DNA of 64,000 bases from Octopus vulgaris. Taxonomy: Eukaryota. How positions within the stretch are numbered: position 1 is the first letter of the stretch; each line of letters begins with the position of its first letter. The translations under genes were made by a program, and so were the position numbers. The stretch covers positions 4,464,001-4,528,000 of the forward strand of contig OX597838.1 of assembly GCA_951406725.2 (NCBI GenBank), in the 5' to 3' direction. Positions 1 to 64,000 of the stretch are shown here, piece after piece. The notes under the pieces are model-generated. The model did no database searches, was not told the DNA's origin, and saw only the letters and a list, made by a program, of their open reading frames with translations.

Positions 1-224
1 CGTAAAAGACTTTTTCTGTTCCTGAGCGTTATACTAATACATCTGTTTGTTTTGTACACCACCTGTCTTCGTACATCACCGCGAAAACTGCGGTTGAAGT
101 CCCAACCTTCCGATTACTTTGAAAAGGCTTAGAAAAACTGACGACCGCTGCAACAAGAGCGTGAATCTGGGAGGAGAACATCTGCAATAAAATCATAAAT
201 AACTAATCTTCCTGCACTCCCTCG

Positions 225-2212
225 TATGTATGTATGTATGTATGTATGTATGTATGTATGTATGTATGTATGTATGTATGTATGTATGTATGTATGTATG
301 AATGTATGTATGAATGTGTATGTATGTATGTATGTATGTATGTATGTATGTATGTATGTATGTATGTATGTATGTATGTATGTATGTATGTATGTATGTA
401 TGTATGTATGTATGTATGTATGTATGTATGTATGTATGTATGTATGTATGTATGTATGTATGTATGTATGTATGTATGTATGTATGTATGTATGTATGTA
501 TGTATGTATGTATGTATGTATGTATGTATGTATGTATGTATGTATGTATGTATGTATGTATGTATGTATGTATGTATGTATGTATGTATGTATGTATGTA
601 TGTATGTATGTATGTATGTATGTATGTATGTATGTATGTATGTATGTATGTATGTATGTATGTATGTATGTATGTATGTATGTATGTATGTATGTATGTA
701 TGTATGTATGTATGTATGTATGTATGTATGTATGTATGTATGTATGTATGTATGTATGTATGTATGTATGTATGTATGTATGTATGTATGTATGTATGTA
801 TGTATGTACTTATGTATGTATGTATGTATGTATGTATGTATGTATGTATGTATGTATGTATGTATGTATGTATGTATGTATGTATGTATGTATGTATGTA
901 TGTATGTATGTATGTATGTATGTATGTATGTATGTATGTATGTATGTATGTATGTATGTATGTATGTATGTATGTATGTATGTATGTATGTATGTATGTA
1001 TGTATGTATGTATGTATGTATGTATGTATGTATGTATGTATGTATGTATGTACTTATGTATGTATGTATGTATGTATGTATGTATGTATGTATGTATGTA
1101 TGTATGTATGTATGTATGTATGTATGTATGTATGTATGTATGTATGTATGTATGTATGTATGTATGTATGTATGTATGTATGTATGTATGTATGTATGTA
1201 TGTATGTATGTATGTATGTATGTATGTATGTATGTATGTATGTATGTATGTATGTATGTATGTATGTATGTATGTATGTATGTATGTATGTATGTATGTA
1301 TGTATGTATGTATGTATGTATGTATGTATGTATGTATGTATGTATGTATGTATGTATGTATGTATGTATGTATGTATGTATGTATGTATGTATGTATGTA
1401 TGTATGTATGTATGTATGTATGTATGTATGTATGTATGTATGTATGTATGTATGTATGTATGCATGTATGTACATGTATGTATGTATGTATGTATGTATG
1501 TATGTATGTATGTATGTATGTATGTATGTATGTATGTATGTATGTATGTATGTATGTATGTATGTATGTATGTATGTATTATGTATGTATGTATGTATGT
1601 ATGTATGTATGTATGTATGTATGTATGTATGTATGTATGTATGTATGTATGTATGTATGTATGTATGTATGTATGTATGTATGTATGTATGTATGTATGT
1701 ATGTATGTATGTATGTATGTATGTATGTATGTATGTATGTATGTATGTATGTATGTATGTATGTATGTATGTATGTATGTATGTATGTATGTATGTATGT
1801 ATGTATGTATGTATGTATGTATGTATGTATGTATGTATGTATGTATGTATGTATGTATGTATGTATGTATGTATGTATGTATGTATGTATGTATGTATGT
1901 ATGTATGTATGTATGTATGTATGTATGTATGTATGTATGTATGTATGTATGTATGTATGTATGTATGTATGTATGTATGTATGTATGTATGTATGTATGT
2001 ATGTACTTATGTATGTATGTATGTACTTATGTATGTATGTATGTATGTATGTATGTATGTATGTATGTATGTATGTATGCATGCATGTATGTATGTATGT
2101 ATGTATGTATGTATGTATGTATGTATGTATGTATGTATGTATGTATGTATGTATGTATGTATGTATGTATGTATGCATGTATGTACTTATGTATGTATGT
2201 ATGTATGTATGT
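225..2212. repeat. ~2 kb (TATG)n tetranucleotide microsatellite
   Basis: Near-pure TATG array with rare TACT/TGCA interruptions; accounts for the MYVC/HTYI ORFs. Confidence 0.98.
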
Positions 2213-2559
2213 ACACACGCACACACTCACACAAAAGCTTATTGGAAGAGGTTTTTGCTATACATTTTATAGAACGAAGACTTCTCAAGCAAATCAAAAA
2301 TATTTCTATCGTGAGATTTTTTCTGCAACTGAAACAGGAGTTTAAGAGTGACTCAAGTGGAGTGACTATATAGAATTTGAGTGTAGCTGGAAGGATAGTT
2401 CAGCACAGAAAAAAAACACTTAAAACACGGCTGATTTAGGAACACTTCACGTGCTTTATTTCCTGACCAGAGAAAGAACCCAAAATGATCTGCGTAGGAA
2501 GGTTTGCGGTTTTCTGCACGTTCAAACCGGCGACACAAAAGACGAGGCATAATTCCTTT

Positions 2560-2780
2560 CATTCTTCTGCTTGTTTCAGTCATTTGACTGCGGCCATGCT
2601 GGAGCACTGCCTTTTGTCGAGCAAATCGATTCCCAGGACTTATTATTTGTAAGCCTAGTACTTATTTTATTGGTCTCCCTTTTGCCGAACCGCTAAGTTA
2701 CGGGGACGTAAACACACCAGCATCGGTTGTGAAGCAATGCTAGGGAGACAAACACAGACACACAAACATATACACCCATA

Positions 2781-2843
<63 letters not shown>

Positions 2844-3005
2844 CACAACGGCTTTCTTTCAGTTTCTTTCTACCAAATCCACCAACAAGGCTTTGTTCGG
2901 CCCGCAGCTAGAGTAGAAGACGCTTGCACAAGATGCCACGCAGTGGGACTGAACCTGGAACCATGTGGTTGGTAAGCAAGCTACTTACCACGCAGCCACT
3001 CCTGC
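2560..3005 (-). mobile_element. tRNA-derived SINE, family A (with internal TA/CA microsatellite)
   Basis: Minus-strand head (TGGCTGCGTGGTAAG...GGTTCAGTCCC, A/B-box-like) and a body shared with many copies in the window (e.g. 12950-13345, 19610-20000, 22470-22690, 31755-32180, 50760-51165, 54940-55335, 58885-59045, 63120-63390). Confidence 0.8.
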
Positions 3006-3264
3006 GCAACTTTTTTTTTCGAAAAGCGAGCCGCATGAGACATGGCTTATCAGGCGGGCCGCAACAATGAAAAAAAAAAAAAAAATCATGGTAATTTTTT
3101 TTCTTCATCATGCCAATCAGAAAGTCCTGCGGGCCGCATTTTGTTCATGACTGCTACTGACCAACAGTCGCCGCACTGTCGCCTTGTGAGAGGTGTGCGA
3201 CCCGGAAAACTAATACATGATATTTGGTTGCAGTGCAGGTTTTCCCAAACCTCTTGACTCTAGA

Positions 3265-3460
3265 CGTGAAGGCGCATGACCCAGTAGTTAGAGGACCCGA
3301 CTCACAATCATGAGGTAGTGAGTTCGATTCGCGGACCGGGCTGTGTGTTGTGTTCTTGAGCAAGGCACTTTATTTTCACATTGCTCCAGTTCACTCAGCT
3401 TTAGAAATGAGTTGTGATGTCACTGGTGCCAAGCTGTATCGGCCCCTTTGCCTTTCCCTT
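3265..3460 (+). mobile_element. tRNA-derived SINE, family C
   Basis: A-box-like TGACCCAGTAGTTAG and B-box GAGTTCGATTC, then CTTGAGCAAGGCACTTTATTTTCAC; related copies at ~9250-9400 (+) and ~9720-9960 (-). Confidence 0.7.
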
Positions 3461-3631
3461 GGGGAGGGGCGTTTGGTATGAATGGGATCATTCTAGATGC
3501 AATGCCATGGTCATTCATGACTTTGGGATTTCTTTTTTAAAAAATAACCTTTTTTTCAAGCCAAACTTAGGATTTTGTTCCGTGAACATCCTCAGTGGCT
3601 TTCCAAAACTTACCATCCAAAATCCACCGGT

Positions 3632-3749
3632 CATTGTTGTTGTTGTTGTTGTTGGTGTTGTTGTTGTTCTTCTTCTTCTTCTTCTTCTTCTTCTTCTTCT
3701 TCTTCTTCTTCTTCTTCTTCTTCTCCAATACCCCTCCTTCATTCTTTTA

Positions 3750-3847
<98 letters not shown>

Positions 3848-3862
3848 TATATTATATATATA
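3632..3862. repeat. compound (GTT)n/(CTT)n/(ATT)n microsatellite
   Basis: Direct inspection. Confidence 0.95.
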
Positions 3863-3936
3863 TAGGGTATAATTAATTATTAATTAATTTTACCAAGTAG
3901 TGTTCAGTATGTAAAAAAGACCATTTACGGTATATT

Positions 3937-4010
3937 TAAAACATTGCGTTATATAATTAGGGTTCAGTAAATTATTTTACTGAACCCTAATTATATAACG
4001 TAATGTTTTA
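3937..4010. repeat. 35-bp inverted repeat (hairpin, 4-nt loop)
   Basis: Arm 3937-3971 TAAAACATTGCGTTATATAATTAGGGTTCAGTAAA vs arm 3976-4010, with one G.T mismatch. Confidence 0.9.
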
Positions 4011-4214
4011 TATATATATAAAATACATACATACATACATACATACATACATGCACATATACATACATACATACATACATACATACATACATACATACTT
4101 ACATACATACATACATACATACATACATGCACATATACATACATACATACATACATACATACATACATACATACATGCACATATACATACATACATACAT
4201 ACATACATGCACAT

Positions 4215-4245
<31 letters not shown>

Positions 4246-4692
4246 CATACATACATACATACATACATACATACATACATACATACATACATACACACAC
4301 ATGCATATACATTATATACACATATATATATACACTGATATTCACAACGTCTCTTCCGTGATCTGCTATGACATATTTTCATTGCTGTTTGTGAATATCA
4401 GAAACTACTTATATACCTATGTATATATGTACGCATATATTTATATATGTATGCATGAGTGTATGCATGTGTGTGTGTGTGTGTGTGTGTGCGTGTCTCT
4501 TGAGTGTTCTGTTATGACATATTTTCATTGCTATTTCCTAATCCAATTGTTTTCGCTATTAAAAGTGGTTTCGGAGTTGTGTTTTTTTTGGGTTCTTCCT
4601 TTCCTTTGCGACACTCGCTAATTCTTGGGATCGAACTGAAGGTTTAATGTTTCCTATGTTATCTTGTCGCAACTATTACACACACACACACA

Positions 4693-4735
<43 letters not shown>

Positions 4736-5499
4736 AAATATATAAAAACGCAACGGGCTTCCAACAGTTTCCGTGAACCACTCACAAGGCATTGCTCGAC
4801 CAAAATGCCGCGCGGTGAACAGAACCCGAAACCAAGTCAGCCCTGTTGTTAACGCCAGGTCAGTCCTGATCGAACAGTCCACTGATTAAAGATCATTCCG
4901 GCCGTGACAATCCCGTTTTTCTCTTTGTACAAGGAATTTTTGACTATATTATCTAACGAGTCCTTTTCAAGATGATTAAGTATGATCTGAGGAAAATCTA
5001 GCTGCTATTTCTAGCAGAGTCTCTCCTGACTATGTTATACAAAAAAAAAAAAAAATCAAATGAGGGTGCCTCTACGTGGTTCCTTTATCCTGCTAGAAAT
5101 AGCTATCAAATCCCATCAACTGCACAGCGTATTGTGTTGAAAAGGAAGGACTCATTAAACAATGTTGTTCCAGATATACAGACAGATGGTGTGGTCACGG
5201 CTGTAATGCCTTCCGGTCTTCTACTACTACAACTACTACCACCACCACCACCGCTACTACTACTACTAACAACAACAACAACAACAACAACAACAGCAGC
5301 ACTACCACCACCACCACTACTTCCACCACCGACACCACCATCACCATTGCCACACCACCGACACCGATGACAATGACAGCAACAACAACAACAACAACAT
5401 TATAAAAATAATATACAAAAATAATAAAAACAATATGAAATAATGTTATCTTAAAGAAATTGTTTTATTGGAGACCTTATTGCACAATCGATGGTAAAT

Positions 5500-6580
5500 G
5501 GTCTGTTCTGATGGTATTCAGTTCTGGAGGCACTCGGTTGGTCTTGGTGACACTGGCTCAGCCTTGATGGTATTAGACCAATCCTGATGGCACTGGGTCA
5601 CTCTTGATGGTCACTTTTAATAGCATTGAATCAGTCCTAATAGTACTGGGTCAGTTCTGATGGCATTGGGCCATTCCTGATGGTATTAGGTCACTCCTGA
5701 TAGTATTGAGCTAGCCCTGATGGTATTGAATCAGCTCTGATGGTACTAGGTCATTCTTGATGGTATTGCTTCACTCTTGATGGTATTGAGTCACTTTTGA
5801 TGATATTGAGCAAGTCCTAATGGTACTGGGTCAGCTCTGATGGTATTGAGCGAGTCCTGGTGGTATTAGGTTATTCAAGATTTCCTTATCGAAACAGGCT
5901 TAATGGTATTGATTCACTCCTGGTGGTATAATAGAAGTTAATCATGCCTAATAGTATAGGGTGAGTCATGATAGTATCGTGTCGGTCTTATTAGTGTGGA
6001 ATGAGTCCTGGTGGTATTGAGTCACCTCTGAGGGTATTGAGTGAGTCCTGATAGTATCGAGTCACGTCTGATGGTATTGAGTGAGTCCTGATAGTATTGA
6101 GTCACATTTGACGGCATTGAGTGAGTCTTGACTGCATCGAGTCATGTATGATGGTATTGAATGAGCTCTGATTGTATTGAGTCACATATGGCATTGAATG
6201 AGTCTTGATTGTATTGAGTCACGTCTGATTCTATTGAGTGAGATCTGATATTAACGAGTCACATGAGATGGTACTGATTGTGTCTTGATTATATCAAGTC
6301 ACGTTTGATTATATTTAGTGAGTCCTGATATTATTGAGTTACAGTTGCATCGAGCCACGTCTGAATGTATCGAGTCACCGCTGATGGTATCGTATAAGTT
6401 CTAATAGTATTCAACCAGCCCTAATGATGTTGAGTGTGTCCTGGTAGTATTGTCTTAGTCCTGTTGCTATGGAGTCAGTCTTGAAGTTAAGTAACTGCCA
6501 GTGGTATGGAGCCAGTTCTGATGATATTGTACCTGGTCCATTCCCTGAATAGCGCCAGTCTTTATAAGTCCTAATGGTAT
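5500..6580. repeat. degenerate 20-bp minisatellite (consensus ~GATGGTATTGAGTCACTCCT)
   Basis: TGGTATTG recurs at ~20-nt spacing (e.g. 5761, 5781, 5841); more decayed GATGGTATGG-type units continue to ~7950. Confidence 0.8.
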
Positions 6581-8149
6581 AAATACCTTCGAATGGTTTT
6601 AAAGACCAAATATCGAAAGAGTTCTGTTGTTCTGATCTCTATTTCTTGGAAAATTATCAGGGGATATGAAAGAAACTATTAAAGATAGATCGGATTCTAT
6701 GATTCAGTTTGTATTGTAGCGTCCAGTTGTTTAAAAAGCTGTACTGGTTTGAATTAGTTCTAAAGGTTTAAGAATCTCTTGGACACCGATAATGGTATTG
6801 ATTTTGACTATGAAGACGATAAAATTAATTTTTGAAAAGAGAGTATAATATGTCTCGTGCAACTAAGTTATATAAACAATTCCAATGGTATGACTCATGG
6901 CATTAACGTCTGAGAAGAATTCATGGGTTTTGTTTGGATGGTTTTGGATGTCGTGGCTAATCTAGGCAAAACTTATTACTGTTGTCACTCAATTCTAAAA
7001 AAAAAAAGTAAAAAAACAAACAGGACGTGCATTTGAACAATTGCGGTGGTATTTCGAATTACATAGTTTAGTTACAAAGTTATTTATTTAGTCAGCGTTA
7101 GTAGTATAGCTAAGTTCCAATTATATAATTAATGCCGGTGGTATTATATATTTTCTTTGGTATACCGTTTGCCGTTGTCTAAATTCTAGTTTCAGTGACT
7201 TAGAAGTTTCAAATATATGGCTTAGTTATGTAAAATACAACGATGGTTTGGTATAACATTTCTGGATGATATGTTTGAACAATTTAAAACATACATTCTA
7301 AATTCTGCGGGTGGCTTTGGATATTTTCATGGCTTCATTTCATTGGAATGGTTCAGTTATCTAAAATACACCATTTGTGTTGTCTATACTCTCCAGATGG
7401 TATGCCCTGTTCCAGTGGTATACCTCCGTTATCAAGATATGGTCCCGTTAGCTAATCTGTATCGATGGCATACTCAAACTGCCAAGATGGTATGGGTTAT
7501 TTTCAACAATATAATATTAAAGGTATGGCCCAGTTATTTAAAATACAGTGTTGGTTTTGCGAAAACTGCCCGGATGGCAAGGATTAGTTTCAGTGACAGA
7601 GCTCAGACTCGATGGTATGGCTCAGTTATCTAAAGTCTCGATGGTATAGTCTAAACTCTCCGAATGGTGGTGTGCATATGTTTGAGAGTGATTGCTCAAT
7701 TTCGATGGAATGGCCCAACAATCAACCGATGGAATGAACTAAACTTTCCGGTTGGTATGGTATAATTCAGTGTTATTGCTTAGTTTCATTGGTATGGCTA
7801 AGCTACACGATATCGAAAGTGTGGCCTAGATTGTCCGAATGGTATGGCTTTTCCCAGGGTCTATGGAATGATTCCATTTCCAAAATATGACTCAGTTAAC
7901 TATAATATATCGATTGTATGGTTTGAACTTCCTGGATGGAATGTACAAAGTTTCGATTGCTTAAGACACTTTAAATGACATCTGCTAATGTTAGCTTTTC
8001 TGACTCACTTCAAACAGTTACAATGGCATGACCCAATCGTCCAAATAAGAGCGATGTTACCCACTTCAATTGCAGTACTGTTGGTCACCTAACCGAGCAA
8101 CTCCAGTACAGACGATGCGGTCGAAAACCACGCGACCTGACGGCACGAC

Positions 8150-8314
8150 TCAGTTCTCCGATATGACCTCGTCTATCCACTCTAGATAAGACGAGACTCG
8201 AGTGTTGACGGCTGGGTAGTCCCCGCTGCACGTGCTGATGCCCCATGAGATGACGCCTGCTAACCTCCATGTGTCATTGCCGTCCCTACATGCCAACGAG
8301 CCGCCACTGTCACC
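8150..8314 (-). CDS. S1A (chymotrypsin-like) serine protease, exon 6 (last; catalytic Ser)
   Basis: Acceptor TAG; translates GDSGGSLACRDGNDTWRLAGVISWGISTCSGDYPAVNTRVSSYLEWIDEVISEN*; GDSGG catalytic motif and SWG motif. Confidence 0.95.
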   Translation of the reverse strand, partial: GDSGGSLACRDGNDTWRLAGVISWGISTCSGDYPAVNTRVSSYLEWIDEVISEN

Positions 8315-8380
8315 CTACGAGGGAAAACAAAATCACAGCATTATTATTTTTATTTTTATTATCATTATTATCATTAATTA

Positions 8381-8455
<75 letters not shown>

Positions 8456-8489
8456 TTATTTATTTTATTTTATTTTATTTTTTTTATTA

Positions 8490-8650
8490 AGGCGACGAAG
8501 AGGCAGAATTGTCAGTACGCCGAGCAAATTGATTAGCGGCATTTCGTGTGTCTGTAAGTTTTGAGTCCAAATTCTACCGAAGTCAGCTTTACCTTTCATC
8601 CTTTCGCAGGTTAATGAAATAAGTACCAGTTACGTACTGGGGCCGATCTA
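8490..8650 (+). mobile_element. tRNA-derived SINE, family B
   Basis: Decayed copy of the AAGGCGGCGAGCTGGCAGAA...GAGTTCAAATTCCGCCGAGGTCGACTTTGCCTTTCATCCTTTCGGGG family; other copies at ~15660, 17985, 27185-27530, 28755, 36465, 37000, 37770, 38605, 40730, 40980, 42340, 44430, 48510, 55733, often next to (ATT)n. Confidence 0.75.
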
Positions 8651-8704
8651 ATCGATTAACATCTTCCCTGAAATGTTAGGCATCGTGCCCTCAGGATTAT
8701 CATA

Positions 8705-8764
<60 letters not shown>

Positions 8765-9562
8765 GTGAGTGAGTGAGAGAGCAGTGCATGCCATCAAAGT
8801 GACACTGGGGTACAAATATACGAAGCCCAATATACCCATCATGACTACTCGTCTCATAAGGGTACACCAGGCACATGCATCACAACCATAAGTCCACAAC
8901 ATGGTCATATTATATCAAGATAAGCCACACATGACCTTACAGGTGGAGGGGGTCCAGTTAGAATTTTCTTCAGGTCGAGTAACCCCTCCTGCTCAAAGGG
9001 TCTCCGAATAAGATTTGTAGAAGGATGAGGAACGAGTACACCCGAGCGTGTTCCAGGTGTGAATTATTCCAGGGATGAATTATTCAAACTCCAAAGCATC
9101 CCTCTCATCACATGGCTGTGATGCTCTCCCACGTCTCCGGCTCGTGATCAGGGATGTGCATATTATCAATCCCTCGGGGACATACTCAAACGGTTAAGCT
9201 GCTAAGCATTTTCTCCAAAGCGTTCACGATTGTCAGCACGCCGCCTTGTAGTGAAGGCGCGTGGCTTAGCGGTTAGGGGCATTCGGTTCATGATCGTAAG
9301 GTTGTGAGTTCAATTCCCGGCGACGCGTTGCGTCCTTGAGCAAGACACTTTATTTCACGTTGCTCCAGTCCACTCAGCTGGCAAAAATGAGCACGCCGCC
9401 TTGTAACACACACACACACATACACACATACACACGCACATACACACATACACACACATATACACACACACACATACACACACACATAAACACATACGCA
9501 TACACACACGTACGCACACACGCACGCACACACACACACATACATACACACACATACACACA

Positions 9563-9596
<34 letters not shown>

Positions 9597-10390
9597 TACA
9601 CACACAATCCAAATGATAATACAAAGAAATTCTTTAACGCATCTTTGCAAAATTCCAAGTGACCCTTTACGTAGAATTAGCGATTTTAGACATTGGAGTG
9701 ACACTTCATCGGACTTGCCACAAAGTGGCTGAGTACTCCGCAGACACGCGTACCCTGAACATGGTTCTTAGGGAGATTCAGTGTGATACAGAATGTGACA
9801 AGGCTGGCCCTTTTGAATTACAGGTACAACTTAGTTTTGCCAGCTGAGTGGACTTGGAGCAACGGGAGGTAGAGTGTCTTGCTCAAGGACACAGCGCGCG
9901 GTCGGGAGTCGAACTCAGGACCTTAGGATCGTGGACCGAATGCCCTAACCACTAAGCCACGTGAGAAAGAGAAAGGGAAGGAGAGAGAGGGAAGGAGAAG
10001 AGGGGGAAGAGGGAGAGAGGGAGAGAGAGTGGGAGGAAGAGTTGAGAGAGAGAGAGAAAGAGAGAGAAAGACAGAGAGATAGAGAGAGGAAGGGAAAGAG
10101 TGAGGGGGAGAGGGAGAGAGAGGGAGGAAGAGTTGAAAGAGAAAGAGAGAGAGAAAAAGAGAGATAGAGAAAGAGAAAGAGAGGAAAAGAGAGAGAGGAG
10201 AGAGAGGGAGGAAGAGAGAGAGAAGAAGAGTTGAGAGAGAAAAAGAGAGATAGGGATAGAGAAAGAGAGGAAGGAGAGAGAGGAGAGAGAGGGAGAGAGT
10301 TGAGACAGAGAGAGAAAGAGAGAGAAAGAAAGAGAGAGACAGACAGAGAGAGAGGGAAGGAGAGAGGAGGAGAGGAAGGTGAAAACTTAC

Positions 10391-10533
10391 GTTGCAAGGG
10401 GAGCTGGCCAGTTTGTAGACGCAGAGGTGAGATTCTAGAATTTCGATGAATGACCAGCGATCAGCACATTCCTCGTTGGTGATGGCCGTTATATTGGCTT
10501 CCTGCAGGACGTTAGGGATGACACTTGCTGCAC
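10391..10533 (-). CDS. S1A serine protease, exon 5
   Basis: CAG|GT...AAC|GTAAG; 143 nt, phase 1->0; (S)AASVIPNVLQEANITAITNEECADRWSFIEILESHLCVYKLASSPCN joins in frame to GDSGG. Confidence 0.93.
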
Positions 10534-10714
10534 CTGCGGATCACCGGAAACGGAAGTGTAAGCATACACACACAAGAAAAAAAAGAAAGATCGAATGTAT
10601 TCTTAAAATTATGTTTGTCTGAAGCAGATGTTGATGTTGTTTATTCTGTTGTTATTGTTGTTGTTATTGTTTTTCCTATTGTTGTTGTTGTTGTCGTCTT
10701 CTCCCCCTCCTGTG

Positions 10715-11735
10715 ACGTGTTGAGTATGTGTTGAGTATTTTGCGTTGAGTGTAACATGTTGAGTGGGGCGTATTGAGTGTAGCATGTTGAGTGTGGTGTG
10801 CTGAGTGGAATGTGTTGAGTGTGGCATGTTGCGTATGTTGCATTGAGTGTGACATGTTGAGTAGGATGTATTGAGTGTAGCATGTTGAGTGTGGTGTGCT
10901 GAGTGGAATGTGTTGAGTGTGGCATGTTGCGTATGTTGCATTGAGCGTGACATGTTGAGTAGGGTGTATTGAGTGTAGCATGCTGAGTGTGGTGTGCTGA
11001 GTGGAATGTGTTGAGTGTGGCATGTTGCGTATGTTGCATTGAGCGTGACATGTTGAGTAGGGTGTATTGAGTGTAGCATGCTGAGTGTGGTGTGCTGAGT
11101 GGAATGTGTTGAGTGTGGCATGTTGCGTATGTTGCATTGAGCGTGACATGTTGAGTAGGGTGTATTGAGTGTAGCATGTTGAGTGTGGTGTGCTGAGTGG
11201 AATGTGTTAAGTGTGGCATGTTGCGTATGTTGCATTGAGCGTGACATGTTGAGTAGGGTGTATTGAGTGTAGCATGTTGAGTGTGGTGTGCTGAGTGGAA
11301 TGTGTTAAGTGTGGCATGTTGCGTATGTTGCATTGAGCGTGACATGTTGAGTAGGGTGTATTGAGTGTAGCATGTTGAGTGTGGTGTGCTGAGTGGAATG
11401 TGTTGAGTGTGGCATGTTGCGTATGTTGCATTGAGCGTGACATGTTGAGTAGGGTGTATTGAGTGTAGCATGTTGAGTGTGGTGTGCTGAGTGGAATGTG
11501 TTGAGTGTGGCATGTTGCGTATGTTGCATTGAGCGTGACATGTTGAGTAGGGTGTATTGAGTGTAGCATGCTGAGTGTGACGTGTTGAGTGTGATGTGTC
11601 GAGTGTGACATGTTGAGGGTAGTTTGCAGAGTGTGGCATCTTGAGTGTAGTGTATTGAGTGTGACGTTTTGAGTATGGTGTGTTGAATGTGGCATGTTGA
11701 GTGTGGATTGTTGAGTGGGGCATTTTGAGTGTGGT
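10715..11735. repeat. minisatellite of 14-bp monomers (TTGAGTGTRRCATG-like) with a 98-bp (7x14) higher-order unit
   Basis: GAGCGTGACA recurs at 10943 and 11041 (98-nt period); about 8 near-identical 98-mers flanked by divergent 14-mers. Confidence 0.9.
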
Positions 11736-12174
11736 GTGTGGTGGTGGTGGTGGTGGTGGTGGTGGTGGTGGTGGTGGAAGTGCAGGAAGAAGGGTGGGTA
11801 AATAAGTTTTGTATTCCAGGAAATGATAATGTTTAATGAAATGGCGAAATTATGGGAGAGGTCGACTAAGATCTCCTTCTCTCTCCCTCTCTCATCCCCC
11901 CTCTCTCACGCTCTCTCTCTCACCCTCTCTTTCTCCGTCTCTCTCTCTTTTTACACAATACACACACACACGCACACGCACACACGCATAGAAACAAATA
12001 CACTTACACACACATACACACACACACACACAAAGATATATGTGTACACACTCACACATACATATCCATACACACACATAAACAAACATATACACATACA
12101 CACTCACGCACACATACATTCACTCACACACACACACAGAGACACATATACACATTCATACTCACACACATATG

Positions 12175-12391
<217 letters not shown>

Positions 12392-12949
12392 TAGACACAT
12401 ATACACACACAAATACACATACATACACAATCACACATAAATATACATACACACGCACACACGCATACAAACAAACATACATTCACACACACACGCACAT
12501 ATATATATATACGTAGACACACATACCCTTCACACAAATACACATACATAACAATCACGCATATATATCCATACACACACGCACACAAACGTACATTCAC
12601 TCACTCACACACATACACACACACGCACACGCACACATATATACGTAGACACACATACACACAAATACACATATATACACAATCACGCATACATACCCAT
12701 ACACACACACACACACACACACTTCCTTTACACTAACGCCAGTGAATCAGCATTGTTTAGACATCCCGTTTCGAGAAGCGGGCCGCATGAGACACAGCTC
12801 AGTATCAGGCGGGCCGCACTCCTAAAAAGATTCAAAGTAATGTTTCGTTAGACGTGTTATTCAGAAAGCTCCACGGGCCGCACGATGGCCACGGGTGAGC
12901 CTGACACTCGCGCCTACGATATATATATATATGTATGTATGTATGTATA

Positions 12950-13345
12950 CTCTTTTGCTTGTTTCAGTCATTTGACTGCGGCCATGCTGGAGCACCGCCT
13001 TTAGTCGAGCAAATCGACCCCGGGACTTATTCTTTGTAAGCCCAGTACTTATTCTATCGGTCTCTTTTTGCCGAACCGCTAAGTGGCGGGGACGTAAACA
13101 CACCAGCATCGGTTGTCAAGCAATGCTAGGGGGACAAACACAGACACACAAACATATACACACACATACATATACATATATACATATATACGACGGGCTT
13201 CTTTCAGTTTCCGTCTACCAAATCCCCTCACAAGGCATTGGTCGGCCCGGGGCTATAGCAGAAGACACTTGCCCAAGGTTCCACGCAGTGGGACTGAACC
13301 CGGAACCATGTGGCTGGTTAGCAAGCTACTTACCACACAGCCACG
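12950..13345 (-). mobile_element. tRNA-derived SINE, family A
   Basis: Full-length copy, near-identical to 31755-32180 and 54940-55335. Confidence 0.8.
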
Positions 13346-13865
13346 TATTTCGCCGATTAATTTGCTGGGAAAAGAAGCAAAACGGAAGGGAGTTTGGATC
13401 TCCAAGAAATTGTTTTTGTCTTTGCAAAAAGTGAAGAGAATCGTTGAGAAATGGGAATCTGGAGAAGTGTGTGTGTGAGAGAGAGAGGGGGGAGGGAGGG
13501 AGGGAGAGAAAGGGAGAGGAGAGAGAAAGAAAGGTACAGAGAGAGAGAGAGAGAGAACGGGAGAGAGAAGAGAGAAAGAGGATAAAAGGGAGAAAGAGGA
13601 TAAGAGAGAGAAAATGAGAGAGAGAGAAAGGGGGCAAGGAGAAAGAGACTTGACAACCGATGATGGAGTGTTTACGTCCCCGTAACTTAGCGGTTCGGCA
13701 AAAGGCACCCATAGAATAAGTACTAGGCTTACAAAGAATAAATCCTGGGGTCGATTTGCTCGACTAAAGGCGGTGCTCCAGCTTGGCCGCTGTCAAATCA
13801 CTGAAACAAGTAAAAGAGTAATGTAAATAATGTAAATAATGTACTAGTACTTACTTTATGAATGC

Positions 13866-14511
13866 AATCGCCTCCTACCTCCCTGCATAATCGCCTCCTA
13901 CCTCCCAACATAATCGCCTCCTACCTCCCATCATAATTGCCTCCTACCTTCCACCATAATCGCCTCCTACCTCCCTCCATAATCGCCTCCTACCTCCCAC
14001 CATAATCGCCTCCTACCTCCCAGCATAATCGCCTCCTACCCCCCAGCATAATCGCCTCCTACCTCCCAGCATAATCGCCTCCTACCTCCCAACATAATCG
14101 CCTCCTACCTCCCAACATAATCGCCTCCTACCTCCCAACATAATCGCCTCCTACCTCCCAACATAATCGCCTCCTACCTCCCAACATAATCGCCTCCTAC
14201 CTCCCAACATAATCGCCTCCTACCTCCCAGCATAATCGCCTCCTACCTCCCAACATAATCGCCTCCTACCTCCCATCATAATCGCCTCCTACCTCCCAGC
14301 ATAATCGCCTCCTACCTCCCAACATAATCGCCTCCTACCTCCCAACATAATCGCCTCCTACCTCCCAACATAATCGCCTCCTACCTCCCAACATAATCGC
14401 CTCCTATCTCCCAGCATAATCGCCTCCTACCTCCCAACATAATCGCCTCCTACCTCCCAGCATAATCGCCTCCTACCTCCCACCAAAATCGCCTCCTACA
14501 TCCCAGCATAA
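13866..14511. repeat. 22-bp minisatellite (CATAATCGCCTCCTACCTCCCAR), ~29 copies
   Basis: Direct tandem repeats without spacers; variation is mainly at 1-2 positions per unit. Confidence 0.95.
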
Positions 14512-15579
14512 TTTCTGGCTTTGTGCTAAAATCAGGAAGAATTACTAAAGTACAATAGCATTGTTTTTCTCTTATGTTACTTATGAATCAGAAGACTATT
14601 TATAAATTGTTATCAACCAATTCTCTTTCAATGCCATCAGCATTAATAGGCCTACCTACACGAGTGTGTCCACTCCCCCACGAATTTGCTCCTCCATAAC
14701 TTTCAGCAAAATGGATAGTTTTTTATGGAATTGTCCACGAATACGCTTCAGATGCTGTAGATTCCGATTCAGTCACAATTTGTTGTGAAAATGTTTTGGG
14801 ATCGAGGGGAGAAGAGTTTCGGAAAATTCATATGAGTCGACTTTGTTTCCTCATATCTTTTAGAAAAATGAGTATCGAAATTCGGGCGCATGCTAGAGCA
14901 CCACATTAAAGGGTTTTTAATTTAGTCGAAGAAATCGACCCCGGGACTTATTCTTTTCTAAGCCTAGTACTAATTCTATCGGGTCATTTTGTCGAATTGC
15001 TAAGTTACGGGGACGTAAGTTAAGGCTGCTATTGGTTTAATGTTTAAGCGAATTCCCTTAAGGATTATTAAAGCTATCCTGTGAAACATCGGAGTTCGTC
15101 TCCATTTTGTTCGTGTCAAAATGGAGACGAATCGCAATATTGAAAAAAAAAAAAAAATTATCCATCAAAGCGGTGTTGAGCACTCTTTCTCAGTGTTCGA
15201 TGTTAATGTGTGTGTCTGTATGTGTGTGTGTGCATGTGTGTATATGTGTGTATACATGTATATATATACATACATATATATATATACATCTTTTTACATA
15301 TGTATATAGGTGGAAAATTGACAAAAAAAAACAACAAAAGACGAAGGTAGGTGGTGTAGACAACAAACAGATGTATTAGTATATCGCTTGGGAGGTGAAA
15401 AAGTCTTTAACGTTTCGAGCCTACGCTCTTCCACAGAAAGGAACACGGAAAGAAACAAGGAGAGAAAATAATGTGTAGTGGCTAGTGATCTATCATGGCG
15501 AATGCCGGACAGAAGGGTCCCATATGTATATATACATATGTATATATATGTATATATACATACATATATATATATATAC

Positions 15580-15647
<68 letters not shown>

Positions 15648-16001
15648 CATGTGTGTATTAAGGCGGCGAGCTGGCAGAATCGTAAGCACGCAGGGCGAAA
15701 TGCTTAGCGGTACCGTTACATTCTGAATTCAAATTCCAACCGGAACTGGTAAAGCTATAAATAGTAGGGTTTAAATATAGGTTCAAATAAATCCTTTTGT
15801 ATACAAAAAACAAACAAAAAAAAAAAAGGAGTCGGAGTTTACACGGGGTTCAGAAGAAATATGTCAACAAAAGTTTTGAAAAGAAAACTTGCAGAGAAAT
15901 GCCAAGGTGCAAAGATAGACAGGTAGACAGACAGACAGACAGGTAGAGTGGCAGCTTGGTTAGGTAGAACAGACAGGAAGTATAAAGAGTATTTCACTCA
16001 C

Positions 16002-16170
16002 TGTCAGTCAAGCCCCATCCCAGAACCCAGCACTCCCGGTTGACAAAGGTCTCGGTTGAGTTTTCCGGGAGGGCTATGGGAACTACCGCAGGCGTGACTT
16101 GAGCCTTCTGCGACAGCTTGACCAGTGCTATGTCGAATGGGTAACCGGAAGTCTCAACGAATTTTGGATG
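16002..16170 (-). CDS. S1A serine protease, exon 4 (catalytic Asp)
   Basis: CAG|CAT...GAC A|GTGAG; 169 nt, phase 0->1; HPKFVETSGYPFDIALVKLSQKAQVTPAVVPIALPENSTETFVNRECWVLGWGLTD, with DIAL and GWG motifs. Confidence 0.95.
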
Positions 16171-16259
16171 CTGCCATAAGAAAAAAAAAAAAAAAAAAAA
16201 AAGAGAATGATAAATAAATTAAGGAAAAAAAAAAAAGAGAATCTGGATTGAATAGTTCG

Positions 16260-17483
<1,224 letters not shown>

Positions 17484-18466
17484 ATACCGCCATCTCCCTT
17501 CCACCAACCGCATCATTTACAAAGCGATCTATAATTAGAAACAAAAGACGCCTTGTGTGTGTGTGTGTGCATGTGTCTGTGTATACCTGTGTATGTGTGC
17601 GTGCGCGCGCACGTGTTTGTGTGTGTGTGTGTGTGTGTATGCGTTGTATGTGTCTGTATGCGTTATATAGTGAGTGTGTGTGTACGGAGTGGGGGGGAAG
17701 GAGCCCGGATGAATACGGAGGATTGTCGACCGTTCCGTTTTGAAGTGTCTTGTTATGACATTGCTAAATCACCGGAGATAAGACCTTTCCTTAATCACCC
17801 GACCAACACCTGTCCATTCAATTGTCCACCCCCGTCTTCCTCTGCACTCTAGAGCAGCGCTTTTTTAATCTACGGGTCGCGGGGCGAAATGTTGGGGGCC
17901 GCGAAAATTAAATTCAAACAGTTGAATTTCAGTTTTTATATGTTATTTCACTGGCGTAGGAGTGGCTGTGTGGTAAATAGCCTACGCGGCGAGCTGGCAG
18001 AAACGTTAGCACGCCGGGCGAAATGCTTAGCGGTATTTCGTCTGCCGTTACGTTGTGAGTTCAAATTCCGCCGAGGTCGACTTTGCCTTTCATCCTTTCG
18101 GGGTCGATAAATAAAGTACCAGTTACGCACTGGGGTCGATGTAATCGACTTAATACCTATGTCTGTCCTTGTCTGTCCCCTCTGTGTTTAGCCCCTTGTG
18201 GGTAATAAAGAAATAAGGAAATAGCCTACGCTCTTCTTCAGAAAGGGACACAGGAAAAACAAGGAGAGAAACTAGGAGAGAAAAAAAATGTGGAGAGAAA
18301 AGGAAATGTTAGCGCTAAGCAGTGTTTAAGCAAAATTTAGGTCAGTTGAAATATGTTTATGACATATTCCAACTGCTAAAAGGTAAATTCACAGCAGTTA
18401 CCGAAGGGAAATATATCTCTCTTGTGGTAAAAGGTGTAAAAACACCCGCTTCGTGGTATATGTACA

Positions 18467-18498
<32 letters not shown>

Positions 18499-18583
18499 CA
18501 CACATATATATATGTATGTAAGAGCATACATATATATATGCATATACACTCACATACACACACACACACACACATATACATAT

Positions 18584-18644
<61 letters not shown>

Positions 18645-18645
<1 letters not shown>

Positions 18646-19011
18646 TAGCAGTATCGCCCGGCGTTGCTCGGGTTTGTAAGGGAAATAACTATAAAGCATT
18701 TTTAGAAAGTTATAGCCAAAATATAGCAAAAAAATGGGGAAAAATGATGGTAAATTTTTTTTGAGAGTTAAAAAGGTCGAGTTGCGTCCCCTAGACAGTC
18801 TGTGGTTTGTGTTTCTGATTCTCGACCCCCATGTCGAATTTATCGATTGTTTTCAGAACTGGGGGAACTTTTCAAAATTTTCGCTGCGTTAGTTTTGAAT
18901 TATGACATTGGGCTATGTGTGTGTCAAGTTTCATCAGAATCGGTTGAAAGCCGTGGTCAGGGTGAAGGTACAACCTGACAGACACACAGACACACACACA
19001 GACAAACTGCC

Positions 19012-19020
<9 letters not shown>
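18645..19020 (-). mobile_element. non-autonomous Helitron-like element in (TA)n
   Basis: Minus-strand 3' end: hairpin CCCGAGCAACGCCGGG then CTAG; body shared with 21495-21775; (TA)n on both sides. Confidence 0.7.
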
Positions 19021-19073
<53 letters not shown>

Positions 19074-19811
19074 GTGAATGAATTATCCTATGTTTATCGT
19101 CAGCATGGAAAATTCGTTTAACCGAAACCTGGGTAGCAAATTCACGTCAGAAACACGGTTGAAGCGACCTGTCCAAGGGTTCATGTGCAGAAATTTGTGT
19201 GTTGTATATGAATAAATGAAAGAATGGAGTCGAACGAAGATGTTAACAAAATTCCTTTACTCTCGACATATGTTTCGAAGACAACATGTTTTCATTCCAA
19301 AGGAATAAAGGGTGCATTATGTAATCTTCTCATCCGCCCACGAACAGACATAGAGACATAGAGACAACAGACATGCACAGACATAGAGATAAAAATACCC
19401 ATCACAAACTCCCCAACAATCCATCACAAACAAATGAATTTCCTCCTGCGCCTTACCAACAATTTCAAGAAATACGAACCCCACATTACTGAAATAATAC
19501 ATAGAGCCTATGCAAAAATAGGAAAGAGCTGACCAATGAACCAACAGGTGCATTAGACCACAAGTACACCAGCGGATATACCTTTTAAATATACATAACC
19601 GTTACTCCTTTACTCTTTTACTTGTTTCAGTTATTTGACTGTGGCCATGCTGGAGCACCGCCTTTAGACGAGCAAATCGACCCCAGGTTCTATTCTTTGT
19701 GAGCCTAGTACTTATTCTATCGGTCTCTTAGGCCGAACCGCTAAGTTACGGGGACGTAAACACTCCACCATCGGTTGTCAAACGATGTTGGAAGAGATAA
19801 ACACAGACACA

Positions 19812-19857
<46 letters not shown>

Positions 19858-20859
19858 CATATATACGACGGGCTTCTTTAAGTCTCCGTCTACCAAATCC
19901 AATCACAAGGCTTTGGTCGGCCCGAGACTATGGTAGAAAGACACTTGCCCAAGGTGCCACGCATTGGGACTGAACCCAGAACTGATTGGTAAGTAAGCTA
20001 CTTTCGACATATATATATATATGTATGTATGTATGTATATACGTATGTATGTATATATGCATATATGGGTACAGGCGTGGCTGTGTGGTAAGAAGCTTGC
20101 ATACCAGCCACATGGTTCCGGGTTTAGTTCCACTGCGTGGCACTTTGATGCGTTGTGGTCTTGAGCAAGAATTTTTCATCTCGCGTGGCTCTGTTCACCT
20201 GTTCAAATAATGTCTATTTGATTGAAGGGAGTGGGCTATTGTGCGGCGCAAACATAAACGAATCATTTGTGCAGGGTGTTCGGCGAAAAAAAAAAAAGAA
20301 AAAAAAGGGGGGAAAAAAGCTGATCGCTCGTTCGTCGTCTTCGACGGGAGAGAGTCGATCGCTCAGCTTGTGCGCGATAGTTTTATCTTGACGTTTGGCG
20401 ATGTCAAGTCTCCTCAAATCTCCCAGAATCTTTCTTGGGATTCTTGCGGAATATAGGATGGGTCACTTCTCTGGAGGTCGGATGTGCGAGCTTCAAGTAT
20501 GGCGCCATTGTCTAACGACTAAAACAAATAAAAAAACCAACAACAACATAACTTGAATTCGCAATCCCAAATTTATTAGGAGAATTGTTTGGAAAATAGC
20601 ACCACCATTACTACTACTGCTACTAATACTACTACTACTGCTGCTGCTGCTGCTGATGATGATGATGGTAATTTTAACTGTGAAGAGTTGACACTCCTTT
20701 TCTTCCCTTGTGACCACACTTTCCTGAAAAAAAGGATTCAACCATCTCCCTTCATAATCGTTTTTAAGTATTATTTCCCTTCCTAACTCCGCTCTTCAGA
20801 GAAGGAGACATTTCCGACATATTTCAAAACTTCTTCCTTTTTATGGTCATTTCTTCTCA

Positions 20860-20895
<36 letters not shown>

Positions 20896-20923
20896 CTCTC
20901 TCTCTCTCTCCCTCCACTCATTC

Positions 20924-21885
<962 letters not shown>

Positions 21886-21948
21886 GTCTATCTATCTATC
21901 TATTTGCCTGTCTGTTTGATTCTCTATATATGTATGTATGTATGTATG

Positions 21949-21994
<46 letters not shown>

Positions 21995-22932
21995 TTCTTT
22001 CTTTCTATTCAGCTGAAAGGATAAATCAACGATATGAACTGACACAAATACTTTGTAAGCCAGTCTCACGTGCTCTCCCGATTAACCCTTGATCAAACTG
22101 CTAGAAATAGCAACCAAATCACATCTCAGCCCTCTTAAAACAAAACAAAACAAAAACAACAAAACAACAAAAATCAATCAAAAAACTATCAAAAATAGAG
22201 GACGCATTGTATAATGTAGTCCAGGTTACACTATGCTCAAACAGAAGTGGATATCATCATGGACAGTTGGTTTCTGAATACAGATCAGCCCGACTTAGGG
22301 CTAAAATACAAGTTGTAACAACAACAGCCTTTACATGTATTCAAAATATGAAACCTGATGAATTCTGGTTGCTTTGAAGAATAAACGAATAATATCAGAA
22401 GGTCCTCAGGTTGTTCGCTTTATTTTTGTTTCTTTCTTTTGTTTTGTTCTATATTTGAGAGATGAGGAATTACTCTTTTACTTGTTTCAGTCATTTGACT
22501 GTGGCCATGCTGGAGCACCGCCTTTATAGTCGGCAAATCGACCCCCCCCCCCCAGGACTTATTCTTTGTAAGCCTAATACTTATTCTATCGGTCGTTTTT
22601 TTTGCCGAATCTCTAAGTTGCGGGGACGTAAACACGTCAGCATCGGTTGTCAAGCGATGTTTGGTGGGGTGGGGGGGGGGGACAAACACACACACACACA
22701 CATACATACGCACACACACACACACATACACACACACACACATGCACGTGCACAGATATTACACGAAAACACACACGACCACGACCACGACCACCAACAC
22801 CAACGCCACCATGCGGCCAGACATCTCACCCTACTCACACATATACACCTCCGCCACCACCACCGCCACCATCCCCCACCACCAAGGTCGCTGCCGCATC
22901 CACACATATGCACATACTCAACTCTACAACGT

Positions 22933-22993
<61 letters not shown>

Positions 22994-23191
22994 ACTTCTT
23001 CACACACATACACGCATACACACACTAAAAATATACCATCACTACTACCACCCCACCCCCACCACAGTACTATCTCCCCCAACCCCCGCCACACGACACG
23101 AACAACGAGGGTGAACCCGTATGTGGTCGCTAGATCTGCTGGAAATAACAGCCAAAAGAACAGCGGAAGATATCAAATAAAGAGGACTTAC

Positions 23192-23288
23192 AACGTAGAT
23201 TCCTGATACGAATATTTTCTGCTCGTCGCCGCTGTCCACAGACGTGTCATATTCTCCAAGGATCACTTGAAAGTTGTCCGGGTTAGCG
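23192..23288 (-). CDS. S1A serine protease, exon 3
   Basis: CAG|C...GTT|GTAAG; 97 nt, phase 2->0; (S)[32 protein letters not shown], the typical VxLGEyD segment preceding HP. Confidence 0.92.
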
Positions 23289-23350
23289 CTGGAATTGAAA
23301 CCACTTCATTAGGGTTTGAAACTTCGAAAGCATTTGATGTGTACTTATAG

Positions 23351-23385
<35 letters not shown>

Positions 23386-23499
23386 ACACACACACACACA
23401 CACATACATACACACGCACGCACACACGCACATACACACACGCACGCACGCACGCACGCGCGCACACACACACACGCACACGTATATATACAAGGAAAA

Positions 23500-24780
23500 T
23501 AAGACAATGCTAAAATGATTTTATCATGAAGAACATTTTAGTGCCGGTTTCTGCCTTTGCGACTTTTTCAACTTTCAGTTAGAGGGCTCGCACTTTCTAT
23601 GGTCATTCAAAACCGTCGTGCACATCTTTACATTTCCCCAGTCACCCTGCAAAGCCATTAAAAAATCAATAGAAGTGACTTTTTTGTGAATTTTCTATCC
23701 AAAACCCAATCAAAATGCCTGAAACTTGATATGCCAATTGAATGCCAGCTAGCTGTATGTGATTGGTCGGAGATTTGGACAGTACTTGCATGTATGAGCG
23801 CACGCACGCAGCTGTATATGCATGCACTAGCATTATGACCCGGCAACGGCGGGTCGTAGTGCTAGTAATCTAATAAATTTTCAATATAAACATTTTTCTC
23901 TTTCAAAACATTGTATCTTGGTTAGTTTATGTGAAGTGGCCGAAATCATTTTGCACGGCGATGTTTGGTAGTTGTCTCGCATCTTCCCCTCTCATTCAGA
24001 ACCCCCAGTACAAAAGTTGAGGGTAACTCTTTCTCCAGAAGCTGAGAAGAAGTCAGATGATGAGAGACCCACTCACCAAGGCTTCACACAGTTTCCCAAC
24101 TTCGTCAGATGATGAGAGACCCAGAAGTCAGATGATGAAAGACAACTAAATTGTGGAAAAATTAAAAGAAATGTTTTCAAAAAATATTTCCAGTTTTCAA
24201 ATACAAGGGACATTTTCCTTTTTTCCATCTGTCCCTCTCTCTTTTCTGAAGGCTCGGTATGTAGATAGTAGGTAGTAGTTAGAGGCAAATGTAGCCGAGG
24301 AAGGAGACGGCAAGAAAAATGTTTCTTCTTCTTCTTCTTCTTCTTCTTCTTCTTCTTCTTCTTCTTCTTCTTCTTCTTCTTCTCCTCCTCCTCCTCCTCC
24401 TCCTTCTTCTTCTTCTTCTTCTTCTTCTTCTTCTTCTTCTTCTTCGCCGTCTCCTTCCTCGGCTACTGCTGCTTAAACTATCAAAGCCAAGAACTCACAT
24501 CCCTCATATCAAATATTCTTTTACATCTGTTACTACCTACCTACCTACCTACCGAACCTTCACAAAAGTAAAAGAGAGAAAGGGGCAGACAGAAAAAGGA
24601 AAATGTCCTTGCATTTGAAAACTATGGAAATATTTAAAAAAAAACATTTCATTTAATTTTTCCACAATTGTTTTTCATGCTTGACTGAAAGTTGAAAAAG
24701 TCACAAAGACAGAAACCGGTACTAAAATGCTCTTCATGATAAACTTATCTTATCATTGTCTACCTTGTCTTATATTTCCA
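23500..24780. repeat. degenerate nested fold-back (inverted repeat) element
   Basis: ~23505-23580 is inverted to ~24683-24760, and ~24150-24318 to ~24443-24668, with a (CTT/CCT)n centre. Confidence 0.75.
23576..23866 (+). mobile_element. Helitron-like fragment with intact 3' terminus
   Basis: GACCCG-GCAACGG-CGGGTC hairpin then CTAG (23862-23865); the 5' part of the same family lies on the minus strand at ~29984-30155. Confidence 0.65.
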
Positions 24781-24843
24781 TATACATATCAACTTGCGTG
24801 TTACTTTGCAACCGTCTACATTCGCGTGCGCGCGCACTCACAC

Positions 24844-24894
<51 letters not shown>

Positions 24895-25292
24895 GGAGTA
24901 AACACATAAATGTGAAACAAGGTGGAAAAAAGAGTACTCAAATACCAGTGGTAGAGTAATATGCTTTATTTAGACAGTTTTTGCTAGAAAAAACTGTCTA
25001 ATGAACGGCAACGAGAAACTCAGAGTAACAGATTTTGTTGAATTTTCTGCTGCTTTAAATAAAGTATATATATATATATATATTATGTGAAATAGAAAGA
25101 TGAATAATCTTGTAGCAGATTAATCAAAAGTTTAACCGATACCTTGGTAGCAAAAATCACAGCAGAAAACAGCACGGTTGGAGGTACAACCATATGGTGT
25201 TGCAACCGTGCGTTGGTGCGGATAATTGAAATTAAAATATTATTGGTGAATTGAAGAAATGGAGCTGAACGAAGATTGAACAGAAATCGTTT

Positions 25293-25385
25293 TATTTCAT
25301 TCTACACGTGTTTCGAAAGGCACAATTTACCAAAATCCGATTGAATAATGAGACCATATTGTGTCTTTCTCTTCAGGAAGAAATA
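25293..25385 (-). ncRNA. minimal type-I hammerhead ribozyme (mirror copy; sense in the protease pre-mRNA)
   Basis: Reverse complement of 25721-25813. Confidence 0.7.
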
Positions 25386-25720
25386 GGAAATCCGTTGGAA
25401 AAAACAAAAACAGAACAGAGGCGGAGCAAAACAAATCGAACTAGGCTCCTAAGTATACACACACATGTCTCTAAGTAGATTTTTTCTCGCCCCTTATAAA
25501 ACATCCAATATTCCTTAAATAGTCAGAACTTTATTCTCGGTCACAAAGAACATCTACACACCCTCACCCACATGATTGACCGCTGCCTGACCCGTTAAAA
25601 TCTTCAGCCACCGGTTCTCAACATACACTGATAAACAGTTTTGCCATGGGCCCTTAGGAGCCTAGTTCGATTTGTTTTGCTCCGCCTCTGTTCTGTTTTT
25701 GTTTTTTCCAACGGATTTCC

Positions 25721-25813
25721 TATTTCTTCCTGAAGAGAAAGACACAATATGGTCTCATTATTCAATCGGATTTTGGTAAATTGTGCCTTTCGAAACACGT
25801 GTAGAATGAAATA
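25721..25813 (+). ncRNA. minimal type-I hammerhead ribozyme
   Basis: Stem I TATTTCTTC/GAA-T-GAAATA; core CTGAAGA (25730-36); 12-bp stem II GAAAGACACAAT/ATTGTGCCTTTC with 1 mismatch; GAAA (25792-95); palindromic stem III ACACGTGT; GUA cleavage triplet (after 25803). Confidence 0.72.
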
Positions 25814-25863
25814 AAACGATTTCTGTTCAATCTTCGTTCAGCTCCATTTCTTCAATTCACCAA

Positions 25864-25927
<64 letters not shown>

Positions 25928-25995
25928 TATATATGAGTAAATAAAAAAAGACGTATGCAGACATACACAGTCTACATATATAAAATGTGTATTAC

Positions 25996-26176
25996 CTGAA
26001 AGCGACGCAGTGGGCAGCCGTAAGGAGCCAGTCTTCTTTGAAGAGAGAAGCTCCACAAAGATGATTAAAGTAATAGTCGGGCGAAGGGCGATAGCGAATT
26101 GAGGCCTGGTGCAACCATTTGCGCTCCGTCACGTCATTGCCACCCACGATGAACAGATTGGTCAACTGGGCTGTAT
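25996..26176 (-). CDS. S1A serine protease, exon 2 (activation site IVGG, catalytic His)
   Basis: TTTTCAG|AT...AG|GTAAT; 181 nt, phase 1->2; (D)TAQLTNLF-IVGGNDVTERKWLHQASIRYRPSPDYYFNHLCGASLFKEDWLLTAAHCVAF(S). Confidence 0.95.
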
Positions 26177-26220
26177 CTGAAAATAATCAATCATCGATAA
26201 GTATCTTCTTTGTCTGACGT

Positions 26221-26274
<54 letters not shown>

Positions 26275-29200
26275 AGAGAGAAACAGATACAAAGAGAGAG
26301 GGAGATGTATCAAACATGCATGCGTGCAGTCACACACATGCAGACCGGAGCAAATGTTGCAAGCTGTGCATAGCGAATGGGCGAGGATATTGAAGAAACC
26401 CCCAAGAAGAAGAAGAAGAAGAAGAAGAAGAAGAAGAAGAAGAAGAAGAAGAAGAAGAAGAAGAAGAAGAAGGGACTCCTTCATAGAGTAACTGCTGCAT
26501 TTGTTGAGAATATAAACAATTTAGTTGCTTGTTTCTCTGGAGACTGTCAGAATGATGTGGGCGCCTCTGATGAGAGTCCAATAAGGTTCGAAAATCGAAT
26601 AAGGTTGTTCATTTTTTTTCAGTTTGCGGTGAAATGGCTAAAATTTTCCCTGTTTATAATTACACCAATGTTACATACATACACACATTACCCCTACCAC
26701 ACACACAAACACACAACTTATGTATGCACTTTATTCCCTTTTGTTCTTAAAACCATATTTCAAAACCTATTACTTCACAAAGAGATTTTCGTAATGTCTT
26801 TCTTAACAATAAACTTCCCGGTCCACCCTATATATGTTACGCTGTCTTAACCGACTTTTTAACGTTGTTTCGTATCTTTTGATGTAAGACAGAAATGTAC
26901 TGAAAGAAGATTGAGACAAAAACAATTCTCACCACCGTTGTTGTTGTTGTTGTTGTTGTTGTTTTGTTTGTCTAGATTGCAAAGCCACACTTCCCCCCCC
27001 CCACCGCCACCCATCCACCCCTACGACTATTTCTTTTCACCTTTCACGTCATTCTTCTCTGTCATCTACCATTAAGTAATTAAGAAGGCTTGCATAATAT
27101 GCCTTTTGCACGGACGCACACGGCAAAACATAATGTGTTTCTATTTATTTAGGCGCAGGCGTGGCTGTGTGGTAAGAAGCCGTTAATGTTCTGGGTTCAA
27201 ATTCCGCCGAGGTCGACTTTGCCTTTCATCCTTTCGGGGCCGATAAATTAAGTACCAATTTCTTTATTACCCACAAGGGGCTAAACACAGAGGGGACAAA
27301 CAAGGAGAGACATAGGTATTAAGTTGATTACATCGACCCCAGTGCGTAACTGGTACTTAATTTATCGACCCCGAAAGGATGAAAGGCAAAGTCGACCTCG
27401 GCGGAATTTGAACTCACAACGTAACGCAGACGAAATACCGCTAAGCATTTCGTCCGGCGTGCTACCGTTTCTGCCAGCTCGCCGATAAATTAAGTACCAG
27501 TTACGCACTGGAGTCGATGTAAACGACTTTATCCCTTTTTCAAATTTTTCAGACTAGAATCTACAGTCAACAAGAGAATTCCACAGAAGCTGCCTGATCG
27601 TGGTATCAGACGAGGAATGCAGGCCGCCATATAATTTGTTTGACATGGCGTTTGACATGCGCATTGCGTTTTTATTCTTCTCTTCCGTTTTACGAATTCA
27701 GTGTGCCCATATGCATTACGTGTTCAAACTTCTCTTTCTGGTTCCAATTCAAAACTGTTCACAGATTATAACCATCTCACGAACCTCCGATGGTTGTGAA
27801 AAAAAGGTAGGTCTACTCATAGACGAAGACAACTTTGGAAGACGAAAAAATTCCATGTGAAATGTTGTAGAATTTGAAAAGATAGCGACGCTGTTTGAAT
27901 GTTTTCGCTCCATATTTATCCCGTGTATTAAGTCAGCTTGTATGCCAAAAAATACGGTAAACGCTACTTTTTTCTCTTGGGATCCAACTTGTAATTATCT
28001 TCGCGCGTTGTGTATAGAAAGAATGGTTCAGCGTAAATTAGTAATGTGATCCTTAAAGATCAGCCAAATGGCTTTGATGTCTGAAGAGATATTTGCGTAA
28101 AAAAGAAAAAAAAAGAAAAAAAAACGGTGGAAAAGTCACGGGTTAAGTGTAATTATTATAATTGTTGTAATTGTTCTCTAGTTTACTGTCTGCAGATCAC
28201 TATTGCCAAAATGTTTGTCAGTTTGGTTAGGTTTTGGTTTGCAAACGTAAGATTACGATATTCCATAGCTTTTGTCTGAGAGTAAAAATATAATCCCTAA
28301 AAGTTAAACTGTGTGACTAATGCGGTGCTGTTGTGGGTTGTTATATATTCCTCATAATTCTTTCTGCCGAAGAGTGTAGGCTCGAAACGTAAATGACATT
28401 TCCATTTCCCCCGAACGTTAAACTAATACACCAGCTTGTTCCTTCACCTGTTTCCTGTAAATTTGTACTATATACGTTTTGAATACTCATGTAAACTTTC
28501 CTATTTTATTAAACCGGCTACAGCCTGATGATACCAACGTTCAAATGGCTGAGTACTCCACAGACACGTGTACCCTTAACGTAGTTCTCTGGAAGATTCA
28601 GCATGACACAGAGTGTGACAAGGCTGGCCCTTTGAAATACAGGTACAACAGAAACAGGAAGGAAGAGTGAGAGAAAGTAGTGGTGAAAGAGTACAGCAGG
28701 GTTCACCACCAGCCCCTGCCGGAGCCTCGTAGAACTTTAGGTGTTTAGAACAGAAGGTGGCGAGCTGGCAGAATCATTAGCATACCGGGCGAAATGCTTA
28801 GCGACATTTCTTCTGTCTTTACGTTCTGAGTTCAAATTCCGCCGTCATCCTTTTGGGGTTGATAAATTAAGTACTTAATCCGTTTGTCTGTCCTTGTTTG
28901 TCCCCTGTGTGTGTAGCCCCTTGTGGGCAGTAAAGAAATATGAACTTCGCTCAATAAACACTCACAATGCCCGATCTGGGAATCGAAATCGCGATCCCGC
29001 GACTGCGAGTCCTCTGTCCTAACCACTGTGCCATTGCGCCTCCACATGTAAGAATATATACATAGGCTTACATACACACACATACACAAATAATGTCTAA
29101 AACACAAGTGAGTAATAAAAATGATCCTACATGGTTTTGCGTACATGTATGTATATGTGTATACGTGTATGCGTGTATGTGTGTGTGTTTGTGCGTATGC

Positions 29201-30184
29201 GTGATTGTGTGCGATTATTATTTTTTTTGTACTCGTATAAACTGCGAATGTTAATTTGTCCTCAAAACTGACCGCTCCTCACTTTCTCTCCCCCACCACG
29301 TGAGGCCACGTGTATAAGTGTGTGTGTGTGTGTGTGAGCGTGTATATGTTTGCACATATGTTCGTATGAGTGTGTGTGTATGTATGTATGTATGTATGTA
29401 TGTATGTATGTATGTATGTATGTATGTGTGTGTGTGTGTGTGTACGTGTGTATGTTCGCATGTGTATGTATGTATGTATGTGTGTGTGCGTATGTCTGTG
29501 TGTGTGTATGAGTGTGTTTGTGAATGTGTGTGTATGTATGTTTGCACATCAGTTCGCATGTGTGTATGTATCTATGTGTGTGTGTGTGCGCATGTATGTG
29601 TACGTTTGCATATATGTTCGCATGCGTGTGTGTGTGTGTGTGTGTGTGTGTAACAAATCTTTTGTTGACTCAATATTGGCTTTGAGAGAACATTCCTCGA
29701 CTGAAGTGATTTGAACCTGAGTCCGCCAGGAAATACCTATCGCCTGAACAGCCGGCAACAACCAACCACAGGATGATCACAATGGGAACGTCTCTGAACA
29801 ACGGCTTGCTCAACATCCGGTTCGACACTGAGCAAAATTACAACAATAACAGCAACAGCAGCAACAACAACAGTGGAGGCGCAATAGCCCAGTGGTTAGG
29901 GCAGCGGACTCGCGGTGGTAAGAACGCGGTTTCGATTCCCAGACCGGGCACTGTGAGTGTTTATTGAGCAAAAACACCTAAGCTCTATTGATTTTTTAAT
30001 GGCTTTGCGGGGTGACTGGGGAAATGTAAAGATGTGCACGAGCACACTTGGACGGTTTTGAATGACCATAGAAAGTGCGAGCCCTCTAACTGAAAAATTG
30101 TTGATTTGTATAAAGGACACACACACAGACATTTTGCCGTTTATATATATAGAGATGTTCATTTCAAGAAGTTACTGTACATTG

Positions 30185-30680
30185 TTAATATTTCGTGTGA
30201 CTTTCTTTAGCTTAAATAATTGCTTCAATGCACCTGGGAAGAGATGCGTACAAATCGTTCACCATCCTCACAGGTATGAGATGCCATTCTCTGTGGTTGA
30301 GCTCCCGCAACTCTTCAAGATTGCGTGCATTCTTCTGACGAACTCTTCTCTTTAGTTCTGTCCACATTTGCTCGATGGTATTTAAGTCAGGGCTCTAAGT
30401 TGGCCAAACTTTCAATACAGTAACCCCTTCATCAGCCAGACTCCGTTGTGTTGCACGCGATCTGTGGCGTGGAGCTCCGTCATGCTGGAAAATCTCACCT
30501 TCATCCAAGTCTGGTATCAAATTGTCCTTCGGCAACTGGATGTATTTGGCAGTATTCAAGTTCTCGTGAATTTTAACCAACTTTCTTGAACCATCACCTT
30601 TTATGTATCCCCAAAGCATCAGACTCTTACCCCCAAACTTCACTGTTTTCGTCGTGTAACGGGGGTCGTTTCCCTTTCTA
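30185..30680 (-). mobile_element. Tc1/mariner transposase remnant (pseudogene)
   Basis: TVKFGGKSLMLWG...FQHDGAPRH...WPT*SPDLNTIEQMW...HTKY*; DDE-domain motifs with in-frame stops. Confidence 0.88.
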
Positions 30681-30926
30681 GTAAGCGAGATTTTGTCAGA
30701 AGGCCCCCAGGAAAGCGAAATGACTCCAACGGGGCCAATCTTTCATCTGTAAAAAGAACGCAATGCGAAATATCCACTTATAAGTTGGTAATTAGTAGAA
30801 ATTTACAATAGTTTAAAATAACCGAAGACTTTTGCACGATATACATATACATAGTATGTGACCTCGTCTGTATCACTAGCAATTTTTTTTCCTGTCTTCC
30901 CTTCTCGGGACCTTTCCTTCACCTAT

Positions 30927-30961
30927 GTTTCCGACGAAGAGCTCCGCTCGAAACGTCAAAC
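30927..30961 (+). ncRNA. minimal hammerhead-like motif (variant core CCGACGAA)
   Basis: GTTT-CCGACGAA-GAGC(TCC)GCTC-GAAA-CGTC-AAAC: stems I and II pair, palindromic ACGT stem III, GUC site; U4->C deviation from the consensus core. Confidence 0.5.
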
Positions 30962-31284
30962 CCTCCTTCTTCCCTTGTTTCCTGACCGTCCAATAATACT
31001 TTATTTGTTCCACGTCCTTGCGTTGTTGTCTTTTTGTTTTCTTGTTTGGATTAACTATATATATATATGTATACATGCACGCGCGTGCAGCTCTATTTTA
31101 CAACGAAAAGTTGAGACTAACTTCGAAATCACAATCAACATATTCCGTGGAAAAATAAATTTGTTCTACCGAAAAATATTGAGAAATCCTACAATTTAAT
31201 CCTTTATATATATAATTTTACATAAATAATAAATAAAAATGAGTAAATTAGTATCGTTCACACAGACACACAGATTATATATAC

Positions 31285-31343
<59 letters not shown>

Positions 31344-31360
31344 TATATATATATATATAT

Positions 31361-31438
<78 letters not shown>

Positions 31439-31479
31439 GTATGTATGTATGTATGTATGTATGTATGTATGTATGTATG

Positions 31480-31510
<31 letters not shown>

Positions 31511-31978
31511 TGAGTGTTTGCGTGAGGTCACCGCTGGTAACACGAAACGCTGAAACTGTTTGCCGCAAGGTCGACACATCGGTGAGTAAACAAACACGAA
31601 ACCACAGCAATCCCTTTTAGTGAGGACGGATTTTGGTGACTGGACGCCCCGGGGGATGAAAACCAAGACGTGATCTGAGTACGGATGGACTCAGTAGGAG
31701 CCAACGACTAATTAACACCGTGCGTGCATACATGCATACATGCATACATAGATACTCTTTTACTTGTTTCAGTCATTTGACTGTGGCCATGCTGGAGCAC
31801 CGCCTTTAGTCGAGCAAATCGCCCCCCCACCCCCCCCAGGACTTATTCTTTGTAAGCCTAGTACTTATTTTATCGGTCACTTTTTTTGCCGAACCGCTAA
31901 GTTACGGGGACGTAAACACACCAGCATCGGTTGTCAAGCGATGTTGGGGGGACAAACACAGACACACAAACATATACT

Positions 31979-32020
<42 letters not shown>

Positions 32021-32514
32021 CATATATACGACGGGCTTCTTTCAGTTTCCGTCTACCAAATTCACTCACAAGGCTTTGGTCGGCCCGAGGCTATAGTAGA
32101 AGACACTTGCCCAAGGTGCCACGCAGTGGGACTGAACCCGGAACCATGTGGTTCGTAAGCAAGCTACTCACCACACAGCCATTCCTAGGCCTAATACATA
32201 CATACATACATACATACATAGATACATACATACATACATACATACATATATGCATACACATACACATGTTTTGTTTCTATTTCTTATGTCATTCATCGAA
32301 CTACGACCATGCTGCAGCACCATCTTAAAAAATTTCAGTTGAACTTGTTTTTGTACTTATTTTAAAAAACCTGGGACTTCTACCACATGTGGTTGTGATG
32401 CATGCACCCGGTGTATCCTCATCAGACGGGTAGTCATGATGGGTATACTGAGCTTCGTATATTTGTACCTCAGTGTCAACTTGATGGCATGCGCTACTCT
32501 CTCCCTCAATAATG

Positions 32515-32594
<80 letters not shown>

Positions 32595-32809
32595 TCGATG
32601 TAAACTCAAGTTTTAAAACAAACATAATTTTCGTATGGTTTTTTAGACATTCACTAGTACAACACTAAGTACAAAACCAAATATATGGCACCCTAGTCAT
32701 AACACCAACACGAACTTCCAACTTGTCTCTTGAGGTCTCTGGGTGAGACTTGGAGCCAGCTTGTGCAAATGTAAAGCAAAAGTCAAATATAGAATAATAA
32801 TAATAATAA

Positions 32810-33675
32810 TATTAAAATCAGAGACCGAAAGGTTTATCATAGCAACCCAAGATCAATACCTACTAACAAGGACCTACCAGGCCAACATATTAAAGAACGA
32901 CAGTAGACCAACATGTCGTGTATGTAAACAACAAAATGAAACCATCGATCATGTTGTCTCCAGGTTCAGTTTTCGTGAGTCTACAGAGTATCTCAACAGG
33001 CATAATAGACCAGCACAGTATATTCACTAGGTAATTTGCAAAAACTTTGACCTGCCCCATGATAAAAACTCGTGGGAACACAAACCACCTCCAGTGCTTG
33101 AAAATGATCGCATCTCACTCCTCTGGAACTTCACCATTCAAACTGACAGAAAGTTAGATGCGAATAGGATAGACATTATATTGAAGGACTTCAGACAAAA
33201 ACCATGCCTCGTCATTGATATGATTGTCCCAATCGACATAAATGTATCTGTCAAGACTTACCAAAAACTGGGCGAGTATAAAGATCTTGAAATAGAAATT
33301 GGCAAAATGTGGAACCCAAGACTAAAACGATACCTGTTGTCATAGGTGTTCTAGGAATGATAGCAAAAGGGGTTGCTTCTTACCTAGCTCAGGTACTAGG
33401 AAATCCATAAATGAATGAAATTTAAAAAATGCTGCTCATGGGAACTGCCCATATCTTACGTTAAATACTGTCTATGTAATCTCAAATTTAAAAACAAACT
33501 TATAATTTTCTTATGTTTTCTTAAACATTCTCGAGAACAACACTTTGTGCAAAACCAAAAGCCAAATATATGACACCCTAGGCATAACACCAGCATGAAT
33601 TTCTAACTTGTCTCTTGAGGTCTTTGGGTGAGACTTGGTGTCAACTTGTACATATAAAAAGCAAAAGTCAAACAT

Positions 33676-33680
<5 letters not shown>
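32810..33680 (+). mobile_element. 5'-truncated R4/Dong-like (RLE-type) non-LTR retrotransposon in (TAA)n
   Basis: ETERFIIATQDQ...CRVCKQQNETIDHVVS (decayed CCHC knuckle)...RHN...WNFTIQTDRKLDANRIDI...VIDMIVP...YKDLEIEI, an RLE domain with stops. (TAA)n lies on both sides; further 3' UTR copies at 32598-32790 (+) and 37500-37658 (-). Confidence 0.85.
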
Positions 33681-33710
<30 letters not shown>

Positions 33711-33918
33711 TATGATGATGATAAAATGCGCCTCTCCTATTAGGAGTTTTAAATTGCTTAATTTTAATCGTTATTATATTGCTTACACGTTGTAAATCCC
33801 ATTGTATCGTCCTGTTTTTTTTTGTCTTTTATGTTGTTGTATGTGTTTTAATGTAATTTTATTTAAGCCCTTGTGGCCAATAAACGAATTATTATTATTG
33901 TCATCATCATCATCATCA

Positions 33919-33974
<56 letters not shown>

Positions 33975-34504
33975 AATAATAATAATAATAATGATGGTGA
34001 TGATGATGATGATGATAAGAAGAAGAAGATGAAGAAGAAGAAGAACAACAACAGCAACAGTAACAACAATAATACAAGTAATTAGAACGCTAGGTATGAT
34101 TAACAAGATACGGGGAGAAAAAAGTATAGAAGCTATAAGGGGGGAGTCCCCATACTACACGCACTGCCCCATCCTTTCAAAAAAGCTCTGCTAGGGAACT
34201 GTTCACGTTTTCCGTAAGACTCTATCCATTCACTAGAATAACTCAGGTGCGACAATCTTCACACAGAACACACACTCTATGCTCAGGTTCTGAGTTCAAA
34301 TTCTGCCGAGGCCGACTTTGCCTTTAATCTTTTCGGGATCGATAAAGTAAGAACCGGTTGATCACTGCGGTCGATGTAATCGACTCACGCCCTCCTCCAC
34401 CCCGCCGAAATTGCTGGTCTTGTGTCACAATTGGAAATCAATATAACAAGAAATAAAAAAAACTGGAATTTATAACAAAACGAACTGGTACAGTCCGTGC
34501 CTCC

Positions 34505-35020
34505 TTAGAGCACATTGGGCAGATACCCAGGGGCCTCACAGGTCTGAAGACCCAATTCTGATCTATGTATGCTGTGGTTTGCTGTCAATAAATAAATACT
34601 ATAAGGTTCAGCGCATTGATTTGCCCGGGGGCCCTCACGGGTCCAGCGGGCCATTATCGATCTATATATACTGTGTTTTGCTCTGAAATAAATAAACACA
34701 TTAGAGCTCAGCGCATTGATTTGCCTTGGGGCCTCGTGAGCCTAAGGACCCAATTTTAATCTGTATATGATGTGGTTTGATGTCAAATAAATACTTTAGG
34801 GCTCAGCGCATTGAGTTTCCCGAGGGCTTCCCTGGTCTATGGCCTCAATTCTGAACTATCTATGATGTTGCTCGCTGTCAATAAATGAATGTTAGAGGGC
34901 TGAGTACACTGATATTACTCGGGGTCTCATGGGATTAGGGGCTCAATTTCCAACTGTATACGATGTGGTTTGCTGTCACTAAATAACTGTTACAGGGCCC
35001 AGACACTGAGTTGCCCGGGG
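34505..35020. repeat. degenerate ~95-bp tandem repeat, ~5 units
   Basis: Recurrent GGGCCTCA..GGTC..CCCAATT..TGTGGTTTGCTGTCAATAAA..CTCAGCGCATTGA blocks. Confidence 0.75.
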
Positions 35021-35295
35021 TGGATGGTGACCTATAAAGCTGCTAAGGTGGCTCTGGGTGTAGTACATTAACAACGGGTGTCTGTATTTCTTAAATCCCT
35101 ATGAAAGAACCCCCAAGAACACAACAGTGCACATATCTCAGGAATACAGAGATGCACCAAATGTACAGCAGAAAATTGCATGAAAATACAGATTGCATAA
35201 GTAGGTACACACACACACACACACACACACATACACACATACACGCACACGCACACATATACAGAGATTAAAATATGCATATATGCTTTACTGAC

Positions 35296-35347
35296 CTGCA
35301 GTAACCAAAATTAAGGCCACGATAAAGAATATGCCTGCCGCTAACAT
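35296..35347 (-). CDS. S1A serine protease, exon 1 (signal peptide)
   Basis: ATG at 35347; MLAAGIFFIVALILVTA + G|GTCAGT, a phase-1 donor matching the phase-1 acceptor of exon 2; gives signal peptide, short propeptide and IVGG (268 aa in total). Confidence 0.75.
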
Positions 35348-35389
35348 AATTCGCTTTGCACAGGAAGGGAAAGAAAACCTTCGCTTCAG

Positions 35390-35395
35390 TTTATA
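35390..35395 (-). promoter_or_regulatory. candidate TATA box of the protease gene
   Basis: TATAAA 43-48 nt upstream of the ATG; a second TATATAG lies at ~35475-35481. Confidence 0.35.
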
Positions 35396-35546
35396 AACAG
35401 ATTCTCTGCAGTGCTCATGGCCGCTGGAGTGATTTACAATGGTTTTATAGCTGTTTAAACACACTCACCGTGGCCTATATACACACGTTATTAGCACAGT
35501 TTGGTTATATTACGTCATTAAGAACAAAAGAAAATTACATTTTTTT

Positions 35547-35581
<35 letters not shown>

Positions 35582-35734
35582 AATCACCATCATCATCATC
35601 ATCATCATCGTCATCATTGTCGAGAAGGGCAATGCACTTTTCCTCTCTGACGGCTATGGCGAAAGAGGTTGTTTCATGGACATGACTGAAGAGAAAGAAA
35701 GGAAGGAAGAAAGAAAGAGAGAAAGAAAGAATGA

Positions 35735-35790
<56 letters not shown>

Positions 35791-35959
35791 AACAAGGCTG
35801 AAGACTTAGCCTTTACTCAGTCAAGCCTTCATCGACATTTTTTTTTTTTTTCAAGTTCCACTTGGGAAAGAAAAGTGAGGTTGGAGAGTGGGGGGAAGTA
35901 CTGCGCCCCGCCCCCGCGCCTTTCGCCACCCCGACTATTTTTGATAAAAGGTGGGTGAA

Positions 35960-36450
35960 TATGCGTGACGAGGTTGGCCCTTGGCCCATGTACGTGATCC
36001 TACTCCGAGCATGCGACTGCAGGGCCGGATGGGAATGAAGAGGAGTGGGGCGCCCCCTGCGATACAGATACCCCGGGCAGAGGTGGCTAACGCCGTATAT
36101 CGCGTCCGTCGTCTACTGTCGCTTGACCGTCGGGCCTTGTCCTGGGCACTGTCTGATTTCGCTGCAGCATATATTCTTCCGCTTCTTATGGAAGCGACGT
36201 GTCCTGATGGTCAGGCAGTCTATCTGCTGTCAGCACCCGCTGCGTAGGGGTGGTTTGGGCATGCCCCGTGGTTGATGATGCGCAGACATTCGCTGAGGCC
36301 ACATCTCCAGTGTTTCCTTGACGGTGAGCAGACACGTATTTCCGCGGCTAGTTTCTTTAACGGAGTTGCAGTCCCGGGTAAAACAGAGACCGAGGGGAAG
36401 TATTTGGAAAGTGAAATGTCTTCAAGCGCTCACAGCCCTCAGCCAATCGG
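35960..36450 (+). mobile_element. L1/Tx1-like LINE ORF2 remnant
   Basis: FFRFLWKRRVLMVRQSICCQHPLRRGGLGMP resembles the post-RT 'F.W...GGLG.P' motif; frameshifted. Confidence 0.65.
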
Positions 36451-36605
36451 ACAGAGCACAACTGTTACTTAATTTATTGAACCTCGAAAGGATGAAAGAC
36501 AAAGTCGGCCACGGCGGAATTTGAACTCAGAAAGTAAAGACAGATGAAATACAGCTAAGCATTTCGCCCGGTGTGCTAACGGTTCTGCCAGCTCACCGCC
36601 TTAAA

Positions 36606-36642
<37 letters not shown>

Positions 36643-37230
36643 TACTTCAGTCTTAGCGGACAAGATATCTCAAGAACCGCTGGAAGGATTCGGATGAAAC
36701 TTTCAGGGATGTTTGGCCTCGTAACTGACACGAACTGAATAGATTTTGGGATCGATCCGGTACCGGACAAGGATTCTGGATTATTTTTCTGGTTTTTTTT
36801 CTTTTACTTAATTATTGAGAGCTGTTGGGTTCATTTTTAGTATTCTCGTTTGTGAGATCAGTCGAGTTTATTTCAGATATTCTCCTTTTAAAAATCATTT
36901 CTGGCTAATCGTTGAGAGGACGTTGGTGTTGCCTTGGCGGAAGTTTGCGTTCTCTGAGTGCTCTTGCTATTATTATTATTATTATTATTATTACAAACGC
37001 GGCGAGCTGGTAGAATCGATAGCGCGTCAGGCCGAATGCTTAGCGGCACTTTTCTCCGTCTCATTACGTTCGGAGTTCAAATGCGGCCAAGGGTAACTAC
37101 GCCTTTTTATCCTTTCGGGATCAACAAAGCAAAGACTAGTTGAACACTGATATCGATATAAACAATTTCTCCCGCCCTTCAAAATAAACTGCGCTGACCT
37201 TGTGCCAGAATTGAGAAAGAATTATTTGAC

Positions 37231-37277
<47 letters not shown>

Positions 37278-37734
37278 AACGAAACGAAACGAAAGACAGA
37301 AAGTAAGGAGGGAAAGAAGGGAATGGGTTTCAACGAAGAATATGAGATGTCAGAAACTTCTCCCGACGGCATTAAACCATTCGTTAGAATTTCTCGAAGC
37401 TCACGAACGACGTCAACATTAGAAAGATTAAGTAAAACCATATTTATTTATAGGTTGCAGGTTAAATGTTATAAATCACGAGATTATTATTAGTATTCTA
37501 TGTTTGACTTTTGCTTTACATTTGTACAAGTTGGCTCCAAGTCTCACCCAGAGACCTCGAAAGACAACAAGTTGGAAGTTCATGTTGGTGTTATGCCTAG
37601 GGTGCCATATATTTGGCTTTGTACTTAGTGTTGTACTAGGGAATGCCTAAAAAACCATTATTATTATTATTGTTATTACTTTTATTATTATTATTATATT
37701 ATTATTATTATTATTATTACTTTTATTATTATTA

Positions 37735-37768
<34 letters not shown>

Positions 37769-37949
37769 TAGGCGGCGAGCTGGCAGAATGGTTAGCATGC
37801 TGGACGAAATGCTTAGCAGTGCTTTGGGCCGTCGCCACGTTTTAAGTTCAAATTCCGCCGGGGTCGACTTTGCCTTTCATCCTTTCGGGGTCGACTTTGC
37901 CTTTCATCCTTTCGGGGTCGATAAATTAAGTACCAGTTAAACACTGGAG

Positions 37950-38568
37950 GCGATGTTCGCCCAAATTACAGCTACAACAAACACCAGCTCTAATTTACTC
38001 ACATTTTCATATCACTAACTACTAAATCAAAAGAAATTCAATTTATTGCATCTTTAGCGACCTCAGATATTGCTTATGAGAAATGTGGCGATTTTTTAAA
38101 AAGTGGATAAAACTGGGGTGGAGGGGCTGAGATTCTAACTGGGGATACTGAGCACCCCATAGCCCCCAGCCCGTCGCTACGTGCCTGGTACACACTCTTC
38201 CACGACATTTAAGCGTCTTCCACCCTGCTCTCTCTTCAAATACAACCGGTTGATATCAGCTTTCGGATGGTGGGCTCCATACAATGACAACAGCATTCTA
38301 GTTTTTCTGTTAAATTCTATATATGTTGTTTTTAATCTAATCATATCTGATTACGGCTTCTGTTCTCGTATTTATTGCTTCAATAACAATTTTTTTTTGC
38401 ATTCGGCTTTGACTGCAATAATGCTTTCACTCTACCAGTCATTTCTTTCATTTCATCATGTTTTATTTCGTCTGCTTCCACATTCTCCCAAATATTTATG
38501 CTACGGTCCTTTCTCAACCGCTCTCATTGTTTGCCCATTTGGCAAACAACGAAATTATTGTTATTGCA

Positions 38569-38604
<36 letters not shown>

Positions 38605-38764
38605 GGTGGCGAGCTTATAGAATCGTTTTCACGTCGGACGAAATATTTAGCACGTCACTACGTTCTGAGTTCAAATTCCGCCGAGGTCGACTTTGCCTTT
38701 CATCCTTTCGAGATCGATAAAGAAGTGAGTGGCAAAGCGGGAGAGAGGAGGACAGAGAGGAAGT

Positions 38765-38802
<38 letters not shown>

Positions 38803-39656
38803 TCGTGACGGCGTTTGTTTTGTTAAATGTCTATCACATCGCAAGAAAAGTAGATACATACATAGATCGAAAGAAAAGTAGATATATAGATACATAGACA
38901 CATCGTTAAATCAAAGACAACTACAGCAAATATTGGATGTCACTTTCACTTTTCATTACCACACGAGGATAAAATTAACGTGCAAGTGGCTGAGTACTCC
39001 ACAGTCATGCATAACATTAACGTAGTTCTCAGGGAGATTCAGCCTCACACAGAATATGACAAGGCTGGCCCCTTTGAATTACAGCTACAACTCATTTTGA
39101 CCATCTGAGTGGACTGGAACAAGATAAACCTTCAAGTGGTTGGAAGAAAACGAAAAAAGATCTTATATACGGGCAGGAAAATCATTTTAGTCGTTAGGGT
39201 CACTATGGGTGCTAATCCGGTCCTAACAGCGGCATTTGTGGGTCTCACAAATCTGGAGGCCAAGTCCCCAGATAAACATCGATGCTCAGGCTGTTATCAA
39301 ACTGAGCATGAGTCAAGGGCGAATGCATGATGGAATAGTAATTATTTCATTTTAGCTTCCTTTGCTTATACTAAACGCATGACATTTTTGCCTTACGGTA
39401 TGGAACATTATCTTTTCTTTCACTCTTTTTAAAAAAGCGATGTTCCCCCCAAATTACAGCTACAACAAACTCCAGCTCTAATTTACCCCCATTTTCATAT
39501 CACTAACTACTAAATCAAAAGAAATTCAATTTATTGCATCTTTAGCGACCTCAGATATTGCTTATGAGAAATGTGGCGATTTTTTAAAAAGTGGATAAAA
39601 CTGGGGTGGAGGGGCTGAGATTCTAACTGGGGATACTGAGCACCCCATAGCCCCCA
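37950..39656. repeat. ~220-bp near-identical direct repeat pair (37950-38168 and 39438-39656)
   Basis: CCCAAATTACAGCTACAACAAAC...GAGCACCCCATAGCCCCCA occurs twice, 1488 bp apart. Confidence 0.88.
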
Positions 39657-40076
39657 CCCCGTAGCTACACAAGTACTTCACTTGTCATTTATTCTATGAA
39701 CCCTAAAAATCAAAAGGCAAATTTCACTTGAGCCAGACGTGAACTCAGAATGTTAAGAGCTGAAAGAAATACTGTTGAAGGGTTCTATCCCGATCCCCAC
39801 CCCACAACAAAAAAAAAAGAAAATTAAAAAAAAACAAACAAACCCTTTCAAATTGTGAATCTTTATTTAGTTTTTAAAGTGAAGCATTTAGCATTTATAA
39901 AATAATTATTTTTATTATAAAATATTTTAGCAAAAAAAAAAAAAGAAAAGAAAGAAAAAAAAAAGCAAGGGACATTAAGTGAAACTTCTTTGTTTTTGCC
40001 TAAAAACACATTTTTCAAATAAGCTTGGTTAAGGAGTGGTTGTTTGTATGTTACAAAAGAGAATAACGGAAATAAC

Positions 40077-40108
<32 letters not shown>

Positions 40109-43100
40109 CGTAAGCAGATTGAGTATTTGTAATCATCGTCATCGTCATCATCTCTATTATTATTATTATTATTATTGCACAAAAATTTCTGCGGGAGCAG
40201 AAATGCCTTGCTACGTCCAAAGTTTAACCTTGTCCCTTTCATCTGTCCAGGGGCGATGTGATGAAATATAAAAAAACCAGTGAAGTTAGGGAGGAAAAGT
40301 TTATTTCATTAACTTCACCCCTCCACCACACCCAAAATACTAGGCCCTGTACCTATAAGTTAGGGATTATTATTATTACTACCATGTTCAGCCACCTTTT
40401 AGCCCCTGTGCCCTTGTCTTTCTAGAATCTGTCTCAACCCAAATGTGTTTATGTTAAGGTCTCTAACTAATGTTCAATGCATGCTTTCAGGCCCTTGTGG
40501 TTGAGCCTGTAGATCGGAGAACACCAGCTGTATAAGGGCCTGTGCCCTTGGTAGTCAGGGTGATACCTAATCTATAAGGGTTTCTTGATTGGCCCCTGGT
40601 TGGAGGCTCCCCTGTATCTGGAGGACTGCACCATCCAAATGTACACATTTTGTATCCTATTTATGATATTTAGTCTCATCTCACATTCCTCTCTCTTTCT
40701 TTTCCCTCATGGTAGTTTGACACCATGAACCCCAGTATTTAACTGGTACATTATTTTATCGAACCCCTCCAAAAGGAAATAAAGACAAAAATCGACCTTG
40801 GTGGAATTTGAACTCAAAATGCAAAAATCAGACAAAATGCTTTGCAGCACTTTGCTCTGTGTGCTAACGATTCTGCCAGCACCTAGTTACCAATAATAAC
40901 AACAATGATAATAATTTCTACTAAAGGCACAAGGCCTGAAATTGGTGGGGGGAGGGGGCTAGTCGATTACATTGACCCCAGTACTCAACTGGTACTTAGT
41001 TTATCGACCCTGAAAGGATGAAAGGCAAAGTCGACCTCGGTTGAATTTGAACTCAGAACTAGTGACAGGCGAAATACTGCTAAGCATTCCGTCCAGTGCG
41101 CTAATGATTGTGCCAGCCCCCTGTTACCAATAATAATAATAATAACAACAACAACATCGGTAACAGGGTCAGTAGCTATAATCAAGTGAATGATAAGAAG
41201 AAAAGCAGGGTTAAAAGAAAGAAACTTTTTGTCATTTTAAGGCACAAAATCTCTTGACTAAAAAAAAAAAAGGGGGTCCACTGCAAAAGAACAAAACAGG
41301 GGGAGGTGTGTGAGAAAACATTAAGTTGGGATTATAAAGGGGTGGGGATGGATTTCTGATTATTTTTCAGGTTATATTCTGCAATATATAAATTAGTGTG
41401 TGTGTGTGTATGTATATACACACACACACATATATATAGACACAAATATACACACATATATATAATGTATATATACACATATACACACACGTATATATAT
41501 ACACGAATATTTATATATGCACACATACACATATAATGTATATATACATACATAAACATACATATATATGCACACACATATACATACGTAAACACATATA
41601 TATATATGCACACCACTAGTAAAACTAACACAAAATTCCCAACATAGACCTTTCCATGCAATAACACATGCAGTCCCACCAACAAACCTTCCCCCACTCC
41701 ATCCCTTTCAAAATGCTTAAGAGAGAGAGAGAGGGGGGAGGGCATGAAAAATTGTCTGAAGATGTGATTAAGCCAAAATAAAAAAAAAAAATAAATAAAT
41801 AAAAATTAATGAACCATAACATGAGATTTCCTCATTATAGAATTCAAGCAGAACCTAATCCTACAGGGATAATCCTGTAGCTTAACCATAATTCCACAGA
41901 GTCTCAGTTGTCATTGCTAGGAGACTTGAAAGCAAAGCATTTACTAACCATTATGCCAAAGAATGATTTAAGCATTTAGCATTTAAAATGTCTATATTCT
42001 GCTTGTTTCGTGTTCAACCCATTCCAGATCTAACCTATCACACCTACCCTACAATGTTATTCAAAAAAGTAAAGAAGTTTAATGTTATATATAATAATAA
42101 TAATGAGAGGTGAACCCAGCAAATTGTATATAAATAAATATATAACGACACACAAACATTTTAAAATGCTTGTATATAAATATATATATGTATTTATATA
42201 CATACGTGTATGTGAGAAAGTGGCGTGTCTCTGTGTGTATATATTTATTACATATATATATAATGATAATAATAATAATCTTTTCTACTCTAGGCAGAAG
42301 GCCCGAAATTTTGTGGGGTGGGGGGGCAGTTGATTAGATGAACCTCAGTATGCAACTGGTACTTAATTTATCAACCCCGAAAGGATGAAAGGCAAAGCTG
42401 ACCTTGGCAGGATTTGAACTTAGCATAAAGGCAGACGAAATACTGCTTAGCATTTCACCCAGTGTGCTAACGTTTCTGCCAGCTCACTGCCTTTGTATAA
42501 TAATTGTAATAATTTAATTAACGGGAAGATGGATTTGGTATTAATCTTTATTTTGTGAAGAGATAAAAAGGAGGATTAATCCCTAATCCATCTTCTTGTT
42601 ACTTAATATAAATAAATATATTTAAAAGGAATAATTATTAATTAATTATTCCTTTTAAATATATTTATATATATTAAGGGCATTACTGTACATAAATGCC
42701 TCATGCTAAGAGGGACTCTTAAAGTCAAAACTACCATAATATGAATCCCACCTAGCGTGAGGCAGTTATGTATAGTAATGCCCTTAATATATATATATAT
42801 GTTGTGTGTGAGTGTGTATTCTATTACCAGTTTTGAATATTCCATGAACTGCAGTCAGCCAAATGTCTTAGGGTATTAGAGATAAAATTATAAACAATTT
42901 TAGTGATATTTTTCTGGAGATTGTTATATCGATCTTGTGACTGTGTTCTTTTAACGTTCCGTGAACCAGGGGGAAATAACTCTGAGCTGACTGTGCCCTA
43001 TACACACACACACACACACACACAACCAGGGACTTGATCAAACTTGGTTGGGTCATCTGGGGTAGAGTATCTGATTGATAAAGGACCTGAAATTAGTAAT

Positions 43101-45303
43101 GACTCCAGAAAACAGATGATGAGGCCCGATGTATCACAGGACGATGCATGGAAAAACTCTGTATGTGTGTGTGTGTGTAGATGGAGGGACAGCTTTTATT
43201 GTTTGTGAGAGAAAACAAATCATGGTTGGATCTTAAACTGTACAGCAACCCACCAACCAGCCAGCCAGCCAGCTGTTGTAGTCTGAGATAAGGGGAGATA
43301 ACTGCTAGTTTCAGCATTTCTCTACAATCAAAGTCTTCCCGAACAACATCGATTAAGTGGACGCTAATTACTCTGATTAATATAATGAATCGAAAATAAT
43401 TATTATAAGGAAATTATTTCCAGTCATGAGATGAATTTTCATAAACATTGGCAGTTTAATTTTCTCCCCATTACAGGTATTAGAATTTAATTTAATTTAA
43501 AAAATTACTATCTCGCTATATTAATTACACTAACCAACACTTATTCTTCCTGCAGAAGGCAACCCTAGGAAATGGGAAAAAAATCTTTTTATTTTTCCAT
43601 TGTGGAACAACCAATGATTTATCCCACGATTTATTATTATCATCATTATCATTATTGAGTGAGAGAGCAGAGCATGCCATCAAAGTGACACTGGGGTAAA
43701 ATATATGAAGCCCAGTATACCCATCATGACTACCCGTCTGATACGGGTACACCAGGTACATGCATCATAAACATATGTGCGCGACATGGTGATCTCATAT
43801 CAAAATAAACGGTGCATGACCTTGCAGGTGGGGCCCAGTTAGAATTTTCTTCTGGTCGAGTAGCCCATCCCGTTCAATAGGTCCCTGAATAAGGGTTGTT
43901 TAAGGATGTTGAACGAAACACCCATGTTTCCAGAGGTGAATTATTCAAACCCCAAAGAATTCCTCTCAGCACATCACTATGATGCTTCCCCACATTTTAT
44001 TATTATTATCATTATTATTCTTCTTATTATTATTATTTGTGTGTTTGTTTGCACAGGGGAGAAAATTTTCTTTTATGACCCCTAACGTGTTGTGTCATAA
44101 CTCGTTTTCCTCATGAATTTTGCAGACCCACCACCGCTGCGCCGTCACCATCATCATCTTTGGGGGAAATAGTTTTATGTCATTCTAACTATTTAGGGTC
44201 CAACCTTAAATAACACTGTCGAATGTGTTACTACATCCAAAAGCCCAACAACATGAAAGGGTCTTTTTGTGTGTGTGGGGGGGTTCAACTGGTAACAGAC
44301 CTACTCTCTCTTTCACCCCCACCCCCCAAAAAAAACCCCTACACCCACCACACGATAATACCTATTTCTTTACTACCCACAAGGGGCTAAACAGAGTGGA
44401 CAGACAAACGGATTAAGTCGATTACATCGACCCCAGTGTGTAACTGGTACTTATTTAATCGACCCCGAAAGGATGAAAGGCAAAGTTAACCTCGGCGGAA
44501 TTTGAACTTGGAACGTAGCGGCAGACGAAATACCGCTAAGCATTTCGCCCGGTGTGCTAACGATTCTGCCAGCTCGCCGCACGATAATACCACACCCCAT
44601 ATTCCCCTTAACCCTGTGCTTTGTCATGACAATGAAAAAGTCCCAGCATGGCCACAATCTGGCCTGAAATGCATAAAAAAAACTAAACTATCATTAACAC
44701 AAAGTGGTTAGTAATACTAATTTACAATAATATGTGTACTAACTATTATATGATAATTATAGTAGTAGCTACGCTAATTATAATTGCAACTGTACTAATT
44801 ACAATTATAGCGATACGAATTGTAATTATAGCCTTACTAACAGCTATATTATACTAATATGTATAATAGCGGAAAAAAGAAAACATTGAAAAGAAAACAA
44901 CAAAGGATGCAAGCCTTCAACTCACGTAACTTTATGACAATAAACTGAAGATGTACAAAAAATAAAAAAACATTTTTTTTTTTAAAAGCGACAAAAAAAA
45001 GTGCAAATAAAAATTAGAAATAAAAATGCAACAAAACTTTGTTTTGTGATGTAAACTTAATTAAGAAACTCAGAGGAGAAAGTCTAGAACCAGTTACAAG
45101 TGCCCTTCCCCCTCTCTTCCTCCTCTCCTCCCAAACATCTCTACATAAGCAACATACTTTCATCACATCTCCACCCCCCACAACCCCCCCCCACACTTTT
45201 TGTTTTTGTTTTTGCTTTTTTTTTGTTTGTTCCTCATCTTTTGTGGAATTTAATTTATTTCTTACAAAAAAAAATAATAATAAAATAAACGTATTTATTT
45301 GTC

Positions 45304-45476
45304 TTAGAAAGAGAAACGTTGGGTAGGTTTGTATCCGAGTTTGTCGAGATGTGGCAGACAGGCAGAGTTTATCATGGGAGGTGGGCCGCACATCAGAATG
45401 AGGACGTCCTCAGCAGGGGCTGGTAGGTGGTCCTTGATCATGGTCTCGTTGACGAACCCAGTACTGAAGCTCCAAT
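45304..45476 (-). CDS. CYB5R3: NADH-cytochrome b5 reductase, last exon
   Basis: 173 nt; (N)[56 protein letters not shown]; CGPPPM motif. Confidence 0.95.
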
Positions 45477-46084
45477 CTATAAAATACAAAGAGGGAGAGA
45501 GAAAAAAAAAAGGTATGAAAAAAATGTAAACAAAAAAAAAAGAACCTCCAACTCCCCCCCCCCCCACACACACACAAATGCACAAAAAAAATTAAAATGT
45601 TAAATAATAAAATGACCCAGGAAACAATAAGAATAAGGGCTGGTGGCATGAAAAACGTACCCAGTACATTGTGGTTGGCATTAGGAAGGGCATCAAGCTG
45701 TAGAAAGCATGTCAAAACAGATAAGTGGACCCTAGTACAGCCCTCCAGCCTTGCCAGCTACTGTCAAACTGTCCAATTCATGCCAGCATGGAAAACGGAC
45801 ATTAACCCTTTCGTTACCATATTTCTGTTGAGATGCTCTGTTTTTTTTTTTCAATGAATTTAGTAAAATAACTTAGTTATAATTAAGCTAGTGTTAGGAA
45901 CATAAATTGTGACTAAGGTTTGGTGGAAGATTTTAATTCCAAACTTATGAAAACAAGACATTTGTGCTACAGAATCAGAGCTGGTTTCAGCCAGGTTGGT
46001 AACGAAAGGGTTAAATAATGACGATGATGATGATGATGACATATTTGGTGTTAACTCATATATACCCATAAAAAATTTTACTTT

Positions 46085-46515
46085 ATTTACATTCGACGGA
46101 TATTTGTCCTAATCTTGTTTGTTGTTAATATAATGTTTCGGCTGATATACCCTCCAGCCTTCATCAGGTGTTTTGGGGAAATTTCGAACCTGGGTTCTCA
46201 TTTTTCAATGTTGTTATTATTATTATTATTATTATTCAGGTTGCTATTTGGAATCAAACTCAGAATCTTAGGGTTAGCAGCCTGTGCTCTTAACCACTAC
46301 GCCATATGCCCACGGGCACTACACTACGGCATATGCTCACGGGCATATGGTGTAGTGGTTAAGTGCGTGGGCTACTAACCCCAAGATTCCAAGTTTGATT
46401 CCAGGTAGTGACCTGAATAATAATAATAATAACATTGAAAAATGAGAACCCAGGTTTGAAATTTCCCCAAGACACCTGATGAAGGCTGGAGGGTATATCA
46501 GCCGAATGTAAATAA
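46085..46515. mobile_element. fold-back element: divergent tRNA-like heads, each followed by an (AAT)n spacer and a hammerhead-like tail
   Basis: Right arm: A-box TGGTGTAGTGG (46348-58), B-box GTTTGATTCC (46393-402), CTGATGA at 46476 with a GGCTG/CAGCC stem. The left arm is its inverted copy (CTGATGA on minus at 46161-67). Confidence 0.7.
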
Positions 46516-47821
46516 TGTATATAATTCCTCATCTCTTAAATATAGAACTGAAGAATTTTACTGTATTTAGATTAAACGTTCTGGTAAGCTTTCACAATCT
46601 GGAAGAGAAGGGCCGCATGCAACTGTTAGCTACGGGTATCCACTCCCTACTGACCATTTCGTATGCTCAGTCAGATGCTTCCAGGCGAGTCCATGTCCAA
46701 ACAAGTAGGAGCAGGTTTTGCACTGCGGAAATGCAACAAGGGGTATATATGGGTTTAAGAAGGGCATCCAGCCATAGAAACCATGCCAGATTAGAACAAT
46801 GGAGCTGGGTGCAGCCCCTGGCCTCACTAGCTCTGGTCAAATTATCCAACCTAGACCAAGTGGGGCATATATGTTTAACCCTTAACTCTTTAGTGTTTGC
46901 ATTATTCTGCCAAAATTAATCCTTTTTTTCCACATTGTTTTGAACTAATCATGCATTATCTTGTAGCTATGAGATTTTGATGAGGTAGCTGTTAATTTTT
47001 AAGATGATATTGTAGGGTTGGTGTGAGAGACCAGATCTGGCCAGTTTGAACATAAAATAGGCAGAATACTTTTGGCCAGATACGGCCGGTTTAGATGCTA
47101 AAGGGTTAAACAGCAGGGAAAAGTTGGCGTGCGTATGTATCTCCTTAAGAATAATTTTTATCCCTTTTTTTTACTTTAGCCTTTCGGTATTCAGATTTCT
47201 TCTCAAATATAGAGTTTGTCTGTTTATATTGTTTCGAATTTATCATTCATTATGTTGTAGTTTAGAGATTTTGAGGTGATTGTTTAATTTTAGAATTGTT
47301 ATGATGTGATGGCATTTTCCAGTTATAATGTGTGGCCTCTGTTGTGACTGTAGCTCTTGTATCTATTCCAGTAGCCATCATAATCTCTTGGTATCGGATA
47401 CAGTGTATCTCTTCTATACTGGAAATGGTAAACTGCTTGGTTTATCATGCTATCACTGATAGCTCTGCAAGACAACCAGTTTGAACTGACTGCCTTGACT
47501 GTGACTCGAACACGGCTATAACATGTAACAGGCACTTAACTCCAACTGAGAACTTGTACGATGACTCTACAATGACCGACACACGACTTCCCAGTGTAAA
47601 GTGGTTGGCATTAGGAAGGGCATCCAGCTGTAGAAACCATGCCAAAACAGAGGCATGGAGCCCAGGCAGATCTCCAGCTGGCCAGATCCAGTCAGACTGT
47701 CCAACCTGTGCCAGCATGGAAAATGGATGTTAAATGATGGACGGATGGACACACATACATACACACATGCAACAACAACACAGACACAGTTGGGTTAGCC
47801 ATAATATGAACAAATACAAAC

Positions 47822-47921
47822 TTGGTTCAGCTTTGTCCACAGTAAACCACAAATGGAACTGGTCAGGGTGATCCTCAGCAATTTTCTCCAAGTCAGGGCG
47901 CAGCAGAATATCATTTTCAGT
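47822..47921 (-). CDS. CYB5R3: NADH-cytochrome b5 reductase exon
   Basis: 100 nt; [33 protein letters not shown]; TTTTCAG acceptor, A|GTTTGT donor. Confidence 0.93.
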
Positions 47922-48170
47922 CTGAAAATATAACACAGTAGATATATATAGTGTGGGATAAGTTTAAGGTCCTGGTAGGGTGCAAAGTTAGGGTATTTCC
48001 AGAGAAACACTCAACCCAAATACTGTTCCAGGCCAAAGCAGGAATTCCTCAGGTGTAGAAAAATCTAAGTTTCATGACCATCACACTGTAAAGTGGGTTT
48101 GGCATGGAGTAAATAATCCGAATAATAATAATAAGAAGACAAAGATAACTCTTTAAGACATTTTTAACCT

Positions 48171-48390
48171 TAGTAGGGTGCTAAGAGCACCATCCGAGCG
48201 TGATCATTGCCAGAGCGGCTATGTGGCCTCCGTGTCGGTGGCACGTAAAAGACACCATTCGAGCGTGATCGTTACCAGCATCGCCTTACTGGCACCGCTC
48301 GAATGGTGTCTTTTATGTGCCACCGACACGGAGGCCAGATAGCCGCTCTGGCAATGATCACGCTCGGATGGTGCCCTTAATACCCTACTA
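48171..48390. repeat. 95-bp inverted repeat (fold-back/MITE-like)
   Basis: Arms 48171-48265 / 48296-48390 with few mismatches; 30-nt spacer. Confidence 0.88.
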
Positions 48391-48664
48391 GCACGGGGCA
48401 CAAGTGCCAGTAAGGCGAAGCTGGTATATATATATATTTCTTTACTGCCCACAAGGGGCTAAACATAGAGGGGACAAACAAGGACAGACAAAGGGATTAA
48501 GTCGATTACATCGACCCCAGTGCGTAACTGGTACTTTATTTATCGATTCTGAAAGGATGAAAGGCAAAGTCGACCTCGGCGGAATTTGAACTCAGAACGT
48601 AACGGCAGACGAAATACGGCTACGCATTTCACCCGGCGTGCTAACGTTTCTGCCAGCTCACTGC

Positions 48665-48741
<77 letters not shown>

Positions 48742-49007
48742 GGGAGAGAATAGAATGGGCTTCATTCAGTTTCTGTCTTCCAAATACAAGACTTTGGTCA
48801 GCCCAGGGCTATGTTAGAAGATACTTGCTCAAGGCACCAGGCAGTGGGACTGAACCTGAAACCACATGGTTGGAAAGAAAACTTAACCACGTGGCCATGC
48901 TTGGACCGTTTCAAACCCCAAACACCATCCAAAAAAAGCAATAAAAAAAACCAACAAAAAAACACACCCCCAAAAGCAAACAAGATAAACAAGCGTAAGA
49001 CAGGTAC

Positions 49008-49093
49008 CTGGTTGGCGAACAGGAGGAACATTTCGAGATTGTGGCGAGACTCTTTGAGGATCTGTTTGATGATCTGCAGCATTGGAGTGATAC
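49008..49093 (-). CDS. CYB5R3: NADH-cytochrome b5 reductase exon
   Basis: 86 nt; (G)ITPMLQIIKQILKESRHNLEMFLLFANQ; completes the GGTGITP NADH-binding motif. Confidence 0.95.
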
Positions 49094-49537
49094 CTGGAGG
49101 AGGAGAGGAAGAGGAAGAAGAGAGAGAATGGAGAATGAGAATGATGGACGTAGTGAGGTGGCAGTGGGGGGGGGAGGAGAGGGGAGGGATATAGGAAGCT
49201 GTAGGAAGGTATGTGGAGTAGGGACATTACTGGGGAAGGGGGGGATTAGGGAGAGAGAGGAGAGCAGGGAAAAGAGAAGAGAGAACATATATGAGGAGAC
49301 ATTATGGGAGAGGGAGAATACAGAGAGAAAGAGGGAGGGAGAAAAGAGAGAGAGCGGATAAAGAGAGGGGAGGGAAGAGAACATATATAAGGAGACATTA
49401 CTGAGTAAAGGGGAATAGAGAGAGAGAGAGAGAGAGAGGGAGGATACGAGAGAGAGATTGCAGGGTGAGGAATAATGAAAAAAGAGAACAGTGAAAAGTG
49501 CCACTGACATAGTGTGCCAGTGCAATGTGCCTCTTAC

Positions 49538-49621
49538 CAGTGCCTCCAGCAATCATTCCAATTTTCTTCACAGTAACCACCTCATGAGGGGATTTCTTAT
49601 CAGGCTTGATGTGGAATTCAC
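49538..49621 (-). CDS. CYB5R3: NADH-cytochrome b5 reductase exon
   Basis: 84 nt; (G)EFHIKPDKKSPHEVVTVKKIGMIAGGT(G); GT-AG boundaries. Confidence 0.95.
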
Positions 49622-49627
49622 CTGGAA

Positions 49628-49659
<32 letters not shown>

Positions 49660-50921
49660 TAATAATCCTTTCTACTGGAAGCACAAGGCCTTAAATTTGC
49701 GGGAGGGGATTAAGTTGATTTACTTACATCGACTGAGGGTTGATGTAAGTAAATGAGTGGAAACTAAACCAGTGAGTGTTAAATTATAAGGCACTAAAAG
49801 GGAATGACTCTCCCCAGACACAGCAGTATCTATCTATCTATCTATCTATATTTATCAAAAGAAAAACAGGATGCAAAGGATTTAGTGGTACATATGTTTC
49901 TGGCTTTATTAGACAGTTTATATCAATGCATAATTGATGTAATATGTATGTCAATAGTCATCTTCAGCCGCGCACAATTACCACACCAAAGACATGTATT
50001 ACATTATAAGTTTGGGAAAAGGACGAGTTTCATTGGGGATGCGAATCCTCATAGTCGTGTACAACAGAGCGAGACACCAAAACAAAAACAAAGCGTCCAT
50101 ACCGTTTTTCACTTGATATATATATATATTATCACTATCAGCATTTAACGTCCGTTTTCCATGCTGGAATGGGTTGGACGGTTCGACTGGGCCTGGGAAG
50201 CCAGGAGGCTGCACCAGGCCCCAGTCTGTTTTGGCTTGGTTTCTATAGCTGAATGCCTTTCCCAATGCCAACCAATCCAAGAGTGTAGTGGGTGCTTTTT
50301 ACATGCCACCAGCACAAGTGTCACAACTACAATTTCCATTTGATATTGATATTGATGTACTTGACTCATTAGGTCTCCTCAAGCAAGGCATGTCACCCTA
50401 CGATCCAAGGGACTTTTTGAGTGGGCTCCTTATGTGACACTGGTGTAGGTTACAGCTGTGAACTCACTTTATTTGCCGGGTCTTCTCAGTCACAGCATAC
50501 CTCCAGAGGTCTCGGTCTTTTGTCATTGCCTGGTATATAAAAGAAAAAATCCAGTGAAATCTATGAAGGTAGTGTCAGTAGATCCAGTGGTAATCCGGGT
50601 GGAGTGCTGGTATGTAGATGAAGAGAGGTGCTGATAGTTTAGGAAGTGGTTCAGAAATGGAAGGCCAAAAAGTAGGAAGTTCGGACAGGATCAAACTGCT
50701 TGTTGTTCATACACCTGTCTCTGTCTTTTGTTTTTCTATAAATTTCAACTATATCATCATCGTGGCTGTGTGGTAAGTAGCTTGCTTACGAACCACATGG
50801 TTCCGGGTTCAGTCCCACTGCGTGGCATCTTGGGCAAGTGTCTTCTGCTATAGCCTCGGGCCAACCAACGCCTTGTGAGTGGATTTGGTAGATAGAAACT
50901 GAAAGAAGCCTGTCGCATATG

Positions 50922-50952
<31 letters not shown>

Positions 50953-51653
50953 ATGTATGTTTGTGTGTCTGTGTTTGTCCCCTTAGCATTGCTTGACAAC
51001 CGATGCTGGTGTGTGTACATCCCCGTCACTTAGCGGTTCGGCAAAAGAGACCGATATATTAAGTCCTGGGCTTACAAAGAATTAGTCCCGGGGTCGATTT
51101 GCTCGACTAAAGGCGGTGCTCCAGCATGGCTGCAGTCAAATGGCTGAAACAAGTAAAAAGAGTATCGTTTAACGTCCGTTTTCCATGCTGGCATGGGTTG
51201 GATGGTTTGACTGGAGTCTGGGAAGCCAGGAGGCTGCACCACACACACACACACACACACAATGGGCTTCTTTCAATCTCCATCACCCAAATTCACATCG
51301 AAGGCTGTAGTTAGCCTGGGGCTATAGATGCTTGTCCAATGTGCCACAGTGGGTCTGAACTTGAAACTCTGAGTGTGTGCGTGTGTGTGTGTGTGTGTGT
51401 CTGTCACCACACTGCTTCATAATCACTGTTGGTTTGTTTACATCCCCATAACTTAACAGTTTAGCAAAAGGAAACCAAAAGAATAACAGGCTAACTCCCT
51501 CCCCCTCCAAAAACAAAGAAGCAAGAACTAAAGTAATGGGTTTTTTTTCCCCCCAATTAAAACCCTTCCCAGTAGTGCTCCAGCATGGCCACAGTCCAAT
51601 GACTGAAACATGTAAAAGATGAAAGAAAAGAGAAAAAGATGTTGCCTAGTTAC

Positions 51654-51783
51654 CGTTTCCATGGTAAGTCAAAAGGCCAGAGGGACCTTTGACATCGATA
51701 TAATCCTCATTGGTGAGAGAATCCACGTGTTGGCTCATCTTGCCACCATTGGGGAATTTAGGATGGATTCCTTTCTTGTAGAC
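51654..51783 (-). CDS. CYB5R3: NADH-cytochrome b5 reductase exon
   Basis: 130 nt; [43 protein letters not shown](G); GGKMS FAD-binding motif. Confidence 0.95.
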
Positions 51784-53610
51784 CTGGAATTAGAGACACA
51801 CAACAGGTGGAGGTTATTTTGCAGTTGGAGAGAGACAGACACAAACACACACACACATATATATAAATGCTGAACGATGAAAATGAGCGCTCAACACTGC
51901 ATTGGTGGATAGAATATATTTGTGAATTAAGGCTACCAATGGTCCCAGGTTAAGAAAACTATCTTAATAATTTTTCAAGCCGATCACATGGAGGAATGGT
52001 GTTCATCTCCATTTCGGCCAAACACAAAGTCTCGGTGAATTTGCAGATATTCTCAAAGAGATCAATAAATCAAGGGGCGCTACTCCTAGAAGACATTTTT
52101 CAAGTAGTTATCTCCCTTGGGTTTGGCTTTTGGGCAAATAACCGTGTCGGACGGTAATGTTGTTTGCATTCTCTTATATTCTGGGTGTATGTGATGTTCA
52201 TATGCTTGTGTGTGTCATGGGGGAATATTTCTTCTCTGTGTGGAGTTTGTGTGTTATGTACATTCAAATTTTATGTTCAGGAAAATTATCCTGGTGAGAT
52301 TAGCGATGTGTTTACGTGCATAAAAACTTCTTTATGTTTATCATATCAAAACCCCTGCACGATGTCTTTAAACTATTTTCTTTCCTTCGCCATTGCTTCG
52401 TTGCCAAATTGTTTTGGCGCCTTTTTCTCCCAGCCTCTCTGATTCCTTCTCTCCCTCTCTCTCTCTCGGTCACTGCTTCTGTCCTCGCCTTCCACCCTCC
52501 TTCGTCCCCTCTCTCTCTTACCCTCTTGCGACTTGCTGCCTCAGCCATTCTGTTTCCATTGGCCGCTTGTTCAACATGTGTCTTATCACCGAAAAGGTAA
52601 TTTTTTCCACGCTGTTGATATTGTTTTTGTGTCTCTCTTTTTGTCTCAAAGCCATAGGGCGCCTGTGTCATCCATGTTTTTAACCGTTACTGTCTCCAAA
52701 AAAGATTTTTCGTTTCATGTTCATCTCTGTTGCGTTGCATTCTTTCCTTCTGTGGCTGGCTGATTCAGAGCGGATCTCAGAATTAAACAGCCGAAATCTG
52801 CAATGAGGGATCAGTTTCTGACTGAAGAATGAAGGCTTTGAATGACCCGTTTGTCTTTTTGTTCGTCCCTTCGTGTATTTCATGTTATTTATTTATGTAA
52901 AGGTTTATTATATACATACATACATACATACATACACATAGGTGTGTCAGTGCAGCATGCCTGTCAAGTGTCTAACAAGGGAAATAACTCATGTCAACTT
53001 ATCCATCTATATTGTAATAAAGTTTTAATTAGTCTTAAGTATGTAACTTTTACAGAAAGAAAGTAATTATTAAAATCTACCTTGTCTAGAAAAATCTTAT
53101 AAATTCCAATTTTAATATATTTTATTTTTAAAACCAAAATGTGGTCTTCAAACATTTTCTTTATCATTGAAGATTTCAACCTCATGATTTGTATTCACTG
53201 CGACACAGTGATCTTACAGCAAGATAGTGTCTGTTAATGTTCCTGCATATACTTAACTACAGATGTATCCCTTTTGCCTCCACTAAACTTTGTTTTCCCA
53301 TAACCTTCTGAACAATGGATATTTTTAAATGAAATTTTCAACAAATACATTTCAGATAGTGTTGATTATTTTAGAATTTGTTGTGAAAATTTTTGGGGAG
53401 TGGAACATAGGTGAGAGGAGTTTTAGATAATTGACACCAGTTGACCTTACTTCCTCATAACTGTCTAAGGAATGTGTATCTTCTAAAAAGATTATCTATA
53501 AATACATTTCAGATTTTGTTTGTCATCCTTTTAGGGGTTGATAAGAGTTGATAAAATGAAAAAAGACAACAACAGAAACAAGGTAAAAAAACAAAAAAAA
53601 CTAGTCATAC

Positions 53611-53717
53611 CTTGATGACAAGATCCATGTAGCCTTTGTCGTCATCACTGGACACAGGGGTGTAAGGTCGGACAACCAACTCACCATTGATCGTAGCAGA
53701 CAGGTAGATATGTTGAC
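53611..53717 (-). CDS. CYB5R3: NADH-cytochrome b5 reductase exon
   Basis: 107 nt; (G)[35 protein letters not shown]; RxYT flavin motif. Confidence 0.95.
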
Positions 53718-53974
53718 CTGTAAAGGACAAGGGAAGAGATAGAGAGAAAGGAGAGAGAGAGAGAGAGAGGGGGGAGGCATAGTGAGAAAGAAACAGAGAG
53801 AGAGACAGTCAGAGAAAGAGAGAAAGAAAGATGTCCAGATAGCGGGAGAGACAGCAGAACAGAGAGAACGAAGAAAGAGAGAGAGTGTAAGAAAGAAGGT
53901 GAGAGCATGAGAGAGAAGGGGTACGAGAGAGAGAGAGTGAAAGAGAAAGGTAGAAAATCTCTTCTGCCACTTAC

Positions 53975-54047
53975 CTACAGGTAGACCCAATATGTGTTCG
54001 GGAGACGTCAATGCAAACCTGAATCGACGGGTGTCATGGCTGATTTC
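53975..54047 (-). CDS. CYB5R3: NADH-cytochrome b5 reductase exon
   Basis: 73 nt; [24 protein letters not shown](G). Confidence 0.95.
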
Positions 54048-54769
54048 CTACAGAGATGGTAGCAGCAGCAGCAGCAGCAGCAATGGTGGTGGTGGCGGGA
54101 GGAGGAGAAAACAGAGAAGAAATACCATTAGAGTTAGACTACAAACTGAAATGGAATGGGTGGTGATGGTGGAAGTGGTGGCAGCGTCTGTTGTAACCAT
54201 GGTAACTTATCTTCAAATGTAGACCAAACCACCAACAAAGAGAACCTTTATGGAATTGTCAGACATAACAGCCATGTCTCCCTTAACTCATTTTACTGCA
54301 AATATTCAATATACCCACTCCAAATTTCATTACCCTTAACTAGGCACAGGTAATCTTTGTTCTTGGAAAAGGGGCCATGTGAGACATGGCTCATCTTCAG
54401 GGAGGCCACACTACTAAAAGGTCATGGGCAGGAGTGGGAGCATATACTGTTGCAGTGTGTTGCAGCATTCATCATTTGTTGCCATATTCCCTGGCCCTCT
54501 TGAGTCCTCTTGGGCAACCTGTCAACGAGGAACCCAGCCAATCCCCATCTCTGCAAGACACCACCTCACCTACCATGACCATCTGGTATGTGCTTGATCA
54601 CCACGAGCCAACTCAAGACATAATCAAGCAACAATTTGTATTGGTCTCAATGGTATTAGATGTTAACCATCCAACCCATGCCAGCATGGAAAATGGATGT
54701 TAAATAATAATGATGGCCTATTGAAATAATTGAAGGTAATTGTTTGTTATGTAAGGAGCCCTTGACAAT

Positions 54770-55125
54770 GTAGTGTCTTAACCTTGGACACCCTTGCATT
54801 CACTGCAGGCCAGTAACCCACAGACCCAGTATGAACCAACGTATGAATTGTTCAACAGCAAGGTGACATGCAACAAATGATATTAGTACTTGCTCTGTGG
54901 AACTGGTCCACTGAGATCCAACAGCAAAAACAGTACTCTTTACTCTTTTACTTGTTTCAGTCATTTGACTGCGGCCATGCTGGAGCACCACCGTTAGTCG
55001 AACGAATCGAACCCAGGATTTATTCTTTGGAAGCCTAGTACTTATTCTATTGGTCTCTTTTGCCAAACCGCTAAGTTATGGGGGACAGCATTGGTTGTCA
55101 AGCAATGTTGGGGGGACAAACACAG

Positions 55126-55170
<45 letters not shown>

Positions 55171-56320
55171 TACGACGGGCTTCTTTCAGTTTCCGTCTAC
55201 CAAATCCACTCACAAGGCTTTGGTTGGCCCGAGGCTATAGCAGAAGACACTTGCCCAAGGTGCCACGCAGTGGGACTGAACCTGGAACCATGTGGTTGGT
55301 AAGCAAGCTACTTACCACACAGCCACTCCTACGCCTATAATGTATGCTGGGAGAAAATTTAGTCTCAGGCATGGACAACCTTTCACAAGAAGTGGGCCAC
55401 ATGTGGCATAAAGCGGCATCAGGAAGATTGAGCTACAAAAAAATTCCAAGATAATTCTTCATTACGTAAGGAGGAGTCCTTGGCTCTGTAGCATCTCAAC
55501 CTTGGATACACCTGCAATCACTGCAGGTTAGTAACCCACAGACCCAATATGAACGAACTTAGCAATTGCTCAACTGCTGGGAGACATGCGATAAATTATA
55601 AGTGTTTGTTCTGTGGAACTGGTCCATTGAGACAGACATGGCCAACTTTTTATGAAAAGTGGGCTGCATGAGAGCCACTGCCTGGTACTGCATCAGAGCA
55701 TTATTATTATCGTTATTATCATTATTATTATTAAGGTGGTGAGCTGGCAGACTCAGCGTGCTGGATGAAATGCTTAGTGGTGATTTGCCCATTGGTATGT
55801 TCTGAGTTCAAATTCTGCCGAGGTCGACTTTACCTTTCATCCTTTCAGGGTAGATAAATTAGTTCTTTACTAATTAGCATCAGGCAGGTTACATTATTTA
55901 AAATATTCAAGATTATGTAGCATCTTGGCCTTGAATAAATATCCTTGCAATCACTGCTGGGCAGTAACACAGACCAGGTACGAAGCAGGTAAAGAATCAT
56001 TCAACTACCAGGTGACATACAATAAATGTTAACAACGCTTGTTCTCTGGAACTGGTCCTTTGAAACCCAATAGCTAAATAGTTGTATGTGTGAGGGGAAG
56101 GATTAGTCACACACATGGACAGCATTTCACGAGAAGTGGGCTGCATGAGAAGGTAACTTTTTGTTAGGTAAAGAGCCCTTGACTATATGATGCCTTGGCC
56201 TTGGGTGCACCTGAGCAGATACAAACCGACCTATGAATCATTCAACTACTTAGTGACCCGCAACAAGCAGTAACAGCACTTGCTCTGTGGAACTGGTTTT
56301 TAGAGATACGACAGCGAAAG
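54770..56320. repeat. decayed tandem repeat (~4 units) interrupted by SINEs
   Basis: The block CACTGCAGG..AGTAACCCACAGACCC..TCTGTGGAACTGGTCC recurs at ~54800, 55520, 55950 and 56230. Confidence 0.7.
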
Positions 56321-57135
56321 AAGCTGTGTACGTTGGGAAAAGGTCAAATCACGGACAGGAGCCTATTTTTTTATCAAGACATGGGGCCAGGTGAGACATG
56401 GCTCATCATCAGGTAAGTCTCACTAATAAAACAATTTTTCGTTAGGCGTGGCCATTCAGAAAATCTCATGAGATTCAGTTTACCTGTAACAGGTGTAAAA
56501 ATATGCATAAAGCCCCCCCCCATCCCACCCCAACACCACCATCTCCTCCTCCTCTGCACATCAATATCAAGTAAAAATAAAAAAAAAAATGTTCATGTCC
56601 TGACAATAACTCATTGCTCGGTCACTTGTGACTATCAGCCTTGACTGAATGAAAGAGGAGAGAAATAGCAAAATATGTTGAGCTATTCACAATGACTAAA
56701 AGAGAAAGCTTTGTGAGCAAGGAGAGAAGTTTTCATGGTTGACTGCTCTTGGGAAGGACATATTTTTGTTCATTTGTTCAAACCAAACAGCATCACAAAT
56801 GTATATGTATACATGCATGCATGTATGTGTGTGTGTATATATATATATATATACACATACATACATACACATACCTACACATAAACAAATACATTATACA
56901 TTCACATCTACATAAATACATTCATGTCTATATACACACACACACATTCGTACATGTATACACACATTCGTACATGTATACACACATTCATACATATATA
57001 TACACATACATTCAAGCACACACACACACATGCACGTACTATATATAGATATATATATATATATATACGCACCAACTTACCATTCCATCACAGACACATA
57101 CAAATACACACACAGATATTGCATATGTGGTCTTT

Positions 57136-57167
<32 letters not shown>

Positions 57168-59060
57168 GTATATATATGTATATGATGATGATGATGATGT
57201 ACCTACTTAACATTTCAATACAGATATAATACAGGTTTTCCCAGCCACAACAAAAGGCGACACAGTTTCTCTATAAAAATGGATTGTATTGTTCCTCTAT
57301 CACCATTTTATTTGTAAAGAGAACTGAAAATCTGGTTTACGTTGGAACATAATAGCACGGAGAAGTTGCTACATTTGGAATCAGGCCAGAATGTTTGTAT
57401 GGGTGGGCGAGGGCGGACCACAGTCGGTGAAATAAATCACGACGATGGTATGCGTTTGGCTTTTAGTGTTTTGTAGGTCTCTAGAGTGAATGTAAAGCGC
57501 AGTCTGTTTCCGATTAGTCCTCATGCCAGCTCTGTGAAGGTATATGAAAGTTATGCCATCCATGGCCATCCTGTCGGCTTGCTCCACGTTTGACCATCTG
57601 TGATGAGGAGCATCTAGTCCTCTTTAAGGATGACCGATGACTTGTGCAGGGAGTTTGTTTAAGCCTTGAGGATTGTGTGTGTTATCTCGTAGCTTCACAA
57701 TTTCAATGTTGAGTTTGTATATTTTTAGAATGACATTGTAGAGTAGGTGTAAGAGGTTGGATCTGGGAGGTTTAACATAAAACAGGTAGAATATCTGAGC
57801 TGAATATGGCTGGATTAAATGCTAAAGGGTTAAGCTTTTAGGATTTAAATTGGTCATATCCTGCCCAACTACTCAAACTGTATGTTCAAAGTAGCCAGAT
57901 CCAGCCTCTCACACCTACCCTACAATGTCGTTTTAGAAGTAAAGAATCACATCAATGAAATTCTGAAGCTTAGAGATAAAACGCATGATTCACCGAAAAC
58001 AAAATGTGAATCAGTAAGGATTAGATTTGGTAGAATAATCCGAGTGCCAGAGGGTTAAACTGACCAAGTCAGGCTTCTCACACCTACCCTACAATGCCAT
58101 TCTGAACATAAACAGTCACACCAATGAAAATAAGCGTTGGAATTGATGGAGCATTCTGAATGCGAAGAAGAGTTGCACATTGTCAACTTTGCGTTCTTGT
58201 TCAAGACTGTCTTCCTCCCAGTGGCAAGACCAGGTCAAGATGGTCAGGGACGGAGAGGACCAAGATGTCTGGCTTGCTTCATCTTGTTCTGTATTTGTGT
58301 GTTTGTCTACCCACCATCACTTGATAACCGATGTTGGTGTGTTTATATCCCCCATGACTTAGCAGTTCAGCAAAATTGACCAATACAAAAAGTACCAGGC
58401 TTCAAAATAAGCATTGGGTGGTGATTAGTTTGACTAAAATTCCTCAAGATAGTGCCCCAGCATGGCCACAGTCTAATGAATGAAACAAGTTAAAGAATAA
58501 ATACCCTTGAATTGCTTTTAGAAGTGTGACCCCCTCCCGCCGATGTGGGGGCCATATCTCATGCGGCCCACTTCTCAGCAAAGGTTGGCCCACACTTGAT
58601 GTCGATGTGATGGTAGTGCAGTGCGATTTTAGTGGGGTTGGGCACCTTTTGCACAGCACAGTTTGCTTTCGTGAAGGTGTGGCAAATTGGAAACGAAAGC
58701 AGAGCTCCGTTCGAAATACCTTACAGGTGTTCCTTTCATGTTCACCCCATTCCACAACCGCAACCCAGCCAGTGTCACTGACACGACCACCACACCTACA
58801 CAATGACACCGAGACGTGACAAAGCTGTGTAACATCTGCAGCAGCACAGACACAGGACAAATACAGACTTAGGCAACACATAGGCACGAGTGTGGCTGTG
58901 TGGTAATGAGCTTGCTTCCCAACCACATGGTTCCAGGTTCAGTCCCACTGCGTGGCACCTTGGGCAAGTGTTTTCTACTATAGCTGTGGGCCAACCAAAG
59001 CCTTGTGAGTGGATTTAGTAGGCCAAAACCGAAAGAAGCCCATTGTGTGTGTTTATATAT

Positions 59061-59128
<68 letters not shown>

Positions 59129-59130
<2 letters not shown>

Positions 59131-59247
59131 AAATTTAGAGGATTGACCACTAAAAGTGGACAGCCTGTATGCTAGATATAGATGCCAAAATCGTCTATAT
59201 CTAGCATACAGGCTGTCCACTTTTAGTGGTCAATCCTCTAAATTTTG
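59129..59247. repeat. 54-bp perfect inverted repeat (11-nt loop)
   Basis: Arms 59129-59182 / 59194-59247 are exact reverse complements; (TA)n adjacent. Confidence 0.92.
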
Positions 59248-59643
59248 AATGTAAAAAAATTTTAATCTTCGGATTTTTTTAAATATGCTAAAGCCACTGG
59301 TTTTAATTGATTAATATCAGTTTCTACCCTTATTTAATTATATATATATATATATATATACTCCCATGCTTTCTGAGATTCGCCAACACCACACCTGATT
59401 TTCTCCCCTCCATACACACACAAGCATGTATCTAACTCATACATTGTTCGCTTTCCAGACATTTCTACATTACTGCATGTACTTTGTATGCACTTTCTGA
59501 CAAGTTGTGGTGCACCTGAGCACTGCATACAATAATTTCATTATTATATTATTATTATATATGGATATGGAAATAATTTATTCTCTAATGCAGAATAATG
59601 CTGAACAGCATGAATAGGATAAATAATCCTTATATTGCAGAAA

Positions 59644-59738
59644 AATTTGTCAGTGGCCAGCTATGGGACTCGAACTCACATCTCTGTGATTACTGCCCGA
59701 GTGCTTTACCATTAAGCTAAAGTGCCCATTGACAAATT
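59644..59738 (-). pseudogene. tRNA-like (SINE-head or pseudo-tRNA) sequence enclosed by a 13-bp inverted repeat
   Basis: Minus strand: TAGCTTAATGG A-box and GTTCGAGTC B-box, poor acceptor stem; flanks AATTTGTCAGTGG / CCATTGACAAATT. Confidence 0.5.
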
Positions 59739-61220
59739 CTGATGTGTGTGTGTGTGTGTGTGTTTTCCCCCTTCTATTGCTCGACAATCAGTGTGGGTGT
59801 GTTTATGTCACCATAACTTAGCAGATCAGCAAAAGAGATTGATAGAATAAGTACCAGGATTTTGATATCCTTCTCCCCATAAACACATTTAATGGTCCGT
59901 TGCTAGGATTTAAATCAAAAATTTGGCCTGCCTGTAGTTTAAACTGTCATTTAAAAAGAAAAAAAAATTGGGTGGAATTCTGCTCTAAGTACCCCTGTCT
60001 TGTGAATTCCTGCATATAGAATACAAATTCACAAAAAGTTTTCTGAAAACTCCAAGAAATACAAAAAAGTTATGAGGGATTATATGCCATACATAAAAAC
60101 AAATTTCTATTTAGTTTTCATTTTGAGTGTTATGACACCCCAAATAGTTTTGGAAACATTAAACAGAGACGTCATGCTGTCATGAATTTGAATAACCTGA
60201 TTGTCGAAACAATGCCAAAGGTCATGTTCCAAAAATAGAAGAAGAGAGAGAGAGAAAGTGAAAACTCATAAATTAGGGAAAGGCAAAATGAATATTCGCC
60301 TCAGGCTTATGTTTTGCTCTGTTGGAGTAAACCAAGGATGACATTTGCTTTCACCCTTTTGATACCGACCCAACTGTGACTGACCCAGGTTCTATGACAC
60401 AAACTTACTGTCTACATTATAATCTTCCGTCAAAGTTTTATGCTAATTTATTCAAGACCCCCAGCGTCATAATGAGAAAGTTAAGATGACAAAGGCTGAG
60501 ATGCCTGGTGCTTTGATGTACTCAAAGACCCATGCTGCACAGCAGAAGTGTTAAGTTAAGCCCGGTCTCCCTGGTGGGGAGGATTGACCGGTAAGGGTTC
60601 GGTGCTGGTGCCACATAAAAAGCACATGTAGCAGTGCTACATGAAAGTGCCCATGCAGTGTCACGTAAAAGCACCTTTGCAGTGCCATGTAAAAAGCACT
60701 CATGTGGTGCTACGTAAAAGCACTCATGTGGTGCTACGTAAAAGCACTCAGCACACTCAGTAAAGTGGCTGGCATTAGGAATGGCATCCAGCTGTAGAAA
60801 CCATGTCAAATCAGACTGGAGCCTGGTGAGGCACATGTGGACACATCAGCTCCGGTCAAACCATCCAACCTATGCCAGCATGGACAACAGTCGTTATCAT
60901 CATCATCATCATCGTTTAACGTCTGCTTTTCATGCTAGCATGGGTTGGACGAATGACTGAGGACTGGCGAACCAGATGGCTGCACCAGGCTCCAGTTTGA
61001 TCTGGCAGTGTTTCTACAGCTGGATGCCAACCACTCTGAGTGTAGTGGGTGCTTTTATGTGCCACCGGCACGAAGGCCAGTCAGGTACACACACACACGT
61101 ACACAAATATATATATATACATAACAGGAAGCTTTATGAAAATAAACAAAAGACGAAGGCAGGTGGAATACAAACAAACAATTGTATTAGTATGGCGCTC
61201 AGGAATATAAATAAAACAAG

Positions 61221-61257
61221 TCTTTTACGTTTCGAGCCTACGCTCTTCAACAGAAAG

Positions 61258-61258
<1 letters not shown>
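61221..61258 (-). ncRNA. minimal hammerhead-like motif (variant core CUGUUGAA)
   Basis: TCTTT-CTGTTGAA-GAGC(GTAG)GCTC-GAAA-CGTA-AAAGA; family copies at 15405-15440 (-), 18223-18245 (-, truncated, canonical CTGAAGA) and 28360-28396 (+). Confidence 0.45.
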
Positions 61259-61288
<30 letters not shown>

Positions 61289-61362
61289 CACATATGTACA
61301 CACACACATGTATATATAATGATAGAAGAAAAGGGATGAAAATGAAAGGTTTTTTTTCTTAC

Positions 61363-61503
61363 CTCTCTGTCAACCAACCTCAAGGCGTACTTTACGTCTT
61401 TGTTCTCAAGCGTCACCTTGGCTTTCTTGCTGCCTGAGAACAAGTGTTTGGCCAGGATTGCCGTCATGACAACAACACCAACGCCAACCAGGATAGGAAT
61501 TGC
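61363..61503 (-). CDS. CYB5R3: NADH-cytochrome b5 reductase exon (N-terminal membrane anchor); first coding exon not identified
   Basis: 141 nt, phase 0-0; AIPILVGVGVVVMTAILAKHLFSGSKKAKVTLENKDVKYALRLVDRE; CAG acceptor, GTAAG donor. Confidence 0.93.
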
Positions 61504-62289
61504 CTGCAAGAAGAGAGAGAGAGAAAGAGAGAGTGTGTGAGTTTCTCAGAATGATGTGTAAGAATGAGTCCTTCTCAAAATCACTGTCATTTAATGTCCG
61601 GTTTCTATGTTGGAATGGTTTGATAGGATCCGGCAAGCCGCAGAGCTTTGCTAAACCCCACTGTCAGTTTTGGCATGATTACAATGGCTGGATACCCTTC
61701 CCTTCCTGTCACCAACCCACAACTGTTTTTCAGGTAATCAAAGACATTCCAACAGTGGTCATCCAGGAAGAGAGAGAGAGAGAGAGAACAGAGAAAAAGA
61801 GAGCAAACAAAAACTGCCAAAAAAGCAAAGGGAGAGACACATAGGGAGAGAGGCAGAAAGAGAAGAGAGGGAGGGAGAGAGAGCAGAGGCAGAGAGAGAG
61901 AGAGAGAGAGAGAGGAGGGAGGGAAGGATAGAGAGAGAAGGGATAGAGGGAGAGAGGAGGGACAGTGAGAGAGAGAGAGAGGAAGGACAGAGGGAGAGAG
62001 AGAGATGAAGGATAGAGGGAGAGAGAGAGAGAGAAGAGGGCACAGAGAGAGAGAGAGAGAGCAGAGAAGAGTGTGTGTGTGTGTGTGTGTGTGTGTGCAC
62101 TAGTGTTTATGATTGTCCATGCTTGAGTGAATGTGTAATTGAGCGAGCAAGCATGTGCATGTAATGGAGTGAATGAATGAGTGCACATGAATGCATCTGT
62201 GCAGATGCTGACAGGTAAGAGAGTAACTGCTCTGAGCAGGTGTTTTATCCATCAGTTTATGAGCCGTGGTATTTAGTCCAAGCCTGCAT

Positions 62290-62670
62290 CAGCCTGCAGC
62301 CTCCTACCTCACAGCTATCCATCGCATCTGCTGGTACGGACATGTCCTCTGTCTCCCACCAAGATCATCCTACCACGGCTTAATCCTCCCTCAATGCAGC
62401 AGCTGCAGCCTGAAAGAGGCCTTTAAGATGACTTGTCAGGGTTGGCGAAAGCGATGTGGTGGACAACGAAAAACCTGGCTGATGACAGTCAAGGCTGATC
62501 TGGAACCCAACCTAGGCCCCCATATCTATGGCGTTCGCCGCTGGAATAAGGAGTGGTTGGAGATCCCGCGGTTGTTAGCGCCAAATCGCCAGGCCTGGTC
62601 GGCGTTTGTGAGAGATGCAGCATTGAGGATGAATGAAGCCAGCTCAACCCACCCCGGGTGAATGCTGTCT
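62290..62670 (+). mobile_element. RTE-clade LINE 3' remnant
   Basis: RICWYGHVL...GWRKRCGGQRKTWL...W...NRQAWSAFV resembles the C-terminus of RTE-type ORF2. Confidence 0.7.
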
Positions 62671-64000
62671 GAAGTCAAGTCAAAGACAAGAAAGAGGCCT
62701 TGTGGCAGGTCCCGCAGCAGATGGTTGGACATGATTAAAGAAGATATGCAGAGGCTTTGCAGACGCCACATTGCAAGATGCAGAGAGGCTGACACAAAGA
62801 CGCCAGCGATGGAGAGTTCTGGTCGGCTCTGGGACCACTAACCTGCAATGACCCCAGCCTCATCAAGCAAGGGCATGAAGCAAGAAGTAAGCATCGATTT
62901 ACTGAGCCTTTTATCCTCCCAGTTTTGGATCAACAAAATAAAATACCAGTTATGCACTAGGGGATTGACCTGATGAGATTTGTAGCCAATGGCCTACATT
63001 AGAAAGTATTTGGATGGTGGTACCTCAAGCCTTGCATTTAATACAGCAAGGGACCCCAACTGCTGTACCACAGACCAGAGCAAGGTCAGGGATCATTTGG
63101 TACTGAATAAATTATATAGGTACAGGCGTAGTTGTGTGGTAAGAATTTTGCTTCCCAAACCAAATGGTTCTGGGTTCAGTCTCACTGTGTGACACCTTGG
63201 GCAAGTATCTTCTAAATAGCCTTGGGGCAACCAAAGCCTTGTGAGTGGATCTGGTAGATGGAAACTGAAAGAAGCCCATTGTGTGCGTGTGTGTTTGTCC
63301 CCCCAGCCACCACTTGATAACTGATGTTGGTATGTTTATGCTCCTGTAACTTAGTGGTTTGGCAAAGGATATCGATAGAATAAGTACCCTCACTAGGTTT
63401 TGGTTGACCAAGGCTATAATAGAAGACACTTGCTGAAGGTGACATGCAATGGACCATTAAATGTATTTATGGGGAGAAAGATATCGAAATCCTGGTACTT
63501 GTTCTATTAGTGAGATTGAACCTGGAACCATGAGGTTGGAAAGCAAGCTTCTTACCACACAGCCACACCTACGCTTATGGATAACTTCCAGAAATTCCTG
63601 ACCTCACAATGGTAGCAGAGGGCATTGCTATTCTATGATAAACTCTATAGGCCTTGCAGCAGCAGCAGCAGCAGCCAGGCCTGTGTGAAATTCATGTGAC
63701 TCTATGATGTAACTGCTCCACAAATATGCACAGCAGTGTCTGAACATTGTTAACTCATGGACTTTTGCCAAAAGCTGTGGCCTCCTCTACAAATGGATTC
63801 AGCAATTAGCCAAGTCCATCACGAGAGAGTCGAACCTCTAATTTCCTTTGGTTGCTAAGGGCAGGAAGTTTTCCTTTGTCTGGCGACTGTAGAAGACTAA
63901 ACTGAAAAGAATAAGGACAAGCATTTTCTTCTGTTGCTAAGGAGTCTTAACCCTTTAATATTCAGATCACACTGTCCAATGTAACACTTGATTATCCACA

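Follow-up and report, generated by a model that had tools for sequence, protein, structure and literature searches.

The 64,000-nucleotide stretch of Octopus vulgaris DNA analyzed here (hereafter the window) carries, inside an intron of a trypsin-family protease gene, a perfect inverted repeat with a hammerhead ribozyme motif in each arm, an arrangement that raises the question of whether the mirror copy serves to trap a ribozyme that would otherwise cut the protease pre-mRNA, as the original prediction had it, or whether it is the trace left by the insertion of a mobile element. The locus is one copy of a high-copy repeat; with fairly high confidence we take it to be a short 5'-truncated insertion of a likely Penelope-like element (PLE), with a (TA)n microsatellite as its target and an inverted arm that probably arose during insertion. 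The mirror copy would then be a normal side product of the way such elements insert and probably not a gene-protecting device.

That the host is a protease gene transcribed from the minus strand is confirmed by Pfam Trypsin matches on that strand at 25995-26186 (E 5e-10) and 15997-16218 (E 4e-10). Its description as intron 2 stands insofar as a GT..AG intron (25995-23289) holds the insertion, the number itself being plausible from a candidate signal-peptide exon at about 29.8 kb, where a signal-peptide-like frame runs at about 29816-29721. The window also contains, on the minus strand, cytochrome b5 reductase-like exons at 45307-61545 (named from translations; Pfam NAD_binding_1 at 45307-45591, E 5e-8), decayed frames that by eye are Tc1-like transposases at 30215-30742 (30398-30742 being without a Pfam match), and a weak tRNA match of 30.1 bits at 59655-59726 that is possibly a SINE head; a non-LTR retrotransposon remnant lies on the plus strand at 32734-33345 (zf-RVT below the cut-off).

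Table 1. Coordinates, within the window, of the insertion, its parts, its host and its relatives.
Feature	Position	Strand	Remarks
Host intron, trypsin-family protease gene	23289..25995	-	GT..AG, 2707 nt; frame open across the intron
Protease exon (IVGG start, catalytic His motif)	25996..26176	-	125 nt from the right arm
Whole insertion	25084..25870		787 bp; the 3' region of a single repeat family in two copies, joined head to head with the tails outward
Sense copy	25454..25870	+	417 nt; 5'-truncated; stops at (TA)n, lacking the last 152 nt of the inverted copy
Inverted copy	25084..25453	-	370 nt; the 218-bp arm followed outward by 152 nt of family sequence up to (TA)n
Left arm of perfect inverted repeat	25236..25453	-	218 bp
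Right arm of perfect inverted repeat	25653..25870	+	218 bp; 0 mismatches between the arms
Spacer between the arms	25454..25652	+	199 nt; repeat-family sequence
Junction microhomology	25452..25453		2 nt common to the arm and the upstream continuation of the family; loose ends of runs X1 and X3 before 25452
Type I hammerhead motif	25721..25813	+	Predicted cut after 25803; antisense to the protease gene
Identical hammerhead motif, mirror copy	25293..25385	-	On the protease (transcribed) strand; predicted cut after 25303
Left (TA)n run	25065..25083		Common to the insertion and the neighboring element
Right (TA)n run	25871..25924		Touches the right arm
Diverged non-inverted relative	19069..19358	-	Extension, arm and decayed hammerhead; abuts (TA)n 19015-19068; next protease intron
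Neighboring element, other family	24893..25064	+	Flanked by (TA)n on both sides; minimal hammerhead, decayed (core 24998-25004); a short inversion of its own

The inverted repeat with a hammerhead in each arm had been located to the nucleotide, but the arms do not delimit the element, which is larger than originally described. The claim that (TA)n bounds the whole structure holds for the right arm, whereas the left arm is separated from its (TA) run by 152 further bases of the same repeat family (25084-25235), and the inverted copy as a whole is collinear with a diverged copy some distance away in the window (the 19-kb relative). Loose ends of public-run contigs reveal that the family continues upstream of 25452-25457, and the sense copy is therefore 5'-truncated. 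No ORF was found in the spacer, and a target-site duplication is not readable within (TA)n. With no difference over the 218 positions of the arms (upper 95% bound on divergence 1.4%), this copy looks young, in accordance with the recent origin proposed from arm identity.

In hammerhead core numbering, C3 U4 G5 A6 N7 G8 A9, G12 A13 A14 A15 and U16 H17 are all present in the plus-strand motif (CUGAAGA at 25730-25736, GAAA at 25792-25795, and 25802-25803), so that the claim of a complete core is upheld, together with its stems. Stem I (25721-25729 with 25804-25813) comprises nine pairs and one bulge (25807), and the palindrome of stem III occupies 25795-25802; stem II, announced as a 12-bp helix, does span 12 positions (25737-25748 with 25780-25791) and closes a 31-nt loop, but 11 of the 12 are paired, an A-C mismatch falling at 25742/25786. 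Between the motif and the outer ends of the insertion lie 67 and 219 nt, as compared with about 200 nt in the 19-kb copy. Two checks had been proposed at the outset, a descriptor-type search and a search with the Rfam hammerhead models. The strict descriptor returned exactly two matches on both strands of the window, namely the motifs of the two arms, as compared with 0.21 matches per window in 100 block-shuffled windows, among which a single match overall reached the same stem total. Rfam gave no hammerhead match at the gathering score in the whole window and none among the 45 matches at E up to 10 in the region 22000-29000, for which the long loop II is a likely reason. Further core-like strings (CUGANGA...GAAAC) occur on the minus strand at 46167, 49967, 24108 and 37387, the one at 46167 having a 6-bp stem II and lacking a clear cleavage triplet or stem I.

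Folding predictions indicate that the lone motif is mostly unfolded and needs a partner. The energy of the 106-nt monomer lies at z 0.21 relative to its shuffles, 120 of 200 of which fold as well; the hammerhead shape has a predicted probability of 0.017 (about 2%) in the monomer, the pair probabilities being 0.92 for stem II, 0.46 for stem I and 0.03 for stem III. The predicted minimum-energy fold of the dimer, by contrast, is a double hammerhead with an 8-bp stem III (-42.7 versus 2 x -14.9 kcal/mol), stem III being predicted between two molecules only and the helices being open at helix I. This fold agrees with the assignment of the motif to the dimer-type, type I hammerheads with a palindromic stem III of the Penelope-like kind.

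The repeat family is abundant in public contigs. Twenty of the 24 runs listed contain the stretch or part of it, and the best 18 span four organism labels; two wastewater RNA runs with small word shares are left aside here. When contigs from runs X1, X2, X3 and X12 were placed on reference positions 24893-25870, a range that includes the neighboring element, 15,911, 6,570, 5,490 and 478 contigs, respectively, found a place there, covering the extension, the arms and the spacer. Summed depth, which is not a copy number, amounts to 1.9e4-1.5e6 in every bin of 25091-25870 as against 39-477 for single junction contigs, and these values point to very many family copies. Run X12 covers 29 of 30 bins but, its RNA nature being a guess, does not count as evidence of transcription; TA loose ends stand behind 25869 in three contigs of X3. 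Exact-pattern scans of metagenome contigs and of viral contigs returned 0 matches. Penelope-like families are listed as recently active in O. vulgaris (31 families and 336 insertions; PMC13282606), in a study whose main text contains neither the word hammerhead nor the word ribozyme. The O. vulgaris repeat library may already include the present family.

Inversion is a habit of this family. The reference contains the sequence in both orientations, and an inversion in another copy therefore shows up as a jump from the left to the right part of the reference. Among the 15 of 75 joints and 12 of 32 rows listed (four rows in the neighboring element and five duplicates being set aside) there are at least 18 distinct head-to-head joints, 9 in X1, 6 in X2 and 3 in X3, all at different places and none common to two runs. 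In the contigs concerned, the shorter side of the joint spans 20-28 letters, less than the 30 advised as a caution with repeats, and a deletion within a different inverted copy could give the same picture. The joints are scattered: 0 of those listed keep both cores, 11 keep one and 7 none, a tally biased in that arms reaching into the spacer would count as strand changes. By hand count, and if each copy runs to the end of the family, the opposite copy misses the core in 5 of the 11 one-core joints.

Sequence variation within the family spares the center of the motif, as none of the 13 variable arm sites among the table rows listed falls within the 49 nt formed by the core, stems II and III and inner stem I (P 0.033, in a test chosen after the fact and with indels not counted). 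Outer stem I does vary, 25809 A>C accounting for 17-36% of the depth in X1-X3. The C of the window at 25652 is nearly private to it, T making up the whole depth of X1 and X12 and over 99.9% of that of X2 and X3.

Inside the window, a profile built from the insertion and the 19-kb copy matches these two and the right arm only. The 19-kb relative is collinear with the insertion across extension, arm and motif; it lies unmasked on the transcribed strand, with a core that reads CGGAUGA and with stem I lost. Between these two sequences only, 4 of the 16 pairs of stems II and III are changed on both sides; each of the six slid controls gave 0, and a count this high arose in 35 of 500 shuffles. The hammerhead core of the neighboring element bears a G-to-A change (G5A), and its motif resembles the Hydra-2_aMil row in the table of Craig et al. 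(PMC8557442). This element belongs to a second repeat family, older than the first, that also bears a hammerhead and occupies the same (TA)n; the public contigs contain three more inversion joints for it. Yet another dispersed repeat forms an 85% inverted pair in the same host intron (23488-23579 and 24684-24775) and recurs at 29984-30095.

The insertion is very probably the tail of a PLE, and would work like one. This assignment is based on the head-to-head copies of one 3' region with different outer ends, the (TA)n on both sides, the 2-nt microhomology and the variability of the junctions within the family; (TA)n also stands at the 19-kb copy, such a target not being exclusive to the Hydra clade. 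The inversions scattered through the family, taken with the published layout of PLE insertions, lead us to read the inverted arm as a by-product of insertion. The element's GIY-YIG endonuclease would nick both strands of (TA)n, and from each nick the element RNA would be reverse-transcribed, starting in one case at the far 3' site (yielding the end at 25084) and in the other at an AT-rich site 152 nt inside (yielding the end at 25870), whereupon the two truncated cDNAs would join head to head. The resulting extension is one-sided, but the 152 nt by which the outer ends differ exceed the 30-40 nt described for the PLE tail. The motif itself would serve the source element by cutting multimeric RNA, either as a double hammerhead or with the help of protein. 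No ORF for a reverse transcriptase or GIY-YIG endonuclease, the pair that characterizes EN+ PLEs, was found in the 787-bp copy or near it (ORF frames and Pfam), as is expected of a truncated or non-autonomous copy; the tie to an autonomous element is therefore indirect. Members of the Hydra clade are further told by RWK and DKT motifs, a CxCX5C linker and the lack of CCHH, all of them features of the protein. A Pfam search with 12 chosen frames returned only Trypsin (two frames), NAD_binding_1 (one frame) and sub-threshold matches, with no PLE protein remnant, and the 71-aa frame over arm and extension, in what is a weak test, yielded 27 candidates, with no match at E up to 1 when longer proteins are considered.

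Other explanations of the structure were weighed as well. The arm could have been made or homogenized by a fold-back read or by polishing, and it is true that the arms are 100% identical, that the junction of this very insertion (25453/25454) is bridged by no contig among the 32 of 28,710 pieces listed and that the C at 25652 is nearly private; but the arms have different outer ends, they are parted by 199 nt of ordinary family sequence, the junction shows microhomology and inversions of the same type stand in contigs built from the reads of three runs, all of which makes an assembly artefact very improbable. A MITE or DNA transposon with 218-bp terminal inverted repeats, a TA target and a captured hammerhead would likewise account for a long perfect inverted repeat with TA-rich borders. 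The repeat is, however, not terminal, given the 152 nt of family sequence beyond the left arm, the 19-kb relative is devoid of inversion and the junctions vary between copies; terminal inverted repeats fixed at the element ends were not observed, and a transposon of this kind is largely refuted and retains hardly any probability. Retrozyme units measure 170-400 nt and are arranged head to tail. A monomer derived from a tandem non-LTR retrozyme that spreads through circular RNA seems just as exceedingly unlikely, since the window contains no head-to-tail repeat, a unit of this family measures some 590 nt or more and none of the 15 of 75 joints listed is of the type that goes back, even though the type I motif, the lack of a detected ORF, the many runs containing it that are guessed to be RNA and the report that retrozymes are PLE derivatives (bioRxiv 2026.07.22.740005) fit this origin.

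The idea that the inverted arm was selected for masking calls for a closer look, as its physical premise is sound. According to this idea, an active motif would harm the protease pre-mRNA and the insertion survives because the antisense arm, being made first, traps the motif. The arms are predicted to form a duplex in transcripts of either strand, with a whole-hairpin energy of -434 kcal/mol; in the protease pre-mRNA the antisense arm precedes the motif, and prefix folding of the minus-strand RNA has each arm base pairing as it appears, 69 of 69 being paired when the motif begins, so that the motif is expected to be caught in the duplex before all of it has been made. Masking of the motif by the arm duplex is hence physically likely, and the one unmasked same-strand relative, in the next intron, does have a broken core and no stem I, albeit as a single case. 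Masking as a protective function nevertheless fares poorly. A motif that on its own is predicted to adopt the hammerhead shape some 2% of the time, to form almost no stem III and to need a partner leaves little to be masked, and no second intact motif on the same strand exists in the window. The metazoan PLE motifs tested showed no cleavage as monomers and low cleavage as dimers (Cervera and de la Pena 2014, PMC4209133), the motif of PAc depended on protein (Frangieh et al. 2024, PMC11167929), and hammerhead cleavage within an intron is reported, second-hand, to spare splicing, which a faster ribozyme stops (PMC2995048, citing Dye 2006 and Fong 2009). On these grounds masking is probably not needed. 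Inversions with scattered break points pervade the family, none of the joints listed keeps both cores, the opposite arm falls short of the core in 5 of the 11 one-core joints, as counted above, and the layout has already been published as a by-product of PLE insertion; selected self-masking is accordingly unlikely, indeed highly so.

With the inverted arm read instead as a product of PLE insertion, the arms of the protease pre-mRNA would zip into a long hairpin that is predicted to silence this copy as a mere side effect. In the open literature searched, we found no report of an intronic retroelement hammerhead masked by its own inverted arm. A variant of the selection argument, in which an ORF-less, Hydra-type mini-element has a working dimer- or protein-dependent hammerhead and selection filters intronic copies on the transcribed strand down to masked or core-decayed ones, appears very unlikely as well; if true, the genome would hold a natural, countable test of PLE hammerheads cutting host pre-mRNA, and inverted copies, if enriched on the sense strand of introns, would be rare in vivo evidence of ribozymes cutting host transcripts. 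The 218-bp perfect hairpin (25236-25870) would in addition be a candidate substrate for A-to-I editing or Dicer; no signal of A-to-I editing was found in the contigs, where A>G plus T>C sites number 9 in X12 and 8 in X2.

Comparison with known systems places the insertion within a well-described landscape. In Craig et al. 2021 (PMC8557442), the one paper on hammerhead ribozymes and Octopus in the open literature searched that bears on this locus, an inverted 5'-truncated copy next to the pLTR is a common PLE feature, and Hydra-clade PLEs share with our element a type I hammerhead near the 3' end, a palindromic or near-palindromic stem III of 4 bp and a (TA)n target. The closest parallel in layout is Penelope-13_HM of the supplement, an element that targets (TA)n and is accompanied by an inverted copy, truncated at its 5' end, so that the same hammerhead stands on either strand. 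In contrast, the Hydra rows compared have a stem II of 3-7 bp and a loop of 3-10 nt, as opposed to 12 positions and 31 nt here, and short motifs of our family were not found in the text of the supplement, where line breaks can hide matches.

In the same source, the 5' untranslated end of the octopus Hydra-clade element Hydra-1_Obim bears a likeness to the spacer in three blocks that are collinear by eye (25538-25548, 11/11; 25578-25596, 15/19; 25608-25616, 8/9; same order), the chance for the first two being about 1e-4 in a rough, after-the-fact estimate; the majority base of the family at 25583 would make the second block 14/19. Our insertion is without an ORF, and since its motif and 3' end differ from those of Hydra-1_Obim, it belongs to another family. 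A stretch resembling a 5' end 130 nt before the motif suggests, as a lead, an internally deleted, non-autonomous family, and whether the family derives in this manner from a Hydra-clade element is, on the strength of the by-eye match, an evenly balanced matter.

The minimal and palindromic-helix-III hammerheads of metazoan PLEs (PMC4209133) have the same conserved core, long helix II, palindromic helix III and predicted dimer, and dual hammerheads on opposite strands occur in Schistosoma at distances of 100-700 bp, to be compared with about 350 bp between the cores here. Our motif differs in its longer bulged stem I and longer loop II, and in that G10.1 follows A9 directly, without the typical extra unpaired base. 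For the mechanism, the model is Poseidon PAc of Anolis, the purified protein of which acts on AT-rich DNA by cutting as well as extending both of its strands, with two internal start sites that give two 3' ends (PMC11167929); in PAc, however, the ORF starts inside the hammerhead and the starts lie 30-40 nt apart, whereas here no ORF was found and the ends lie 152 nt apart. Non-LTR retrozymes, which the preprint cited above reports to be non-autonomous derivatives of PLEs, resemble the insertion in being non-coding, in carrying a type I hammerhead and in their likely descent from PLEs, but they are defined by tandem units, whereas the insertion is dispersed and inverted.

Both the motif class and the inverted layout have thus been published, and the family is a new member of a known group. 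The single locus matters little, but the family is modestly useful: its abundance, its young copies, its unusually long stem and loop II and its clean predicted double hammerhead make it a convenient object on which to test PLE hammerheads.
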